IMG/VR virus record: IMGVR_UViG_3300023184_000027
Span: 143,953 to 207,952 of that record
Direction: 5' to 3' (one strand)
Length of the DNA: 64,000 bases
Part shown: one piece after another, positions 1 through 64,000 of the stretch
Layout: every line of letters begins with the position of its first letter
Position numbering within the stretch: position 1 is the first letter of the stretch
The notes under the pieces: model-generated
Told to the model about the DNA's origin: nothing
The model's input: only the letters and a program-made list of their open reading frames with translations
Databases searched by the model: none
Position numbers and translations under genes: made by a program

Positions 1-463
1 TACGAATTGTCGCCGTAATAGACGCAAGAGCATCCGTTGAATATCCTAATGAATCAAAATTAACATCACTTAAAAACGAACCTTCTAAAATCCATTTTTC
101 AACAACAACACCTGTTGGGTCTAACATTTCTAAATCAATATTTTTCTTATATCCCGCAGCATACCCCATTCTACCTGTTACAGATTCTGCACATAATCTA
201 ACCCACTCCATAAGAGCTTGAGACGCTGAAGGTCCAATTGGGTCTCTAAACTTAACATTAATTACTCCCCAAGTAAATCTACCAGCAACATATGTTGAAG
301 TATTTAGAAAAGGAATTTCTGTTGCGTTAATTGTAATATGTGGTCTAGCCGCGGTTTCAACAAACCATTCATTAATTCCCAAAGAAGATGGAAAACGAAC
401 AATAAACCTATTCTGTCTTTTAGGTTCATACGGTATGGGCATTTTCATTAATAAATCAGCCAT
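1..463 (-). CDS. Tail tube protein (T4 gp19-like), 3' end runs off the window
   Basis: Not in the ORF track. Hand translation from ATG at 463: MADLLMKMPIPYEPKRQNRFIVRFPSSLGINEWFVETAARPHITINATEIPFLNTSTYVAGRFTWGVINVKFRDPIGPSASQALMEWVRL...YKKNIDLEMLDPTGVVVEKWILEG. This is a gp19-type pattern and lies downstream of the sheath. Confidence 0.85.
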   Translation of the reverse strand, partial: MADLLMKMPIPYEPKRQNRFIVRFPSSLGINEWFVETAARPHITINATEIPFLNTSTYVAGRFTWGVINVKFRDPIGPSASQALMEWVRLCAESVTGRMGYAAGYKKNIDLEMLDPTGVVVEKWILEGSFLSDVNFDSLGYSTDALASITATIR

Positions 464-504
464 TTTAAATTGTTTTTAATTTTATTTTATTTTATTGTTA
501 TTCT

Positions 505-514
505 TATAAATATC
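505..514 (-). promoter_or_regulatory. Putative late promoter motif GATATTTATA upstream of tail tube
   Basis: The same (A/C)TATTTAT(A/C) core recurs on the sense strand upstream of several structural genes. Confidence 0.45.
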
Positions 515-534
515 GTCAATTAAAATTTTTTCTA

Positions 535-563
535 TTTACTTTTAAAACTTTAAAAATTATAAT
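535..563 (+). promoter_or_regulatory. sigma70-type promoter TTTACT-17-TATAAT, antisense to the tail operon
   Basis: TTTACT 535-540, 17 nt spacer, TATAAT 558-563; no + strand gene follows. Confidence 0.4.
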
Positions 564-603
564 TAAGCATAACTAACTAGATTTTTATTACTAGTTTTTT
601 TAT

Positions 604-1425
604 TTAATATTCTTTTTTTATTCCTCCCGCTGTTGAATAAGTCTTAATTATGTTTTCTGGTTCTTTTTCAAAATGTTTTTTTACTACATCAACATTTTTT
701 ATATCATCATCTGAAAATCCTACTTTAGGTATAAAATAATTGCTTATCTTATTTTTTAAAAATGCTTTTTTCTGGATATGATTAGAAACTTTTTTAACAT
801 ATTCTACAAATTCTTTTAATGCCTTAATTTTACCTTCTTCTGGGTTGACAGCAGAACCCTCACCAAAAGTCACCGGGTAAAACTTACATAAATTTAAATA
901 TTCCCTAATCATCTCACTTTTAGAGATTTCTTCTTCATCAGCCAAGTCTCTATATTTTTCTAAATTTTTTATTAATTCTTCAGAATCAATTCCGTTAAAA
1001 TTAGAAACAATATAGTTATAACAACCCTCTTTAAGTACTGACGGAGTATGTCCCCTAGCAGTCACGATTGAAAAAATCGACCCATTGTTAATTGCTTCTG
1101 CAAAATCAGGCCAAGCTGGTCCTGGTTTAGCTAACATAGCATCGACAATAAATTGTTTATCACCTTTTATACCAAAATATCTAAATGGTTCATCAGCAAA
1201 CCCAACAATTTTATGTTCATCATAATCAAACGGTTCTTTACCAATTTGTTCTCTATATTCCGCAAAATCTTCAGTTGACATACCTACCTCATCACCGTCC
1301 TCATCTTTTAATATGATTTTAGTTGGCATAGATACAATATTGTCGTCCCAATCAAATGCGTAGTATTTTTCATCAGGGGCTCCTGTTTCATCAATACCTT
1401 CTATTAATTTTCTATTTTTTAACAT
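604..1425 (-). CDS. HAD-superfamily phosphatase-like protein
   Basis: Motif I YAFDWDDN, motif II IVTARGH, lysine in GKIKA, motif IV GFSDDD. Confidence 0.65.
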   Translation of the reverse strand: MLKNRKLIEGIDETGAPDEKYYAFDWDDNIVSMPTKIILKDEDGDEVGMSTEDFAEYREQIGKEPFDYDEHKIVGFADEPFRYFGIKGDKQFIVDAMLAKPGPAWPDFAEAINNGSIFSIVTARGHTPSVLKEGCYNYIVSNFNGIDSEELIKNLEKYRDLADEEEISKSEMIREYLNLCKFYPVTFGEGSAVNPEEGKIKALKEFVEYVKKVSNHIQKKAFLKNKISNYFIPKVGFSDDDIKNVDVVKKHFEKEPENIIKTYSTAGGIKKEY

Positions 1426-1448
1426 ATGTTTTTGTATGGCTATATTAC

Positions 1449-1474
1449 AACCGACCGGAATTCACCGGTCAGTC
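1449..1474 (-). terminator. GC-rich hairpin 3' of sheath gene (terminator or mRNA-stabilising/processing stem)
   Basis: GACCGG-TGAATT-CCGGTC core extendable with G-U pairs; no strong U-tract. Confidence 0.45.
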
Positions 1475-1487
1475 ATAACAATTTTAA

Positions 1488-4400
1488 TTATATATTCTCA
1501 AAAGAAGCTCCGGTTGGAGTAATATAGAATGTGATATCTATAAATTCTAATGATTTGGTTGGTTTGATATAAATCTTACCAGTCATTTGATTTCTGTCTA
1601 AATCAGCAGCATCTGATGATACTGTTACACGGAAATCATATAAACCTCTATCTCTTCTGATAGCATCCAAAATAGGGTTAACAGCGTCCAAGAAGTCTTG
1701 TCTTACTTTAGCGTCGTTTTGTTCAAACAATAATCTTACAGATACCGCAGAAATCAATTTACGAGCTTGAAGTAATAATCTTCTAACATTGATTCTATCT
1801 AAAGCCGATTGTCTTACTTGAAGAGTTTTATTACCCCAAATTACAGTACCAACATCAGAGAAAGTAGCAATTGGGTTAATACGACCTTGATAAAGTGTAT
1901 CTCTATCTTCTTGGGTTAGTTTACGTCTCGCTTTAACCGCATTTACAATACCTCTTGTGTAACCCGCCGCAGCGAACCAAGGGAAAGCAATGTTATCAGT
2001 TAATGCTAAATTTCTCGTAACCTCAGCCGTTGCCGGTAAGTAGATTTGAGTATTGTTAACACTATCTCTTGTTAATACCCAAGGGTAGTAAGTTGCCGTG
2101 TAATTAGAATCTACACCTATTTGGTCTAAATTATCCACAGCTTCTTGAGGGTAGATTAAATCTAATTGGTCTCCGGTAGAAGGTACAAACATATTGTAAT
2201 CAGGAGTTGTTGTAATATACAACGAATCCGCTCTATCATTCTCAATCATATCAATAGCACTTTCAACTAAATCTGAATTGTTAAGATAATCAATACCCGG
2301 TGTTACAAAAACATTGATGTTAACCGCCTCAGGATTAGAAAATGTCATTTGTCCTAATTTATATGCGTAATAATCAGTGTTACCATAATCTTGAGTATTG
2401 TCCCCAACTGTAATTTGTTTAAATGCTCCCCAACCTGTTGCTGTAGGATATTTAATCGAAGGACAAGAACCGTGTAAGTAACCATTTCTACCTAATACAA
2501 ACGTATCACCATTTGTTCTGTGTTCTCTGTAGATATCCCACCCGTCAAAACCTCCTTGAACAAGGAGACTGAATTTACGAGAATATAGTCTATAGTAAGG
2601 ACTTGATTCGTTATCAGGGTCTTTAGTGAATGTTGCATCTCCAACATAGAATGCTGGTGTACCACTTGTTGCAAAAGCATTAGGAATTAAGATACTATTA
2701 GCGTCTTTATCCATGTGGAAACCTTTAGTTCTTGTTGACCAATCATCACCTGTGATATCATTACAAACATCTAACGGAAGTTGTTTACCTTTATAACCAA
2801 AGAAATCAGCATCAATACCAATACTATCAGATATACCAAGATAAGTTCTTCTTACATTGTCACCACCACTTCTAGTTGCGTCATCCGCTCCTGAACCTAA
2901 TCCAAATGGGGGGTTATAAACAACCTCACCAGGATAATCGTATTTAGTTTTCATAATCGGGAATGGTGATTTAACACCTGCGTAATCTCTAGAATTAAAC
3001 CCTAAAAATCCACAAGGAAGAGCGTCCATTGGGGCATCTTCGTTAATCTCAATCATAACATATTTTGAATTTAATTCGTACTCACCATCCATAGTACCAA
3101 TTTTCTTAGCAATGAATGAATTGTCGTTTATATTCATATTACAATTTGTAAATTTCTCAAGAACAACAGGTGCACTATCTGAATCATAAAAATCTCTAAC
3201 TAACACATCAAAAGTTCCATTGTTAAATGAAATATTTGCGATAGATATTTTAACCTCTGTGTTAGCAGCTTCACCATCAGCGATTGTTGTAAATTTAAAT
3301 AAGTTGTAAACTTTATTACCTCTTAATTCAGATACAACCCAAGGAGATGTTGGTGATTGATATTTTTCTAAGTACCAAGCGATTGATGTTGGGTCATTTT
3401 GTTGTCTAGCATTAGGTAATGCTGTTAATTGACAATTTAAACCTCTAATATACCCTTTTCTATATCCGTATGTTAATAATGTTTGATATCTCTCTTCTAC
3501 ATACAATGGAACTGTTGTTCTTGGTTTTGCAAAATTGGACGAACCAAATACTTTACTAATATATTTAGAATCAGAATTTTGGAATGAGGTTTCAAAGAAA
3601 TATGACTCACCATCTTTATTAGTAACATTTAAACCAAAAGTAGAATATGGGTTTTTAGTAATTCCTGAATAAACTGAAGTACAATCTATGGAAACATCTG
3701 TTAAACCAGATACTTCATAAACAGCTCCGTCATCACTACCGTAAGTAGCTAATCCTCTTGAACGAAGTGTTGCAATAACTAAATCGTCAAAATCAGTATA
3801 AGCCATTCCTGAATAAACATAAATTTCACCTACAACTGAACCTGAATAACAAGATTTAGTTGTACCTGTGTTAGGTGTTCCAGTATTACCAGCAATATTA
3901 ACATTACAAGGTACTACAGTTTCAACACAAACAGTCCAAGTAGTTGTAACACTTTCATCTTCTGAAAGTAAATTATAAGATAAACATCCACTTGAAAAAT
4001 CGTTAGCCGTATGTCCACTAATTTGATTTGTCAAAATTGACACATTTCCTGCACAAGTATTGAACCCACAAACAATTTTTGATAAGTCTACACCTACCGG
4101 AACGACAACGTCTATTCTATTTGTGTTATAATTAATACTACCAATTGTTGTAGCACTTAAACTTGATATAACAATTTTTGCATCACTATGAATTCCTTGT
4201 ATTATAGTGATTGTGTCACCAACTTGATACCCCGTCCCTGGTGAATTAATCGTTACTCCGGTAATCACATTACTAACATTAACTGCAACATTAACCGTTA
4301 AACCAGTTCCGTAAGTACTACCTGATGTTGTACCACTTCCTGCGGAATATCCTGTTCCACCTGATAATGAACCAGTGTTAAAACCTGAAACATATCCGCC

Positions 4401-5288
4401 AACACTAAATCCAAAGAAAGTAGCACAAGTTGATGAGGTAAATGTTGGAACAATAGTGTCTATAACACCATAAAAAGACGAACCCGTATATGAACCACCA
4501 CCAATATTGTCAAACAATGAATAATACCAAGGGTCGTTTTGTGGTGCTGTGTAATCAGCTAAATCTGAACTAACATTTTCAACACCAAAAACATTTGTTG
4601 ATGCTGTATATGATGTTAATCCTGAATAACTACTTGTTGGTATTGTACCAAAATATGAAATACCTGAATACGAATCGCCATAATTGGTAATTGAGTTAAA
4701 TATTAAATTATTAATATCTGAACGAAGAGTTGAGATGCTACCGTTAAATAATTCATAAGGTAAATCTATTCTATCTGTTATGAAATCTTGTAAATTATCT
4801 CCAGTATCAGTTATAGATGATAAACTATCATTACAACCTGAAAAGTCATAATGATACACATATGTTTCATAACTATCACAACCATCAACACAATCAACTA
4901 TTGTTGGAACATCACAATAAAAATCTATTGTGGTTGGGTCTACATTTGCTTTTGTTGTGATTGACCAAGATGGTCCCGCATCATATCCGGAAAGACCTAA
5001 AACTCTAGTTACAAATAATTGATTAGATTGTTGTAAATATGCTTTAGCGATATAGGACGCCTCATACTTTGGTATTTGTGTGTTTATAAATTTTTCAGGG
5101 GAAGTTCCTCCAAAATACGCCGAGAATTCATCAAAATTTCGTATAAAAATAGGTTCGAAGGCTGGACCTTTTAAGGTTTCACCAACAATACCTAATGTAG
5201 TTACACCCACACTTTGGGCTACGAAACTTAAATCAACTTCAGAAGTATATACTCCAGGAGATACGAATACTTTACTGTTTGATGCCAT
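1488..5288 (-). CDS. Contractile tail sheath protein with large inserted domains
   Basis: N-term FVSPGVYTSEVDLS...GPAFEP; C-term YYPWV, PWFAAAGYTRG, LYQGRINPI, IWGNKTL, LDRINVRRLL, IKPTKSLEFI. Confidence 0.95.
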   Translation of the reverse strand: MASNSKVFVSPGVYTSEVDLSFVAQSVGVTTLGIVGETLKGPAFEPIFIRNFDEFSAYFGGTSPEKFINTQIPKYEASYIAKAYLQQSNQLFVTRVLGLSGYDAGPSWSITTKANVDPTTIDFYCDVPTIVDCVDGCDSYETYVYHYDFSGCNDSLSSITDTGDNLQDFITDRIDLPYELFNGSISTLRSDINNLIFNSITNYGDSYSGISYFGTIPTSSYSGLTSYTASTNVFGVENVSSDLADYTAPQNDPWYYSLFDNIGGGSYTGSSFYGVIDTIVPTFTSSTCATFFGFSVGGYVSGFNTGSLSGGTGYSAGSGTTSGSTYGTGLTVNVAVNVSNVITGVTINSPGTGYQVGDTITIIQGIHSDAKIVISSLSATTIGSINYNTNRIDVVVPVGVDLSKIVCGFNTCAGNVSILTNQISGHTANDFSSGCLSYNLLSEDESVTTTWTVCVETVVPCNVNIAGNTGTPNTGTTKSCYSGSVVGEIYVYSGMAYTDFDDLVIATLRSRGLATYGSDDGAVYEVSGLTDVSIDCTSVYSGITKNPYSTFGLNVTNKDGESYFFETSFQNSDSKYISKVFGSSNFAKPRTTVPLYVEERYQTLLTYGYRKGYIRGLNCQLTALPNARQQNDPTSIAWYLEKYQSPTSPWVVSELRGNKVYNLFKFTTIADGEAANTEVKISIANISFNNGTFDVLVRDFYDSDSAPVVLEKFTNCNMNINDNSFIAKKIGTMDGEYELNSKYVMIEINEDAPMDALPCGFLGFNSRDYAGVKSPFPIMKTKYDYPGEVVYNPPFGLGSGADDATRSGGDNVRRTYLGISDSIGIDADFFGYKGKQLPLDVCNDITGDDWSTRTKGFHMDKDANSILIPNAFATSGTPAFYVGDATFTKDPDNESSPYYRLYSRKFSLLVQGGFDGWDIYREHRTNGDTFVLGRNGYLHGSCPSIKYPTATGWGAFKQITVGDNTQDYGNTDYYAYKLGQMTFSNPEAVNINVFVTPGIDYLNNSDLVESAIDMIENDRADSLYITTTPDYNMFVPSTGDQLDLIYPQEAVDNLDQIGVDSNYTATYYPWVLTRDSVNNTQIYLPATAEVTRNLALTDNIAFPWFAAAGYTRGIVNAVKARRKLTQEDRDTLYQGRINPIATFSDVGTVIWGNKTLQVRQSALDRINVRRLLLQARKLISAVSVRLLFEQNDAKVRQDFLDAVNPILDAIRRDRGLYDFRVTVSSDAADLDRNQMTGKIYIKPTKSLEFIDITFYITPTGASFENI

Positions 5289-5325
5289 TTTTTTTGTTGT
5301 TTTTATTTGTTAATTTATTTTTATT

Positions 5326-5334
5326 GATAAATAT
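5326..5334 (-). promoter_or_regulatory. Putative late promoter motif ATATTTATC upstream of sheath
   Basis: Recurrent motif ~40 nt before ATG, followed by an A-rich leader. Confidence 0.45.
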
Positions 5335-5381
5335 TCTGAAAAAAAACAAAAGACTTTACTTTGTGCTAACTATTTATATTT

Positions 5382-5414
5382 TAGGTAGACTTTTTTCTAC
5401 CTTTTTTCTACCTA
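5382..5414 (+). promoter_or_regulatory. Candidate operator: TAGGTAGA / TCTACCT / TCTACCTA inverted and direct repeats
   Basis: Three copies of an AGGTAGA/TCTACCT box immediately before the RHH gene start. Confidence 0.45.
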
Positions 5415-5578
5415 TGGATAAAGACATTAAAAAGATTAAAAATTTGAAGATTTCTGTGGAAACCCACGAAATTCTTAAAACTTATTGTGAAAAAAAGGGT
5501 ATTAAAATGTACCGGTTTTTGGAAAGATTAATTGTTGAGAAATGCTCACCTAAAAAGGATATCTATGGTGAGGACTAA
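5414..5578 (+). CDS. Small ribbon-helix-helix DNA-binding protein (54 aa)
   Basis: MDKDIKKIKNLKISVETHEILKTYCEKKGIKMYRFLERLIVEKC has the strand-helix-G-helix pattern of CopG/Arc-type proteins; start moved from 5279 to ATG 5414. Confidence 0.65.
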   Translation: MDKDIKKIKNLKISVETHEILKTYCEKKGIKMYRFLERLIVEKCSPKKDIYGED

Positions 5579-6612
5579 ATTAAGTGGTTTTCTAATGTAA
5601 TTGACCCCTCTTTAGTGTTGTCTTTTTTGACCACAACAATTTTTAAAACATCATTTGTATTGATTTGTATTTGAGGTAAATCAGACCCATAATATTCATT
5701 ATTAATGAACACATCAAACGACTCAATGTTAATTGATTTACCCAAATTTAAGTCTGCTGTATAATCAAAAATTTGTGAAATAATATTATTATTTTCAGTA
5801 AATAAAACATTTAAAGTTGTGCTACTTGGATTTGAATTTAATTTTTTTTGTTTTTTTGTTGTGTTTTTATCAAGTTCCACGACCTGTAATAATCTAGAAA
5901 TTGCAGGAGAAACTTCAAATTCATTTTCATCAATTAAAAAACCAAGTAAGGTAAATTCATAACTTTGAATGTAGTATTTTCTTTTTTCAAGTTCCATAAC
6001 AGATTCGTCCGATATGTTTCCCATAACGATTGGAATGTAATGTCCTTTGATTGATGTATAGGCTTGTTTTGACGCAAACTTCTCAAGTACATTTTTATTA
6101 AACTCGTTTAATTCCCTCATTCTATTACAAATTATTTTTACAACAAATGAAATATCAACAGGAACTGGTTGAGGTATTTTATATACATCCGACCCGTGTC
6201 TTTGTCCGTCCCAAGTTGGTACTTGAGCGTAAAAGAATTGTTTTCTGTTTGGTATGTTATAAACTATTGCAGGATTTGTACCATATTTAACTTCGGGTAC
6301 TCTAACCACGGTTATAAATGGGGTCTCAACATTTTTATCTATATTTTGTAAATTCCAAGTTTCTGTGAATTGTGACCAATTTTGTGTTGTTACCAAAATA
6401 TCAACCATTGATATAGTTTTACCCTCAACAACGGTTTTTAAATCATTTTTAACAAAATCTAAAAACCCCCTATCCAAATCCGCATGTAAAATTGATTTTG
6501 GTAGGAAAGTTCCGTCTTTATTAATTTTATCCAAAAGTTCTTCTCTTCTTGGTAGAAGAGTTTTTGAGGATGTTAACGGAATATGTTTTTTTATTTTGTT
6601 TGGTAATGGCAT
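5575..6612 (-). CDS. Tail terminator / sheath stabiliser (T4 gp15-like)
   Basis: PFITVVR...PQPVPVDISFVVKI...ELNEFNKNVLEKF pattern; adjacent to the sheath. Confidence 0.6.
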   Translation of the reverse strand: MPLPNKIKKHIPLTSSKTLLPRREELLDKINKDGTFLPKSILHADLDRGFLDFVKNDLKTVVEGKTISMVDILVTTQNWSQFTETWNLQNIDKNVETPFITVVRVPEVKYGTNPAIVYNIPNRKQFFYAQVPTWDGQRHGSDVYKIPQPVPVDISFVVKIICNRMRELNEFNKNVLEKFASKQAYTSIKGHYIPIVMGNISDESVMELEKRKYYIQSYEFTLLGFLIDENEFEVSPAISRLLQVVELDKNTTKKQKKLNSNPSSTTLNVLFTENNNIISQIFDYTADLNLGKSINIESFDVFINNEYYGSDLPQIQINTNDVLKIVVVKKDNTKEGSITLENHLI

Positions 6613-6614
6613 CT

Positions 6615-7049
6615 TTATTTTGTTATAAAAATTTTATTTTTTAAATTAATCATTTCCACTTCATTGGCGTGAAATATAGGTTCTTCGGTGTCTTTCATAA
6701 CATAAGAATTATACTTGTATGGGTTGTAGGTGACAATATTATTGTTAGGTTCTTCTGGTAAATTCTCACAAGGGAATATACAATAGTCCATTAAAGTTCC
6801 GATAACAAATGAATGTACGTTTTTTCTTTTTTCTTTTAAAACTTTTTCTCTACCACCGGGTCTAACTCTAAACTCAACATCTTTTAATTTAACATAATCG
6901 GCATGAAATATAACTAAACTTTTGTATATAATAGAAAATGTTTGTTTATGTAGGTTATAATAAAGCATAACTTTTTTACCGATATAATCGTTATCTGAAT
7001 AATTTTCAAATAATCTTTTTGATTGAGATTCTGTTATTAATATTTTCAT
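6615..7049 (-). CDS. Conserved phage hypothetical protein with MKILITE leader
   Basis: Body YYNLHK..FSI...GREKVLKEKRKNVHSFVIG...VTYNPYK resembles a widespread phage family of unknown function. Confidence 0.7.
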   Translation of the reverse strand: MKILITESQSKRLFENYSDNDYIGKKVMLYYNLHKQTFSIIYKSLVIFHADYVKLKDVEFRVRPGGREKVLKEKRKNVHSFVIGTLMDYCIFPCENLPEEPNNNIVTYNPYKYNSYVMKDTEEPIFHANEVEMINLKNKIFITK

Positions 7050-7453
7050 TATTCGTAATATGCTGATACCGATTTAACCGGTAAATTAAATTTATCTTCA
7101 ACCCATTTTTTCATAGGTTCTCTCCAACTACTTCCAAACATATTGTCTAAATGTTCACCATATTCACCCCATACCTCTACAATTGGTGCCCTGTCTTTAT
7201 GTGGTTTACTTGATGGTTCATCACTATAGTAATCAACATTAAGATAATTAAATACAATATCAGAATAATCTTCACCAGCCCAAGTACCACCTTTATAAAA
7301 ATGTAAAAGGTTTTCATCTTCAGGATTTTCCTGCCAATCGTCACCGTCGTAATTTGAACCATAGACCCAATCAATTTCATTTGAGTCTAAATAACCATCA
7401 ATATACTTATATATTGAATCAAATAATTTACTTTCTGTTATTAATATTTTCAT
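7049..7453 (-). CDS. Acidic hypothetical protein with MKILITE leader (paralog of 7453-7842)
   Basis: Shares YYSD..S.K, NMFG..W.EPMK.W..D.F.LPVK with its neighbour. Confidence 0.75.
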   Translation of the reverse strand: MKILITESKLFDSIYKYIDGYLDSNEIDWVYGSNYDGDDWQENPEDENLLHFYKGGTWAGEDYSDIVFNYLNVDYYSDEPSSKPHKDRAPIVEVWGEYGEHLDNMFGSSWREPMKKWVEDKFNLPVKSVSAYYE

Positions 7454-7842
7454 TAGTCGGCTACGATTGTTTTTACTGGTAAATCAAAGTTATCTTTAAA
7501 CCACTCTTTCATAGGTTCTACCCAATAATTTCCAAACATATTGGTTAATTTTTCATAATCAGTAACAATTAATATTGGTGTCTTTTCTCTAAAAGATTTA
7601 TTTGAATGTTTATCACTATAATATTCCTTTTGAATATATGCAAAAGCAACACCATCTTGGTCGTAATCACCTTCATATATATGATAAAAATACTCTCGTA
7701 TATATGGGTTTTCCTCATCATCATATTCATCATCATTCCATGTGGTTGGATGAAAATAATCTATGTTACTTACATCAAAAGTATCTTCAAGATAATTATA
7801 TATTGTTCTATATAATTTATTTTCTGTTATTAATATTTTCAT
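7453..7842 (-). CDS. Acidic hypothetical protein with MKILITE leader
   Basis: Paralog of 7049-7453; TAATG coupling on both sides. Confidence 0.75.
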   Translation of the reverse strand: MKILITENKLYRTIYNYLEDTFDVSNIDYFHPTTWNDDEYDDEENPYIREYFYHIYEGDYDQDGVAFAYIQKEYYSDKHSNKSFREKTPILIVTDYEKLTNMFGNYWVEPMKEWFKDNFDLPVKTIVAD

Positions 7843-8354
7843 TATAGACCTCTAAATTCATTATTCATTACCGGTGAAGCAATAATACTACGATAAAAAG
7901 GTTTATACCCCCCGATTGTGTGTTTATTATCTGAAGTCACCCTTCCATCATTATTTACCGTATAGTATCTTACTTTATCCTCCGTTTCGTAGTATCCGAT
8001 ATAATCACCATAATTAATATCCACATCTAATTCTTCCAAATCTCTTTGATAAACAGAAAGTTTCATATTACCCGGCTCCATTTGGTCTAATTTTGATGTC
8101 CCCAAATATTTGTTCTCGGGAGCCAAAATTTGGACATAACCTTTGAGTTCAACGGGAGGGTGAAACTTAATACTATCAACTGACGCCTCTCCGTAAATGT
8201 CGTCTGTCTTGGTTTTGTATCTATCAATACGATATAGAACCACGGTAAAATTCATGTCTCCGTGTAACCATTCTTGACCGAATGAAACCTCTAAATTAAA
8301 ATCTTCGGCTCCAAAGAACTTTCCAATTCTTGTGATGGGCACTTTATTATTCAT
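7842..8354 (-). CDS. Neck / head-closure protein (T4 gp14-like)
   Basis: VVLYRID...DDIYGE...F.PPVEL...GDYI pattern; morphogenesis context. Confidence 0.6.
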   Translation of the reverse strand: MNNKVPITRIGKFFGAEDFNLEVSFGQEWLHGDMNFTVVLYRIDRYKTKTDDIYGEASVDSIKFHPPVELKGYVQILAPENKYLGTSKLDQMEPGNMKLSVYQRDLEELDVDINYGDYIGYYETEDKVRYYTVNNDGRVTSDNKHTIGGYKPFYRSIIASPVMNNEFRGL

Positions 8355-8676
8355 ATTGTTTTCGTCTTTTGTATTCGGATTCCGAACGAGTACCTGAATT
8401 ATTAATTATAACATTAACACCAAAATAATTTTTTATGGTCTTTTGTATTTCATTATTCCACCCACTTCTGTAATTTACGGGAATTGCTCGAGTATTTGGA
8501 TTAACTTTCAGATATTTACTATCGTCAGGAACAACATATGTTACCCTCATATAATATTCGTCACCAGTATCATCAGTAGGTTCTAATGTATAAATAAGTT
8601 CAGACACACCATTAGGTTTAATGTGTTTTATCGTTTTATTTATTAATTTGTCTAATATCTCTTGTCTCATTCTCAT
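8347..8676 (-). CDS. Hypothetical protein
   Basis: 109 aa ORF overlapping the next gene, preceded by the TATTTAT motif. Confidence 0.6.
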   Translation of the reverse strand: MRMRQEILDKLINKTIKHIKPNGVSELIYTLEPTDDTGDEYYMRVTYVVPDDSKYLKVNPNTRAIPVNYRSGWNNEIQKTIKNYFGVNVIINNSGTRSESEYKRRKQYE

Positions 8677-8679
8677 ATC

Positions 8680-8708
8680 TTGATAAATATTATAAAATAT
8701 GTTATATT
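8680..8708 (+). promoter_or_regulatory. sigma70-type promoter for helicase (TTGATA-17-TATATT, extended -10 TG), overlapping a divergent TATTTAT motif at 8682-8690
   Basis: Spacing counted directly. Confidence 0.5.
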
Positions 8709-8726
8709 TCTACTAAAAGAATAAAA

Positions 8727-10502
8727 TTGGAAAACAATACATCTGAAAATTCTAATTTAACAGTAGAACAACGAGCAATATCCCTTCTTGAAACTTATCA
8801 GGGAGCGAATAACTATATCCTAAAATTAAAATTACAAAAGGAAACTAATAAGAGATTCTTCCCTACTCGGGCACAATCTGACTACATAATAAATTATCAC
8901 GAAGTAATACCAAAGGTGGCTAAAAGATGGGTTGATTTAGACCCCTACTTCGCCAAAAAAATTGCTGATGAAAAACTATTAACAAATATTCCCGAACAAG
9001 TATGGGTGGAAAAGTTATTAGTTGAGAAAGAAAAATCGTATCATATTTGGGGTAAAGTTTTATCCGGTGAAACTATTAACGAATTTTGGTTACCGAAGGG
9101 TGCCTTAATTAAAACTCACACAATTAAAGATGTTGTGGTTGATTATGAAAAATATTCTAATAGACCACCACTTGAACATCAAAAACTTGCAATTGAGAAA
9201 CTTGCCGGGTCTAAAAGATTTATTTTAGCCGACGATATGGGACTTGGTAAGACAACTTCCACCATTATCGCCGCATTAGAAACGGGAGCGAAGAAAATAT
9301 TAATTGTTTGTCCGGCATCCCTAAAGATTAACTGGCAAAGAGAGATTGAGAATTATACCGATAGAAGTGTTTATATTTCTGAAGGTAAGAATTTCTCAAT
9401 AGAACACGATTTTGTGATTGTAAATTACGATATTCTTAAAAACTTTTACGACCTTAAAGGTAAGACAGAATCTTTAATCACTCAAGGAAATTTTGATTTA
9501 ATTATTTTGGACGAAGCTCATTATGTGAGTAATGGACAAGCTGCGAGAACCAAACTTGTTAATAGTTTTTCTAAAAATTGTGAAAGAGTGTGGTTGTTAA
9601 CGGGGACACCTATGACAAATCGTCCGATGAATTACTTTAACCTATTATCTCTTATTGAGAGTCCGGTTTCCCAAAATTGGATGGCTTACGCAATACGATA
9701 TTGTCAAGGTTATCAATTTATGGCGGGAAAAAGAAAAATATGGAATGTTTCGGGAGCATCAAATTTAGAAGAATTAAGAGACAGAACATCAAGACAAGTA
9801 TTGAGAAGATTAAAAACTGAAGTTTTAGATTTACCTGAAAAAATTATTACCCCAATTTATTTAAGATTAAAATCAAAACTTTATGAAGGGTTGATGGGAG
9901 AATACTATGATTGGTATAATAAAAACCCCGATGAATCAACATCACTTACCGTTCAGTTCAGTAAGTTAATGAAAGTTCGTCAAGTGATTGCTGAAGAAAA
10001 AGTTAAAGACACAATAGAATTAGCTGAAAATATTTTGGAACAAGATAAAAAAGTTATTATTTTTACCAATTTTACGGACACATTAAATCAGATTGCCGAA
10101 CATTTTGGAAAAATTGCGGTTAAATTAGATGGTTCAACATCAAAACCTCAACGACAATACGCTGTTGACCAATTTCAAGATAATGAAAAGATTAAAGTGT
10201 TTGTTGGTAATGTGAAGGCAGCCGGAGTTGGTATAACTTTAACCGCCGCTGAAGCTGTAATCATCAATGACTTATCTTTTGTTCCTGGTGACTTAGCACA
10301 AGCTGAAGATAGAGCATATAGATATGGACAAAAAAATTCGGTATCAGTTTATTACCCAATATTCGATAATAGTATAGAAGGAATCATTTATGATATGGTG
10401 AATCATAAGAAACAAAATATTAATACCGTAATGGGTGATAATATAGAAGAGAAGGGTGATTTCATCGGAGAACTTATGAATAAAATTAACAACCGAGGTT
10501 AA
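8727..10502 (+). CDS. SNF2/SWI2-family helicase (HARP/SMARCAL1-like)
   Basis: ILADDMGLGKT, IVCPASL, LDEAH, LTGTP, GVGITLT, QAEDRAYRYGQ. Confidence 0.93.
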   Translation: MENNTSENSNLTVEQRAISLLETYQGANNYILKLKLQKETNKRFFPTRAQSDYIINYHEVIPKVAKRWVDLDPYFAKKIADEKLLTNIPEQVWVEKLLVEKEKSYHIWGKVLSGETINEFWLPKGALIKTHTIKDVVVDYEKYSNRPPLEHQKLAIEKLAGSKRFILADDMGLGKTTSTIIAALETGAKKILIVCPASLKINWQREIENYTDRSVYISEGKNFSIEHDFVIVNYDILKNFYDLKGKTESLITQGNFDLIILDEAHYVSNGQAARTKLVNSFSKNCERVWLLTGTPMTNRPMNYFNLLSLIESPVSQNWMAYAIRYCQGYQFMAGKRKIWNVSGASNLEELRDRTSRQVLRRLKTEVLDLPEKIITPIYLRLKSKLYEGLMGEYYDWYNKNPDESTSLTVQFSKLMKVRQVIAEEKVKDTIELAENILEQDKKVIIFTNFTDTLNQIAEHFGKIAVKLDGSTSKPQRQYAVDQFQDNEKIKVFVGNVKAAGVGITLTAAEAVIINDLSFVPGDLAQAEDRAYRYGQKNSVSVYYPIFDNSIEGIIYDMVNHKKQNINTVMGDNIEEKGDFIGELMNKINNRG

Positions 10503-10514
10503 TTCGGTTGTTAA
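10486..10514 (+). terminator. Hairpin at helicase 3' end
   Basis: 11-bp stem TTAACAACCGA / TCGGTTGTTAA, 7-nt loop; immediately followed by the GATATTTATA motif (10515-10524). Confidence 0.55.
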
Positions 10515-10543
10515 GATATTTATATGAATAACAAATAAGTCAA

Positions 10544-12082
10544 ATGAAAAAGATTGAAGAAAAAATCAATCTCATAACAGAAGAACTAAAAAAAGTTGAA
10601 ACCCTCGAAAATCAACAAATGTTCATTAATGAGATGAAAAAAATAGGGATAGAGAAATTACCCTACGCCTATTCAGCACTAAAACAATTTATTGATGCTG
10701 AAACAATGAATTACCATTATAATAAACACTATAAAGGATATGTTGATAAATTAAATTCAGCCCTTAAAAAGAAAGATTATGGTGATTTAGAATTAGAAGA
10801 AATTATTAAATCAATAAGTAGATTTGATAAGACAATTAGGAACAATGCCGGAGGAGCTTTTAACCACGCATTGTTTTGGAAAATGTTAACCCCAAAAAAA
10901 CAAACACCAAATGGTGAAATTATTAGGCAAATTAAAAAAGATTTTACTACCTTTGTCAAGTTTAAAAATAAGTTTGAGGAAATTGCTCAAGAAAAATTTG
11001 GTTCAGGTTGGGTTTGGTTAGTTTTAACAAAACGAAATACCTTAAAAATTGTAACCACAGAAAATCAAGACAACCCTCTTATGAATGTTATAGACGACGG
11101 AGGTTATCCAATATTAGGATTAGATTTATGGGAACACGCATATTATTTAAAATATAGAAATAAAAAAAATGACTATATTAAGAATTTTTGGAAATGTGTT
11201 AATTGGGAATTTGTTAATAAACTATATACAATGAGAATTGAGACTAAACTAAATGAATCATTAAATTTTAAATCTGTAATTTCTGAAGGTAAATCAGAAA
11301 GATGTAGTAGAGAAGAAAACGAGGCCATTCGTATGGTTTTTAATATCAACCCGAAAATTAAACAAATTTTTATGGAAGGTATTAATCACATCCTTAAAGA
11401 AGTTTTTCCGGATAACTATTATGGATATGGTGAATACGCTAAAGGTGAAATGTCGGGAGTGTATGATTTAGAAAGAGATGGTCGTTCTGTCTTAAATAAA
11501 TTAAACACAAACTATAGTTGTTTCTGTGTTCTTCTTAATGATACAAATCAAGTTTTAAGTTCTAAAAATTTACCAAACATTAAATTAATTGGTTTAAAAC
11601 CATTGGAACAAATTGAAGAAACTAAAAAATTACTTATTTTCTTACACGAATATAAATTTAGAATATTCACACAAACTTCAGCAACATTTCAAAACATTAT
11701 GAAAGTTTTAACCCAAACAGATACTTGGGGACAAGCTCGTGAAGACAAAACTGTTGAGATTTTAAAGAAAAAATTTGGAAAAGATAATGTTAACGCCATC
11801 GGTAAATTAGGTAGTAAAGCTGATATGATTGGTGGTATAGATTGTGAAGTTATTATTAATGGTAGAAAATTAAGTAGTCAAATTAAACCATTTGGAAGTA
11901 TTGAAACTACCGGTGAAGAAATTACCGTTATTGGTTCAGGTGCCGTTAAAAAATACTATACAGATTGGTTAATTTTCACTAGAAATAATAAAGATGTTTT
12001 AATTTTCAGAAATAAAAATTCAAAAATTGTTAATGGACAATATGTTTTTCCTAAAGGAGATTTAATTTATTCATTAAATTGA
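10544..12082 (+). CDS. sod: Fe/Mn superoxide dismutase fused to a C-terminal PD-(D/E)xK-like domain
   Basis: LPYAYSAL, HYNKHYKGYV, NAGGAFNHALFW, FGSGWVWL, NQDNP, DLWEHAYYLKY; C-term E..x..DMIGGIDC...QIKPF. Confidence 0.85.
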   Translation: MKKIEEKINLITEELKKVETLENQQMFINEMKKIGIEKLPYAYSALKQFIDAETMNYHYNKHYKGYVDKLNSALKKKDYGDLELEEIIKSISRFDKTIRNNAGGAFNHALFWKMLTPKKQTPNGEIIRQIKKDFTTFVKFKNKFEEIAQEKFGSGWVWLVLTKRNTLKIVTTENQDNPLMNVIDDGGYPILGLDLWEHAYYLKYRNKKNDYIKNFWKCVNWEFVNKLYTMRIETKLNESLNFKSVISEGKSERCSREENEAIRMVFNINPKIKQIFMEGINHILKEVFPDNYYGYGEYAKGEMSGVYDLERDGRSVLNKLNTNYSCFCVLLNDTNQVLSSKNLPNIKLIGLKPLEQIEETKKLLIFLHEYKFRIFTQTSATFQNIMKVLTQTDTWGQAREDKTVEILKKKFGKDNVNAIGKLGSKADMIGGIDCEVIINGRKLSSQIKPFGSIETTGEEITVIGSGAVKKYYTDWLIFTRNNKDVLIFRNKNSKIVNGQYVFPKGDLIYSLN

Positions 12083-12103
12083 TATTTATAAATAAAAAGA
12101 ACT

Positions 12104-13216
12104 ATGTCAATAATCCCAGAACCTCAAAGAACCGCATTATACACAAGAATTAAACATTTACTTGGAGCACCACTTCGTTCGATAGAAATTGAAGACGAAA
12201 TGATGGATAGTTTATTAGAATTATCTATCGGTGATTATTCTCAATATGTCCAAGATTGGTTAATCGAGTCTCAATGGACATCCTTATATAATCTTAATCT
12301 TGATACTCAATCATTATCAAAAGCTTTTATAACAAAAAGTTTAGATTTTGAAACGAGATACACCTATGCGTATTCTAAAATTGTTGGATTACAGGCTGGT
12401 GGTGATTGGGAACTTAAAAAAGATTATATACAACTTCAACGGAATCAACAAATATATGAAATTCCTGCAAATAGAGAAATTAATGAAGTTTTATGGTTTA
12501 CACCCGCAGAACTTAATAATTTATTATTTGACCCTTGGACTTTTGGAGCTTTAGGTGCCGGTGGTTTAGGAGGACCTGGTGGTTTTTCACAAATGGGCAT
12601 GACAGGTTCATTTTTTATGATGCCAGCGTTTGATATGTTATTGAGAATGCAAGAAATTAATATTCAAAGAAGAATAATTGCTGGTGAATTAACGTATAGA
12701 ATTACCGCACTTCCTGAAGGTAAAAAAGCGTTACACTTAATGAATACTCCAGGTGGTAAATTTGATTTCGGTAATTCAACATTAACAAGAGGTAAAGTAT
12801 GGTATTGGTACTACGATGTTGGTCCGGCAGATAGAGATAAATGTTTAAAAGCAAATCCGGATATTATTACACTTCCTTCTGATGTTCCATTTGAAGAAAT
12901 TTCTTGGGTTGATTTAAATAATCCCGCTCAACAATGGGTTAGAAGATGGTTTACCGCATATGTAAAACAAACATTGGCGAGAGTTAGAGGTAAATTTAGT
13001 GGAAATGTTAAAACACCCGATAGTGAATTAACAATGGATTACGCATCATTAGCAACAGAAGGTGCCGACGAAAAATCAAAACTTGAAGAGGAATTAAAAT
13101 TAAGATTGGAAAGATTACGACCTGATAAAATGATGGAAAGGGAAGCTTTATTGGCCGAGAATTTAAATAAATCTTTGAAATTTAGAGCAATGCCAAGACA
13201 AATTTATGTAATTTAA
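12104..13216 (+). CDS. Neck / head-tail adaptor protein (T4 gp13-like)
   Basis: IKHLLGAPLRSIEI N-term; WVRRWFTAYVKQTLARVRGKF...G..EKSKLEEEL C-term; GATATTTATA at 12081-12090. Confidence 0.75.
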   Translation: MSIIPEPQRTALYTRIKHLLGAPLRSIEIEDEMMDSLLELSIGDYSQYVQDWLIESQWTSLYNLNLDTQSLSKAFITKSLDFETRYTYAYSKIVGLQAGGDWELKKDYIQLQRNQQIYEIPANREINEVLWFTPAELNNLLFDPWTFGALGAGGLGGPGGFSQMGMTGSFFMMPAFDMLLRMQEINIQRRIIAGELTYRITALPEGKKALHLMNTPGGKFDFGNSTLTRGKVWYWYYDVGPADRDKCLKANPDIITLPSDVPFEEISWVDLNNPAQQWVRRWFTAYVKQTLARVRGKFSGNVKTPDSELTMDYASLATEGADEKSKLEEELKLRLERLRPDKMMEREALLAENLNKSLKFRAMPRQIYVI

Positions 13217-13221
13217 AAAAT

Positions 13222-13581
13222 ATGTTAAATTTAAACAGACAAACAGAAAAAAAAGTGGTTGGAGATAAAAGATTTTATAATGAAGTTTATGAACCTAATG
13301 TTGAACACATTAAAAAAGTTATTATAGATGAGGTTTATAATACTAAAGGAGAAGTTTTAATATTGGCTAAAGGTGTTAGTGAATGTAGGATAATTTTAGA
13401 TTCAGAAACCACAGAACATATAATAATTAAAGCTTTAACAAAAGTTTATATAACCGCTAGTTTAAACAAAATTGATGAACATTATGATGAGATTTTTATT
13501 GATAAAGGGGCTTGTGTAGAATTTTATTTAATAGAGAATCATTGGTATATAGTCTCAAGTGATGGGTTAAAATTAGATTAA
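13222..13581 (+). CDS. Hypothetical, possibly small virion beta-domain protein
   Basis: IIIK...KIDE...I..G.CVEF....WYIVS resembles fibre/baseplate attachment domains. Confidence 0.5.
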   Translation: MLNLNRQTEKKVVGDKRFYNEVYEPNVEHIKKVIIDEVYNTKGEVLILAKGVSECRIILDSETTEHIIIKALTKVYITASLNKIDEHYDEIFIDKGACVEFYLIENHWYIVSSDGLKLD

Positions 13582-13585
13582 ATAA

Positions 13586-13611
13586 AAAAGGTGTCGAATA
13601 CGACACCTTTT
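13586..13611. terminator. Bidirectional intrinsic terminator
   Basis: AAAAGGTGTCG-AATA-CGACACCTTTT between convergent genes. Confidence 0.9.
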
Positions 13612-13617
13612 CTGTTT

Positions 13618-16407
13618 TTAACTAATATGTTCTTCCCATCCTGGTTCAGCCAATTCATAAATATATTCAGAACTAACACCAACTCTATCCCAAAATTTTA
13701 ATTCCAAATCGGTGATAGTTAATAAATCCTCAATCGTATCTTGGTCACCCTCTTTATTTGGAACCCCACCTATCAACTCACATTGTGTTTTAGTAAAAAA
13801 TCCTCTGTCTTCCGGGTTAGCAATTAATAAACTTTCTCTTAATTCTTTATTAAAGACAATCAATAACGGCTCAACTTTTTTATTAAATGTTGAGATTGCT
13901 CTCGGAACATTATAATCACCTGTTAAATTGGGGTTATTCTCAATTTCTGTTTGGTCTAACATATAACAATTAAGTTGTATTGTTGAGGTTGATTTATCTT
14001 CAGGTTCTGTACCATTTACTGATGTAAACAAATCCAATTCTTTTTTAGTGTAATTGTTTTTAGTTATTTTCTGAACATCTCCGTGTGATGCCCTTACACC
14101 ATTATTAACATAACTTATGACATCACCCAATGATACTTTCAAATCATGTTTGATTGCCAATTCCATATGTGCCATTCTACTCATAAGTGAACCCGCCTTT
14201 GTTTTTTGAGTACATCTTTTTTTATAATCATCAATAGATAGTTTAACTCTCGCTCTTTGGGCGATTTGTTTTAATGGAATTTGTTGGTCAAAGATTCTTT
14301 GGTGATATTCAAAATACCACTCAATAAATTCTTGGCCTTTTCCCTCCAACAATAATTTAACTCCTTTATCTAAAAACACCTCAATATATAGTGGTAATTT
14401 TTTAGATTTAATTGAGTTTCCGGTTAATTTAATTTTACCGTTGGATTCCATCGTAGCATAATTCTTTCTACTTAAATTAATACAAGAATCCCAAGTTCCA
14501 TCACAATCAAGACCCATTTCGCCTTTCATAAACAAATCGTTGTATTCTGCCGTGTCGGCGTAATATCCTCGGTATTCTTGACCCTCTTTAACCAACCAAT
14601 TTAATCCTTTTCCGATATACACTCTATCATCAACACCACCTTCAGGTAAACTAAAGTTAACACCATCGGTATCAAGTACAAGAGGTGTATAACCTCTTTT
14701 AACGAAGTATTTTACCATCTGACGAAGATATTGTCGTCCGGTACAAGTAATTCGTTCTCCGCTATTCATTTCACCCCATTCATAAACGTGGGGAGCGGAT
14801 AATCCGCCGAACATTGAGTTGATAAAGATTTTTAACGGTAATTGTTTTCTATCGTATGAAAGAGATTTTTTAGAATCGATTGATTTATACTCGGACGCTA
14901 AGTTTTTATACATAATACGAGCATTACGGAAATAAGTTAACATACCTTTCATTCCACCCATTACATCACATTCAGGAAACACATCGTGTACCAACTGAAT
15001 TGATGGGTATAAGGAAGAGTAGTCAAGTTTTAATACATTGGTAGAGTACCCCACTTTAAGTAGTCTTGAAAGTCCCCCTACAAAGTCCGTCTTCTCTTCT
15101 TTAGCGGGGATGGCTAATTTATTCTTATAAGACCAAGCCAACATAATCATTCTCCATAGAGTTGCGGTTCCCATTGTGGAAACTCTTTCATATGTTGTTG
15201 GTACCATCGATGCGAGTAGAAACGTTCCTTGGTTAAATTCATCATCCACCGTTAACGTCTCCTCTAAATCGTCGTCAAGATATCTCTCCACAATGTTATC
15301 ACCTGTAACCTTTAGGTATTTCCCGGGGAATCTTGTGTCTAAATTATTGAAGTCCGGATTATCGGCTCTCTTATATTTCCCATTCTCAACATTTAACCAA
15401 TATTCTTCTTTTTTGGCGTACATCGGACCAATCTCTAAATGGTCAATATAAACTCGGTCGGGAGCTTCAGCTTTAATATATTGAGTTATGTATTTAAGTC
15501 CCGCTGATTTAATACTTGAGTTAATTGCTTGAGCTCTACGAACAGAGTGAATAATGTCAATAATGTTATAACCCCACAATTGAGTTTGAGAGAATCTCTC
15601 TACCTCATTAGCAAGTTTTAACATACCATCTTTTTGAGAGATAGGTCTTGCAGGATTTAAAGATTTAGCTATCTTTTTAATATCTAAATGAAGAGCTTTA
15701 CATCTCTCAAATATCCAAAACCAGTCAAAGTTTGCTGAATTATACCCGCCGATGATTGATGGTTTAAGTTCGTCTATAATATTGAAAAATTCTACTAAAC
15801 CTTTTCTCTCTTGGTCTTCATCGGCACACTCAATAACTTTTTGATAACCTTTATTGGTTTTAATTCCAATCATAAATATACGACCATCTTTAGGTTCTAA
15901 AGCGGTCGTCTCCAAGTCAAATCCGAGTCGGGTGATGTCGTTGTATTCCTCATACCCTTTGAATAATCTTTTCTCTCTTGAAATTAGGAATTGTTCTACC
16001 GGTGGAAGTACCGTTAATTTTCCTTTTGTTTTTTCACCCCACGGGTCAACACCACCATCTCTAAAGAATTGGATAAGTGAACGATAACCCTTCATTGATT
16101 TAACCATATATTTGAGACCTTTTTCTAATCTCTCATTACCTTTGGTTTCTAACTTATCAATGATTATTCCGTGTTTTTTCATTGCTTCTCGTTGTTGGTC
16201 TTTGGATTTTGAATAAAAATTCAAATCTCTCAAATCACCAACCCAAGCAAATGCCGTAAATGTATCTTTTTTGATTATTTTTCCCTGACCAGGGATTTCT
16301 TTAATTTTGTAGATTGAGTCTGACCCATAATCATACTCAATAGCGACGATGTGTTCTTCAGGGTCATTCCCTTCTAGGAACGCCTTAATCTCTTCTTGTG
16401 TAACCAT
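13618..16407 (-). CDS. polB: Family B DNA polymerase with 3'-5' exonuclease
   Basis: ExoI FDLETT, ExoII GYNSANFDW, motif A DYSSLYPS, motif B KIFINSMFG, motif C DTDG, KNYA. Confidence 0.95.
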   Translation of the reverse strand: MVTQEEIKAFLEGNDPEEHIVAIEYDYGSDSIYKIKEIPGQGKIIKKDTFTAFAWVGDLRDLNFYSKSKDQQREAMKKHGIIIDKLETKGNERLEKGLKYMVKSMKGYRSLIQFFRDGGVDPWGEKTKGKLTVLPPVEQFLISREKRLFKGYEEYNDITRLGFDLETTALEPKDGRIFMIGIKTNKGYQKVIECADEDQERKGLVEFFNIIDELKPSIIGGYNSANFDWFWIFERCKALHLDIKKIAKSLNPARPISQKDGMLKLANEVERFSQTQLWGYNIIDIIHSVRRAQAINSSIKSAGLKYITQYIKAEAPDRVYIDHLEIGPMYAKKEEYWLNVENGKYKRADNPDFNNLDTRFPGKYLKVTGDNIVERYLDDDLEETLTVDDEFNQGTFLLASMVPTTYERVSTMGTATLWRMIMLAWSYKNKLAIPAKEEKTDFVGGLSRLLKVGYSTNVLKLDYSSLYPSIQLVHDVFPECDVMGGMKGMLTYFRNARIMYKNLASEYKSIDSKKSLSYDRKQLPLKIFINSMFGGLSAPHVYEWGEMNSGERITCTGRQYLRQMVKYFVKRGYTPLVLDTDGVNFSLPEGGVDDRVYIGKGLNWLVKEGQEYRGYYADTAEYNDLFMKGEMGLDCDGTWDSCINLSRKNYATMESNGKIKLTGNSIKSKKLPLYIEVFLDKGVKLLLEGKGQEFIEWYFEYHQRIFDQQIPLKQIAQRARVKLSIDDYKKRCTQKTKAGSLMSRMAHMELAIKHDLKVSLGDVISYVNNGVRASHGDVQKITKNNYTKKELDLFTSVNGTEPEDKSTSTIQLNCYMLDQTEIENNPNLTGDYNVPRAISTFNKKVEPLLIVFNKELRESLLIANPEDRGFFTKTQCELIGGVPNKEGDQDTIEDLLTITDLELKFWDRVGVSSEYIYELAEPGWEEHIS

Positions 16408-16469
16408 AAATATATTTTTTAGAATGACATATTGGCTCTGATTAATTTCAGGTTTGTCTTGTTTCTATA

Positions 16470-16498
16470 AATATAATTATTTAACAATTATAAATCAA
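16470..16498 (-). promoter_or_regulatory. sigma70-type promoter for DNA polymerase (TTGATT-17-TATATT)
   Basis: Spacing counted directly; same form as the helicase promoter. Confidence 0.5.
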
Positions 16499-16499
16499 A

Positions 16500-19400
16500 T
16501 TAAAATGACCCAATATCACCAACAATATTCCACTCACATATGTTTGTCAAAATATATCGTGCATTACTTGCGGATACTGATGTGTATAAAAACCCGGGTA
16601 CATCTAATCTAACACCAATTGCGACGTTATTGGTTAATCGTAATTGCGACCATTTAATTAACAAATTATTATAATTTGTTGAGCTCATCGGTGTAGTGTT
16701 GGTAAACATATATATCATTGATTGAACTTTACTAATATTCCAGTTGGATATGTCTTGACTAAAACTTGTATTGTAAGAAAACATTGACGACATATTATTC
16801 ACATTACTTACATTCCAAGAGTTAAGGGGTTGATTGAATGATGAAGTGTTAAACATTGAGCTCATACTGGTAACATTACTTACATCCCAATTATTGATTG
16901 ATTGATTGAATAAATTATTTTCCGTAAACATTCCAGTCATATTAGTGACTTTACTAACATCCCAATTACCGATTGGTTGGTTAAAAGATGACCTTCTAAA
17001 CATATATGACATATCAGTAACATTACTCACATTCCAATTACCGATTGGTTGATTGAATGGTGTGCCATGGAACATATACGACATATCGGTAACACCACTC
17101 ACATTCCAAGATGAAATATTTTGGTTAAATGATGAATTATAGAACATTTGAGACATAGACACAACATTACTAACATCCCAATTATTAATGTTTGGTTGAT
17201 TAAAAGATGTGTTATAACTAAACATACCACCCATATATCGGATACCACTAATATTCCAAGACGATATATCTTGATTGAATTGTGTACCATCAAACATAGA
17301 TGATAAACTAGTAATATATCTTAAATCCCAAGAAGTAATATTATTAATTGTTCTTATACTATGACATTTATAAAATAATCCAGAAATTGTTATATAACCA
17401 TAATTTTCCTCTTCATCATAATCGGTAAGGTTTAAAACCCCAATAACAGAATCTAACGTTAAATTAACACAATAGCTAAATTGTGCGTATGTTCCCCCTC
17501 TTAAAGAGAAATTTCCCCAATTTAATATAGAATATATTTTATAGTTATTTGGGTAAATACCACTATCCTCATAATCCAAAGCTTCGTCAGAATTAAATTC
17601 CCATCCACGCACTAAACCAGTTACCTTAATAATATAATAACCTATCGACGAGTAAGTGTGGGCTCTATTTGCATAACTATTCACAGAAGTTGTTCCATCA
17701 CCCCAATCTATCGTACCACCATAATTTCCATCAACAATATATGGGAGAGTTATTGTATCGTTTATAACTAATGTTCTCCACCTTGATGTAAAGTCATTTC
17801 CATACGGATTTGGTGTTCTTGTTGGTGTCCGAGTCATTGTAGGGGTTTGAGTTATTGTAGGTGTTGGACTCATTGTTATTGTAGGTGTTGGTGTTGGTGT
17901 AGGGGCAACAACTAATGTTGTTAAACCATTTTGATATAAATAAACATCTGAAAATACAGAACTTCCATCAACATATCTTTGAAATATTTTTACATATATA
18001 AAACTTACGTAAGTTGAGTAGGTTTGGAACGTAGTCGTTGTTGTACAAGTCATATTATTAGTGTTGGCCCATGTAACATTATCAAACGAATAATATATTG
18101 ACATAAATTGACAAGGTAATGTATTACCAATTACCATATAGACCTGATATACTGTTGTACTTCTTTGAATGATACTAGATATGGTTGGTACTAATTGAGG
18201 TCCACTCACTATTGGTGTTGTAGTTGGTGTTGGTGTAATTGTTGGTGTTGTGGTTTTTGTTGGTGTTGGTGTCGGAGTTACCGAGGGAAACGTGTATAGA
18301 ACAACATTTGAATAATCACTATTAGTACTATTACTTGAACAATATTGGATAAGTCTAACATATACATCTCCGGTTGTTTTAAACGAATTAAAACTAATTG
18401 GGGAAGAGCAATTTGTCTCCCCATAAGTTACACTAGCGTATCCCCAACTAATGTTATCGTAAGAATATTGTACTATCACACTATTACAGGAAACTGGAGG
18501 AGTAAAATCAACTAATAATGTGCTGGATGAGAGATTACTAACACTTATAATTGTTGGTGGAAGACACGATGTTTCCGATATCGGAGTAATTACCACCCCT
18601 CCCGAATATAGAGATATGTCAGAATAAATCACTGTTTGACTACCAACATAAGTTTGACCAATTTTAATATAGACAATCCCTGTATAACTAAATGAGCCAA
18701 AGGGAAATAATGAACCACAATTATATACTCCGTAATAAGACCAATCAACATTATTAAAAGAATAATATAGTATTATATTTAGACAAGCACTGGTATTCCC
18801 TGGTGTTACAAATATATTATATGTTGAACCACCTGTTCTAACAATGTTAGTTATTACAGGAAGATTTTGAGCTCCTAATCCCGGGGTTGGCGTTGGTGTA
18901 GGTGTTGGTGTGGGTGTTGGTGTGGGTAGAGAGGTTGTGAAAGCGTCATTTGTATATAACGCAATATTTGAATAACTCTCAACACCATAAATTGATATTT
19001 GTTTAATTTTCACATATATAGTACCTGAACTATCCAAAGAGGTACTTAGACCAACGGGTGAACTACAACTATTTGATGTACCACTAAACCATGTTATATT
19101 ATCTAACGAACCATACGATAAAACACTATTACAAGGGTAATTATTTGCTGTTGTAAAATAAATTAAATAATAATTTATGGATACTCTTTGTACATTATAG
19201 ATTATTGGTGTCTCATAAATTATACCACTTGTTTGTGTTGGTGTTTGTGTTGGTGTTTTAGTGTTTGTCGGTGTTGGAGTTGAAGTTTTAGTGTTTGTTG
19301 GTGTTTGTGTAGGTGTTTTAGTCGGAGTTCTTGTTGGTGTTGATGTTAATGTTGGTGTCGGGGTTAGAGTTGGTGTTTTTGTTAAAGTTTTAGTTGGTGT

Positions 19401-22400
19401 TGGTGTTTTAGTTGGGGTTTTAGTTGGGGTTGGAGTTTTAGTTGGGGTTGGAGATAATCCTGGTGTTGGTGTTAGTGTTGGTGTTGGAGTTGGATTTAAA
19501 CCTTTTGTTGGTGTTGGTGTTTGTGTTGGTGTTTTAGTTGGTGTTGGTGTTTGTGTTGGTGTTTTAGTTGGCGTTTTAGTTGGCGTTGGAGTTTTAGTGT
19601 TTGTAGGTGTTGGTGTTGGTGTAACTGATATAGCATCGCCGGTTATTATCCAACCAAAAGTATTTATAAGCACACCTCGTGGATTGTCCTCTATTATGGT
19701 ATATGTTAATCCGACAGCACCTAACGGAACATTATATTTTTTTATTGGTAACACCGACCATTTTAATAATAAATTATCATAATTTGTTAAGCTCATAGTA
19801 CTTCCGTTAAACATGTTCTCCATGTTAACGACTGATTTAATATCCCAATTTGATATATCTTGATTAAATAGTGTTGAATAGAACATACCTCCCATATGAG
19901 TCACATTACTAACATTCCAATTACCAATTGGTTGGTCAAATTGACAATCGTAGAACATACCACGCATTGTAGTTACCCCACTAACATTCCAATTTTCAAG
20001 ACTTTCATTATATTTTGAATTACGAAACATATAACTCATGTTAACAACACTATTGACATTCCAATCACCTATTGGTTGATTAAACGATGAGACGTAAAAC
20101 ATATAAGACATATCTTTAACGTTACTAACATTCCAGGAGTTAAGAGATTGATTAAATAATGATGTGTTAAACATATGTGACATATTGGTAACACCGCTAA
20201 CATTCCAACTAGAGATATCTTGATTAAATTTTGAAGACGCGAACATATATATCATATTACGAACATTACCAACGTTCCAATTTGAAATATTTTCATCAAA
20301 AATTGTTGCGTTAAACATATAACTCATATTAATAACTTTTGATGTGTCCCAATTATTTAAATCTTGATTAAATGGTGTTGAATAAAACATGTATGTCATA
20401 TTGGTAACATTACTAACATTCCAATTACCTATTGGTTGATTAAACGATGCGTTATAAAACATAAATGACATATCGGTAACATGACTAACAACCCAATTTG
20501 ATATATCTTCATTAAATATTGACCCTCTAAACATCCCTAACATAGTCGTAACACTACTAACATCCCAATTTGATATACCCTGATTAAACACAGACTCTCT
20601 AAACATACTTGTCATAGTCGTAACACTACTGACAACCCAATTACCGATTGGTTGATTAAATGATGAAGAGTAAAACATAGATGACATATCTTTAACATTA
20701 TTAACATTCCAATCACCGATTGGTTGGTTAAATCTTGATAAAGTAAACATATTTGACATATCAATAACGTTACTAACATCCCACATAGAAATATCTTGGT
20801 CAAATAACGATGAAGTAAACATACTTCTCATATCTGTTACATTACTAACATCCCAAGTCGATATGTCTTGGTTAAATAATGAATCATAAAACATGGTTGC
20901 CATATTGGTAACACTACTAACGACCCAATTACCGATTGGTTGATTAAATATTGATTTATAAAACATGTTTGACATATCGGTAACATTACTAACATCCCAA
21001 TTTGATATATCTTGATTAAACGATGTGTTATAAAACATTCCTGTCATATTTGTTATATTACTAACATCCCACAATTCTATATTATTAATTAAGGTTAAAT
21101 TGGTACAATTAAAGAATAACCGGTATAAACTAGTTGTGCCTGTTAATGTTAATGCGTCGTTAACATTGTCTAAAACTAAATTAGTACACCCATAAAAACA
21201 AGAAGTACTATTCCCTAAATTTAAACAACCCCAATTAACTATTGATAAGAGCTTAGTTTTGTCAATATTATTCCCAAAAGACCACTTTACTACCACACCA
21301 GTTATTGTAATTGTATAATCACCACCATCAGCATAAATGTGTTTTCTGTTTGCATAACTATTCACAGAAGTCGTTCCATCCCCCCAATCTATCGTACCAC
21401 TATATGTTCCTCCGACTACATAAGGTAATGTAACACTATTAAATGACGATTTTAACCTCCATGTTGATATAAAATCTAGATTATGTGATATTACTATTGG
21501 GGTGGGTGTAGGTGTTGGTGTTAGAGTTTCTGTTGGTGTATTAGTTGGGGTTGAAGTGTTAGTTGGGGTTAAAGTCAAGGATAATCCTGATGTTGGTGTA
21601 GGTGTAGGTGATAATCCTGGCGTTGGAGTTGGAGTTGATGTCTCTGTAGGAGTTGGAGTGGGTGTCTCTGTAGGAGTGACTTCAGGAGTGACTAATGTAT
21701 AGTCAATATATACAACCTCACCAAAAGTGAAATTGGTGTTTGTTTGATTTACTAATGTAATCCCCGCTTCCGAAACAGTGTCTATAAAATAACCACTTTC
21801 GTCGCTAAGTATCTGAACTGAATCTGACCCACCACTAAACACCGCAACAGATTCATTCTGACCAATTGTAAGTAAAAAATTATTACCAACCATATTACCA
21901 AAATAATCGGTTTGATTAACACCATTATTATCAATGTTATTAAAATATATTCCACCATTCTCTGATATATTATTAGGGTTATTATCTGCAATATGTAAAC
22001 TATAATTAGCCAATAATGTTTCACCTGATAATGGAATATCAATATTACTTATTAAAGAATACGGAATACCATCATTTATTGATGATATATCGAGAGAATT
22101 AATTAATAATATGGATTCGGAAAATTTATACTGTGTGTTCTCAATAAAATAACCATCAATTGTTATATCACCTACAATACAATCGATGGATGTTATTGGT
22201 AAATTTATAACTCCAGGTCCATAAACAAACCAACCAACCTTTATATCACATAAATTAGTGTTAGAAAATTTACCTATGTTTCCTGTTGGGTTTTGATTGG
22301 TATATGGCCCTAAAAATGATTGAGTTGGGGTTGCAGTTGGAGTTGGAGTTGGAGTATTCGTAGGTGTTTGGGTTGGTGTTTGGTCCGGTGTTTGGTTTGG

Positions 22401-22643
22401 AGTTACTCGTATTCTTTCATATTTTATATCTGAAGGTGGCCAACTAATACTCGTTAACACTCTTATACGACCTAAACTATTATTACTAGAAGAAAAAGTC
22501 CCATTAATGCACCAAATATTTTTTATTTGGTTTGGCATTAACTCCACCTGTCTTTTCCAAACAGAATCAGACAAATTTTGAAAAGTTATAGTTATTTTTT
22601 CATCACCATCATTTATTACCACTAGTCTTTGACCTATTGACAT
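16500..22643 (-). CDS. Giant surface/virion protein: two PKD-like + DUF285 (BspA-like) repeat blocks, four Fn3-like repeats, Pro/Thr stalks
   Basis: TIDWGDGT x2; many [20 protein letters not shown] repeats; long TPTPTKTP runs; no signal peptide. Confidence 0.85.
19230..19625 (-). repeat. Longest Pro/Thr (mucin-like) low-complexity tract
   Basis: About 130 codons of [10 protein letters not shown]; shorter tracts near 17810-17905, 18215-18285, 18880-18930, 21500-21690, 22320-22410. Confidence 0.9.
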
Positions 22644-22667
22644 ACTATTTTCTTTTTAATCACAATG

Positions 22668-23771
22668 TTATGTTGGTATCTCAACGGCAAAACAAATTTC
22701 ACCATGTTCTCTTATTAATCTTTCCATATCAGCAAATGAAATATAGGAGTGTCCTGATTGACCCCAAGATTTTCCCCAACTATTTTTAATTCTGAAAAGT
22801 CTCGTCACCGTATTAACACCATTAATAACATAAGCGTGTCCTCCAGCAATACGACCACTAATTCTAATTAAACCATTTCTATCTGGATAAAACATCCCAT
22901 TATACCAATTAGTTCCAACAACAACAGGACCTAAATTTAAAACAGAATTTATTAAACTTGTTAAATCAAAACCCCAATAATAGGAAGAAACTTTACGAAC
23001 ACTTTGTAAATATTTAACACCACCTCTAACTGATGTACCATCATAATTCTCACCAACCCATTCGTCAACTCTTTGAGCGTTTTCATAAATAACCCTAGGC
23101 GGTATTATCGGAGCAACCCCACTTTGAGGAACCGGACCATCTTCTAACCAATGAGCCCAAGCATATCCAACACATTGGGGTGTATTACCTTGGTTACCCC
23201 ACCATCCATTATCATCCCAGTATCTATTGGTAATTCTAACAGGTACGGCACTTAAAAGATTATTTATAGAATATTTATGGTCTCTTTCATCAGGTATATA
23301 TTGTCTACCTAATTGATATGTTTTATTAATACTTTCTATAAGAACAATTGGTTCGTTAACACAACAAGGAAATTCTGAAACATAACAACTATCATACACC
23401 AAATCATCGGCAATGAATGATTCCTGAACATTAATATTAAGTTTTTCTCTAATTGGTAAGATAAGTACACCATCAGAATTTCTTAACATAAACTCACCTT
23501 CATACCTACCAACACGATTGGTGTCTTTGGATGTGAATTGGTAATATATGTAATATTCTGGTTCGGCATTGGGGTCTATTGAGGTTTTCTCAACAAATCC
23601 ACCCGGTCTTGAAGTAATTTTTGGTATTCCCGTTTCTACATCTACCATTGAAAAGAAAATTGACGATAACTCTATGGTTTTCATAAAATTATTGTAATCA
23701 CTTCTTCCATCTTTTACGACTTGGAATTTTAAAACAGGTAAAGTCGAGTTTTTCTTAATAAAAAAATCCAT
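22668..23771 (-). CDS. BppU-like baseplate/fibre-attachment domain fused to papain-like (C1) cysteine peptidase
   Basis: N-term FFIKKNSTLP...YQFTSKDTNRVGRYEGEF; C-term NQGNTPQCVGYA, GGHAYVING, IKNSWGKSWG. Confidence 0.8.
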   Translation of the reverse strand: MDFFIKKNSTLPVLKFQVVKDGRSDYNNFMKTIELSSIFFSMVDVETGIPKITSRPGGFVEKTSIDPNAEPEYYIYYQFTSKDTNRVGRYEGEFMLRNSDGVLILPIREKLNINVQESFIADDLVYDSCYVSEFPCCVNEPIVLIESINKTYQLGRQYIPDERDHKYSINNLLSAVPVRITNRYWDDNGWWGNQGNTPQCVGYAWAHWLEDGPVPQSGVAPIIPPRVIYENAQRVDEWVGENYDGTSVRGGVKYLQSVRKVSSYYWGFDLTSLINSVLNLGPVVVGTNWYNGMFYPDRNGLIRISGRIAGGHAYVINGVNTVTRLFRIKNSWGKSWGQSGHSYISFADMERLIREHGEICFAVEIPT

Positions 23772-23817
23772 CTATTATTTTTTATTATAAATAGTTGGAT
23801 TTTTAAAAATAAATGAT

Positions 23818-25494
23818 TTAACTCTCTTTTCTTAATGAACCATCGTAATGTTCAAATCGGTCGTGTTCTGTTGGTGTTAACAATAATAATCCCGGATTGA
23901 TTTTTCCTTTGACGGTTTCTTGATAACTATATGACATAAGGGTCTGTTCAAATGGATGCGCCCACTTTGTTTCTAAATAACATTTGTAATTGCCCTCTCT
24001 TGATAACACAATTGGCCAATTTGAAAGGTAGACTTCTCCTGTAACATATGGTAACCCTTTGTGAATATGAATTTCTTTAAATTTTGTTTTTGGCGAATTG
24101 GGGTCTAAACCTTGAACAGGTAATTTAGGGTTGTTTGGCCAATGTTTTTGTCTAAAATCTTGGGGTACATTATACCAACTCCATTGTACACTATTATCAC
24201 CAAAAAACTCACTAAAATTAAGTTTAAGAAAATCAAAATTTTCTTTAGCAAGTATATCTAATGATTTTTGATATAAGTTATCAACAAAACGGGGGAATCC
24301 ATTTCTACAAACTTCACCTTTTTTAGGGTAAAACGCCATATCATCTTCAAACCACCAATAACAATCTAAATCAGTTTCGTCAAAATGTTCAGCAACAAAT
24401 ACTCTACCACCAACAATACCAATATTATCTTTTTTAATATGTTCAAAACCATATTGCTCACATAGTTCAATATATCTCGGTGTTGTGGATAAATCTGTTG
24501 AGTTGTCTAATAAAAATTTCTTTGGTTTCTCCACAAAATCTTTATCGTAGTCCAACATAGATTGGATAAGAACTTCTAATTGTTTTGGTGAATTAAATGT
24601 AATGACATAAAGACCAACTTTTGATGTGTCTAAATTATTCACAATAACATCTTTAGATACTTCCGATTTAACCTCAACCGTCATATCTTTTAAATCTTCA
24701 AAAAACTTACCCATTAACCCATTACCATCTATTTCTGAATAAGTAATTAAGTTTGGGTACTTATATGTCATAATAGTAAATAATGATTCTTCAGTACCCA
24801 TTAAACCATTTGAAAGGGTTTCATTCATTAATCCGTAATAAATGTTATTAATTTCGGATATAACATCTTTTTTTCCACCAAAGAAACCTGCTCGAGCAAC
24901 CATATTAACAGGTTTACCTGCTAAATCACATAACTCTTGATACTTGAATCCGTGAATTTCACTATTAGTTTCATAAGGAAAACAAACAAAGTGGAAATTC
25001 TTAACTAATTTAGGTAATTTATCTAAAACTTTGTCATGAGTAAAGTATCCAGGGTGGATTGTATTGGTTAATCCGGCATCAATCCAAAACATATATTCCG
25101 AATCAAACTTATCTAATATTTTCGCATCATGTAAAAGATAAACTTTTGACATAACCAAAGGGTTATACATTTCTAATTTGGCTTGTGTTGAATCAGTTAA
25201 CCAACCGACCTGATTATACCAATCAGGGTTTGTTCTTATCTTTTTAATTTTATCGTAAAATTCGTTATTTTTAAACCAAGATAAATCTCTACGAACAAAT
25301 TGAGTGTTTTCACTTCGTCGATTATTTAATACAAAATTCTCTAATTCTTCATCTCCAAAAATTATCATATTAACATCAACTTGTAATAATTGTTGAAACT
25401 TATCTAAATAATGTTGGAATGAACGGGACCACCCTTCTTGAAGGTCTCCTCTACCTATGTCCCATAATCCTGTAACTAATGTTATTTTACTCAT
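23818..25494 (-). CDS. HtrL/YibB-like glycosyltransferase fused to a GT-A domain
   Basis: ITLVTGLWDIGR, FWIDAG, GFFGGKK, GTEE; second domain LYVITFNSP...LLDNS...FEDD. Confidence 0.7.
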   Translation of the reverse strand: MSKITLVTGLWDIGRGDLQEGWSRSFQHYLDKFQQLLQVDVNMIIFGDEELENFVLNNRRSENTQFVRRDLSWFKNNEFYDKIKKIRTNPDWYNQVGWLTDSTQAKLEMYNPLVMSKVYLLHDAKILDKFDSEYMFWIDAGLTNTIHPGYFTHDKVLDKLPKLVKNFHFVCFPYETNSEIHGFKYQELCDLAGKPVNMVARAGFFGGKKDVISEINNIYYGLMNETLSNGLMGTEESLFTIMTYKYPNLITYSEIDGNGLMGKFFEDLKDMTVEVKSEVSKDVIVNNLDTSKVGLYVITFNSPKQLEVLIQSMLDYDKDFVEKPKKFLLDNSTDLSTTPRYIELCEQYGFEHIKKDNIGIVGGRVFVAEHFDETDLDCYWWFEDDMAFYPKKGEVCRNGFPRFVDNLYQKSLDILAKENFDFLKLNFSEFFGDNSVQWSWYNVPQDFRQKHWPNNPKLPVQGLDPNSPKTKFKEIHIHKGLPYVTGEVYLSNWPIVLSREGNYKCYLETKWAHPFEQTLMSYSYQETVKGKINPGLLLLTPTEHDRFEHYDGSLRKES

Positions 25495-25495
25495 A

Positions 25496-26254
25496 TTATC
25501 TTTCTAAATATTGTAATTTATAAAACTTATCGGCGTTATCAGATGCACTTTCTGAGCGGTACCACCAACAACCACCTCTTTCATTTGGTAAATGTCCGAT
25601 AATTGGAAATGATTCTACTCTTGGGGAGAAATCGGTATCTTTATCATAACTAACTACCCATTTTTCAATATTGTGTTTACCCATATATGCTGATAAAATT
25701 ATATCGTCACTCCAAGATTCACCAACAAATTCAGTAAAAAAATCGGATTTAAAAAAACTTCTCTTATATGATGCTGTTTTGTAACCCTCAATAATCTTAA
25801 CTCTAACATCTTGTGTAACTGTTGTACAAAAATGACAAGTACCATTCAAAGCCGACATACCAGCAAACCCAATTACAGCATTTGGGTATTGTTTTCTTTT
25901 TTCTAAATGATATTCTATAAAACCATCTTCGTAAGATAAATCATCATCAACAATAATAATAATAATATCTTCATTTTCGTCTGTTCGTAAAATTGTTGGT
26001 AAAATTTTAGTCATAGACCCATAATCATCAGTTCTAAATATTTTTAATTTTGAATCGGTAATTTCCGACAACCAAGAAGGTATTGAATACTCTTCGTTTG
26101 TTTTTTTAACAATATATGGTATGTTAAGATGAATTTCATAATTAGTATATGAAAGGGTTAATAATCTATTTATAACTGGTTGTAAACCCCCATTTGGGTC
26201 GTGGTAATTTAGTCTTGAAGGAATAGTTGTTAAACTAATAATTATTTTTTCCAT
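25496..26254 (-). CDS. GT-A fold glycosyltransferase
   Basis: IIISLTTIPSRL, DYGSMTKILP, IVDDD, SDDIILS. Confidence 0.75.
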   Translation of the reverse strand: MEKIIISLTTIPSRLNYHDPNGGLQPVINRLLTLSYTNYEIHLNIPYIVKKTNEEYSIPSWLSEITDSKLKIFRTDDYGSMTKILPTILRTDENEDIIIIIVDDDLSYEDGFIEYHLEKRKQYPNAVIGFAGMSALNGTCHFCTTVTQDVRVKIIEGYKTASYKRSFFKSDFFTEFVGESWSDDIILSAYMGKHNIEKWVVSYDKDTDFSPRVESFPIIGHLPNERGGCWWYRSESASDNADKFYKLQYLER

Positions 26255-26263
26255 TATTGTAAT

Positions 26264-26959
26264 TTATTTATTTTTATTAATATCGTATTTTAAAAACAAA
26301 GTTTGTCTCCCATTAAATAATGGGATATACCCTTCTTCTAATAAAACAGGAGATAGTAAAGCATCTTTACCACCATCATTTGTTATGTAATCAGTATCAT
26401 CAATTAAAATTAAATTTGTGTCTGATAGTTTATCTTTTGATGCGTAATACGCCTCTAAATGTTTTTCAGCATACATTGGAGTACCTTTATCCCAACCATC
26501 TAAAAATAAGACATCAATTTTAGATGGAAATTCTTTTAAAAATTCTATACCGTCTTTTGGTATTACAATATTTAAATTATTAGGTACCTCTCGACCTAAA
26601 TTAGAATAAGACCATTTAACACCATTAATACAATTTATATCAATATCTACGGTATGTACATCAAACCCTGCTTCTACCCAAAAAAAACCTCCGTGACCAT
26701 CACAACAACAAGGGGGTGATAAATAAGAATTGTTTTCACTATTATAATAATCAACACATCCTTGTGTAACAGATAATCTTGTTGACCCAATTTCAACAAC
26801 GGTTTTCATTTGCAAATAGTTAGCGATTTCTATAGCTTTTTTTAAATAATATGCGGGTTTAGAACGTTTAAAATCATAATCTTCTCCGGTTAAATTATCG
26901 TATGTCCAAAATTTCTTATCAATTTTGAAATTATGAACCATTTCATATATTTTTTTCAT
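26264..26959 (-). CDS. Class I SAM-dependent methyltransferase-like
   Basis: VVEIGS, HTVDID, DGIEFL, IDVLFLDG, ILIDD. Confidence 0.7.
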   Translation of the reverse strand: MKKIYEMVHNFKIDKKFWTYDNLTGEDYDFKRSKPAYYLKKAIEIANYLQMKTVVEIGSTRLSVTQGCVDYYNSENNSYLSPPCCCDGHGGFFWVEAGFDVHTVDIDINCINGVKWSYSNLGREVPNNLNIVIPKDGIEFLKEFPSKIDVLFLDGWDKGTPMYAEKHLEAYYASKDKLSDTNLILIDDTDYITNDGGKDALLSPVLLEEGYIPLFNGRQTLFLKYDINKNK

Positions 26960-26964
26960 TTTTT

Positions 26965-27648
26965 TTACATTATAGGGTTTAGATATGAATCTCCATTTAT
27001 TGTTAAATCAACGGAATGATATCCACATTTTTCCGAAAAATCATTAACTATTTTTTGAGCATCATCTAAAGTTAAATCATTATGAAAATTATTTTCAAAT
27101 AAAATAAATGGTTTGATATTATTTTTAATCAAATATCCCATCATATCTTTTATAATTGGTAAATCTCTATTTTCAGTATCTATTTTAATAAATGTAATTT
27201 CATTTGGTAAAATAGTATTTATTTTTTCTAAAAAATAATCCATTTTATAAAATTTAGTTTCACCATAAGATTTTGAAACTTTAGATAACCCTAAGTTAAT
27301 ACTATCATCTAAATCTTTATTTGACCAATAATCAATTCCCGAATCGTCAAAAAGAAAATCCCCCTCAACATCTGACAACCCAAAATTATGTACGGTCACC
27401 TCAAGATTATTTTTAAATTTTTCAACCATATATTCACTAAGTCTTTTAGATGCCTCAACAATTATACATTTATCTACTTTATATTTTTTAGACACTTCAT
27501 CATAAAATTTACCAACATTCCCCCCAATATCAATAAATGAAACATTCTTAATATCTTTAGAATCAAGATAATCAAATAACCATTTTAATTCTATTCCTAT
27601 GTGTCTTAAAACAATTGTTTCATCCCAATATTTTATTGCATTATTCAT
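26965..27648 (-). CDS. FkbM-family methyltransferase
   Basis: FIDIGGNVG, VEAS, HNFGLSD, FIKIDTE. Confidence 0.8.
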   Translation of the reverse strand: MNNAIKYWDETIVLRHIGIELKWLFDYLDSKDIKNVSFIDIGGNVGKFYDEVSKKYKVDKCIIVEASKRLSEYMVEKFKNNLEVTVHNFGLSDVEGDFLFDDSGIDYWSNKDLDDSINLGLSKVSKSYGETKFYKMDYFLEKINTILPNEITFIKIDTENRDLPIIKDMMGYLIKNNIKPFILFENNFHNDLTLDDAQKIVNDFSEKCGYHSVDLTINGDSYLNPIM

Positions 27649-27667
27649 TATATTTTAATTTATTTTT

Positions 27668-28438
27668 TTATTTTAAATGTGGGTTTATTTTTAATTTATC
27701 TATATTCACATAAGCATCAATACAACCTCTAACCCAAATTGAATAATCAACATCTCTATCAATTATATTAGAAAATGAGGCTCCTTGATTAAAAATTAAA
27801 GGAGATGACATATAAACTTTTAAATCATTTTTTAGTATATTTTCACCATTTTCGAATGAATTAATTTGCCAACAATTTTTTTCAGTTAGTTGAGAAATGA
27901 AATAATCTATCGGAAGCCTAGAACTAAAATGTTTGTTATCGGCATAACGTAAATTTTCGATTAAAAATTTTGCATATTTTAATGAACCAAGATATGCGTG
28001 GGACATTAAAGTTTTCTTAGTTTTTACCAAATTATTGGAAATATAATCTGTGTCTTCTTCAGGTCTAACACCTAACCATAAAACATCGGGTTTATATTTT
28101 TCTAAATCTTCAATTATTGATTTAGAAACTTTTTTTCTATCAACCGTTTCTAACGGTATTGTTTGAGAATAATAATATTCTGTTTTTATATCATCCTCCA
28201 AATAAAGAACATATCCCCAATTATTTTCTACCTGTTTTTTAGCGATTTCAATATGGCTTTGAGTACACCCATATTTATTAAAATTTGGGTCAGATATGGA
28301 TACGGCCTCAAATATTTGAACACCCTCAATCCCACTATCAATAAGTTCTTTTTCAGCGATTAATAATCTATCAGTTCTTTCTTTTAAATTTATTAAAAAC
28401 CCGGTATCACAAAGATACTCCCCAAACCATTTAATCAT
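27668..28438 (-). CDS. GT25-like glycosyltransferase
   Basis: LINLKERTDR, GCTQSH, LEDD, SHAY, PIDYF. Confidence 0.75.
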   Translation of the reverse strand: MIKWFGEYLCDTGFLINLKERTDRLLIAEKELIDSGIEGVQIFEAVSISDPNFNKYGCTQSHIEIAKKQVENNWGYVLYLEDDIKTEYYYSQTIPLETVDRKKVSKSIIEDLEKYKPDVLWLGVRPEEDTDYISNNLVKTKKTLMSHAYLGSLKYAKFLIENLRYADNKHFSSRLPIDYFISQLTEKNCWQINSFENGENILKNDLKVYMSSPLIFNQGASFSNIIDRDVDYSIWVRGCIDAYVNIDKLKINPHLK

Positions 28439-29331
28439 ATAAAATTTTTTTCTTTTAATATGTCATACAAATTATCTTCACTATTTAATTTGTCAAGAGT
28501 GTATTCGTAATTCTGTTTAATTGAGTTATTGTGAGAATAATAATCATCATTTTTTAATATTAATTGAATAATCATATCAAGGTTTGAAAATGATTCATCA
28601 AAATTAAAATCTACTTTATCGATATTTGGTGAAAAATAAAACACTGACTCTTCATTATAATTTTTATCAATTAATCTTGACCCCCAATATATCGGTATTG
28701 ACCCAGTTAAAAAACAATCATTAAGTTTTTCAGAATTAAACCCTTTTTGTAATGAGTTCTCACAACAAATTGTGTATTTGTAATCCACCATAGCATTTCT
28801 AAATTCTCCCGAAAAATTCTCAACACCACTACCATAAAAATCTATAATATTTTCATTTTTATATTTTTCATAAATTAAATGTCTAATTCTATGCCCTTCT
28901 GAAAAATTTTTATATGAAAATGACATTGAAATATTTTTTGTTTTTTTATGTAATCCAATATGTTCTTCTGATAACCAAGAAGTTGTTAAACATTTTGTGG
29001 AATAATGAAATTTATCAGGACGAGATTCTATTAAATCTCCCAATAATTGTAAATTGTGTGTGATTATTAAATCAAATTTTTCAAAATCCGTTCTAATATA
29101 ATCGTACACATCAGTCCATGGTGGGTTGGTATATGGTTCTAATAAAATGCAAATATTGTAATTACCATCGTTTGGTATGTCAATATGTGTTTTTTTAATT
29201 AAATTATCGGTATACACATTTAATTTTCTTCTAACACCATCTCTTTTCCATATTATTTTTTTAGAATTTAAATAAGGTGTTAAATATGTTTGATGTCCAA
29301 AACTATTATCGTTTAATGTGATTTCTATCAT
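28435..29331 (-). CDS. GT10-like (fucosyltransferase-type) glycosyltransferase
   Basis: YKYTICCENS...SEKLNDCFLTGSIPIYWG matches the alpha-1,3-FucT motif. Confidence 0.75.
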   Translation of the reverse strand: MIEITLNDNSFGHQTYLTPYLNSKKIIWKRDGVRRKLNVYTDNLIKKTHIDIPNDGNYNICILLEPYTNPPWTDVYDYIRTDFEKFDLIITHNLQLLGDLIESRPDKFHYSTKCLTTSWLSEEHIGLHKKTKNISMSFSYKNFSEGHRIRHLIYEKYKNENIIDFYGSGVENFSGEFRNAMVDYKYTICCENSLQKGFNSEKLNDCFLTGSIPIYWGSRLIDKNYNEESVFYFSPNIDKVDFNFDESFSNLDMIIQLILKNDDYYSHNNSIKQNYEYTLDKLNSEDNLYDILKEKNFI

Positions 29332-29335
29332 TTTT

Positions 29336-30583
29336 TTACAAATTACCTGTTATTCTTTCACACCAACCTTTTGACGTACTAAACGGCCAAACAACCCAAT
29401 ACTTTGGTTTATGTGCTGTTTGAAATTCTCTCCAAACTTTACAATACCCATCAGGGTCTCTCATCATATTATTAATCTCATTAATATCGGCGTCTCGTCT
29501 ATTTAATGTTTCGTCGTTTTCATCGTGAAAAGCAACAACCCAAAATTCATAATCTTTTTCCGGAACTTGAGTAAATCCAATATCAATACAATGTTTAAAA
29601 ATACTGGCATAACTCGCCAACCATTCTTCTTCAGTTTCATAAATTGTTGGATTCGGAGCGTAATGTTTGTCTAATGTGTATTGTTGAACAGCCCTATTTG
29701 AAAATTTAAGACCTGAATAAATTTCATAATCTTTTAATGTTCTTTCAGTTCCAAAACCATAGTAACTAAAATCCATAGTAACCTCCTCACCATCCATACC
29801 AAATAGTTGACGGTTTTTTAAATGAGATAATTCGTTTTTCTTACCCCATTCTTTATCGTCATCCCATTGTTTGGTTCTACCCTTACGAGTATATTCGTGC
29901 CAAATAACGGTTTTATGTGGGTGGAATAAATCATATCCGTGAGTATATGCTCTAACGGCAATTGAGATTTCTTCACCGTGGAAATAGAACTCTGGGTCGT
30001 GTTGAACCTCAACACTAAATTGACCTAATGTGAAGGCCATGTGTGCAGAATAAAATCTTGAAGTAACTGGTTCTTTAAGGTTTTCCCATCCCGGAATTGT
30101 TTCAGGTAAGAAGAAGACAGCTCCTTCAGGTATGAATCTATCAAACGACATTCTCCATGGGTCTGTGACTCTTCCTGCCGGGTCATTGTCAGGGTCAAAT
30201 GAAGAAACATATCCTGTTAATAAAGGTTTCTTAAATCCTTTCTTTTGAAGTTGTTTAATCATTTTGATTAAGGTGTCGTCCCAATCTTTCTCAAATCTCA
30301 TATGAGAGTCAATTTGTAGGGTATATTCCTCACCTTTATATAATTGTTGTACTTGGTTTCTTGCCCAACAAACACCTTTAGATTCGGTGTATAAAACGTC
30401 AACAACTCTAAATCTTTTATCTTTTGCGTATTCAGATAAATCATCAAACCCATCTTCCGGGTGATATTGACGACAGATTCCAATTACCAAATTTTTAGGT
30501 TTTTTTGCATTCTCCAACATTGACTTAATTGTTGGAATAAGTTGGGGGTCACGATAGGACGCGATTTGTACAAAAATTTTCAT
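29336..30583 (-). CDS. GT60-family polypeptide/hydroxyproline O-alpha-GlcNAc transferase (Gnt1/OGNT-like)
   Basis: IFVQIASYRDP, GVCWARN..Q.LY.GE.Y.LQIDSHMRF...WD, FHGEE, RAYTHGYDLFHP. Confidence 0.85.
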   Translation of the reverse strand: MKIFVQIASYRDPQLIPTIKSMLENAKKPKNLVIGICRQYHPEDGFDDLSEYAKDKRFRVVDVLYTESKGVCWARNQVQQLYKGEEYTLQIDSHMRFEKDWDDTLIKMIKQLQKKGFKKPLLTGYVSSFDPDNDPAGRVTDPWRMSFDRFIPEGAVFFLPETIPGWENLKEPVTSRFYSAHMAFTLGQFSVEVQHDPEFYFHGEEISIAVRAYTHGYDLFHPHKTVIWHEYTRKGRTKQWDDDKEWGKKNELSHLKNRQLFGMDGEEVTMDFSYYGFGTERTLKDYEIYSGLKFSNRAVQQYTLDKHYAPNPTIYETEEEWLASYASIFKHCIDIGFTQVPEKDYEFWVVAFHDENDETLNRRDADINEINNMMRDPDGYCKVWREFQTAHKPKYWVVWPFSTSKGWCERITGNL

Positions 30584-30637
30584 ATTTATTTTAATTTAAA
30601 TAAAAAATAATGTTTAAAAAAAAAAGATAAATATAAA

Positions 30638-30680
30638 AAAAAATAACTTTAACATTGTTAATCTGTTAAAGTTATTTTTT
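30638..30680 (-). terminator. AT-rich 17-bp hairpin terminator after fibre gene
   Basis: aaaaaataactttaaca-9nt-tgttaaagttatttttt; TATTTAT motif follows at 30626-30634. Confidence 0.65.
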
Positions 30681-30683
30681 GTG

Positions 30684-33600
30684 TTAAATTTCATCACAAT
30701 AATCGAGAATTGGTGATGTGTTTGGATAACAATTAATTGTTAGGAGAGTATTTACTGGAACAAAAACCGATATAAATAATCCCTCGCAATTACGATAATT
30801 ATAATAACATCCGGTGTATTTTGTAGTTTCAATTCCCATATCTTTATTAGAATTAAGTACGTACTGAATACATTTTGAAACACTTTCTATTGTCGTTGGT
30901 ATTTGGATTGGTGGTAAAAGACTTTCATCAATTTTGACACAACGAACAGATAATCCATTTTGGTTATTCGGTTCAATTACATTCCCTGATTTTTTGACAT
31001 AAGTATCTAATTCAATAGTGTTTTTAAAAGAACTGATTGTTATTGTTCTATTATAATTCAACAACCCTTTTGATGCCCAAAATGATGCGGAATAGCGAAA
31101 AGAATCCTCATATTCAAAAAAACCGGTAGTTTGATTATCACCTCTAACTCCGGCTGGTAAAATACATAACCCGAACTTATCTGATGTTTTAAAATTTTTA
31201 TTAGTAATCCAATGTCTTGTTCCTATTTCACACATTTTAGCACCTGATGTGGGTCCACCCAATGACTCAATTAGATTCTCCCACTCAACACTTGTTGGTA
31301 TACGATACCCAATTGGAGCTAAACCACCTGAATCTGTATTATTCACAGCATAGGAGTTATAAAGAAGACCATAACCTGGTTCACTGTTGACTGTTATTTT
31401 AATATTCCAAATATTAGATACTCTAAGACCATCGATTAAACATGTAGCACCAATACCCTGATTAAAACTAATGATATTTGGTGTGATACCACTTTTAGTC
31501 CCGATTAACGGGCCTATTGTTGGTGATGGTTCTAATCCAAACTCATCACCCTCTTTGAATACATAAAGACTTACACTTGGTGATGTTTTACTATATTTAA
31601 CAACTACAAGATATTTTTCGTTAAAATTATATGTGGTGGTACTAACCGATTGAGGGGTTGTTTGGGTATCATCAAATGATAAACCAAATTTAAATGTTGA
31701 TGTGTTTATTTGTATTATAAATATTCTACCTCTTTCACCACCATCTTTACTTTCTCTAAAACTAAAAAACTTTCCACTAACAGTTGTTAATATTGATACC
31801 TTAATAAGAAATGAACAATAAATATTGTTTGACTCTGCCCCGTTAAATGTGTTATAAACGCTTTCTCCAATAGCATTTAAAGAAATTGAGTTTTTACTCC
31901 AAGTTTCATTATAATAGGTAAAAGTTAATCCTGTTGGTACTACTTTAATCGGGTTAACCCCTGAATTTGTTGTGTGAGATAACCATTGATGTTTGTTCCC
32001 TAAATAATCAATGGTTGATTGATATGTTAAGTTAGTTGTTGCCAAATAATCAAAATTATCGTCTAAAAGTATGTTTTGATATGTGTCTATATAATCGTAG
32101 TTTGGTCTAGTATTAGGGTAACACCAAGCACCTTCTGTTTGTATCATCCAATCACTATCGCTCAAATCATTACCATTACTAATTTTGGTGGTCCCATTCG
32201 CATAAACTTTCACATCCAAATTGGATGTTCTCCAAAAATTACCACCCACGTATACATCACCACTTTTTACAGTTCCAATACGAGGTGTCAAAGGTGGGAA
32301 ATTATGTGAAGAATTTTCTATACTAACGGTAATGGTCACAGGCCCTTCGGGTGTGATAATTGTAAATTTGTTCCTCGATGGGTCCGTACTTATATATTCT
32401 ACACCAGCACTCCATGACCCATCCCATGTAGAGATAGTCACATAGTTTTGTTTTTGATAATATTTGTCACGTGCCGGAGCTACGATTGCTACATTCGGTG
32501 TTTTTGTCATTTTTAAATTAAACTCAATAGAGTTATTTAACCCTATTTCGTCTACACCTTCGTTAACAGTTAGGTGTCCAATTTGTGTCTCACCATAAAC
32601 ACCCCAATTAAATATTTTAATAGAACCGTTTATTGGGTTCGATAAAGTCCAGTTACCGGATGGGTTTTTGTAATCATAATCAACAAAGGTTAATGTTGAC
32701 GTAGACAAATAAATTGGTTTTGGTGTTGGTGTTGGTGTCTTAGTGTTTGTTGGTGTTGGTGTTGGGGTTGGATTAGGGGTTCTTGTTTGTGTTGGTGTTT
32801 TTGTTTGCGTTGGTGTTGGCGTCGGAGTTTGGGTTAATCCTGGTGTTTGTGTTGGTGTTGGCGTCGGAGTTGGTGTTACATTACATATTTCACACTCCTC
32901 ACTAAATTCATAACCATTCCAATATCTAACATGAAGACCACTAAAATAATATCCCTCTGGTGCATCATCATAACATTTAACACCATCGGAATATTGGATA
33001 TTTGTTGCTTCACAAAAATAAGGACTATCCAAACAAAAACTCTCCGTTGTTCCACGGTCAGTACACGCTTGTTCAAAAGTACCGTGTTGAAGTGGTAGAA
33101 TTTTTCTACCAAGTGTTGGTGTCGGTGTTGAAGTTGATGTTCTAGTTGGTGTAGGTTGTAGCTTTTGGGTTTTAGTTGGTGTTGGTGTTTTAGTCGGGGT
33201 TTTAGTTGGTGTTGGTGTTGCACGAGGGGTTTTTGTAACTGTTGGGGTTGGGGTTGGGGTGGCCAACCAAGACTCATCTGATTGGCATGGATTATATTTA
33301 ATACTTGAGGTTAAAGTTGATGTTGAGCCTGTTGCGTAGTATATAGTGTTATTTTTATTTTTGTAATTATCTTTGTTAGCCTCGTATTTTACTGTTCTAA
33401 ATTCTAAACTACAATTAAATTTAAAATTGGCGGTTGATGAAATTTTAAAAGTATAAACATCTCTATTGTTAACATTCGCACTGTCCTTAGTGAGTATATT
33501 AAGATTATTATTAATTAAATCATGTCCTGGGATTCTTTGGGGTAGATAGCTCGTGTTCCAAGTAGTTGCAGAATACCAAGGTGTTTGAGTGATATTTGAA

Positions 33601-34214
33601 GTTGATTTAACTTCTTTATATGGATTAGTCTGTAGAAACCAATGTGTGAAAGAGGTGTTAGGAAATGTTGTTTTATTGATGATGGGATACGTAGTACCAG
33701 AAGGGTATACTAATGGTTCAGTGGAGCTAGATTTTGATTTAACAACGTTAACCGTCTTAGATGATTTTTTAATTTCAACACCATTTTTAAATAAATGTGT
33801 TTTAAATATGAATGTTTGGTTTGTCAATACTTGAATTTCTAACGCAACTTCTCTAAGATAAAAATCTCCCGCATCAAAAGAAAAACTACTAGTGTTAGCG
33901 GAGTATAAAAATCCTGAGGTATTTCCTGAACATACTTCGTTCTTAATATAAATTGGGAATGTTAATAGTTTTTTATCGGAAAAATTAGTTTTTTTTGCAA
34001 AAATAGATGTTGCATTAATAGGTACTTCAACTCTAACTCCAGGGTCGGTAATTAATCTATCTTGAGTTATACCTGAAGCAATAACAGTGCTAGTACCTAA
34101 CGGATTGTATATTTTGGCGGGGTACGATGTTTTCCCTACAATGTAGTAATTAATATCGTAAATACCATCGATGTCTCCTTGACTTACTTTTATATCAAAT
34201 TGTTTATATTCCAT
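30684..34214 (-). CDS. Pro/Thr-stalk virion protein with FISUMP (Fib_succ_major) domain split by a lectin-like insert
   Basis: FWRTSNLDV, GAWCY, YGLLYNSYAV, LAPIGYRIPT..EW, GLSVRCVK; TPTPT tracts. Confidence 0.8.
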   Translation of the reverse strand: MEYKQFDIKVSQGDIDGIYDINYYIVGKTSYPAKIYNPLGTSTVIASGITQDRLITDPGVRVEVPINATSIFAKKTNFSDKKLLTFPIYIKNEVCSGNTSGFLYSANTSSFSFDAGDFYLREVALEIQVLTNQTFIFKTHLFKNGVEIKKSSKTVNVVKSKSSSTEPLVYPSGTTYPIINKTTFPNTSFTHWFLQTNPYKEVKSTSNITQTPWYSATTWNTSYLPQRIPGHDLINNNLNILTKDSANVNNRDVYTFKISSTANFKFNCSLEFRTVKYEANKDNYKNKNNTIYYATGSTSTLTSSIKYNPCQSDESWLATPTPTPTVTKTPRATPTPTKTPTKTPTPTKTQKLQPTPTRTSTSTPTPTLGRKILPLQHGTFEQACTDRGTTESFCLDSPYFCEATNIQYSDGVKCYDDAPEGYYFSGLHVRYWNGYEFSEECEICNVTPTPTPTPTQTPGLTQTPTPTPTQTKTPTQTRTPNPTPTPTPTNTKTPTPTPKPIYLSTSTLTFVDYDYKNPSGNWTLSNPINGSIKIFNWGVYGETQIGHLTVNEGVDEIGLNNSIEFNLKMTKTPNVAIVAPARDKYYQKQNYVTISTWDGSWSAGVEYISTDPSRNKFTIITPEGPVTITVSIENSSHNFPPLTPRIGTVKSGDVYVGGNFWRTSNLDVKVYANGTTKISNGNDLSDSDWMIQTEGAWCYPNTRPNYDYIDTYQNILLDDNFDYLATTNLTYQSTIDYLGNKHQWLSHTTNSGVNPIKVVPTGLTFTYYNETWSKNSISLNAIGESVYNTFNGAESNNIYCSFLIKVSILTTVSGKFFSFRESKDGGERGRIFIIQINTSTFKFGLSFDDTQTTPQSVSTTTYNFNEKYLVVVKYSKTSPSVSLYVFKEGDEFGLEPSPTIGPLIGTKSGITPNIISFNQGIGATCLIDGLRVSNIWNIKITVNSEPGYGLLYNSYAVNNTDSGGLAPIGYRIPTSVEWENLIESLGGPTSGAKMCEIGTRHWITNKNFKTSDKFGLCILPAGVRGDNQTTGFFEYEDSFRYSASFWASKGLLNYNRTITISSFKNTIELDTYVKKSGNVIEPNNQNGLSVRCVKIDESLLPPIQIPTTIESVSKCIQYVLNSNKDMGIETTKYTGCYYNYRNCEGLFISVFVPVNTLLTINCYPNTSPILDYCDEI

Positions 34215-34253
34215 TTTAATTCTTAATTTATTTATTTTTGTGTTAGTTTAATT

Positions 34254-37200
34254 TTATGATAAACAGTTAAAGTCAACGGAAAATTCACCGGTTAAGATGT
34301 TATATGTGTATAATCCAACACAAGAAAGGTTTGAACAACCCTTACCATAAACATCAAACGAATCAAAAGGGTATTCACATAATAGCGAACCTTTTTCTAT
34401 TGTATTTTTAAAACCATAATTACCATTACTAATCATTTCACCACCTGAATAGACTGACATTTTTATTCCGACTACACCATCTTTAAGTTGTCCGTACCAA
34501 TCTGCTTTACAGTTAAGTTGAATTGATGTTACACTACCATTAAGTTTTAATTTTTTAATATCAACGTATACACTTTCTAAACCAGTCGATGATGTATTAT
34601 CTCCTCCCCACCATAAATAAGGTCCACCATATTTACCACTCTTTCTTATGCTCCCTTGTTTACAATATCCAACCGGAATAGACTCCATATAAGGGGTTGT
34701 TTCACCATTTACGTATAGTGTGGTCAAAGTATCTAAATCCTGTCCAGATGTTTGTGAAAAACTATATGTAAATACAACATAATCAGCATTAAGTATTATT
34801 GGTATTTTTGTTGGTGTTGGTGTAAGTGTTGGTGTAATTGTTGGTTTTGGTGTCCTAGTTGGTGTGTGGGTTGGTGTTTGAGTTGGTGTTGGTGTTGGTA
34901 CACCAATTTCTTGTGCGATGAAATTATATACAGGGTTAAGAACGCCTAAATTTTTTCCATCTATGTAAAAGGTGATATGCTTAGTTGATATTAATACTCT
35001 AGCAACATATGTCATTGGTTGTGTGTAATCCACATTAAATGTGTAGTAATCGGTAACATTTTCACAGTTTGATAAACTGGATAATAAAGTACCCCCTTTA
35101 GACCATTCATTCTCAATTGTGGTTGATGTTACACTAGAAAAGAATATATCGTTTTTATATATTGTTAATGTAATAGGAACGCCACCTGTTGATGATTTTA
35201 TTTCTAAAGACGCAGTTCTTTCTGTGTATGGACTTAATAATTTAAACTCATCACATTTTGAAAATGATATGGAATCTCTTGTATCGTTAAAAACAAACCC
35301 AAATCTATTATCAGGTGATAATGTACTATCACTTTTAAGTCGATATTTAAATGGTATTATATTAGGTGGTGTGAAACAACGTAATTTATCTATTGACCAA
35401 TTAGACCCTCCAATTGGTGAAATCGCAACAATTCTAATTGTTGTTACACCAGAAGTTGTTTTATTAAATTTTAATCTAATATTTCCATCGGCAATATTTA
35501 TGCCATAATACTTATCGACACCTATTTGAGGTGATGGTGTTGAGGTTCCATAAAATCTGTCCCCGTCACTCGCAATGTCTCTTAAATCAAAAGATACGTT
35601 AATTATTGGTGTAATATGTGGTCTCCATCCATTATTTTCGTATATATATCTATTTAATGATTTTACTTTAATAATCTCGTCAATATAATATTGGCGTTCA
35701 TCACTAAACAATTTATTCCCAATAAATAAAGAATCACAAACCAATTTGTTATCCCAATAAATTTGGAATCTATCGGGAAGTTCTGCAGAATCAAAATCTA
35801 ACGATGTTATTCCGGTTAATGTTCCAATATTTGTTGTCATCTCATAATAACCTTTACCAAAATTTGAGATTTGATTAAAACCTTCACCACAAGGTATAAC
35901 TATGACGTTATTATTTTTACATAAATATGTCGACCCAATTGTGTACGTAATGTTATTTAATGGTGATTTTGTGATTATACTATTTATAGTAATTTCAGAT
36001 ATAATATCGGATGAACTAAAATATGTACCATAAGGTATTAATGTTTTTGATAATGTAGGTGATGTTGTTGCGGTATATGTTTTAGTTTTATTACCACTTT
36101 TAACATCAACAGATAAACTAACCTCATTGTGTGTTGGTGTGTTAGCATTTGTTGTTTTACTAACACCAACAATATAAAAACCTTTAGATGTTTTATCATC
36201 ACAATTTTCAGAAATGTTTAATATAATTTCATCCGGTTTACTATAATAAAAAGGTGTATAATTAATCCAATCAATTAAAGGTAAATAAAACCCTTCAGGT
36301 GCTGAAACATATGAACCACCTGAAAATATTAATAAGTCATTAATTGATGAATAATCAGAAGATGTTTTTTTTACCAAACCTTGATAACATTTATCATTAC
36401 TTTCTAATGTTGTTGGGTCAAAAGTTCGGGAATCATCCATTAATAATTTAGTTTGTGTTAATGAAGTGATAGAGGTATCCGTTAAAAACCAATTACTAAT
36501 ATATGATGGGTAAAAAGAATTGGTTTGGGTTTCATTATTAATTCTTATTATTTTCCCAGATTCAACCTGATATGTTTTAATAGGTTGGGTTGGGAGTATT
36601 CTTGAAGGGCTCCCATCAATAGTCCCTCCGTATGGCGCACCTGTGTAGAACCCTTTTAAGGCTTTATTACAACCTGATGGGTCTAAATAAACGTTTCTAC
36701 CAACAGTCAAACCAAATGTGTCTCTGTTATCAAAAAATAATCTAACGGATTCTGAAACAACTGGTGATTTGGTTGTCCCAAACTCAACCCATGATATATT
36801 TGTATATTTTGAATCTAAAATCCCCATATATATGTCGGGGATTGATTCAGAATAGTTCCCATGTGTTATAGCAAATTCATACGATGAATCCAATAATGCT
36901 TTTGCTTTGTTATTAGCATCTAATTGACTGATACAACTAAACACTTGTCCCGCAGGAATTGTGATTTTTGATGATGTAAAAATTTCTAAATCACAAGAAT
37001 TGTCGGGGATTTCTTGTTCTAACAGTGTGTTAAAATAAGTAAAGTTAATACCGTTTTTACATAATGGTTCAGGTTTACCTGATATGTAAGGTAATATTAT
37101 TAGGCGTTCCCAAGATGTGACTAATGTGGGGTCATCGGGCATTATTGAGGATTGACTAGATTGTGTTATCGTTTTTGCACCTTCTTGGAAATAATCATAA

Positions 37201-38723
37201 AAAATACCCGAACATTGAGTCTTACTTGTTATCTTTCCTTCGTTGTTTGGAGTGTAATAATAAATCCCATCACAATAAATCCCTGGTAATGCCGCAGAAT
37301 TTGTTTTGTCTGACAATGTGTCGTTAATTTCTATATATGGTGAAGGTGTATATCTATGTAAAAATATCTTACAATCTTCTTTTGTGGTTATTGTTGTTTT
37401 TTTGAAAAGTTTAATAACCACCGTAAAAACTAAAATCACTAAACCAACAATTGCTAATATTGTACCAATACCGGGGGCTACATTCATACCCAAAATACTT
37501 GCAACCGCAGTCTGACAACCACAAGCAGCCATAAGATGCCAACCAGCACCTATGTTAATTATGTCAACAACTAACACTCCAATTCCAAGAGCTGCCCCTG
37601 TTGCTGCGAAATTAGCCCCACTTTTCCAAGTCATAATTCCTGACATTCCTTTAATACTTAATATTTTACGCCAATCAGTTTCACTAGAATCATAACCATT
37701 TACTAATCCCGACCCTAATTTAATTAACGCGTGTAAAGAACCTATGATGGGATAATGTGACTTATTAGAATAACTATATAAAGTAAAAGTATTTTTACTT
37801 GAATCGTCGATAACATTATCATCATACCCAAGGTAATAACGATAACTCTCCGGATTAACTAAATCTGTTTGTGAAATAATTTCTTTAATTTTACCAATAT
37901 CGCTCATTTTTGGAATAACACAAGCCGATGATGTGTCGGTATCACTACTATAATATGACCTAGGTCCATCAGTTATTGTTGTTGTTTTTGTTTTAGAGAA
38001 AGCATTTTTTTTAACTGTTCTATAATATGTTGTCGAACCAAAAGCTCTATCAAGTTCCCCACCAACTTTATATACATTACGACCGTACCCATAATAATAG
38101 GGTAAAGCCGGATTACTAAAAAATGGTGAAGAATAAACCAATGTGTTAGTGGTCCAACCAGTTATGTTAGTAAAAGAATATAGTTTTGTTCTTAATTTAG
38201 GGGTATTGAATGAGTCGTAAGGTGAATAAACGTGCATTCCAACATCATATGAATAAACATCATCAGGACATCCATATTTTATATATACTGACGATGGTTC
38301 GTCTTTAACTTTATATTGTCCTAACCCAATATTAATTAATAATGTCTCTGAAGTATTAGTTTGGTCTGAATTTACAATAATATGGTATGTTATTTCACCT
38401 ATAACTCCGTCTTTCTTAAACACGTTCACATTCATTAAATCTGAATCTGCGGGAATATATAACCCATTTTTATTTGTCGAGACAGACGCTGGTGCCCCAT
38501 TAGGGTGTACAAAAGACACACATCCGTAATCAACATTATCGGATGGGCGAATCTCAATTGTTATTACACCATGATTTGTGTTATCATGACTTAATTTTAA
38601 AGGGATTATTTTGGTTGCGAATCGTAAATCTCTAGGAAAATCAGAACTCTTTATGAATTTTGGTGATGACGAATCATAATCGGATTCGGTAAAAATGTAT
38701 ATTGGTGATGTATTTTGTAACAT
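34254..38723 (-). CDS. Large multidomain virion protein with internal hydrophobic hairpin and DUF5977-like motif
   Basis: 1489 aa; IPAGQVFSCISQLDANNKA; GQDLDT...WGGDN..GLESV C-domain; PT tract. Confidence 0.7.
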   Translation of the reverse strand: MLQNTSPIYIFTESDYDSSSPKFIKSSDFPRDLRFATKIIPLKLSHDNTNHGVITIEIRPSDNVDYGCVSFVHPNGAPASVSTNKNGLYIPADSDLMNVNVFKKDGVIGEITYHIIVNSDQTNTSETLLINIGLGQYKVKDEPSSVYIKYGCPDDVYSYDVGMHVYSPYDSFNTPKLRTKLYSFTNITGWTTNTLVYSSPFFSNPALPYYYGYGRNVYKVGGELDRAFGSTTYYRTVKKNAFSKTKTTTITDGPRSYYSSDTDTSSACVIPKMSDIGKIKEIISQTDLVNPESYRYYLGYDDNVIDDSSKNTFTLYSYSNKSHYPIIGSLHALIKLGSGLVNGYDSSETDWRKILSIKGMSGIMTWKSGANFAATGAALGIGVLVVDIINIGAGWHLMAACGCQTAVASILGMNVAPGIGTILAIVGLVILVFTVVIKLFKKTTITTKEDCKIFLHRYTPSPYIEINDTLSDKTNSAALPGIYCDGIYYYTPNNEGKITSKTQCSGIFYDYFQEGAKTITQSSQSSIMPDDPTLVTSWERLIILPYISGKPEPLCKNGINFTYFNTLLEQEIPDNSCDLEIFTSSKITIPAGQVFSCISQLDANNKAKALLDSSYEFAITHGNYSESIPDIYMGILDSKYTNISWVEFGTTKSPVVSESVRLFFDNRDTFGLTVGRNVYLDPSGCNKALKGFYTGAPYGGTIDGSPSRILPTQPIKTYQVESGKIIRINNETQTNSFYPSYISNWFLTDTSITSLTQTKLLMDDSRTFDPTTLESNDKCYQGLVKKTSSDYSSINDLLIFSGGSYVSAPEGFYLPLIDWINYTPFYYSKPDEIILNISENCDDKTSKGFYIVGVSKTTNANTPTHNEVSLSVDVKSGNKTKTYTATTSPTLSKTLIPYGTYFSSSDIISEITINSIITKSPLNNITYTIGSTYLCKNNNVIVIPCGEGFNQISNFGKGYYEMTTNIGTLTGITSLDFDSAELPDRFQIYWDNKLVCDSLFIGNKLFSDERQYYIDEIIKVKSLNRYIYENNGWRPHITPIINVSFDLRDIASDGDRFYGTSTPSPQIGVDKYYGINIADGNIRLKFNKTTSGVTTIRIVAISPIGGSNWSIDKLRCFTPPNIIPFKYRLKSDSTLSPDNRFGFVFNDTRDSISFSKCDEFKLLSPYTERTASLEIKSSTGGVPITLTIYKNDIFFSSVTSTTIENEWSKGGTLLSSLSNCENVTDYYTFNVDYTQPMTYVARVLISTKHITFYIDGKNLGVLNPVYNFIAQEIGVPTPTPTQTPTHTPTRTPKPTITPTLTPTPTKIPIILNADYVVFTYSFSQTSGQDLDTLTTLYVNGETTPYMESIPVGYCKQGSIRKSGKYGGPYLWWGGDNTSSTGLESVYVDIKKLKLNGSVTSIQLNCKADWYGQLKDGVVGIKMSVYSGGEMISNGNYGFKNTIEKGSLLCEYPFDSFDVYGKGCSNLSCVGLYTYNILTGEFSVDFNCLS

Positions 38724-38736
38724 ATGTATTTATTTA

Positions 38737-40779
38737 TTAATCTCTTATTAATCTTATTGATAACCCAGCCTTTTTATTCCAACCATCATTACTCGATACT
38801 TGTCTAACAGTAAGGGATGGTGAATCATAACTTATTTCAATTATACCGCCATGAGGACCAAAAGGTCCGACATCACTACCGTTTGATGACCACCAATAAC
38901 CTATCCGATTTAAGTTGGTGAATGCGTTCTGACCATAGTTAAAACCTTTATAAGTCCACGCAACATTTCTGAAACCACCTGGTAAAGCCGTGAAACCAGT
39001 ATCATTAGTAGCACCTGAATTAGGTGATAACCAGTGAGTTGTTCCTGTTTCTTTTAGTTTACCACCGGCGGTTCCACCTAAAGCATTTTTTAACATAGAC
39101 CAGTCGTAGTCTGTGGGTATTTTCCAACCTGTTGGTGCTAACCCTCTTTTGTCGTTCACAGCGTACCAATTATATAAATATCCGTATGTATTACGATTGG
39201 ACGGGTCATTGTTATAATAACAATAAGCACCTGTAGTTAATTTTGCCCAATCTGTTGCACTCGTTACAAGTGGGATTGGGTCTCCATTAATATAATGGTC
39301 AACCTCTAAATTTTTAGAAGACCAAATTTTGTTGTAATTTGTTCCTTTAATAATTGTAGTATCTGGAATACCGCTTGATTCTGAACCATTACATTCAAGA
39401 ATATTAGAACTACAATATGATTTATCTATAATCAAACCGTTGAGTACTTCATATATAACAGAATACTGTGAATAATTACCATTAATTATTTGTGAATAAT
39501 AACCATTTGGGGATATAGGTGGTGATAATTTTGTTTTAGTTTTTATGGTTGAATAATAATAGTCATAACCACCATTACAAATCAGTCCACTCGTGGATTT
39601 TTCAAATAGTGTCTCGGTGGATACTGTAAATGAAATGGTTTGCAAACCTTCGGATATATATTTTAATTGATAAACATCATCAAAATTATTAGAGTTTTTT
39701 GCAACCCTTAATATCTCAATATTGTAATTTCCAGTAATATTGTTAAATGATTTGATTTTTTCACCGTTTTTATATAAATAAAAAGAATAACTCATGGTTG
39801 AAACTGATGGTTCACACTTAAGACTTATAATTTTTGTACCAAGCCACCTGTCACATCCGATACTACTACTATAATTGGAGACATATACTTCTTTAAAAGT
39901 TCCGCCGCCAGATGATACCATTGTGGATGTACTGAACTCCCAACCAACTCGGATTGCCTTGTCTGGCGGTAAAAATATCATTATTGATTGTAATTTTGGG
40001 CTACCATACCAAAATGAATTAACTGTGAGACCATTATTAATATACAGATTATCCCTATTATCAAAATACACTGTTTTTTGTTCGTCGCACGATGAACATA
40101 ATTTATCCTTGTCAATATTAAAACAAAACTCAGAAGTTTGATATGAACAATCCTTATAAAATAACGCATACAAAGTTGTTCCATCCTTTATCTGAGCATT
40201 AATTGACTCATCGCTTTCACTTCCCCGACGACCTGGTTCATTTACTCTCCATTTTTCATTTGTCCACCCATAAAACGACGAACCAAATGCGGGTATAGCA
40301 GTTATGTTAACCTTAGTATTTTCTTTACTAATTTTAGTTATTGTGGTTGCGGTAATTGTTCCATCGGTAACTAAACCGGAAGAACAAGGAGTTTGGGGTG
40401 AAGCAACGAAAACCGTTGTGGCGGTATATGGATTAACCTGAGTTATAACAATTCCAACATCGCACGGAATTTCAACAGGTGCGGATATAGATGTAGTAGG
40501 ACAAACCTTATCAAATAATGCATACAAAGTAACACCATCGTATATTTGTAACCTAAATGATTTATCCTGTTCCGCACCACGAATACCTGAATACCCACCT
40601 CTCCATTGTTCAGGTGTCCACCCATTAAAGTTTGAACCATTTTTAGTTATTGCCGTTATCTGAACCCTTTGACCCTGTTTACCTGATATATATATTGTGG
40701 TACCAGTATTTCCTTGGGCAGCAATTTCACCATAAGCACAAGAAGATTGGAATAAAGCTTTGAGAACCATTGTTGCCAT
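38737..40779 (-). CDS. Protein with two divergent InlB-B-like repeats and a C-terminal FISUMP domain
   Basis: V.ITA...GS.F.GWT...TLYALF x2; WSSKNLEV, GAYCYYNND, YGYLYNWYAV, APTGWKIPT, GFTALPGG, GLSIRLIRD. Confidence 0.85.
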   Translation of the reverse strand: MATMVLKALFQSSCAYGEIAAQGNTGTTIYISGKQGQRVQITAITKNGSNFNGWTPEQWRGGYSGIRGAEQDKSFRLQIYDGVTLYALFDKVCPTTSISAPVEIPCDVGIVITQVNPYTATTVFVASPQTPCSSGLVTDGTITATTITKISKENTKVNITAIPAFGSSFYGWTNEKWRVNEPGRRGSESDESINAQIKDGTTLYALFYKDCSYQTSEFCFNIDKDKLCSSCDEQKTVYFDNRDNLYINNGLTVNSFWYGSPKLQSIMIFLPPDKAIRVGWEFSTSTMVSSGGGTFKEVYVSNYSSSIGCDRWLGTKIISLKCEPSVSTMSYSFYLYKNGEKIKSFNNITGNYNIEILRVAKNSNNFDDVYQLKYISEGLQTISFTVSTETLFEKSTSGLICNGGYDYYYSTIKTKTKLSPPISPNGYYSQIINGNYSQYSVIYEVLNGLIIDKSYCSSNILECNGSESSGIPDTTIIKGTNYNKIWSSKNLEVDHYINGDPIPLVTSATDWAKLTTGAYCYYNNDPSNRNTYGYLYNWYAVNDKRGLAPTGWKIPTDYDWSMLKNALGGTAGGKLKETGTTHWLSPNSGATNDTGFTALPGGFRNVAWTYKGFNYGQNAFTNLNRIGYWWSSNGSDVGPFGPHGGIIEISYDSPSLTVRQVSSNDGWNKKAGLSIRLIRD

Positions 40780-40850
40780 TTGTAATCTTTTTATTAATTT
40801 TTATTGTTAATCTTATCTTATTATATATATCCATAAATTACACATATTCT

Positions 40851-41969
40851 TTAACATTGTACCGCAATATGAGTTCTAGTAAAAAGATAAGAATCTAAAA
40901 CACTATTATCTGTTGCGTCTTTAATATCAAGACGTATATTACTTGTATATGTGTTAGTTCCCGTTCCCATATATCTAAATGCCGCAATTCCAAAATTATA
41001 TTTTTTACTATTTCCAGCAGATATTGAATTATTTGAAAGATTACTAAACACTTTAGTAACTCCTGTCCCACCAGGAAGGGTGGTAGTATATGCTGCTCCT
41101 CCCGTAAATATAGATGTAATATCCACTTTTATATTTATTGACGTATTAACCGTAACGGTAACACTATTCCAACATTCCGGGAAATTTTCAAAATCGTTAA
41201 CAACTGTTAAAGATGTTAAAAGATGTGTTGGTGTAGGTGTTTTTGTCGGTGTAGGTGTTTTTGTAGGAGTTAATGACTGTGTGGGGGTTATTGTTGGGGT
41301 TAATGTTGGAGTATTTGTTGGGGTTTCCATCGGAGACGCCCCTGGCGTTCCAGTAACAGTTGATGTTACAGTCGTTGTTGGTGTTTGAGTTGGAGTTGTC
41401 GTTGGTGTTTGAGTTAATGTCATCGTAGGTGTTATTGTTGGTGTAGATGTGTTAGTGATTGTTGGTGTTTGAGTATTTGTTGGTGTTGGAGATATTTCGA
41501 TTGTTTGACAACTATTATTAACACAAACATCTGTAATTGAAATGTTCACATTTTCATCCGCAAATGGCAATCTACCACAAACATAAAATGTTGTTGATTG
41601 AGGGATTATACCAGTAAACATAGTTCCATTACATTGAGTATATCCAAAATTTAAATTACCTATCCCAACATTAATAAACGCAATACAATTACATGAAATG
41701 TTTGTTGGAGTTATTGTTGGTGTTTGTGTTAATGTTGGTGTTGGTGTAGGGGTAAAACAATTAATATAATTCATTGTTTCACATCCTTTACTATCAGTTA
41801 TAACTACTAATAATTGGTTAACTCCATTTAGTTGTGTTGGAGGTGTTATTGTTATAGGTGCTGAAGTCACACCACTAATTACAAAATAACAATAAGTGTA
41901 TGTCATATCACATACTGTGATAATAAAGGGTGGATGCCCCACTAAACTAGTGATTTCTATTGACTGCAT
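40851..41969 (-). CDS. Pro/Thr-rich, Cys-containing putative virion protein
   Basis: ~90-residue TPT tract between small beta domains; ATATTTATC at 41973-41981 just upstream. Confidence 0.7.
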   Translation of the reverse strand: MQSIEITSLVGHPPFIITVCDMTYTYCYFVISGVTSAPITITPPTQLNGVNQLLVVITDSKGCETMNYINCFTPTPTPTLTQTPTITPTNISCNCIAFINVGIGNLNFGYTQCNGTMFTGIIPQSTTFYVCGRLPFADENVNISITDVCVNNSCQTIEISPTPTNTQTPTITNTSTPTITPTMTLTQTPTTTPTQTPTTTVTSTVTGTPGASPMETPTNTPTLTPTITPTQSLTPTKTPTPTKTPTPTHLLTSLTVVNDFENFPECWNSVTVTVNTSINIKVDITSIFTGGAAYTTTLPGGTGVTKVFSNLSNNSISAGNSKKYNFGIAAFRYMGTGTNTYTSNIRLDIKDATDNSVLDSYLFTRTHIAVQC

Positions 41970-42042
41970 ATTGATAAATATAATTACAACTCATTTTAAT
42001 TAAATTGTTTTTCTTGACAAACATATTCGTTTTATTATTTTT

Positions 42043-44793
42043 ATGTCTATGAAAAAAGTTTTAATTATAACACCCCATTTAAGTACAGGTGGTGCACCTC
42101 AAGTCACCCTTAATAAAATAAAGTTATTAAAAGACGATTACATTATTAAATGTGTCGAATATTCTTTGGTTGCTTGGAACTATGTAGTCCAACGAAATCA
42201 AATTGAAAATATGTTATTAGATAATTTCCACCCATTAGGAGATAATAAATCTGAACTTATTAATATTTTAAAAGATTTTAATCCTGATGTTGTTAGTATG
42301 GAAGAATTTCCTGAATTCTTTATGGATGATGAAATAACAAAAGAAATATATAAGGAAGACCGTAGATACACTATTTTTGAAACTACCCACGATTCTAGCT
42401 TTCCTGTAACATCAAAGAGATACTTTCCAGATAAGTTTATATTTGTAAGCGCGTTTAACGCGTTCAGATATTCTATCTTTGATATTCCATATGAAATAAT
42501 TGAATATCCTGTGGATGTTAAAATAAAAAATCAAAAAGAGAATCAGGAGAAATTAGATTTAAGTTCTGATTGGAAACATGTTGTTAATGTTGGTTTATTC
42601 ACCTCAAGAAAAAATCAAAAATATCTTTTTGAGATTGCCGAATACTTAAAGAATTATAAAATTAAATTTCATTTTATTGGGAATCAAGCGGACAACTTTA
42701 AAGATTATTGGGAACCTTTAATAACTAACAAACCTAAAAACGCCATTATTTGGGGTGAGAGAAATGATGTGGATAGTTTTATTCAAGCATCCGATGTATT
42801 TTTCTTTTCATCAAAAGGTGACCGAAATAATAAGGAGTTAAACCCTATCGCAATTAAAGAAGCTTTAGAGTATAGAATACCTATGATGATGTATAATTTG
42901 GAAGTTTATTGTGATAAGTATAGTAACGAAGAATTTATAACATTTTTAACAGGTGATTTAAAAATAGATTCGGAAAATTTATTAAATATTTTGGGTGTTG
43001 AGATTGATAAAGAATTAACATCTCATATTAATGATGATGAAGTCATTATCATTAGTACTTATCCCGACACTATTAAACGCAAAAATCTAACGATTGAATG
43101 TATAGAAAGTTTTAAAAAATTAGGTAGAAAAATTATATTAGTTTCTCATTATCCGGTACCAAATGAGATACAAGAAATGGCAGACTATTATATTTTTGAT
43201 TCAAATAATTTATTGATTCCTCATTCATATTACACCCATTTTTATCATAATACGGACCAATATAATGCTCAAATAAATATCAATGGGTTGTCAAAATCAA
43301 ATCAATCATTAGCTGCTCATATTAATTTTATGAATGGTGCAAAATTCGCTAAAGTTATTGGAGCGACAAAATTTATGATAATAACTTATGATGTTACCTT
43401 AAACGAATTAGACATTCCTTTAATTGAAGAATATTTTAATAAATTAACAAATTGGAATTGTTGTTTATCTTACATGGATAATGGTGTTGAAACAACCTCT
43501 ATGGTGTTTAAAACTAGTTATTTTCTAAATACTTTTTTAGATATTAATGATGAAGAAACATTTAATAATCATTGTTCTGAATTAAAGTGTCATAATTTTT
43601 TAGAAAATTACTATATGAAAATTTTAGAAGGTAAAGAAAACCTTTGGATTGAACATAATAATAAAAAAACAATTTTACCAAATTCAGGTTTGGGGGTATC
43701 ATCTAATTCTGAATATTATTCAATTTTACCTGTTAATGACACCAAAAATAGGTGGGTGTTTTATTTTTACACATATAATATTGACAATCGCAGATTGGAA
43801 TTATCAATTAATAAATCGGGTAAAAACATCTTTAACGATTCAATCATTATCTCTGAACATACATTAATTGCTGGTTCAAATAGGGCAAAGTATTTTAAGT
43901 ACATTGATTATAATGGAAACCCTATGGAGATTACCATTTCATTTTATGATGAAGATAATTTACATAAAACAGAAACTTATGAATTAAACAATACAACAAT
44001 TCACCAATATTATGACAATGGGTTCTTTAATGAAATAAATAAAACAGACAATTTACTTTTAACATCTAAAATTGAATCACCAACCTATAAAATTAAAGTT
44101 TTACATTTACAAACAACGATAGATGATAGTCGAGAACATTTATCCAGAGAATCTATTCAAAAATTAAGCGATTATGGATTTAATTATATTTTACATAAAA
44201 ATGTTCCTTACACATCATTACCACCATCACACAATTGTTTAAGACCTCATAATGTAAGATTAAAGAAGTATGATGATAGTAATGACCCCGAGTTTGGAAA
44301 TGCCTTAACACCATCTCATTATGGGTGTTTTGAATCCTTTAAATTAGGGATTATGTCTGAGTTTGATAATGATTTAGATTTTTTAATTGTTTGTGAAGGT
44401 GATTGTATTATTGAGACAACTATTGAAGAATTTATTAATAAAGTTAATCAATCATGTGAGATTATTAATAATGAAGATATTTCTTATTTTTCGTTTGGAG
44501 ATACTAAAACATTAGATTTCGGGTGGCATCAATCTAATGTTGTTAAAGAAATTCCTAACCAAGATTTATTATTCATCACAGATAAAATAATTGGGTTACA
44601 ATGTATAATGTTTCCTATAAAAACTAAAGAATATCTCATCAACCAATTCAGAAATGAAAAATGGGATTGTATGGACACTTTTTTTAATATTATTTTCTCA
44701 AATAAAAATATGGGAATTTTAAAAAATAGAATAACAACTCAAGCGGACGGATATTCTTTAATAGATAAAGAATTAAAAACATTTATAAAATAA
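42043..44793 (+). CDS. Multidomain glycosyltransferase (GT4-like + uncharacterised GT-like + GT25-like)
   Basis: PHLSTGGAPQ, VGLFTSRKNQ, ELNPIAIKEAL; IILVSHYP; HYGCFES...CEGDC. Confidence 0.8.
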   Translation: MSMKKVLIITPHLSTGGAPQVTLNKIKLLKDDYIIKCVEYSLVAWNYVVQRNQIENMLLDNFHPLGDNKSELINILKDFNPDVVSMEEFPEFFMDDEITKEIYKEDRRYTIFETTHDSSFPVTSKRYFPDKFIFVSAFNAFRYSIFDIPYEIIEYPVDVKIKNQKENQEKLDLSSDWKHVVNVGLFTSRKNQKYLFEIAEYLKNYKIKFHFIGNQADNFKDYWEPLITNKPKNAIIWGERNDVDSFIQASDVFFFSSKGDRNNKELNPIAIKEALEYRIPMMMYNLEVYCDKYSNEEFITFLTGDLKIDSENLLNILGVEIDKELTSHINDDEVIIISTYPDTIKRKNLTIECIESFKKLGRKIILVSHYPVPNEIQEMADYYIFDSNNLLIPHSYYTHFYHNTDQYNAQININGLSKSNQSLAAHINFMNGAKFAKVIGATKFMIITYDVTLNELDIPLIEEYFNKLTNWNCCLSYMDNGVETTSMVFKTSYFLNTFLDINDEETFNNHCSELKCHNFLENYYMKILEGKENLWIEHNNKKTILPNSGLGVSSNSEYYSILPVNDTKNRWVFYFYTYNIDNRRLELSINKSGKNIFNDSIIISEHTLIAGSNRAKYFKYIDYNGNPMEITISFYDEDNLHKTETYELNNTTIHQYYDNGFFNEINKTDNLLLTSKIESPTYKIKVLHLQTTIDDSREHLSRESIQKLSDYGFNYILHKNVPYTSLPPSHNCLRPHNVRLKKYDDSNDPEFGNALTPSHYGCFESFKLGIMSEFDNDLDFLIVCEGDCIIETTIEEFINKVNQSCEIINNEDISYFSFGDTKTLDFGWHQSNVVKEIPNQDLLFITDKIIGLQCIMFPIKTKEYLINQFRNEKWDCMDTFFNIIFSNKNMGILKNRITTQADGYSLIDKELKTFIK

Positions 44794-45806
44794 TGAAAAA
44801 ATTATTTGTAATTGGGGCATACCCCAACACTAAAAAAAAGGAAGAAATTTTAAAACAAGAAATTTTATCATTAAAACATTTAGATTACGATATTATGATT
44901 GTTAGTCATTACCCGGTTTCCGAAGAAATCCAATCAATGGTTAATTTTTATTTTTACGATAAAAATCAAAAACTAACACCTCAACAAAACACAAACGGGG
45001 ACATGTTATCACCATATTTTTGGGCTGCTCAAGAATCCTTTTATGTTAAAGTATTTAATCAAAGACATGGATTACCAATTTGTCAAAACATGTATAATTC
45101 TTTTAAATTTTCCGAAATACAAAAATACGATTTTGTATTTTTTTTAGAAAACGATAATATTTTTAGTAAAGAAGATACCTTAAAGTTTGATGAGCTACTG
45201 GAAAATATGATATCAAACAATAAAAAATGTATTTTTTTCAAAACACCTATTCACACACAGGGGGATTTTAGATTTAGAGAAGGTGTAAACGCCTTTTATG
45301 AAACACAATTATTTGGTGTGACACCTCAATATTTTAATGAAATTTTCAAATTACCAATTAATGAAAAAGAATGGTTTGAATTTGGGATGGGATACACATT
45401 AGAAGAGTCTTTCTATTTAAAATTAAACATATATGAAGATAACTTTTTAATTATACCAGACTACTCTTTTAACTTTTTTAAAGAAAGTGAAATTAATCTT
45501 ATTAGGTCAGAATCATTTATATTAGAAGTTTTATATAACGAAAGTAATCCTTCTTCACCAATATTATATTGTGAGAATAATACCAAAAATAATGAAATAA
45601 AAAAAATATCTATAGAAATTAATAATATTGTAGAAAATAATGAAATACGCCCTTCACAATGGTTTTATAAAAAATTATCTTTAGACGGTAATGAATTAAC
45701 TATCACTGTTTTTGATGAAGATGGTAGCATTGATTTCATTAAAAAAGTTCATTTAATAGATGATAATTTAGAACAAATAAAAGAAAAAGGAATAATAATT
45801 TTTTAA
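44793..45806 (+). CDS. Uncharacterised GT-like protein (full-length copy)
   Basis: AYPNT..K, IMIVSHYPV, FLENDNIF; paralogous to the middle domain of 42043-44793. Confidence 0.6.
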   Translation: MKKLFVIGAYPNTKKKEEILKQEILSLKHLDYDIMIVSHYPVSEEIQSMVNFYFYDKNQKLTPQQNTNGDMLSPYFWAAQESFYVKVFNQRHGLPICQNMYNSFKFSEIQKYDFVFFLENDNIFSKEDTLKFDELLENMISNNKKCIFFKTPIHTQGDFRFREGVNAFYETQLFGVTPQYFNEIFKLPINEKEWFEFGMGYTLEESFYLKLNIYEDNFLIIPDYSFNFFKESEINLIRSESFILEVLYNESNPSSPILYCENNTKNNEIKKISIEINNIVENNEIRPSQWFYKKLSLDGNELTITVFDEDGSIDFIKKVHLIDDNLEQIKEKGIIIF

Positions 45807-45815
45807 TTAATTATG
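45083..45815 (+). repeat. Direct repeat copy 1 (~730 bp)
   Basis: Colinear with 48474-49205 up to and including the next ATG. Confidence 0.95.
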
Positions 45816-46718
45816 ATACAATATAAAAAAATGTTTATTGCGGGTGCCAATGGGATGTTAGGTACCACTTTACAAAGTTTAACAGATACTTCTCAATATC
45901 TTCTAACAGATAAAGATATAGATGGTGATGTACGTTATTGCGACATTAGAGATTTAAATCAAACTTCTAATATTGTGAAAGAATATAACCCTGATATTAT
46001 TTTAAATTTCGCAGCGTTAGTTGATTTAGAGTATTGTGAACAAGAAAAAGACGATTGTTACTTAACAAATACTATCGCATCTATTAATTTATTTAATTTA
46101 GCTAAAGACCTTAATATACCATATGTGTTTATTAGTACCGCAGGGATATTCGGTAATGATAAAGAATTTTATACTGAAGAAGATATTCCACATCCATTAA
46201 GTGCCTACGGAAAAAGTAAGTATTATACAGAACAGTTATTACAAAATCAATCCTACGAAAAATATTGGATATTTAGAGCAGGATGGATGATGGGTGGAGG
46301 ACCGTCCAAAGATAAAAAATTCGTAAATAAAATTATGAATCAAGTTAAATCCGGTGTTAAAGAACTTAATGTTGTTGATGATAAGCTAGGTGTACCTACT
46401 TATACAAAAGATTTTGCAAATTCAATATTGAGACATTTATCAGAAGAACTTCCTTATGGGTTATATAATATGGTAAGTTCCGGTGAGGCGAGTCGATATC
46501 AAACGGCGGTTGAAATAAATGAATTTTTACAATTAGGGTTAAAAATTAATAAAGTAGGAAGTGATTTTTTTTCAAAAGAATATTCAGCGCCTAGACCTTA
46601 TTCAGAGAAATTAATTAATAAATCATTAAACAATTTACATAAAAATTATATGAGAAATTGGAAAGATTGTTTACATGAATATTTATCTGAATTCTATAAA
46701 AATAAAAAAATCACATAA
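45813..46718 (+). CDS. rmlD: NDP-4-keto-6-deoxyhexose reductase (RmlD-like)
   Basis: GANGMLG, NFAA.VD...CE, ISTA.IF, PLSAYGKSK, GVPTYT.D, APRP. Confidence 0.75.
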   Translation: MIQYKKMFIAGANGMLGTTLQSLTDTSQYLLTDKDIDGDVRYCDIRDLNQTSNIVKEYNPDIILNFAALVDLEYCEQEKDDCYLTNTIASINLFNLAKDLNIPYVFISTAGIFGNDKEFYTEEDIPHPLSAYGKSKYYTEQLLQNQSYEKYWIFRAGWMMGGGPSKDKKFVNKIMNQVKSGVKELNVVDDKLGVPTYTKDFANSILRHLSEELPYGLYNMVSSGEASRYQTAVEINEFLQLGLKINKVGSDFFSKEYSAPRPYSEKLINKSLNNLHKNYMRNWKDCLHEYLSEFYKNKKIT

Positions 46719-46722
46719 TATT

Positions 46723-47385
46723 ATGAAAATAAAATTTACGATAAGTTCACGTAAATTAGGGTTTGAACAAACTTATCCTATTATAATTAAAAGTTTAATT
46801 GAAAATAATGTCCCACCACAAGACATATATTTTTTTGTTGGTGGGTACGATTCCATAACTCAAAGTATTACCGATGAAGGTGTTAATCTTATACAAGTTA
46901 ATCAAAATTCCATAGATTATACAGGTCTTATAGGTGTATTAGATTTAGATATTGTGTCAGATTATTGGGTTTTATTACATGACACATGTTATGTTGGACC
47001 TAACTTTTATAATCATATTATGTCTTACAATTATAATTATACCCCCGCCGTTGGATTAATTTTTGAGGAATGTTGTATGAATATTGGTGCTTATAGTTGG
47101 GAATATTTACAAAAAATAAAATCAAATTTATTAGAATACCGTAATACTGATTTTTCAGAAGAATCAATTCAGAAATGGAAAACAATTGGAATAGTTGATG
47201 AAGATAAGTTTTTATCTGAATATAATGTTGAAAATCATTATTGTGTATCATCACGAATACATAGTGGTCCTGTCGATATCTATAATACAGGTACACCTAG
47301 ACTAGTCGAATATTTTCCGGGTATAGATTTATACAAATTAAAGGCCAATTGGTACCGAAGAGAGATTTACGAATTAAGTGTATGA
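46723..47385 (+). CDS. Putative glycosyltransferase
   Basis: NSIDYTGLI, YWVLLHDTCYVG; operon context; start moved to ATG 46723. Confidence 0.55.
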   Translation: MKIKFTISSRKLGFEQTYPIIIKSLIENNVPPQDIYFFVGGYDSITQSITDEGVNLIQVNQNSIDYTGLIGVLDLDIVSDYWVLLHDTCYVGPNFYNHIMSYNYNYTPAVGLIFEECCMNIGAYSWEYLQKIKSNLLEYRNTDFSEESIQKWKTIGIVDEDKFLSEYNVENHYCVSSRIHSGPVDIYNTGTPRLVEYFPGIDLYKLKANWYRREIYELSV

Positions 47386-48497
47386 TAAAATACGATTTTT
47401 TAATAGTGGGTGCGGGTCTTTTTGGTAGTGTTTGCGCTAGAGAATTAACAGATAACGGATATAAATGTTTAGTTATTGATAAAAGAGAACATATTGGTGG
47501 GAACTGTTACACTGAAAATAGAGATGGTATAAACATACATATGTATGGACCACATATATTTCACACTTCAAATGAACGAGTTTGGGAATACGTAAATAAA
47601 TATATTTCATTTAATAATTACATATGTTCCCCTGTGGCAAATTATAAGGGAGAAATTTATTCTCTACCCTTTAGTATGTGGACATTTTCTAAAATGTGGG
47701 GAATCTCTTCACCAAAAGAAGCGATGGATATTATTGAAAAACAAAGTATCCATATTCAAAAAACCCCATCTAATTTAGAAGAACAAGCAATCAAAACTGT
47801 AGGTATTGATGTATATAATAAATTAATCAAAGAATATGTTGAGAAACAGTGGAAAAAATCACCTACAGAACTTCCATCTCAAATTATAAAAAGATTACCC
47901 GTAAGATTTACATACGATAATAATTATTTTTTAGACAAATATCAGGGAGTTCCAATTGGGGGGTACACTAATTTTTTTAATAAATTACTTGTAAATATTG
48001 ATGTCAATCTTGGTGTTGACTATTTAAAAGATTCTTTACCTTCCCATAATTTCACTATTTATACCGGACCTATAGATAAATTTTATAATTATGAATTTGG
48101 GGAATTAGAATATAAATCCACAAATTTTGTTCATAAAAAAATGAACACAACAAATTACCAAGGAACGGCTATTATGTCATTCACCGACAAAGAAACAATT
48201 TATACCAGAATTATTGAACACAAACATTTTGAAAATTCTATATCAAATATTTCTTGGATTACTTACGAGTACCCAATAGAATATAACGTACATGAGGTAG
48301 AACCACATTATCCCGTTAATGATGATAAAAACACATTGATTTATCAAAATTATAAAAAAATGGCAGATAAAGAAAAATCGGTTTTATTCGGAGGGAGATT
48401 AGCGGAATATAAATATTACGATATGCACCAAGTAATAGAATCAGCCTTAAACACTGTTGATAAAATATTAAAATCAAAATATGGTAAATTCGTTTAA
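47382..48497 (+). CDS. glf: UDP-galactopyranose mutase
   Basis: IVGAGLFG, HIGGNCY, YGPHIFHT, RLPVR, YQGVPIGGY, GRLAEYKYYDMHQ; start moved to ATG 47382. Confidence 0.93.
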   Translation: MIKYDFLIVGAGLFGSVCARELTDNGYKCLVIDKREHIGGNCYTENRDGINIHMYGPHIFHTSNERVWEYVNKYISFNNYICSPVANYKGEIYSLPFSMWTFSKMWGISSPKEAMDIIEKQSIHIQKTPSNLEEQAIKTVGIDVYNKLIKEYVEKQWKKSPTELPSQIIKRLPVRFTYDNNYFLDKYQGVPIGGYTNFFNKLLVNIDVNLGVDYLKDSLPSHNFTIYTGPIDKFYNYEFGELEYKSTNFVHKKMNTTNYQGTAIMSFTDKETIYTRIIEHKHFENSISNISWITYEYPIEYNVHEVEPHYPVNDDKNTLIYQNYKKMADKEKSVLFGGRLAEYKYYDMHQVIESALNTVDKILKSKYGKFV

Positions 48498-49205
48498 TTT
48501 TTCTGAAATACTAAATTATGATTTTGTCTTTTTTTTAGAAAACGATAATATCTTTAGTAAAGAAGATTCCTTAAAGTTTGACGTACTATTGGACGATATG
48601 ATTTTAAACAATAAAAAATGTATTTTTTTTAAAACACCTATCCATACACAGGGAGATTTTAGATTTAGAGAAGGTGTGGACTCCTTTTATGAAACACAAT
48701 TATTTGGCGTAACACCTAAATATTTTAACGAAATTTTTAAATTACCAACAAATGAAAAAGAATGGGTTAATTTTAACATGGGATACACATTAGAAGAGTC
48801 TTTTTATTTAAAATTAAACAGATATGAAGACAACTTTCTAATTATACCAGACTACTCTTTTAACTTTTTTAAAGAAAGTGAAATTAATCTTATTAGGTCC
48901 GAATCATTTATATTAGAAGTTTTATATAATGAAAGTAACCCTTATTCACCAATATTATATTGTGAAAATAATTCAAAATATAATGAAATTAAAAAAATAT
49001 CAATTAACATTAACAATGTTATTGAAAATAATGAAATACTTCCTTCACAATGGTTCTACAAAGCACTATCTTTAGATGGTGATAAATTAACTATAACCGT
49101 TTTTGATGAAGAAGGTAATACAGATTTTATTAAAAAGGTTCATTTAATTGATAATAATTTAGAACAAATAAAAGAAAAAGGAGTAATAATATTTAATTAA
49201 TTATG
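48474..49205 (+). repeat. Direct repeat copy 2 (~730 bp)
   Basis: Encoded peptide differs from copy 1 at about 32 of 238 residues (hand count). Confidence 0.95.
48481..49200 (+). CDS. N-terminally truncated duplicate of 44793-45806 (lacks first 99 aa); possibly non-functional
   Basis: Starts at the equivalent of Met100; frame still open. Confidence 0.7.
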   Translation: MVNSFNFSEILNYDFVFFLENDNIFSKEDSLKFDVLLDDMILNNKKCIFFKTPIHTQGDFRFREGVDSFYETQLFGVTPKYFNEIFKLPTNEKEWVNFNMGYTLEESFYLKLNRYEDNFLIIPDYSFNFFKESEINLIRSESFILEVLYNESNPYSPILYCENNSKYNEIKKISININNVIENNEILPSQWFYKALSLDGDKLTITVFDEEGNTDFIKKVHLIDNNLEQIKEKGVIIFN

Positions 49206-49748
49206 GCACACAAAAAACAACAAGAATTTTACGAAAGAGTAAAACAACATTTACCTCAATATTTTAGCGACGTAAAAGTACTAGATATAGGTTCGTTAGA
49301 TATTAACGGAAATAATAAACATTTTTTTAACCACCCATTTTATTATGTTGGGGTTGATTTAGCGGAGGGGCAAAATGTTGATGTTATTTGTCCGGGTCAT
49401 TTATACAATTCAGGGTTTTTATTTGATGTCGTTACATCATCTGAATGTTTTGAACATGATATGTATTATGCGAGAACACTACAAAATATGGTTAAACTAC
49501 TTAGACCAGGAGGATTAATGTTATTCACTTGCGCTTCAACAGGAAGACCTGAACATGGTACATTAAACGCAAATCCATTTGACGCACCATTTTTAGAGGG
49601 TATTGATGAAAAATGGTCTAACTATTATAAAAATTTAACAGAAGACGATGTTCGTTCAGCTATAGAAATTAATAATACTTTTGTAACATTTAACTTTGAA
49701 TATGAGCCAGAATCTTGTGATTTGTATTTTTGGGGTGTAAAAAAATAA
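49203..49748 (+). CDS. Class I SAM-dependent methyltransferase
   Basis: VLDIGSLDING, YVGVDL..G.NVD, FDVV.S.ECFEHD, LLRPGG. Confidence 0.85.
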   Translation: MAHKKQQEFYERVKQHLPQYFSDVKVLDIGSLDINGNNKHFFNHPFYYVGVDLAEGQNVDVICPGHLYNSGFLFDVVTSSECFEHDMYYARTLQNMVKLLRPGGLMLFTCASTGRPEHGTLNANPFDAPFLEGIDEKWSNYYKNLTEDDVRSAIEINNTFVTFNFEYEPESCDLYFWGVKK

Positions 49749-49756
49749 ATAATTAT

Positions 49757-51901
49757 ATGAGAATAACACAAGTAACTCCGGGTGTAATCCCAATACCCCC
49801 TAATGGATGGGGTGCCGTCGAAAAAATATTATGGTGTTACCATAACGAATTTAATTCTTTGGGACACGAATGCACAATAAAATATTTAAATGAGGCTTCT
49901 ACCGATAATTCGGATATAATACATATCCACATAGCTAATTTAGCTTTAGATGCTGCGGAAAGAGGGATTCCTTACATTTTTTCCTTACACGACCATCATG
50001 TTGTTCATTACGGGAAAGATTCGTTTAACTATCGCCAAAATTTAGAGGCAATACAAAAATCGGTAATTTCATTTTGTCATGCTGAATATTTAATTGACTA
50101 CTTTGACGGAACTGATAAATTATTTTATCTATCTCATGGGGTGGAAGTTGATTATTTTAAAGTTGCTGATTTATATAGGAAAGAACATAAATTGCTTTGT
50201 ATTGCAAATAATGGTATTGGTGGTGACGCATCGTTTGATAGAAAAGGGTTTAGGTATGCTATTGAGGCGGCTAAAAAATTAAATCTTCCAATAACAATCG
50301 CCGGACCAGAAAATAATAAATTATTTTTCCAACATCACCCTGATTTGTTAGAATATGAAAATTTAACATTATTATTAACCAACTTAAGTGAAGATGAAAT
50401 TTTAGAGTTATATAAATCACATTCAATATTTTTACATCCGTCAATATTAGAAGCTGGTCACCCAAATTTAACATTATTGGAAGCGGTCTCTTGTGGGTTA
50501 CCGGTTGTTGGAACTTATGAAGGGTCTCAAAAAATAGATGGGATGATTGTATCTGAAAGAAATTCTGATAGAGTTGCCGAATCAATATCTAAAATAATAA
50601 ATGAATATAAGAATTATGTTGATTTAACACAAAATAATAGAACCAAATTTGATTGGACAACTATCTGTAAAAGAATGGTTGATATGTATAAAGTTGTTAA
50701 TCTAATTAAAAAAGAATATTCTTCCGAAGAAACCAAAAATTTATTTATTGATAATTTTAATAATATTGTTAGGTCACCTATAATTACTCAAACAAAAACA
50801 GAAAGTGTTACACCAATTGTGGAAAAAATTAAACCAAATGTAAAATATAATTTTCATTTTGTTAATCAACCTTTTTTTGAAATATTAGGAGATAGCGATA
50901 AAAAATTTAATGTTGAATTTTACGATGAAGGTAATTTACATCATCACTCAGAATTATCGTCAAATATGTGGACTAAAGTAGGTAGAGAATACTTTACAAA
51001 TTGGTATATCAAAGTTTCTTGTGATAATGACATTGTTTTTGAATATAACCTTGATTTAACAAATAGGAGAGTTTTTATTTCTTTTGAATCTAGTTCATTA
51101 GGCGATAGTATTGCTTGGATTCCATATGTGTTAGAATTTAAAAACCAACATAATTGTGTTGTAATTGTATCAACATTTTGGAATAAATTATTTAAAAAGT
51201 CTTATCCCGAATTGGAATTTGTTGAGCCAGGTGCAACCATCCATAATTTATTTGGTTTATATAGAATTGGTTGGTTTGAAAACGAAACAAAAGAACCTTT
51301 TTATCCTAACACAATACCATTACAAAAAACGATAACAAATCTCTTAAAATTAGAACACACAGAAATTAAACCAACTCTTGACTTCGTACCTAAATCAAGA
51401 CCTATAGTTGAGAAGTATATTACGATAGCGGATGAATCAACCGCCGGATTAAAACTATGGAATAACTTAAATGGGTGGAAAGAACTTATTGAGTATTTAA
51501 CTAAATTAGGATATAAAATTATTAACATATCTAAACATGGTGGGAATTATAAAAATGTCGCAAAATTAAAAGACACATCAATAGAGAATACGATGAACTA
51601 TATTCACCATAGTGAATTTTTCATAGGATTATCAAGTGGGTTATCTTGGCTATCATGGGCGTTAGGTAAACATGTTGTTATGATTTCTAACTTTACCGAA
51701 TCTGACCATGAATTTACATCAAACTGTACTAGAATTACAAATGATTCTGTGTGTAATGGATGTTGGAATAAATCTGAATATCGGTTTGACCGTGGTGATT
51801 GGAACTGGTGTCCCGAAAATAAAGGAACTCCTCGTCAATTTGAGTGTCATAAATCAATAACCTCTGAAATGGTAATAAAACAAATACAACATTTATTATA
51901 A
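49757..51901 (+). CDS. GT4-like domain fused to TibC/Aah-type (BAHT) protein O-heptosyltransferase
   Basis: PPNGWGAVE, EAGHPNLTLLEA; SSSLGDSIAW.PY, FIGLSSGLSWLSW, VVMISNF, CNGCWN...WCP...FEC (4-Cys motif); start moved to ATG 49757. Confidence 0.8.
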   Translation: MRITQVTPGVIPIPPNGWGAVEKILWCYHNEFNSLGHECTIKYLNEASTDNSDIIHIHIANLALDAAERGIPYIFSLHDHHVVHYGKDSFNYRQNLEAIQKSVISFCHAEYLIDYFDGTDKLFYLSHGVEVDYFKVADLYRKEHKLLCIANNGIGGDASFDRKGFRYAIEAAKKLNLPITIAGPENNKLFFQHHPDLLEYENLTLLLTNLSEDEILELYKSHSIFLHPSILEAGHPNLTLLEAVSCGLPVVGTYEGSQKIDGMIVSERNSDRVAESISKIINEYKNYVDLTQNNRTKFDWTTICKRMVDMYKVVNLIKKEYSSEETKNLFIDNFNNIVRSPIITQTKTESVTPIVEKIKPNVKYNFHFVNQPFFEILGDSDKKFNVEFYDEGNLHHHSELSSNMWTKVGREYFTNWYIKVSCDNDIVFEYNLDLTNRRVFISFESSSLGDSIAWIPYVLEFKNQHNCVVIVSTFWNKLFKKSYPELEFVEPGATIHNLFGLYRIGWFENETKEPFYPNTIPLQKTITNLLKLEHTEIKPTLDFVPKSRPIVEKYITIADESTAGLKLWNNLNGWKELIEYLTKLGYKIINISKHGGNYKNVAKLKDTSIENTMNYIHHSEFFIGLSSGLSWLSWALGKHVVMISNFTESDHEFTSNCTRITNDSVCNGCWNKSEYRFDRGDWNWCPENKGTPRQFECHKSITSEMVIKQIQHLL

Positions 51902-51902
51902 C

Positions 51903-51928
51903 AAAAAACCCCAATTAAGGGGTTTTTT
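51903..51928. terminator. Bidirectional intrinsic terminator
   Basis: AAAAAACCCC-AATTAA-GGGGTTTTTT between convergent genes. Confidence 0.85.
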
Positions 51929-52803
51929 TATTGTTTTCTAATTGAGTCTATAATTTGATTTACATCAAAAATTTCATTTAAATCATTATACGGAATACTT
52001 GTCATATCTTGGAATAATAAATATTTTGAATAATGACTATGGTCTAACATAACCTCTTTTGTTGGAGTATTTGCCGTTATATTTGTATTGCTATGGTATC
52101 CAAAAACATTGGGGTTAGTTCCAACCCAAGTAACAACAGATGGAAGATTTAATGATGCTGCTATGTGCATAACGCTTGAATCAATTAACAATCGTTTTTT
52201 AGATAAACTCAATAAAATAGCAATACTTCTAAAATCATCTAACGCTTGTAAAGTGTCTTCATAAACAAATTGGTCTTCTCTTTTAATATGAAGAATCGCG
52301 TAATCATTTTTAAAATATCTAATCACTTCCTCTATTGTTGGTTGAGGTATATCACGAGTCCAACTATATTTTAAAGGTTGTCCGGCGGCACCACCATTTG
52401 GTTGGATAACCATAATTGGTTTATCTACTTTATAGAATTGTGTGAAGTATTGTTTTTCGGCTTCAGATATAAAAATTTCAGGTAATTCTCCTCTATAATC
52501 AACACCGAACATTTCACACCAAATCTGAATTAAGTGTTTGGATTCTGTAATATAATCTGATGTTTGATACGGTTCTCCAACAAACACTTTAGATTCTTGG
52601 TCCATAATGTATTTAGCGTAAATACCCGATAATTGACCGTGGTTTAATACCTTGTTCATATTTGGATTGTTAATAAAAACATCCGGATAACCTGACACGA
52701 CAATTATATAAGAGTCAGGATATTGTCGTCTAATTGCTTTTAATACTGCGGTTCCCATTACACTTTTTCCGAGACCACCTTCTATTGAAAATATTATATT
52801 CAT
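51928..52803 (-). CDS. GT9-like (heptosyltransferase-fold) glycosyltransferase
   Basis: GGLGKSVMGTAVLKAIRRQYP, VFINNP, IDSSVMHIAASLNLPSVV. Confidence 0.75.
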   Translation of the reverse strand: MNIIFSIEGGLGKSVMGTAVLKAIRRQYPDSYIIVVSGYPDVFINNPNMNKVLNHGQLSGIYAKYIMDQESKVFVGEPYQTSDYITESKHLIQIWCEMFGVDYRGELPEIFISEAEKQYFTQFYKVDKPIMVIQPNGGAAGQPLKYSWTRDIPQPTIEEVIRYFKNDYAILHIKREDQFVYEDTLQALDDFRSIAILLSLSKKRLLIDSSVMHIAASLNLPSVVTWVGTNPNVFGYHSNTNITANTPTKEVMLDHSHYSKYLLFQDMTSIPYNDLNEIFDVNQIIDSIRKQ

Positions 52804-52815
52804 ATTTGTTTTTTT

Positions 52816-53262
52816 TTAATTGTTTAATATTTTTTTTATACATTCATTAACACCAATGTTTGTGGTGTCAATATTAATAAAGTTTTCCGTAGGTGATTCA
52901 TAGTCATCAACAAATAAATTTTCCCTACCTCTAATTTCGGATGTGTGAACATAAATCTCTGTAATTTTTCTACCCATCTTTTTCTTAAATTCTTCTCTTT
53001 GGTCTTTATAAGGAGATACTAATGAAACAACAACATGAACACTTTGAGAACTGAGATATTGAGACATTTGTTGAGCGAGTTGGATATTTTTTCTTCTACC
53101 CTCTTCAGAATAATCTTTATTATCAAATAAATCTCTAATATCATCACCGTCAATGTGGAAACATAATTCTCTTTTAAAATCAATTAGTGATGAACATAAT
53201 TCTTTTCCCAATGTTGTTTTACCGGCACCCGGTTGACCTGTTATCCAATATATGTTAGACAT
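52816..53262 (-). CDS. cysC: Adenylyl-sulfate (APS) kinase, compact
   Basis: WITGQPGAGKTT, IDGDDIR, YSEEGRRKNI, VVVSLVSPY, YESP; start moved to ATG 53262. Confidence 0.8.
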   Translation of the reverse strand: MSNIYWITGQPGAGKTTLGKELCSSLIDFKRELCFHIDGDDIRDLFDNKDYSEEGRRKNIQLAQQMSQYLSSQSVHVVVSLVSPYKDQREEFKKKMGRKITEIYVHTSEIRGRENLFVDDYESPTENFINIDTTNIGVNECIKKILNN

Positions 53263-54076
53263 ACCCAAAATAATCGTAAAACCATTTATAATGATTCTTA
53301 ATATTGGTGGATAATTCATAACCCAATATATCAAGATAATCATCTGGCATTTTTTTAAATTCTTTTCTCAATACATGGTCACCAAATATACCGTGAACAA
53401 CATCATTTTCGTTTGTTACCTGTTCAATAGATTCAAAATTGTGTCCTTGATACATAGGTTGTCCAATGTAGTCGTAAAATCGTTTTATTTCCCTTTCAGG
53501 GTTATCCATTAAATCCTCGTATCTAATGAATAATATTTTAGAGTGAAGGTTTTGTTGGAAGATATCTTGTAATCTATCTACCGTCACACCAACCGGTGGA
53601 CCACTAGCCCAAATATCAACTCGTTTGTTTACAGTAGTTCCAACTAATTCGTTTGGGTTCTGTATATGACTTTCTTTGTGGGGATTTTTTCTAAAGTTCT
53701 TCTCCATAGAGGAGTAGACACATCTTAAGTCTCTAATCATACAAACAATCTTTGGGTCTTCTTTGAATAAACTCAATAGATTGTAGTTAATACCCCACCC
53801 TCGACTCTTGTCTAACACATAGGGTTTATCTGTTAATTCCTCAAAGAATCCTTGAATCCCTTTTCTACAAAAATTAATGAATGCCTTCTCCATTAATTTG
53901 GGGTCTTGAGCTCTAATTTCTTGAGAACCATTATAATGATTTTTTGCTCCGGATACCAACTCAATTAATCCTGATGTTGGGGTTACGTAAAATTGGGGAT
54001 TTTGTCCGATTAAATTTTGAAATAGGGTTGAACCTGCTCTAGGTAGAGAAGAGTTAAAAAAGATTATCTTATCCAT
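53255..54076 (-). CDS. PAPS-dependent sulfotransferase
   Basis: 5'-PSB SLPRAGSTL, DKSRGW, 3'-PB IRDLRCVYSS, IRYEDL..PE. Confidence 0.88.
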   Translation of the reverse strand: MDKIIFFNSSLPRAGSTLFQNLIGQNPQFYVTPTSGLIELVSGAKNHYNGSQEIRAQDPKLMEKAFINFCRKGIQGFFEELTDKPYVLDKSRGWGINYNLLSLFKEDPKIVCMIRDLRCVYSSMEKNFRKNPHKESHIQNPNELVGTTVNKRVDIWASGPPVGVTVDRLQDIFQQNLHSKILFIRYEDLMDNPEREIKRFYDYIGQPMYQGHNFESIEQVTNENDVVHGIFGDHVLRKEFKKMPDDYLDILGYELSTNIKNHYKWFYDYFGYV

Positions 54077-54100
54077 AAATTATAACATATATTTGTGTTA

Positions 54101-54129
54101 ATAATAAATGGATATTGAATTGTAGTAAA
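54101..54129 (-). promoter_or_regulatory. sigma70-type promoter (TTTACT-17-TATTAT) for sulfotransferase-cysC-GT9
   Basis: Spacing counted directly. Confidence 0.45.
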
Positions 54130-54160
54130 CCCTATTAGGGCAAATAATAATGGGGTTTGT

Positions 54161-55102
54161 TTAAAAGGCAATTATCATAACTATACCGTCACCACCGTCA
54201 CCACCTTTTCCGCTAGTTCCGTTATTGGCGTTTCCTCCGGCTCCACCACCACTTCCTATTCCACCTTTTCCTCCGTTACCAGCCACACCACCGGATGTAT
54301 AGGCGTTTCCACCTCCTGCGCCTCCTACTGAGAAAAATGGTTTCCAAGATGTTATACCATCGGCACCGTTTCCACCTGTAGTGCTTCCACCAACACCACC
54401 TATAATAGATGGAGTTAATGACGTAATTGATGAAGTAGAGATAAGACTTCCACCGTTAAAAGCGGTTGCTGTTCCATTATAAGGCCCTCCACCACTCCCT
54501 GAATGTAATAAGAATGAATTTCCAAAAATATTAACATCAGGGACGGCTGTTGAAATCCCTCCGGTTTGAGAATTAGTTCCTTGTGTAGATATAAAATTAG
54601 TGAGACCAATTAAATAATTATTGGATAAACTAGATGCAGGTGTACCGGCACCTGACACGTTTGTTCCTCCATTCGTGGAACCAAGACCACCAAAAAAACT
54701 AACGGTACGAGCCGAAGTATTTTGAGAATCAAGTTGGGATGCTAAAAACACACCTGAAGATTCTCCCGCATTTCCGGCATTGAACCCTGTCGTCGGGGTT
54801 GAAACACCAACACCACCGATACCACCTTTACCTACTTTTATGTATAAAGTATTAGGGATTAAATTTGAATTAATTAATGCTCTATTAATTGAGCCAGTCC
54901 CACCGCCAAAATTATTTATTGTATTTACATTTAAAACCGCATTATTTCCTGAAGCTCCACCACCACCACCATCAATACTAATTATATAGATAAAACTGCA
55001 GTTTCTTGGTTTTTGCCAAGTTTGATAACTAGTAGAACCTGCGTCAGCATAAAATATTTTTATGTCTTCTTGTGAGTTTGGTATATGAAATAAATCTATC
55101 AT
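54161..55102 (-). CDS. Glycine-rich tail-fibre-type protein, paralog 3
   Basis: TWQKPRN...GGGGG N-term; GGDGGDGIVMI C-term. Confidence 0.75.
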   Translation of the reverse strand: MIDLFHIPNSQEDIKIFYADAGSTSYQTWQKPRNCSFIYIISIDGGGGGASGNNAVLNVNTINNFGGGTGSINRALINSNLIPNTLYIKVGKGGIGGVGVSTPTTGFNAGNAGESSGVFLASQLDSQNTSARTVSFFGGLGSTNGGTNVSGAGTPASSLSNNYLIGLTNFISTQGTNSQTGGISTAVPDVNIFGNSFLLHSGSGGGPYNGTATAFNGGSLISTSSITSLTPSIIGGVGGSTTGGNGADGITSWKPFFSVGGAGGGNAYTSGGVAGNGGKGGIGSGGGAGGNANNGTSGKGGDGGDGIVMIIAF

Positions 55103-55105
55103 AAA

Positions 55106-55975
55106 TTAAAAGTTTGTTGTTATCATAATTAGTCCGTTACCTCCTTTTCCACCATTTCCTGCAGTTGTAGTTCCTGCCCCACCACCGCCACCACCGCATC
55201 CTGGTGCTCCGTTTCCTCCATTTCCTCCTGTAGTACCACCACCTCCACCTCGTCCTCCAAATAGGAAAAGTGTTGGCGTATATAATATAGCACCGTCAGA
55301 ACCTCTTGTATTTACTGGTGTGGCAACTATGGATGGAAATAGTGGTGCCGAACCGGCGTTAAATCCAGACCCAGTAGATGTTCCACCACCACCACCAGCG
55401 GCAATTGTAAAAGATGCATAAGATGTACTAGTTGCCGCCGCTGTTGAGCTAGCAGTACCTGCCAACCCAACACTCGCAATAAAGGTTCCTAAATTTAAAA
55501 ACACACCATTTGATGTGGTCGCAACAGTTTCTGCAAGTCCCCCAACAACTGATACGGTTGAACCGGCAGAACCTCCTGTTGCGGCAACGGCACCTGAAGT
55601 ACAAACTATGTTGGAAATGTTTGAGATATCCGGTATTAGACACACATATGATTTTGTTGCGGAACTTCCTGCTGTGACTACACCTGAAGCACCACCTATA
55701 CCACCAGCACCACCAGTTCCTGGTAGGATATATAGAATATTGGGAAGTAAAGACGCTTGTACAACTAATTTTACGTAACCACCTGTTCCACCACCCGCAC
55801 CACCACTTCTAGCTGCGGCTGCTTGAAATCCTCCTCCTCCTCCGGCACCAGCACCGAGAACAAAGAAAGATACTATTTTAGCGTTTCTTGGTTTTACCCA
55901 AGTTTGCCAAGAACCAGGGTTTTGGAATATCTGCGTATCACTACTACTATTTTGAAAATATGATAAATCTAACAT
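55106..55975 (-). CDS. Glycine-rich tail-fibre-type protein, paralog 2
   Basis: TWVKPRNAK...LGAGAGGGGG; GGKGGNGLIMI. Confidence 0.75.
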   Translation of the reverse strand: MLDLSYFQNSSSDTQIFQNPGSWQTWVKPRNAKIVSFFVLGAGAGGGGGFQAAAARSGGAGGGTGGYVKLVVQASLLPNILYILPGTGGAGGIGGASGVVTAGSSATKSYVCLIPDISNISNIVCTSGAVAATGGSAGSTVSVVGGLAETVATTSNGVFLNLGTFIASVGLAGTASSTAAATSTSYASFTIAAGGGGGTSTGSGFNAGSAPLFPSIVATPVNTRGSDGAILYTPTLFLFGGRGGGGGTTGGNGGNGAPGCGGGGGGAGTTTAGNGGKGGNGLIMITTNF

Positions 55976-55976
55976 A

Positions 55977-56849
55977 TTATGAAATTACTGTTATTATGAC
56001 TAATCCGTCACCTCCGTCACCTCCGTTACCGGCAACAACAGAACCGGCACCTCCACCACCGCCTCCACAGCCGTACCATCCATTACCTCCTGTTCCACCT
56101 GTTCCTGTAGTAATTCCGGCACCGCCTGCTCCTCCTGTCCCACACAATGTAGAAAGATTTCCGTAACCAGAATCACCATTTTGTCCCGCAGTCACACCAC
56201 CATTCACTTGAGAAGTTAGTATAGATGTTGCTGATGTTATATTTCCTCCTGTTCCAAAGACAGAAGCTGTCTTTCCTCCACCACCAGCACCACCCATAAC
56301 AATGTTTGTTCCTAAAGCGGCTTGAGATGTTCCGTTAGTACCTGTGTTGGCACCACCAGCTGACCCAGCAACTCCAGCAACTGAAGTAAATAACCCTAAA
56401 CCTGTAAATGTAGGACTTACAGCGATAGTAGGGGCGGTTCCACCAACTCCTGCTGAGGTTCCTCCATTTCCACTACTTTGAGACGACTTACATAACGTTA
56501 ATGTTGAACCATTATCAACAGACACGTAAGATATGCTACCAGAACCTCCGGTACCATTTGATACTATTCCACCTTTCCCACCTTTCCCAACAAATATATA
56601 TAGAATATCTGGTAATAAAAAGGCTGGTACAATCATTCTCACCATTCCCGCCGAAGCACCACCACCCGCACCAGTTACTCCCGCAGCACCAATAGTACAG
56701 TGTCCACCACCTGCTGCACCACCTAAACAAAATATCTCTAAAAATTTTGCATTACGAGGTTTTTGAAATGGTTGATATTCACCTGTCGCATAAAATGTAT
56801 AGGTAGATTGTGTATTTGTATTGGTTGTTATGTTAAAAACATCTATCAT
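55977..56849 (-). CDS. Glycine-rich tail-fibre-type protein, paralog 1
   Basis: FQKPRNAK...LGGAAGGG; GGDGGDGLVII. Confidence 0.75.
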   Translation of the reverse strand: MIDVFNITTNTNTQSTYTFYATGEYQPFQKPRNAKFLEIFCLGGAAGGGHCTIGAAGVTGAGGGASAGMVRMIVPAFLLPDILYIFVGKGGKGGIVSNGTGGSGSISYVSVDNGSTLTLCKSSQSSGNGGTSAGVGGTAPTIAVSPTFTGLGLFTSVAGVAGSAGGANTGTNGTSQAALGTNIVMGGAGGGGKTASVFGTGGNITSATSILTSQVNGGVTAGQNGDSGYGNLSTLCGTGGAGGAGITTGTGGTGGNGWYGCGGGGGGAGSVVAGNGGDGGDGLVIITVIS

Positions 56850-57028
56850 TATTCAGCCCAAGTTGGTTTAGGTGGATTAGAGTCCACAACATATCCCTCA
56901 ATAGGAAAATCGGGAGATATAAGAGTATTTCCGTTTAAATCAGTTAACCTAACTAAATTCCCATTACTTATTTCTTGATACGCTTGAAAATCCCATCCAA
57001 GAGTATATTGTATTAAAATATATTCCAT
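56849..57028 (-). CDS. Small 59-aa protein missed by the ORF track (possible fibre assembly factor)
   Basis: MEYILIQYTLGWDFQAYQEISNGNLVRLTDLNGNTLISPDFPIEGYVVDSNPPKPTWAE; TAATG coupling at both ends. Confidence 0.75.
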   Translation of the reverse strand: MEYILIQYTLGWDFQAYQEISNGNLVRLTDLNGNTLISPDFPIEGYVVDSNPPKPTWAE

Positions 57029-57444
57029 TAGTATTTTCCTCCAATAACACTTACAAAGTAACCCGCAGCAACTGTTGTACCAAGAGTCACATTTAGTTTA
57101 TATCCCGCGGGTAAGGCAAAGTTAAGAGGTAATTCATACACGGCTAATGCTGCCACCTCGGATAATGTTGTCGCTGCTAAAGTAATCTCATCAAATAATA
57201 TGTTATTTCCTGCCGTACTATTTGCTGACCCATTATTAATGAATACCCTTGCCACGGTGGCGATATTAGTCCCCGCTGCTCTGAATCTTATTCTTTGAAC
57301 AAACCCTCCGTTTGTGGCGTCTGCTGTGAAGCAAGTAAGAACAGTACCTGTTCCGTCTTTTGCGGTGTTAAGTGTTGTTATTGCTGTTGTTCCCCATTGA
57401 ACATCTCCAGCTAATGAGAAGATAGGTGCGGTATTTGCTGCCAT
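57028..57444 (-). CDS. Small Ala/Thr-rich beta-sandwich virion protein
   Basis: MAANTAPIF...TVARVFINNG...LFDEITL...LPAGYKL; fibre operon context. Confidence 0.65.
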   Translation of the reverse strand: MAANTAPIFSLAGDVQWGTTAITTLNTAKDGTGTVLTCFTADATNGGFVQRIRFRAAGTNIATVARVFINNGSANSTAGNNILFDEITLAATTLSEVAALAVYELPLNFALPAGYKLNVTLGTTVAAGYFVSVIGGKY

Positions 57445-57488
57445 TTTGTATTGTTTTTATTTTAAATTTAGTGTTATTTTTATAATTG

Positions 57489-60400
57489 TCAAAACATATT
57501 TTGAAATCCTGTTGAAAATACTTGTAATAATCCTAATGTAAGAATAGTTGGAGCTGGACTTGTTCCGCTTGTTCCCGCAATTCCTGATGTTCCTGATGAA
57601 CCACTACTACCAATACCACTAGTTCCTGATGAACCACTATTACCAATACCACTAGTTCCTGAAGAACCACTACTACCAGGTGTTGTTGTAACTAATAAAC
57701 CGTTTGAACCAACACAGATTGAACATCCTGATGAACCTGTGAAACTACAAACAGATAAATCATTAACAAATGTAGTACAACTTCTGTTTGCTGTGATACA
57801 ACTACCTATAACATTAGCGTGTTGAAATGATGCCGATATTGTGTTATTTCTACCACCAAGTATTGATGAATAAACTGAACAAGCGCTATTACATAAACCA
57901 CCGGCAATCGTTGATGAACATCCACAAGTTATATTACAAGCACCACCACCAATAAACATAAAACAAGCTCCTGAACTGGCTGAAGTACAGTTTTTATAAC
58001 CACCTGATATTGTCGAACAACCATTGTTACCAACATTACTATTACATTTTCCACCGCCAATTGTTGAATTAGAACCAGAAGCAGTATTTGAACTACCACC
58101 GCCAATTGTTGAACTACTACCACCAGCAGTATTTCCAAGACCTCCACCAATTGTTGAACAAGCTCCCGTTGCACAGTTTCTATATCCACCACCGATGGTT
58201 GATAATCTACCAGCATCACAACAAGTGGTTGTTCCTGTTAAGTCCCCTGTTATTGCGTTAAATGTTCCACCTGATGTATTGTGTCCAATACCTCCACTGA
58301 TTGTGGCACCTAAAGAACAACATTCGTTTGTTGGTGATTGAATAACATTTCTTTGTCCACCACCAATAAATGAGAATCTAGCGGTTATTGTATTACAACC
58401 TCCACCAACAATTGTTGATGTACATCCAGTTGTGACATTACAACATCCACCTCCAATAACTGAATAATTCGATGATGTAGTATTACAAAATCCTCCACCA
58501 ATAACTGAGTTGCCTCCAGATACTTTATTACCACATCCACCCCCGATTGCAGAACCACTTGAATTTATGCAAATACAATTAGTACATCCTCCAGCGATAG
58601 TTGTAAAGGAACTAGTGTCAATAGAATTAGATTTACCACCACCAATAAACATACCAACTCCACCCGAACCCCCACAAGCTATATTACAACAACCACCACC
58701 AATAGTTGACGAACAATTATTACCTGTTATAATGTTACAATAACCACCACCAATTGTTAATAAAGCGGCTCCACACGATTTATTACAATAACCACCACCA
58801 ATAACAGAGTTACTGGTGCTAATTAAATTTTTTTGACCACCGGCGATAACTGAACAAGCTCCTGTCACACAGTTTCTATATCCACCACCAATGGTTGATA
58901 ATTTACCAGCATTACAACAAACAATTGTCCCTGATAAAATACCTGTTGATGAGGTAAATGTTCCTCCTGAAGTATTATGTCCAATACCTCCACCGATTGT
59001 TACACCTAATGAACAACATTCGTTTGTTGGTGATTGAATTATATTTCTATGACCACCGTTTATATTTGAGAATTTTGAGTTTGTTATATTACAATAACCA
59101 CCAAGAATTGATGAGCTATTACCTGAAATGCTATTTCTATATCCACCACCAATAAATGACCTATCGGAAAATGTATTATTTGATTCACCACCACCAATAG
59201 TTGAAACATTACCTATTGTGCAATTATTACAACCACCTCCAATAAATGAGAAATTACAACAACTAACGTTACTCTTACCACCAACAACTGATGACAAACA
59301 ACCTTTTGAGCAGTTTCCATAACCACCACTAATTGTTGAACAATTTCCGCAACTAACATTACATTGACCACCACCAATAAATGAACTTTCACCAATAACA
59401 GTATTAGACTGCCCACCAGCTATGGTACCTAAACCATATGGTACACATATTTTATTATTGTATCCTCCACCAATGGTATTACTACCAACTGGGTTAAAAG
59501 TACCTGTATTTGAGAAAATAACATTACAGCAACCACCACCAATAGTATTGGGTCTAATTGCGTAGCTAGAATTATCAACAGTAAAATTACAAATAATATT
59601 TCTATTACCACCAACAATTGTTGAGTATTTGGCAACTACAGTGTTATTTTCACCACCACCAATAAATGATGTCTGCCCTGATGCTATATTACCTTGACCA
59701 CCAACAACCACAGATGCGTATCCAAATGATGTGTTACGACGATATCCAATATTAGAATTGGGTTTTCCACCACCAACAAATGAAAATGTTCCAGATGCTA
59801 AATTTTGAGAACCTCCGACAACTGTTGAAAAACATGCTGATGCGGTATTTCCGCTACCGGCTAATGCGGCTGAAAAACATGATGTTGCGGTATTACCAAC
59901 ACCACATCTAATGGTTGAGTTAACACCTGTTCCGGTAATGATTATACTATCACCACCTCCACCTGAGCTTGTTCCGCTAGACCCAGATATACCTGATGTT
60001 CCAGCCACTCCATTTGCCCCTGATGTTCCTGAAGAACCAACACCACTTGTTCCACTAGAACCTGCAATACCTGATGTTCCTGATGAACCACTTACGCCAA
60101 TACCACTTGTTCCACTAGAACCTGCAATACCTGATGTTCCTGAAGAACCACTTACGCCAATACCACTTGTTCCACTAGAACCTGCGGCTCCTGATGTTCC
60201 GCTTGTTCCTCTAGTACCAGACGCTCCTGACGTTCCTGAAGAACCACTATTACCAGTACCACCTGATGTTGTTACCAATAAACCATTTGCTCCAACACAG
60301 ATTGAACATCCTGATGAACCTGTGAAACTACAAACAGATAAGTCATTTACAAATGTTGTACAAGCTCTGTTTGCTGTTATATTACTACCAATAATATTAG

Positions 60401-63400
60401 AATTTGTAAATCCTGACGATATTAAATTACTTTTACCACCAAGTATGGATGAATAAGTTGCGTAAGCACTATTACAATAACCACCACCTATCATTGAATA
60501 ATTACCGTAAGATTTATTCACACGACCACCACTAATTGTTGAAACCCGTCCTTTTGCAATATTACCGACACTGACATATATATCAGTATACTCTGGGTAA
60601 CCTGAATTTCCGGTACATACACATCCACCACCACCACCTATTGTTGAGTAATGACCACAAGAAACATTATTACTACCACCACCTATTGTTGAATAACTGC
60701 AGTTGGTGATATTTGAATCACCACCGCCAATTGTTGAAAAACTACAACAAGCTCTATTTAAAACACCACCACCAATTGTTGAATTAGTACCAGATGCGGT
60801 ATTTGAACTACCACCGCCAATTGTTGAACTACTACCACAAGCAGTATTTCCAAGACCTCCTCCGACTGTTGAGGCTAAATAAGATGAGGTGTTATCTGCA
60901 CCCCCAGCAACTGTTGAGAATATGACTCCGGAAGCGGTGTTACCTCTACCACCACCAATTGTTCCCCCATAACCAGATACAGAGTTACCTTTACCACCGA
61001 CTATTGTTGTATAATAACCACAAGAAACATTATTACGACCACCACCAATAAATGAAAAATTACATGACGCAGTGTTTCCACTACCGGCTAATGCTGCAGA
61101 ACAATTTCCTGATGCAGTATTTCCAACACCACATCTCATAGTTGAGTTAACACCTGTTCCGGTAATGATAATACTATCACCACCTCCACCAGAACTTGTT
61201 CCGCTTGTTCCGGCAATACCAGCTGCTCCTGAAGTTCCTGAAGAACCTGTTGCTCCTGAAGAACCTGTTGCTCCTGAAGAACCCGATGTTCCACTTGCTC
61301 CGGTACCACTTGTTCCGCTAGAACCTGTTGCTCCTGAAGAACCTGTTGCTCCTGAAGAACCAGATGTTCCACTTGCTCCTGATGAACCTGTTGCTCCTGA
61401 AGAACCTGAAGTTCCGCTTGCTCCTGATGAACCTGTTGCTCCTGAAGAACCATCGGCACCACTAGAACCTGAAGTTCCGCTTGCTCCTGATGAACCTGTT
61501 GCTCCTGAAGAACCACTTGTTCCACTAGAACCATTCGCACCTGATGTTCCCGAAGAACCGCTAGTTCCTGATGTTCCGCTAGTTCCCGAATTTGTTGGTG
61601 ATAATGTTGTTGTTACTTGTCCAATAGTACTATCATTGAAGTACATTGTAAGCACTTTAGTGTAAGGTGAGTCGATAGCGATACCATATAATTCTATAAG
61701 AATTCTATCTGACGGCACGACATTAGTTGCCGAAATAGGTATTGAAAATAAATATAAGGTAGGGACAAGGTGACTATCTATTGGAACAGGAACGGGAGTA
61801 ACAGTAGATAACAACGTAGTTGTCCCTCCAGTATGATATGCGTATATTCTCGCATATATTCCGTGGTCGGCATTTGTTGCGGTAGTATTAGCGTATAATT
61901 CAAAATTCCAATTCCCACCCACAATATTACTAATATTGGGGTCATTATTAGGTGTTATGAATGTCCCAAATAATTGTGCTGTTGCCCCTGATAATGTTTG
62001 AGATAAAGATGTTTGTCCGCTAATACTAATTACCCGGTCTAAATCATAATATGATACACTTCCAGCACCTTGATTAGGTATATTTCTATTGAAGTAATAA
62101 ACTAATCCTGTTGAAAATCCGTTAATACCGCTAGACCCTGAAGAACCATCGGCACCACTAGAACCAGATGTTCCGCTTGCTCCTGATGAACCTGTTGCTC
62201 CTGAAGAACCATCGGCACCACTAGAACCAGATGTTCCACTTGCTCCGCTAGAACCTGTTGCGCCTGAAGAACCTGTTGCACCTGAAGAACCTGATGTTCC
62301 ACTTGCTCCCGATGTACCTGAACTACCACTTATTCCAGAAGAACCTGAAGTTCCGCTAGAACCACTTGTCCCAGAAGAACCATAAGTCGCTCCAAGAGTT
62401 GTAATAACATAAGAATAATAGGTAGTACCTTCCGTATACCAAGTAACGTCACGATTACTTGTACCTTGGTAAACCACATATATTTTAACAATCATTCTGT
62501 CTGATGGTAGAATGTAGTATGATGACGGTATCACTAAATCTACATACACTTCAACAGGGATTGATACTCCTACCCATCCAATAATCGTTTGATTGGTTGA
62601 TATTACTGTTCCGTAACTTGTCCCCCCACTATTAGCTAACTCTATTGTACAAAAAACATCAGTATTATCATTCACATTATTTTTTAACATATGTAAATGG
62701 AATCGTTGACTTCCTGGTGGAATAACGTTAACACCTAATCCTGATGCGTCGGTGATAAATTCTTGAACTAACACAGGAGTTAAACCATTTGTTGTTTTCA
62801 GAATAGTTTGAGTTGATGCAGTTGTTGGTAATGTACCGATTTGTTTGTAAGATAATGGTGTTTGTGTTACGGATTGATTAAAATAAAATATTTGTCCTGA
62901 CGCAACACCACTTATACCGCTAGTTCCTGAAGTACCGGCGGTACCATCTGAAGAACCTGATGTTCCGCTGGTACCACTTGAACCTGAAGTTCCGCTTGTT
63001 CCACTTTCACCTGAAGTTCCGCTTGTTCCATATGTTTGACCACTTGAACCTGCTGAACCGCTTTCACCTGATGAACCACTTGTTCCACTTTCACCTGATG
63101 AACCACTTGTCCCACTTTCACCTGATGTTCCACTTGTACCACTTTCTCCTGACGAACCACTTTCTCCTGACGAACCACTTTCACCTGAAGAACCGCTTGT
63201 TCCACTTTCACCTGAAGAACCGCTTGTTCCACTTTCGCCTGATGTTCCAGAAGTTCCTTTAGTCCCTGATGAACCAGAAGTTCCGCTAGACCCTGAAGAA
63301 CCTGCTGCTCCTGACGCTCCATCAAGATTTGTTGTCCAAGATAAAAAAGTTCCAGTACCATTTATAACGGTTACGGTAACTTGTAAATCACCTGTTGATG

Positions 63401-64000
63401 CGGAGTAAGATATAACATCACAAAGAAATTTATTTGTGTTAGAATTGGCAATAATTAAATGTTGTCCTATTGTGTAAGATAATCCTGTTGATGTAGTTAA
63501 TGATAATGTCTGGCCACTAACTAAAGTTGATAAGTTTATATTATCGGTTGAATATCCAATAACCCCTAAACTAGTTCCTGAAGAACCTGAAGTCCCACTT
63601 GTTCCTGACGACCCACTTGTTCCTGATGAACCTGATGTTCCGCTAGAACCTGAAGTCCCGCTAAAACCTGAAGTTCCGCTAGAACCTGAAGTCCCGCTAG
63701 AACCGCTAGAACCTGAAGTTCCTTTAGTTCCTGAAGAACCACTAGTTCCTGAAGAGCCACTTGTTCCTGATGTTCCACTAGAACCTGAAGTTCCTTTAGT
63801 CCCATCTGTCTCACCACTTGTTCCTGAAGTCCCTGAAGTCCCTGAAGTACCTTTAGTACCATCTGTCATACCGCTTGTTCCTGAAGTTCCGCTTGTTCCT
63901 GAAGTTCCGCTTGTTCCTGAAGTTCCGCTAGAACCGCTAGACCCAGAAGTCCCTCTAGTCCCTGAAGTTCCTGAAGAACCGCTAGTTCCGGATGTACCAC
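57489..64000 (-). CDS. Giant fibre protein: Gly-Ser/Thr collagen-like tracts plus Cys-rich STIGGG beta-helix repeats; 5' end outside the window
   Basis: Frame stays open from 63869 to the window edge (GTSGTSGSSG...), so the track's start is internal; internal module duplications. Confidence 0.85.
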   Translation of the reverse strand, partial: GTSGTSGSSGTSGTRGTSGSSGSSGTSGTSGTSGTSGTSGTSGMTDGTKGTSGTSGTSGTSGETDGTKGTSGSSGTSGTSGSSGTSGSSGTKGTSGSSGSSGTSGSSGTSGFSGTSGSSGTSGSSGTSGSSGTSGTSGSSGTSLGVIGYSTDNINLSTLVSGQTLSLTTSTGLSYTIGQHLIIANSNTNKFLCDVISYSASTGDLQVTVTVINGTGTFLSWTTNLDGASGAAGSSGSSGTSGSSGTKGTSGTSGESGTSGSSGESGTSGSSGESGSSGESGSSGESGTSGTSGESGTSGSSGESGTSGSSGESGSAGSSGQTYGTSGTSGESGTSGTSGSSGTSGTSGSSDGTAGTSGTSGISGVASGQIFYFNQSVTQTPLSYKQIGTLPTTASTQTILKTTNGLTPVLVQEFITDASGLGVNVIPPGSQRFHLHMLKNNVNDNTDVFCTIELANSGGTSYGTVISTNQTIIGWVGVSIPVEVYVDLVIPSSYYILPSDRMIVKIYVVYQGTSNRDVTWYTEGTTYYSYVITTLGATYGSSGTSGSSGTSGSSGISGSSGTSGASGTSGSSGATGSSGATGSSGASGTSGSSGADGSSGATGSSGASGTSGSSGADGSSGSSGINGFSTGLVYYFNRNIPNQGAGSVSYYDLDRVISISGQTSLSQTLSGATAQLFGTFITPNNDPNISNIVGGNWNFELYANTTATNADHGIYARIYAYHTGGTTTLLSTVTPVPVPIDSHLVPTLYLFSIPISATNVVPSDRILIELYGIAIDSPYTKVLTMYFNDSTIGQVTTTLSPTNSGTSGTSGTSGSSGTSGANGSSGTSGSSGATGSSGASGTSGSSGADGSSGATGSSGASGTSGSSGATGSSGASGTSGSSGATGSSGATGSSGTSGTGASGTSGSSGATGSSGATGSSGTSGAAGIAGTSGTSSGGGGDSIIITGTGVNSTMRCGVGNTASGNCSAALAGSGNTASCNFSFIGGGRNNVSCGYYTTIVGGKGNSVSGYGGTIGGGRGNTASGVIFSTVAGGADNTSSYLASTVGGGLGNTACGSSSTIGGGSSNTASGTNSTIGGGVLNRACCSFSTIGGGDSNITNCSYSTIGGGSNNVSCGHYSTIGGGGGCVCTGNSGYPEYTDIYVSVGNIAKGRVSTISGGRVNKSYGNYSMIGGGYCNSAYATYSSILGGKSNLISSGFTNSNIIGSNITANRACTTFVNDLSVCSFTGSSGCSICVGANGLLVTTSGGTGNSGSSGTSGASGTRGTSGTSGAAGSSGTSGIGVSGSSGTSGIAGSSGTSGIGVSGSSGTSGIAGSSGTSGVGSSGTSGANGVAGTSGISGSSGTSSGGGGDSIIITGTGVNSTIRCGVGNTATSCFSAALAGSGNTASACFSTVVGGSQNLASGTFSFVGGGKPNSNIGYRRNTSFGYASVVVGGQGNIASGQTSFIGGGENNTVVAKYSTIVGGNRNIICNFTVDNSSYAIRPNTIGGGCCNVIFSNTGTFNPVGSNTIGGGYNNKICVPYGLGTIAGGQSNTVIGESSFIGGGQCNVSCGNCSTISGGYGNCSKGCLSSVVGGKSNVSCCNFSFIGGGCNNCTIGNVSTIGGGESNNTFSDRSFIGGGYRNSISGNSSSILGGYCNITNSKFSNINGGHRNIIQSPTNECCSLGVTIGGGIGHNTSGGTFTSSTGILSGTIVCCNAGKLSTIGGGYRNCVTGACSVIAGGQKNLISTSNSVIGGGYCNKSCGAALLTIGGGYCNIITGNNCSSTIGGGCCNIACGGSGGVGMFIGGGKSNSIDTSSFTTIAGGCTNCICINSSGSAIGGGCGNKVSGGNSVIGGGFCNTTSSNYSVIGGGCCNVTTGCTSTIVGGGCNTITARFSFIGGGQRNVIQSPTNECCSLGATISGGIGHNTSGGTFNAITGDLTGTTTCCDAGRLSTIGGGYRNCATGACSTIGGGLGNTAGGSSSTIGGGSSNTASGSNSTIGGGKCNSNVGNNGCSTISGGYKNCTSASSGACFMFIGGGACNITCGCSSTIAGGLCNSACSVYSSILGGRNNTISASFQHANVIGSCITANRSCTTFVNDLSVCSFTGSSGCSICVGSNGLLVTTTPGSSGSSGTSGIGNSGSSGTSGIGSSGSSGTSGIAGTSGTSPAPTILTLGLLQVFSTGFQNMF

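What the first reader, a model, noticed from the sequence alone, without database searches (positions are those of the whole stretch)
45083..49205. rmlD-GT-glf sugar cassette flanked by ~730-bp direct repeats: a potential pop-out glycan switch
Seen: the 3' two-thirds of gene 44793-45806 is repeated at 48474-49205 (~87% aa identity by hand count). Both copies run through TTAATTAATT to the ATG of the next gene. The glf C-terminus (KSKYGKFV) reads into the repeat start, consistent with a junction. Inference: one crossover between the copies would delete about 3.4 kb (RmlD-like, GT, Glf), leave an intact chimeric gene and couple it directly to the methyltransferase. The cassette may have arrived this way, and the population could toggle or amplify Galf/deoxyhexose decoration.
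Basis: partly seen in the sequence, partly recalled or inferred. Interest (0 to 1): 0.7.

Follow-up and report, generated by a model that had tools for sequence, protein, structure and literature searches.

The report
Recombination scar around phage sugar cassette
In a freshwater jumbo phage, three sugar-synthesis genes sit between two similar ~730-bp segments, but these are two different alleles of one glycosyltransferase gene joined by recombination between related phages; there is no sign that the genes are switched in and out.

Summary
Segments 45083-45815 (R1) and 48474-49205 (R2) are direct repeats, 88% identical in DNA and 87% in protein. They flank an RmlD-family reductase, a small GT-A glycosyltransferase and a UDP-galactopyranose mutase (Glf). 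The window is the end of a 208-kb jumbo myophage. The genes lie inside a ~9.9-kb glycan operon.

The repeat did not arise by duplication in place. R2 is 99.2% identical to the matching part of a full-length allele in another phage contig (L106). There the gene directly abuts the methyltransferase and no cassette is present. Identity to L106 starts exactly at base 48474. L106's left flank is only ~84-85% identical to the window. So R2 is the 5'-truncated remnant of a second allele, and it lacks the nucleotide-binding half of the GT-A fold.

All ten related lineages examined lack the cassette.

A crossover between R1 and R2 would cleanly delete 3391 bp, and the phage has a UvsX-like recombinase. 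However, three assemblies are identical, contig depths fit one cassette per genome, and no deletion joint or chimeric allele was found.

Verdict: an ordinary but well-resolved phage mosaic junction. A switch is unsupported.

The parts
42014..42041 (+). Promoter-like site just upstream of the operon's first gene (weak evidence)
   Evidence: TTGACA-16-TATTTT, 10 of 12 matches. The number of such sites in the region is no higher than in shuffled sequence.
42043..44793 (+). 916-aa multidomain glycosyltransferase (GT916). It has a GT1 domain, a central GT-A-like domain paralogous to the N-terminal part of gene A, and a C-terminal domain.
   Evidence: It is 88-89% identical in protein to L008, L010 and L096.
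44793..45806 (+). Gene A (allele A1), 337 aa. GT-A fold glycosyltransferase (residues 1 to ~235) with a C-terminal beta-sandwich. Hypervariable within this phage family.
   Evidence: No Pfam, PHROG or NCBIfam hit. AlphaFold2 model with pLDDT 90.6. Foldseek matches TarP, TarS, AvpGT and KdsB. About 75% protein identity to relatives whose flanking genes are about 90% identical.
45083..45815 (+). R1, the left repeat: codon 98 of A1 through the spacer to the ATG now used by the reductase gene
45803..45815 (+). Junction J1: the conserved spacer TTAATTAATT plus ATG. Repeat homology ends at the start codon, and the reductase gene is full length from its own ATG.
   Evidence: the spacer is conserved in relatives before the methyltransferase gene. 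(homologues of the reductase share its N-terminus).
45813..46718 (+). RmlD-family NAD(P)-dependent sugar 4-ketoreductase, 301 aa. Below the RmlD equivalog cut-off.
   Evidence: It is 79-85% identical to proteins in many freshwater phage glycan islands. No RmlA, RmlB or RmlC is found in the 208-kb record.
46723..47385 (+). 220-aa GT-A fold glycosyltransferase. Homologues sit beside glf in other phages.
   Evidence: Atlas. (model pLDDT 81, all top PDB matches are GT-A enzymes). (adjacent to glf in L029, L042, L063 and L101).
47382..48497 (+). UDP-galactopyranose mutase (Glf), 371 aa. Complete; its last 7 codons and stop come from R2.
   Evidence: (model positions 1-377 of 378 matched by residues 3-363).
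48467..48480 (+). Junction J2: a non-homologous joint between 48473 and 48474, at a codon boundary of glf
   Evidence: Identity to L106 and L096 begins exactly at 48474.
48474..49205 (+). R2, the right repeat: the remnant of allele A2 from codon 98, with its native junction to the methyltransferase gene
   Evidence: It has 6 mismatches in 724 nt against L106. The junction to the methyltransferase gene is conserved in L008, L010, L096 and L004.
48481..49200 (+). A', an open 239-aa frame corresponding to A2 residues 100-338. It lacks strands beta1-beta3 of the GT-A sheet and is probably an inactive remnant.
   Evidence: It matches full-length P0168 at 238 of 239 residues.
49203..49748 (+). SAM-dependent methyltransferase, 181 aa. 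A homologous recombination breakpoint against L106 lies near 49650.
   Evidence: (phrog_32762).
49757..51901 (+). 714-aa GT1 plus GT9 protein. Cluster mates are named Aah/TibC-type autotransporter O-heptosyltransferase.
51903..51928 (+). Intrinsic-terminator-like hairpin that ends the operon. No such site lies inside the operon on the + strand.

Best explanation
The structure is a recombination scar in the glycan operon of a freshwater jumbo myophage. Two related phages carried different alleles (A1 and A2, about 12% apart) of a hypervariable GT-A glycosyltransferase gene. They recombined out of register. The left parent contributed GT916, A1, the RmlD-like reductase, the small GT-A enzyme and Glf. 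The right parent was L106-like and contributed A2 from codon 98 onward, followed by the methyltransferase gene. The join (J2, 48473|48474) has no homology and falls at the very end of glf. This left a 5'-truncated A2 copy (A') that looks like a direct repeat of A1. The other cassette edge (J1) sits exactly at a start codon behind the conserved spacer TTAATTAATT.

The net effect is the gain of a three-gene module: UDP-galactofuranose supply, a matching transferase and a 6-deoxyhexose-type reductase. The module sits inside a tightly packed operon, probably one transcription unit. That the operon probably decorates virion or other proteins and glycans is an inference.

A' lacks the nucleotide-binding half of the fold and is most likely an inert by-product. 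It is still open because the event is recent (0.8% divergence from L106).

The two copies could recombine and delete the cassette, restoring the ancestral A-methyltransferase layout. This would be an occasional one-way loss, and nothing shows that it happens at a measurable rate.

Shown: the repeat, both junctions, the parental allele, the cassette-less synteny in relatives, the folds, and the stability across assemblies. Inferred: the order of events, the identity of the left parent, the enzymatic products, and the inactivity of A'.
For: The window is part of a jumbo myophage. R1 and R2 are 88% identical in DNA. The 90% cluster of A' contains a full-length 338-aa protein, P0168. It matches A' at 238 of 239 residues, and it is 87% identical to A along its whole length, including the N-terminal 99 residues. 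Its contig L106 reads GT916 end, A2, methyltransferase, with no cassette.

L106 positions 1448-2723 match window 48474-49749 at 98.4%. R2 has 6 mismatches in 724 nt, and the identity starts exactly at 48474. L106's GT916 end and A N-terminus are 83.9% and 84.8% identical to the window. The first 60 nt of R2 are also 98% identical to the L096 allele, against 83% to R1.

All ten related lineages examined lack the cassette and a second A copy. Nine place A directly before the methyltransferase or big-GT gene; one (L006/L007) has a 191-aa gene there. The junction from the end of A to the methyltransferase gene is conserved in relatives.

The reductase is complete from its own ATG, and Glf is complete. 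The cassette genes resemble genes of other freshwater phage glycan islands at 31-85% identity. The A model shows a GT-A fold, and A' begins in helix 93-109, after strands beta1-beta3.

The dN/dS ratio of 0.1-0.3 is what two functional alleles would give. Flanking genes differ from relatives by about 10%, similar to the difference between R1 and R2.

A parallel case exists in L010, L011 and L098. There an added paralogue is flanked by a perfect 101-nt repeat made of the upstream gene's 3' end through the next ATG. A UvsX-like recombinase is encoded.

Stability: contigs of run X1 give depths of 34.1 (41900-45416), 31 (45479-48807, spanning J1 and J2) and 32.4 (48870 onward). The 122-nt node has depth 45.1, against 44.5 predicted for one cassette per genome. 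Pieces with 100% identity occur in X2 and X4, which belong to another study. The ENA SPAdes contig L107 is 100% identical over 12,663 nt.
Against: The left parent (A1 followed by the cassette, without R2) has not been sampled, so the order of events is inferred. In principle L106 could have received its R2-methyltransferase patch from the window's lineage. That would need a crossover within a few bases of the R2 edge, and it would not explain the L096 match. Some central segments (45390-45510) are 93-98% identical between R1 and R2, while both are only 63-83% identical to other alleles. This shows earlier exchange between the A1 and A2 lineages and blurs a clean two-parent picture. Only contigs were available, not raw reads, so rare excision products cannot be excluded. 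Whether A' is made or has a role is untested.
Confidence: 0.8

Rival explanations
1. Duplication in place, or Campbell-type insertion. A circular or linear donor carrying the cassette plus a copy of the 3' part of A integrated by one crossover, or a template switch re-copied 733 bp. This produced two initially identical repeats that later diverged to 88%.
For: The geometry (repeat, insert, repeat, with the ancestral junction kept on the right) fits this model. A and A' are each other's best match among cluster representatives. Central tracts are 93-98% identical. The L010 case has a perfect 101-nt repeat.
Against: R2 is 99.2% identical to the full-length L106 allele, against 88% to R1, and that identity begins exactly at the junction. 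The 5' end of R2 is L096-type. Divergence of 12% in place should have left sampled cassette-bearing descendants and decay in A', but none is seen.
Confidence: 0.07
2. Active pop-out or accordion switch. The phage population regularly deletes, regains or amplifies the cassette by recombination between R1 and R2, which would vary Galf and deoxyhexose decoration.
For: The repeats are in direct orientation. The deletion product would be in frame and would match the layout of relatives. A UvsX-like recombinase is present. The locus is a hot spot of module exchange in this phage family.
Against: No joint skipping 3391 bp appears in contigs of four runs. Depth of the cassette is 0.91-0.96 of the flanks and not above them. 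The structure is identical in three assemblies and in samples from two studies. No chimeric A1/A2 protein is in the 90% clusters. The repeats are 12% apart, and the longest exact match is 61 nt. Only 1 of the 6 differences between R2 and L106 has the R1 base, so conversion since the merger is not evident. An excised circle has no means of persisting, so regain would need another cassette-bearing genome.
Confidence: 0.08
3. Assembly chimera. Two co-occurring strains, one with A1 plus the cassette and one with A2 plus the methyltransferase gene, were merged at the similar segment.
For: Related A alleles do co-occur in these waters, for example the variant contig in X2 at 48687-48819. At k=31 the shared 61-mer makes the graph ambiguous.
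Against: J2 has no homology, yet one 3329-nt contig crosses it together with J1. The longest exact repeat (61 nt) is shorter than normal reads and large assembly k-mers. The JGI contig and an ENA SPAdes contig agree base for base over 12.7 kb. The depths of all parts are equal.
Confidence: 0.02
4. A' is a retained, functional short protein, for example an acceptor-binding or beta-sandwich module that partners with another enzyme, and not a dead remnant.
For: The frame is open over 239 codons and starts at the family's conserved Met100, 17 nt before the glf stop, which allows coupled translation. It keeps the invariant E119-x-D121-N122 motif and the beta-sandwich.
Against: It lost three strands of the central sheet. 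Its intactness is explained by recency: only 6 nt and 1 aa differ from the full-length allele. No other phage in the searches has such a short form as a stand-alone gene.
Confidence: 0.1

Closest known systems
Phage genome mosaicism by illegitimate recombination followed by selection (the Hendrix/Hatfull model; moron-type gene additions). Recalled from my own knowledge.
   Same: There is a novel non-homologous joint at a gene boundary. Genes from other phages are added. The flanks have different nearest relatives. Homologous exchange patches lie nearby, for example a breakpoint near 49650.
   Different: Here the scar is still visible as a partial second allele. One parental allele has been recovered at 99% identity, and both joints are resolved to the base.
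Campbell-type single-crossover integration and pop-out, as in suicide-vector allelic exchange or merodiploid resolution
   Same: An insert is flanked by direct repeats of a target gene. One crossover removes the insert and restores a single intact gene.
   Different: The repeats are heterologous alleles (88%) and not copies of one sequence. No excised form was detected, and there is no means of re-entry.
Recombination-driven gene accordions and unstable tandem duplications (poxvirus K3L amplification, T4 rII duplications). Recalled from my own knowledge.
   Same: The virus has its own recombinase, and direct repeats could mediate gain or loss of copies.
   Different: There is no copy-number excess (cassette depth 31, flanks 32-34). 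The repeats are diverged, and there is no evidence of instability.
Phage-encoded UDP-galactopyranose mutase modules, for example the proposed Galf DNA hypermodification in Pootjesviridae (PMC13326640), and glf genes on 351 matched stretches of IMG/VR viral contigs
   Same: A phage-encoded Glf sits next to glycosyltransferases.
   Different: The context here is an operon with an Aah/TibC-like O-heptosyltransferase-type protein, a methyltransferase, and a neighbouring APS kinase and sulfotransferase, next to fibre-like genes. This points to protein or glycan decoration and not to DNA bases. This was not tested.
E. coli O52 Fcf1/Fcf2 pathway to dTDP-D-fucofuranose (a 4-ketoreductase plus a Glf-like mutase). 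Recalled from my own knowledge and not tested.
   Same: An RmlD-like reductase recurs together with a Glf-family mutase in phage islands. RmlA, RmlB and RmlC are absent from the phage.
   Different: The mutase here scores as a true UDP-Galp mutase equivalog. No biochemical or sequence test against Fcf1/Fcf2 was possible.

Membership tests
Repeat-flanked cassette that pops out by homologous recombination (an active switch) | Two repeats in direct orientation whose crossover leaves an intact gene | tested here: met
   The repeats are collinear with no indel in the coding part, and the product would be 337/338 aa followed by the methyltransferase gene.
Repeat-flanked cassette that pops out by homologous recombination (an active switch) | Repeats similar enough for efficient homologous recombination | tested here: inconclusive
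   88% identity, with a longest exact run of 61 nt. A UvsX-like recombinase is present. The actual efficiency is unknown.
Repeat-flanked cassette that pops out by homologous recombination (an active switch) | The empty (excised) allele, with the same flanks, coexists in the population | tested here: not met
   No 3391-bp joint. Equal depths. No chimeric protein in the 90% clusters. L106 lacks the cassette, but its left flank is only 84-85% identical. Only contigs could be examined, so rare forms are not excluded.
Segmental duplication in place | The two copies are each other's closest relatives along their whole length | tested here: not met
   R2 is 99.2% identical to L106 and 88% to R1. The 5' 60 nt are 98% identical to L096 and 83% to R1.
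Illegitimate inter-genome recombination joint (phage mosaic boundary) | A junction without homology, with the sequences on its two sides having different nearest relatives | tested here: met
   J2 lies at 48473|48474. The right side is L106-type at 98-99%. On the left side, the cassette genes are nearest to other phage islands, and A1 is unique.
UDP-galactopyranose mutase (TIGR00031 / PF03275) | Score above the curated equivalog cut-off, over the full length | tested here: met
   382.9 bits against a cut-off of 303.75. Residues 3-363 match model positions 1-377 of 378. PF03275 scores 1.2e-66.
dTDP-4-dehydrorhamnose reductase RmlD (TIGR01214) | Score above the equivalog cut-off, with partner genes rmlA, rmlB and rmlC | tested here: not met
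   170.7 bits against a cut-off of 224.05. No RmlA, RmlB or RmlC in the 208-kb record. It is filed as an RmlD-family reductase only (PF04321 scores 7e-50).
GT-A fold glycosyltransferases (gene A and the 220-aa gene) | Rossmann-like GT-A fold with an acidic DxD-type motif after strand beta4 | tested here: inconclusive
   The fold criterion is met for both proteins. In the A family, E119, D121 and N122 are invariant after strand 114-119. In the 220-aa family, H86, D87 and T88 are invariant. No sequence-family membership was found and catalysis is untested.

The most novel reading that the evidence does not exclude
This phage family may add genes to its translationally coupled glycan operon by a recurrent, boundary-precise process. 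Each addition would re-copy the 3' end of the upstream gene through to the next start codon. Examples are the 733-nt case here and the perfect 101-nt case around an extra paralogue in L010/L011. The resulting repeats would then act as built-in handles, letting the phage's own UvsX-type recombination shed or shuffle sugar modules at useful rates. That would amount to a cassette system for viral glycan diversification.
Probability: 0.1. Interest if true: 0.65.

Novelty: new member of a known kind. Interest (0 to 1): 0.3.

Why it matters
The finding gives a base-resolved example of how a large environmental phage gains a sugar-biosynthesis module. One parental allele has been recovered and the ancestral, cassette-less layout is documented in ten related lineages. 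It shows that the glycosyltransferase gene A is a hypervariable hot spot: about 75% protein identity where neighbouring genes are about 90% identical. It also shows that this glycan operon is rebuilt by frequent exchange. For annotation, it warns that an apparent direct repeat around a cassette can be two alleles and not a duplication. In that case low dN/dS and an open truncated frame do not show function. It does not reveal a new mechanism or a programmed switch.

Tried and rejected
- Exact-pattern scans for the junction from the end of A to the methyltransferase gene. The IMG/VR scan found nothing. The JGI metagenome scan found only the window's own contig and L011's contig, so no census was possible by that route.
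- Looking for the three-gene cassette as a unit in viral contigs. The 220-aa gene (4 loci) and glf (80 loci kept) never occur with all three genes in the window's arrangement. The best identities are 44% and 69%. No donor was found.
- A protein tree of the C-terminal region. It was unresolved within the close group. Site-pattern and sliding-identity analysis was used instead.
- Polarised substitution counts suggested relaxed constraint on A' (17N:9S against 9N:14S, Fisher p=0.09). I rejected this as evidence because those changes predate the truncation: A' differs from full-length P0168 by only 1 aa.
- Gene conversion after the merger. Only 1 of the 6 differences between R2 and L106 carries the R1 base.
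- A giant-virus origin was considered because of the low GC content and the many glycosyltransferases. It was rejected because tail sheath, adaptor and other phage families are present.
- Sequence-profile searches of the A family against PDB, Pfam, NCBIfam and PHROGs gave no hit. Only fold comparison placed it.
- The short joints listed all have sides under 30 nt at 90% likeness. I treated them as noise, as the tool advises.

Full report
**Setting**

The window is the last 64 kb of a 207,952-bp IMG/VR virus record. It is also known as JGI contig Ga0214919_10000030. The record encodes a tail sheath, a DNA polymerase, a helicase and a head-tail adaptor. GC content is 31.6% and no tRNA genes were found. 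It is therefore a jumbo myophage, and the sample is lake water.

The repeat finder, MAFFT and a whole-genome self-BLAST all give the same pair of direct repeats.
- R1 is 45083-45815 and R2 is 48474-49205, 3391 bp apart.
- They are 88.3% identical over 733 nt, with 92 mismatches and one 1-nt indel beside the stop codon.
- The longest exact run is 61 nt, at 45448-45508.
- At the protein level, residues 100-337 of gene A (44793-45806) match the 239-aa frame A' (48481-49200) at 206 of 238 positions.
- It is the only long, high-identity dispersed repeat in the genome.
- Both copies end in TTAATTAATT followed by an ATG.

**Genes in the region**

The + strand carries eight closely spaced or overlapping genes. 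They run from a promoter-like site at 42014-42041 to a strong terminator hairpin at 51903-51928, with no terminator-like site on the + strand in between.
- GT916, a 916-aa protein with a GT1 domain. Its central domain is paralogous to the N-terminus of A.
- Gene A.
- An RmlD-family reductase. PF04321 scores 7e-50, but it falls below the TIGR01214 cut-off.
- A 220-aa protein with its true start at 46723. It has no sequence-family hit. An AlphaFold2 model (pLDDT 81) matches only GT-A glycosyltransferases.
- Glf, which scores above the TIGR00031 cut-off and is complete.
- A'.
- A 181-aa SAM-dependent methyltransferase.
- A 714-aa GT1 plus GT9 protein. Its cluster mates are named Aah/TibC-type O-heptosyltransferases.

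Gene A itself has no family hit. It models with pLDDT 90.6 as a GT-A fold (residues 1 to ~235) plus a beta-sandwich (240-337). The model matches TarP, TarS, AvpGT and KdsB. The A family has invariant residues E119, D121 and N122 just after strand 114-119. A' begins at residue 100, inside helix 93-109. It therefore lacks strands beta1-beta3, which form the nucleotide-binding half of the fold.

**Relatives lack the cassette**

Forty-seven homologues of A exist, all from phage or metagenome sources. I read the genomic context of ten related lineages:
- L003, L004 and L005
- L006/L007, L008/L009 and L010/L011
- L096/L097 and the contigs of P0004 and P0005
- L106

None has the reductase, the small glycosyltransferase, glf or a second copy of A. 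In nine lineages A directly abuts the methyltransferase gene, or in L003 the big GT gene. L006/L007 instead has a 191-aa gene after A.

L008 (74.6 kb) is collinear with the window on both sides, down to the APS kinase and sulfotransferase genes. The junction from the end of A to the methyltransferase gene, including the spacer, is conserved. The junction at the end of R2 is therefore ancestral, and the one at the end of R1 is new.

The locus is a mosaic hot spot.
- DegT plus an acetyltransferase splits GT916 in some lineages.
- A 2OG-Fe(II) oxygenase follows the methyltransferase gene in others.
- The last GT gene comes in sizes of about 710 and about 940 aa.
- A is about 75% identical to close relatives, where its neighbours are 88-93% identical.

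**The repeat is two alleles, not a duplication**

The 90%-identity cluster of A' contains P0168, a full-length 338-aa protein. Its residues 100-338 match A' at 238 of 239 positions. Across its full length, including the first 99 residues, it is 87% identical to A. Its contig L106 reads GT916 end, A2, methyltransferase, then another gene.

At the DNA level, L106 positions 1448-2723 match window 48474-49749 at 98.4%.
- R2 has 6 mismatches in 724 nt.
- The methyltransferase gene up to about 49650 has 3 mismatches.
- Its last 100 nt have 12 mismatches, and beyond that the sequences are unrelated.

The match starts exactly at 48474. Upstream, the window carries the end of glf, whereas L106 carries codons 1-97 of A2. 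L106's GT916 end and A N-terminus are only 83.9% and 84.8% identical to the window's left flank.

The first 60 nt of R2 are also 98% identical to the allele in L096, against 83% to R1.

R2 is therefore the truncated remnant of a distinct allele, A2. The 12% difference between R1 and R2 is allelic and older than their juxtaposition. This explains three things: the low dN/dS of 0.1-0.3, the open frame of A', and the fact that R1 and R2 differ about as much as flanking genes differ between lineages (about 10%).

L106 is not an excision product of this genome, because its left half is a different sequence.

Some central tracts are much more alike between A1 and A2 than either is to other alleles. 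Those tracts are present in L106 too, so they reflect older exchange between the allele lineages. They are not conversion inside this genome. Of the six differences between R2 and L106, only one carries the R1 base.

**The junctions**

J1: homologues of the reductase share its N-terminus (MTHYKK/MTQFKK...IFIAGANG). The gene is therefore complete from its own ATG, and the joint lies between the spacer and the ATG. Only a few bases of microhomology are present.

J2: other Glf proteins end 6-11 residues after the motif ESALN. Here the native part ends at ...TVDKILK. Seven further codons and the stop are read from A2 sequence in another frame. The unique insert (45816-48473, 2658 nt) is thus almost exactly three open reading frames.

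The cassette genes have no relatives at 90% identity or more anywhere. They resemble genes in the glycan islands of other freshwater phages. The reductase is 79-85% identical, Glf 60-69%, and the small glycosyltransferase 31-44%, often next to glf. The 208-kb record has no RmlA, RmlB or RmlC.

**Is it a switch?**

A crossover would indeed delete 3391 bp and give an in-frame A1/A2 chimera next to the methyltransferase gene. The phage also encodes a UvsX-like recombinase. However, the available data show a single stable form.

In the probable source run X1, Logan contigs give the following picture:

| Contig | Window span | Mismatches | Depth |
|---|---|---|---|
| 3698 nt | 41900-45416 | 0 | 34.1 |
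| 3329 nt (crosses J1 and J2) | 45479-48807 | 1 | 31 |
| 7109 nt | 48870 onward | 0 | 32.4 |
| 122-nt node holding the shared 61-mer | 45387-45508 | 0 | 45.1 |

The depth of the 122-nt node compares with 44.5 expected for one cassette per genome, by my own calculation.

- No joint skipping 3391 bp was reported. The joints that were listed have sides under 30 nt.
- Runs X2 and X4, from another study, hold 100%-identical pieces of A, the cassette, R2 and the methyltransferase gene.
- An ENA SPAdes contig (L107, 146,796 nt) is 100% identical over 12,663 nt spanning the whole structure. A 198-kb ENA contig also carries the identical 220-aa protein.
- The clusters of A and A' contain no chimeric protein.

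These data are contigs, so variants below a few percent cannot be excluded.

Mis-assembly is very unlikely. J2 has no homology to collapse on. The longest exact repeat is 61 nt. Two assemblers agree.

**A parallel case**

In L010, L011 and L098 an extra, distant paralogue of A (331 aa, 24% identity) lies between GT914 and A. It is flanked by a perfect 101-nt direct repeat. That repeat consists of the last 93 nt of GT914 through the next start codon. The architecture is the same: the 3' end of the upstream gene is re-used so that the downstream gene keeps its native junction. Out-of-register recombination thus appears to be a recurrent way of adding genes in this operon.

**Verdict**

The idea that the cassette arrived by recombination is right in spirit. 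The repeats, however, are two alleles joined by an illegitimate inter-phage recombination event. There is no evidence for toggling or amplification. This is a well-resolved example of ordinary phage mosaicism in a glycan operon.

Noticed in passing
L010:8786-8886 and L010:9908-10008 (also in L011 and L098): A perfect 101-nt direct repeat, made of the last 93 nt of the GT914 gene through ATGAAAAA, flanks an added 331-aa distant paralogue of gene A. The architecture is the same as in the window, but the repeat is 100% identical, so the event is probably very recent and possibly unstable.
   Followed up: partly
window 44793-45806 compared with its flanks 42043-44793 and 49203-51901: Gene A is far more divergent between related phages (about 75% protein identity, 71-86% DNA identity) than the genes on either side (88-93% protein identity). 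It shows a patchwork of allele segments. It looks like a diversifying specificity determinant.
   Followed up: partly
window 40851-41969 (- strand): A 372-aa protein with long, degenerate Thr/Pro/Asn-rich 6- to 18-nt-periodic repeats at 41214-41756. It lies divergently just upstream of the glycan operon. Its first 171 residues match 174-aa proteins in L004 and L005 that lack the repeats. It is a candidate mucin-like glycosylation substrate.
   Followed up: no
window 51928-54076 (- strand): An APS-kinase-like gene and a sulfotransferase-like gene converge on the operon's terminator and are conserved in L008 and the P0005 contig. Together with the methyltransferase and the Aah/TibC-like GT9 protein, this suggests sulfated or methylated glycans, perhaps on proteins.
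   Followed up: no
window ~49650 (inside the methyltransferase gene): Identity to L106 drops from about 99% to about 88% within the last 100 nt of the methyltransferase gene and then vanishes. This marks a homologous recombination breakpoint. Separately, the first 58 residues of the 714-aa GT are 100% identical to those in L006.
   Followed up: partly
L003:4727-10004 and L006:4704-10001: In these relatives the GT916 gene is split into a 661-669-aa protein and a 573-577-aa protein, with DegT aminotransferase and acetyltransferase genes between them. Both halves keep a copy of the central GT-A-like domain (26% identity in L003). This looks like an old version of the same overlap-type insertion.
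   Followed up: partly
run X2, window ~48687-48819: A low-depth contig resembles R2 but differs at 5 positions. Four of these are sites where R1 and R2 differ. It is a third A-type allele co-occurring in the same waters.
   Followed up: no
genome C1:126338-127339 (outside the window; L105:805-1803, - strand): A UvsX-like recombinase gene (phrog_97, E=4e-12; a weak RecA Pfam hit).
   Followed up: partly
window 16500-22643 and 57489-63869 (- strand); genome 57749-65128: Giant open reading frames (2047-2459 aa) contain extensive internal, diverged tandem repeats that cross-match one another. They are presumably fibre or decoration proteins.
   Followed up: no
L100, L101, L103, L042, L063: An RmlD-family reductase (79-85% identical to the window's) recurs together with a Glf-family mutase in the glycan islands of unrelated freshwater phages. 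These loci show no RmlA/B/C-type Pfam hits. This raises the possibility of a 6-deoxyhexofuranose pathway (Fcf1/Fcf2-like) rather than rhamnose.
   Followed up: no

Follow-up and report, generated by a model that had tools for sequence, protein, structure and literature searches.

The window analysed here, a stretch of 64,000 nucleotides (positions 143,953 to 207,952) from the virus record IMGVR_UViG_3300023184_000027 of a lake-water jumbo phage, carries a tightly linked trio of minus-strand genes: a PAPS-type sulfotransferase, a shortened APS kinase (cysC-like) and a GT9-like GT-B glycosyltransferase. The ATG of the kinase overlaps the stop of the sulfotransferase by 8 nt, a gap of 12 nt separates the kinase from the GT9-like gene, and a strong bidirectional intrinsic terminator, with a 10-bp stem, a loop of 6 and U-runs on both strands (-13.9 kcal/mol, z -3.0), closes the unit. 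Upstream on the same strand lie three tandem Gly_rich_2 paralogues and a collagen-like tail fibre, while a convergent island of glycan-synthesis genes lies on the other side of the terminator. The coordinates of all features are collected in the table below. The observation made in the earlier note, a linked sulfation module directly downstream of the fibre operon with a short-lid APS kinase and no ATP sulfurylase in the window, was confirmed, with the exception of its sigma70-like promoter, for which support is only partial.

Features of the sulfation cassette and its surroundings, in positions of the 64,000-nucleotide window
Feature	Coordinates	Strand	Size
PAPS-type sulfotransferase	53255..54076	-	273 aa
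Short-lid APS kinase (cysC-like)	52816..53262	-	148 aa
GT9-like GT-B glycosyltransferase	51928..52803	-	291 aa
Conserved 5' region of the cassette (candidate promoter or leader), preceded by a weak hairpin	54077..54141	-	
Sigma70-like site of the earlier note, TTTACT-17-TATTAT	54101..54129	-	
Bidirectional intrinsic terminator between the cassette and the convergent glycan island	51903..51928	.	
GT4 domain fused to a TibC/Aah-family protein O-heptosyltransferase domain (homologues suggest a start near 49757)	49730..51901	+	723-aa ORF
Soluble glycan-synthesis island: GT4, 337-aa protein, RmlD-like reductase, 236-aa protein, UDP-galactopyranose mutase, 239-aa protein, SAM methyltransferase	42043..49748	+	GT4, 916 aa
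Three tandem Gly_rich_2 paralogues, candidate acceptors	54161..56849	-	313, 289 and 290 aa
Collagen-like tail fibre	57489..63869	-	2126 aa
Protein with long Thr-Pro linkers, divergent from the glycan island, second candidate O-glycosylation acceptor	40851..41969	-	372 aa

The sulfotransferase matched PF13469 (1e-14, 55.8 bits against a cut-off of 27), PF00685 (1.2e-11, 44.9 bits against 22) and phrog_27463 (5.5e-36). In an alignment of 42 homologues, S10, L11, P12, R13, G15, S16, K90, R115, D116 and S123 are invariant, comprising the 5'-phosphosulfate-binding (5'-PSB) loop S10-L-P-R-x-G-S and the 3'-phosphate-binding (3'-PB) R115...S123 motif. Its AlphaFold model (pLDDT 90.7) showed Z scores of 12-20 to many PAP-bound sulfotransferases, and the fold is closest to the tyrosylprotein sulfotransferases TPST1/2 (Z 19.5-20.3 over about 247 of 273 residues; Foldseek 1e-8), against Z 14-16 for carbohydrate and other sulfotransferases. 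The GT9-like protein scored 21 bits against PF01075, just under the cut-off of 22, and gave no NCBIfam hit, so the family profile was not passed. However, its AlphaFold model (pLDDT 94.7) matched GT9 structures first (3tov 2e-13), then WaaF, WaaC and TibC (1psw scored 1.3e-12), its C-terminal IDSSVMHIAA aligns with the WaaC donor-site VDTGLSHLTA, and D208, S209 and H213 of this donor-site motif are invariant. At the N-terminus the family has an invariant G12-K13, with Lys where WaaC has its catalytic Asp (Asp13) of the G-D motif; this correspondence was read by eye and does not come from a computed alignment, which leaves the matter of the catalytic residue undecided. At least 1338 homologue clusters of the GT9-like protein were found, which JGI names ADP-heptose:LPS heptosyltransferase.

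The kinase matched PF01583 (3.9e-19, 69.6 bits against a cut-off of 21.1), and all 19 PDB sequence hits are APS kinases, the best being 7yq0 at 5.5e-15. On the other hand, it scored below the NCBIfam equivalog cut-offs (TIGR00455, 73.6 against 138.7; NF002059, 74.4 against 244), so that by profile score alone membership could be argued either way. A 175-aa ORF listed mechanically at this position over-extends, as the family alignment starts at the Met of the 148-aa protein. In an alignment of 22 viral and 2 canonical bacterial CysC sequences, G14 and K15 of the P-loop, the DGD motif (D38, G39, D40) and R43, R56 and N59, residues that bind APS in our reading, are invariant. The reduced lid claimed in the earlier note is real and family-wide: about 4 plus 19-23 residues of the KGLYKKA...FTG(I/V)D segment are absent in all viral members relative to the two bacterial sequences, leaving only (E/D)IRGRE...YExP, and since the relatives are 142-160 aa this is not a truncation. 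Conversion of APS and ATP to PAPS was not assayed, and activity of the lid-less kinase is not assured. The dN/dS values were 0.09 for the sulfotransferase, 0.08-0.10 for the kinase and 0.06-0.07 for the GT9-like gene, indicating purifying selection.

The sigma70-like promoter proposed in the earlier note matches 9 of 12 positions, but the region holds 21 such sites against 20.9 expected by chance, thus the call is no better than chance and is not evidence on its own. In addition, the phage uses no Shine-Dalgarno sites and its upstream regions carry TAnnTTTG motifs, which points to a host that may not use sigma70-type promoters; no exact TAnnTTTG was found by eye in the 84-nt gap before the sulfotransferase, where the genome's recurrent TATATTTAT motif occurs only in a degenerate form. 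Independent support for a private 5' region was obtained by comparison with relatives. The last ~55 nt before the sulfotransferase ATG is far more conserved than synonymous sites: the last 40 nt differ at 1 of 40 positions (6 of 65 over the whole 5' region) from four relatives whose upstream genes are unrelated, while synonymous sites in the coding region differ at 0.23-0.29, as measured against the 95%-identical relatives, two of which are among those four. Homology of RNA-library contigs of a relative also stops at 54136, and the preceding hairpin has -6.8 kcal/mol here and -11.5 kcal/mol (z -4.8) in the related locus L028. The cassette therefore carries its own 5' region.

Linkage of cysC and the sulfotransferase in relatives had been named in advance as a point on which the sulfation reading should be examined, and it proved to be conserved. 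Among 80 related viral loci, the GT9-like gene is co-oriented beside the sulfotransferase in 70 and the kinase in 55, in at least six different gene orders that keep them adjacent. In a set of 93 loci, 23 lack the kinase yet keep the sulfotransferase, and at least 169 viral loci were found in total. A fibre-like gene lies directly upstream of the cassette in 26 of 41 non-redundant loci, and the 2126-aa fibre of the window, which matched 17 PHROG families with tail-fibre ones best (e.g. phrog_5073, 1.2e-56), is homologous to the fibre-like cluster (c3) that precedes the cassette in relatives. Contigs from four metatranscriptome libraries carry relatives of the cassette, and one contig spans all three gene junctions, but these contigs do not show strand, starts or true transcription. 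In cultured phages, by contrast, a megablast of 51000-57500 against GenBank phages gave no match, and the only sulfotransferase homologues among 50,697 GenBank phage records, those annotated in Synechococcus phages S-SKS1, S-SRM01 and S-SCSM1, are merely 25-30% identical, while the kinase and the GT9-like protein have almost no hits. S-SKS1 has no annotated APS kinase or GT9-like neighbour, and its neighbourhood is unannotated, so nothing was learned there about the acceptor. A scan of bacterial genomes returned 19 hits, all on MAG contigs, of which the low-GC ones repeat the phage synteny, while the high-GC ones show the sulfotransferase beside adhesin- or fibre-like genes without a GT9-like gene and with no informative pathway.

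The absence of ATP sulfurylase stated in the earlier note for the window holds and can be extended. Neither PF01747 nor PF01507 was found in the 208-kb record, and five 95-100% complete relatives of 318-385 kb have no PF01507 match and no PF01747 match over the cut-off, with one weak sub-threshold hit (10.8 bits, E 0.037). Because no sulfurylase is encoded, this phage needs APS from the host. The host itself has not been identified, and the one MAG that holds a related phage contig has no detectable ATP sulfurylase, thus host APS is not guaranteed for every relative. In most relatives the kinase is followed by a 132-aa NMNAT-like nucleotidyltransferase, which travels with it in 52 of 53 loci but is not present in this window. 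We considered this protein as an ATP sulfurylase, but PF01747 reached only 10.8-22 bits, below the cut-off of 24.3, its family profile found NMNATs and PPATs and no sulfurylase in the PDB, and its atlas clusters are named NMNAT or cytidylyltransferase-like, so the idea rests on context alone.

The neighbourhood links the cassette to protein glycosylation. The C-terminal domain of the convergent neighbour (residues 395-721) is of the TibC/Aah (BAHT) protein O-heptosyltransferase type, scoring 276.3 bits against TIGR04414 (3.7e-82), over the equivalog cut-off of 200, and follows a GT4 domain (PF00534, 5e-14, residues 170-305). The same domain sits beside the cassette in four complete relatives (276-286 bits in these and in this genome), while 0 of 14 control genomes are over the cut-off; it lies within 8 kb in 15 of 41 non-redundant loci, and in two loci a stand-alone TibC-like gene, the GT9-like gene and the sulfotransferase are consecutive. 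No BLASTP similarity was detected between the GT9-like protein and the TibC-like domain. The glycan island matched PF00534, PF04321 (7e-50), PF03275 (1.2e-66) and PF13489, together with PHROG families, and no membrane-like segment was found in any of its genes. As to a heptose pathway, a GmhA-like gene occurs only in two relatives. Ser/Thr-rich candidate acceptors flank the cassette and island: the Gly_rich_2 paralogues (PF21722, 1.7e-5, 4.6e-11 and 6.9e-6; phrog_2683, minor tail protein) have 23-27% Gly, about 20% Ser+Thr and only about 2% Tyr, while the Thr-Pro-linker protein has 23% Thr.

Taken together, we propose with moderate confidence that this is a conserved phage sulfation cassette. 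In this view, the short-lid APS kinase would convert host-made APS into PAPS, the translationally coupled sulfotransferase would use that PAPS, and the GT9-like glycosyltransferase, its most constant partner, would add or extend the sugar unit that is sulfated. With its own 5' region and terminator at the end of the fibre gene block, the cassette is probably expressed with the late structural genes, and it most likely works with the convergent island of soluble enzymes, which together would build a sulfated O-glycan in the cytoplasm on virion fibre proteins, with the Gly/Ser/Thr-rich paralogues, the collagen-like fibre and the Thr-Pro-linker protein as candidate acceptors. The analysis itself establishes the gene identities at the level of domain, motif and fold, the conserved linkage, the purifying selection and that no ATP sulfurylase was found, whereas kinase activity despite the missing lid, a glycan as the acceptor and the virion as its carrier are our inferences. 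PAPS production plus sulfotransfer is well supported as the function of the cassette. The interpretation offered in the earlier note was thus partly supported: that the three genes form one functional cassette, and that cysC here most likely serves a sulfotransferase and not sulfur assimilation, is supported, while its claim that the phage's own glycan or fibre is the target was strengthened but no acceptor is shown, and its polyanionic surface is speculation. Complexes were not predicted, as we make no claim of binding.

Alternatively, the cassette and the island might remodel the host envelope during infection by sulfating or heptosylating lipopolysaccharide, capsule or exopolysaccharide, thereby blocking superinfection or preventing progeny from sticking to debris. 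GT9 enzymes classically act on the LPS inner core, in line with the JGI name of the family, soluble glycosyltransferases can also act on host lipid-linked intermediates, the weak best named sequence relative of the sulfotransferase is the glycan sulfotransferase NoeE, and fibre and receptor-modifying genes often cluster in phages. However, this seems unlikely, since no flippase, polymerase, initiating transferase or any other membrane protein is in the island, the neighbour is of a protein O-heptosyltransferase type and not of an LPS type, and linkage to fibre genes is conserved; lysogeny evidence was neither looked for nor seen in the window. A further possibility, which we regard as less likely but as a live rival, is that the sulfotransferase is a tyrosylprotein sulfotransferase that directly sulfates a phage or host protein such as a fibre or adhesin, with the GT9-like enzyme modifying the same protein independently. 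The fold match, 3.5-4 Z units above the next family, the R...S spacing of the 3'-PB motif, which is the same as in TPST2, and the high-GC MAG homologues without a GT9-like gene fit this reading, although the fold match fits direct protein sulfation as well as glycan sulfation. On the other hand, by manual alignment an invariant Thr (T34) stands at the position of the TPST catalytic Glu, and in the absence of a residue-level structural alignment assignment to the TPST / RaxST type was left undecided; few PF13469 members other than TPSTs are among the solved-structure matches, so the ranking may only reflect family membership. Moreover, the strongest conserved partner is a glycosyltransferase and the flanking Gly-rich proteins are poor in Tyr.

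It is improbable that the acceptor is a small molecule, a nucleotide-sugar precursor or glycosylated phage DNA and that the position near fibre genes is incidental. While sulfotransferases of this fold also act on polyketide and lipid intermediates (CurM, Ols, Stf), all enzymes here are soluble, and relatives encode thymidylate-synthase-family genes that could belong to base-modification pathways, no thymidylate-synthase homologue is in the 208 kb of this record, which does not settle the point for DNA modification, no known DNA-glycosylation enzyme family was seen in the window, and linkage to fibre genes and to a protein O-glycosyltransferase is conserved. Similarly improbable is that the kinase is not an APS kinase but, with the NMNAT-like nucleotidyltransferase, makes another 3'-phospho-ADP-activated or ADP-activated donor, for example for the GT9-like enzyme, with the sulfotransferase drawing on host PAPS. 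The deleted lid, the low equivalog scores, the occurrence of the kinase-nucleotidyltransferase pair without the sulfotransferase in other glycan islands and the loci that lack the kinase speak for it, but the invariant P-loop, DGD and R43/R56/N59, the PDB hits, the coupling to the sulfotransferase in this window and the lack of a nucleotidyltransferase there speak against it. Finally, that cysC is a classical auxiliary metabolic gene boosting host assimilatory sulfate reduction, as freshwater phage cysC, transcribed in lakes, has been interpreted (PMC10914622; bioRxiv 10.1101/2021.01.05.425418), is very unlikely here, since no cysH, cysD/N or sat was found over the cut-offs in this record or in five complete relatives, the gene overlaps a sulfotransferase gene and keeps that linkage across at least 55 loci, and the remaining short viral cysC loci lie in glycan islands.

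Several systems resemble parts of this arrangement. In rhizobial Nod-factor sulfation, a glycan sulfotransferase of the PF13469 type (NodH or NoeE) is genetically linked to its own APS-kinase activity, with dedicated NodPQ securing PAPS for one specific sulfation, and NoeE is the only named NCBIfam hit of the phage enzyme (4e-5, far below its cut-off); however, NodPQ includes ATP sulfurylase, the phage kinase lacks the lid, the context is viral and next to fibre genes, and sequence similarity is very weak. In mycobacteriophages, phage-encoded glycosyltransferases near structural genes decorate virion proteins with glycans (Freeman et al. 2023, cited in PMC12619734), with no sulfation described there and in a different host phylum, whereas here the neighbour is of TibC/Aah type and nothing is shown experimentally. 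The TibC/Aah autotransporter O-heptosyltransferases (structures 4rap, 4rb4) are cytoplasmic, soluble enzymes that glycosylate Ser in beta-helical repeats and share their fold with the GT9-like protein, but here the domain is fused to GT4 and phage-encoded, and the acceptor would be a fibre and not an autotransporter. The human and tick TPST1/2 (5wrj, 3ap3, 8w5z) share the P-R-x-G-(S/T)-T type of 5'-PSB loop, yet are only 13-16% identical to the phage enzyme, which has no membrane anchor. Freshwater and marine phages, often with large genomes, carry a cysC (Kieft et al., 10.1101/2021.01.05.425418; Chen and Banfield 2024, PMC10914622), but those papers assign it to assimilatory sulfate reduction and contain no mention of sulfotransferases.

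A phage-encoded sulfation pathway did not turn up in the literature we could search. Viral cysC is reported as an assimilatory gene that shapes lake sulfur cycling, but in this lineage it is wired to a sulfotransferase, so those flux inferences would not apply here. The cassette is small, soluble and abundant and therefore amenable to expression, and it may yield a minimal APS kinase and new sulfotransferase specificities. A bolder and doubtful possibility is that phages of this widespread freshwater and marine group assemble virions whose fibres carry sulfated O-linked glycans, started by a TibC-like protein heptosyltransferase and finished by the GT9-like enzyme and the sulfotransferase, which would be the first sulfated bacteriophage particles, and part of what is counted as viral cysC sulfur-cycling genes in lakes would then be virion-decoration machinery. 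In relatives, though not in this window, the nucleotidyltransferase travelling with the kinase might even be a minimal sulfate adenylyltransferase, which would make the cassette a complete miniature PAPS synthase for hosts without sulfate activation. If the acceptor is the virion, sulfated fibres would be a new kind of phage surface chemistry, bearing on adsorption, aggregation, particle stability and recognition.

The 207,952-bp IMG/VR virus record, of which the window forms the last 64 kb, is linear and was rated 71% complete by CheckV. It encodes a tail sheath, a DNA polymerase and a helicase, so it is a large tailed phage with a contractile tail, and the cassette DNA was found in lake-water and freshwater metagenomes from at least eight studies. 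Three observations bear on the host. Among 91 upstream regions of the whole genome (G000), there are no Shine-Dalgarno sites (0% AGGAG/GGAGG, and 2% of the 4-mers against 3.9% background), TAnnTTTG motifs lie in 20 regions, and a recurrent TATATTTAT motif, about 8-fold enriched in upstream regions, sits 12-28 nt before start codons, at a fixed 12-14 or 20-28 nt; these may be phage-specific and Bacteroidota-type promoter signals. In addition, a 132-kb contig (locus L097) binned in a Sediminibacterium MAG (genome G006) repeats the phage synteny in the order gene cluster c5, sulfotransferase, kinase, nucleotidyltransferase, c7, GT9-like gene, c11...c12, and is therefore probably a phage contig binned with a possible host. 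A Bacteroidota host is likely by inference from these data. Several very large ORFs elsewhere in the window have few or no family hits, and a 415-aa glycosyltransferase (phrog_24687, 2.8e-168) and a methyltransferase lie between them; these genes were not studied.

The earlier note described three linked genes for a sulfotransferase, a short APS kinase with a reduced lid and a GT9-like protein, with their own sigma70-like promoter and no ATP sulfurylase, and apart from the promoter everything it had seen was confirmed. All three genes are real and lie on the minus strand (see the table). The sulfotransferase passes both Pfam sulfotransferase models, keeps an invariant 5'-phosphosulfate loop (S-L-P-R-x-G-S), K90 and an R115...S123 3'-phosphate motif across 42 homologues, and its model (pLDDT 90.7) is a sulfotransferase fold. 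The kinase gene starts inside the last codons of the sulfotransferase gene with an 8-nt overlap, and its product hits PF01583 at 3.9e-19, while all its PDB sequence hits are APS kinases. Alignment with 21 viral homologues and two canonical bacterial CysC showed that it keeps the P-loop, DGD, R43, R56, N59 and the SP motif, but lacks about 4 plus 19-23 residues that form the canonical lid; the relatives are 142-160 aa, so the short form is the family norm. The third protein scores 21 bits on PF01075, against a cut-off of 22, while its model (pLDDT 94.7) matches GT9 structures first and its C-terminal motif aligns with the WaaC donor site. A terminator with a 10-bp stem and U-runs on both strands (-13.9 kcal/mol, z -3) separates the cassette from a convergent gene.

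Coordinates of the features described in the window and in related loci
Feature	Location	Strand	Length
Sulfotransferase	54076-53255	-	273 aa
Short-lid APS kinase	53262-52816	-	148 aa
GT9-like protein	52803-51928	-	291 aa
Terminator	51903-51928		
GT4 domain fused to TibC/Aah-type O-heptosyltransferase domain	49730-51901	+	
Protein with long Thr-Pro linkers	40851-41969	-	372 aa
Neighbour with Fib_succ_major domain	38737-40779		
Three tandem Gly_rich_2 paralogues	54161-56849	-	
Stretch covered by similar RNA-library contigs	51700-54136		
Very large ORFs	16500-22643, 30684-38723	-	2047, 1176 and 1489 aa
Glycosyltransferase (415 aa) and methyltransferase	26965-30583		
NMNAT-like nucleotidyltransferase, related locus L009	L009:4646-5050		
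NMNAT-like nucleotidyltransferase, related locus L090	L090:8422-8817		
NMNAT-like nucleotidyltransferase, contig L097	about 9734		
DUF2061 gene, related locus L090	L090:8814-9251		
DUF2061 gene, related locus L014	L014:12687-12992		
Kinase-nucleotidyltransferase ORF, related locus L056	L056:6133-6480		115 aa
Split thymidylate-synthase-family gene, relative G001	G001:5332-7607		

The promoter proposed in the note, TTTACT-17-TATTAT, matches 9 of 12 positions, but such sites are as frequent as in shuffled sequence (21 against 20.9); on its own it is worth nothing, the more so if the host is a Bacteroidota. A better argument for a private 5' region comes from four related contigs that have entirely different genes upstream, yet differ at only 1 position in the last 40 nt before the ATG and at 6-11 in the last 65 nt, while synonymous sites of the adjacent genes differ at 0.23-0.29 against the 95%-identical relatives. 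A hairpin precedes this segment, weak here and strong in the closest complete relative. Contigs from four metatranscriptome libraries (runs X17-X20), one of them labelled marine, carry 85-97% identical relatives of the cassette, and one 680-nt contig spans all three gene junctions; this is compatible with expression in nature but is not proof. Contigs of a relative in an RNA library lose similarity at 54136. The three tandem Gly_rich_2 paralogues precede the cassette here, whereas relatives with 95%-identical cassette genes (loci L028, L003 and L002) have unrelated genes there (a 726-aa ORF in L028), and GC drops from about 41% to about 32% at the junction, which looks like fibre-module swapping next to a fixed cassette. 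So the cassette travels with its own leader or promoter, the nature of which is unknown.

The linkage of the three genes is meaningful. At least 169 viral contigs encode a relative of the sulfotransferase, and among the best 80 of them, which were examined, the GT9-like gene lies nearby on the same strand in 70 and the kinase in 55. The gene orders differ, with sulfotransferase-kinase-GT9-like in 34, GT9-like-sulfotransferase in 16, sulfotransferase-GT9-like-kinase in 7, GT9-like-sulfotransferase-kinase in 7, and others, and linkage that survives rearrangement argues for a shared function. All three genes are under strong purifying selection, with dN/dS of 0.06-0.10. The core pair is the sulfotransferase plus the GT9-like gene, while the kinase is a frequent accessory. 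The GT9-like family has at least 1338 clusters in public metagenomes; in contrast, among 50,697 GenBank phage records only 25-30% identical sulfotransferases appear, in three Synechococcus phages and single-virus genomes, and the kinase and the GT9-like protein are almost absent there.

As for the source of APS, neither type of ATP sulfurylase (PF01747, or CysD-type PF01507) and no CysH was found in this record, and five relatives of 318-385 kb, rated 95-100% complete, have no PF01507 match and no PF01747 match over the cut-off, the one weak PF01747 hit among them (10.8 bits) falling on a small nucleotidyltransferase. This phage must therefore use host APS, as the earlier note inferred. The same result excludes the usual reading of viral cysC as part of an assimilatory set.

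That small nucleotidyltransferase belongs to an NMNAT-like family of 131-136 aa, with the motifs GRWQPLHxGH, KNPFT and ISATKIR, which follows the short APS kinase in 52 of 53 loci of relatives, often with overlapping stop and start and usually with a gap of 22 nt or less; among the 24 loci without the kinase it occurs only once. The pair also occurs without the sulfotransferase, inside other glycan islands. A 115-aa ORF in locus L056 joins the P-loop start of the kinase to the C-terminal part of the nucleotidyltransferase, and looks like a deletion remnant in a lineage that kept the sulfotransferase and the GT9-like gene. A DUF2061 protein often accompanies the pair as a separate small gene in phage relatives, and DUF2061 is fused to the N-terminus of a canonical CysC in one Bacteroidetes MAG (locus L116, G008:C77), an unexplained association of DUF2061 with PAPS synthesis. 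A nucleotidyltransferase next to an APS kinase recalls PAPS synthase, and the Sediminibacterium MAG that holds such a phage contig has no detectable ATP sulfurylase, the rest of that MAG having no other APS kinase and no CysD/CysH or Sat over the cut-offs. The two genes might be a PAPS-synthase-like pair; however, homology points to NMNAT and does not support the sulfurylase idea, since PF01747 reaches 22 bits at best and the family profile finds only NMNATs and PPATs in the PDB. The gene is absent from the window, from G000 and from the closest relatives of this window.

While the gene identities, at the domain, motif and fold level, and their conserved linkage are shown, what is sulfated is not shown; the evidence points to a glycan on a protein, probably a virion protein. 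First, the convergent neighbour is a GT4 domain fused to a domain that passes the NCBIfam equivalog model for TibC/Aah autotransporter O-heptosyltransferases (276 bits, cut-off 200), which are cytoplasmic enzymes that glycosylate serines of beta-helical proteins. The same domain lies beside the cassette in four complete jumbo-phage relatives, and in two loci a stand-alone copy, the GT9-like gene and the sulfotransferase are consecutive; our literature searches found no phage-encoded enzyme of this family. Two complete relatives (G002 and G003) encode a GmhA-like sedoheptulose-7-phosphate isomerase (188 bits, just under the cut-off), which hints at phage-driven heptose supply, while in G001 a thymidylate-synthase-family gene is split into pieces about 1 kb apart, possibly by an intervening element. 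Second, upstream of the convergent gene lies a run of soluble sugar enzymes, comprising GT4, an RmlD-like reductase, UDP-galactopyranose mutase and a methyltransferase, none of which has a membrane-like segment, so the island lacks the flippase, polymerase and initiating transferase of a lipid-linked pathway. Third, fibre genes flank the island on both sides, with the three Gly/Ser/Thr-rich Gly_rich_2 paralogues and a 2126-aa collagen-like fibre on one side, and on the other the protein with long Thr-Pro linkers, which has 23% Thr and long TPTPT-type linkers, is divergently placed next to the island and looks like a mucin-like O-glycosylation substrate; its neighbour at 38737-40779 has a Fib_succ_major domain. 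In relatives, a homologue of the large fibre directly precedes the cassette in 26 of 41 non-redundant loci.

Alternatively, the sulfotransferase might sulfate a protein directly, since its fold is closest to tyrosylprotein sulfotransferases (TPST), at Z 20 against 14-16 for the others. That ranking may only reflect shared family membership, and by manual alignment the TPST catalytic Glu position holds an invariant Thr; still, direct protein sulfation cannot be excluded.

Two papers treat viral cysC, mostly from freshwater and marine phages with large genomes and transcribed in lakes, as an assimilatory sulfate-reduction gene, and neither mentions a sulfotransferase (PMC10914622; bioRxiv 10.1101/2021.01.05.425418). 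Of the published viral cysC, 62 are in PMC10914622. Literature searches combining sulfotransferase with phage terms returned nothing relevant. A paper on a new lineage of large aquatic Bacteroidota phages notes several glycosyltransferases and raises virion glycosylation, but not sulfation; whether this phage belongs to that lineage was not examined. Phage glycan or virion modification, and a dedicated PAPS supply for a sulfotransferase, are already known, and the cassette differs from the published view of viral cysC in that its kinase is linked to a sulfotransferase.

Taken together, the interpretation offered in the earlier note, that the phage diverts host APS to sulfate its own glycan or fibre, is supported in part. 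A virion glycan is the best-supported but unproven acceptor, and we propose it only tentatively. On the other hand, a PAPS-making, sulfotransferring cassette that is not an assimilation gene set is well supported, and we hold this part of the reading with high confidence.
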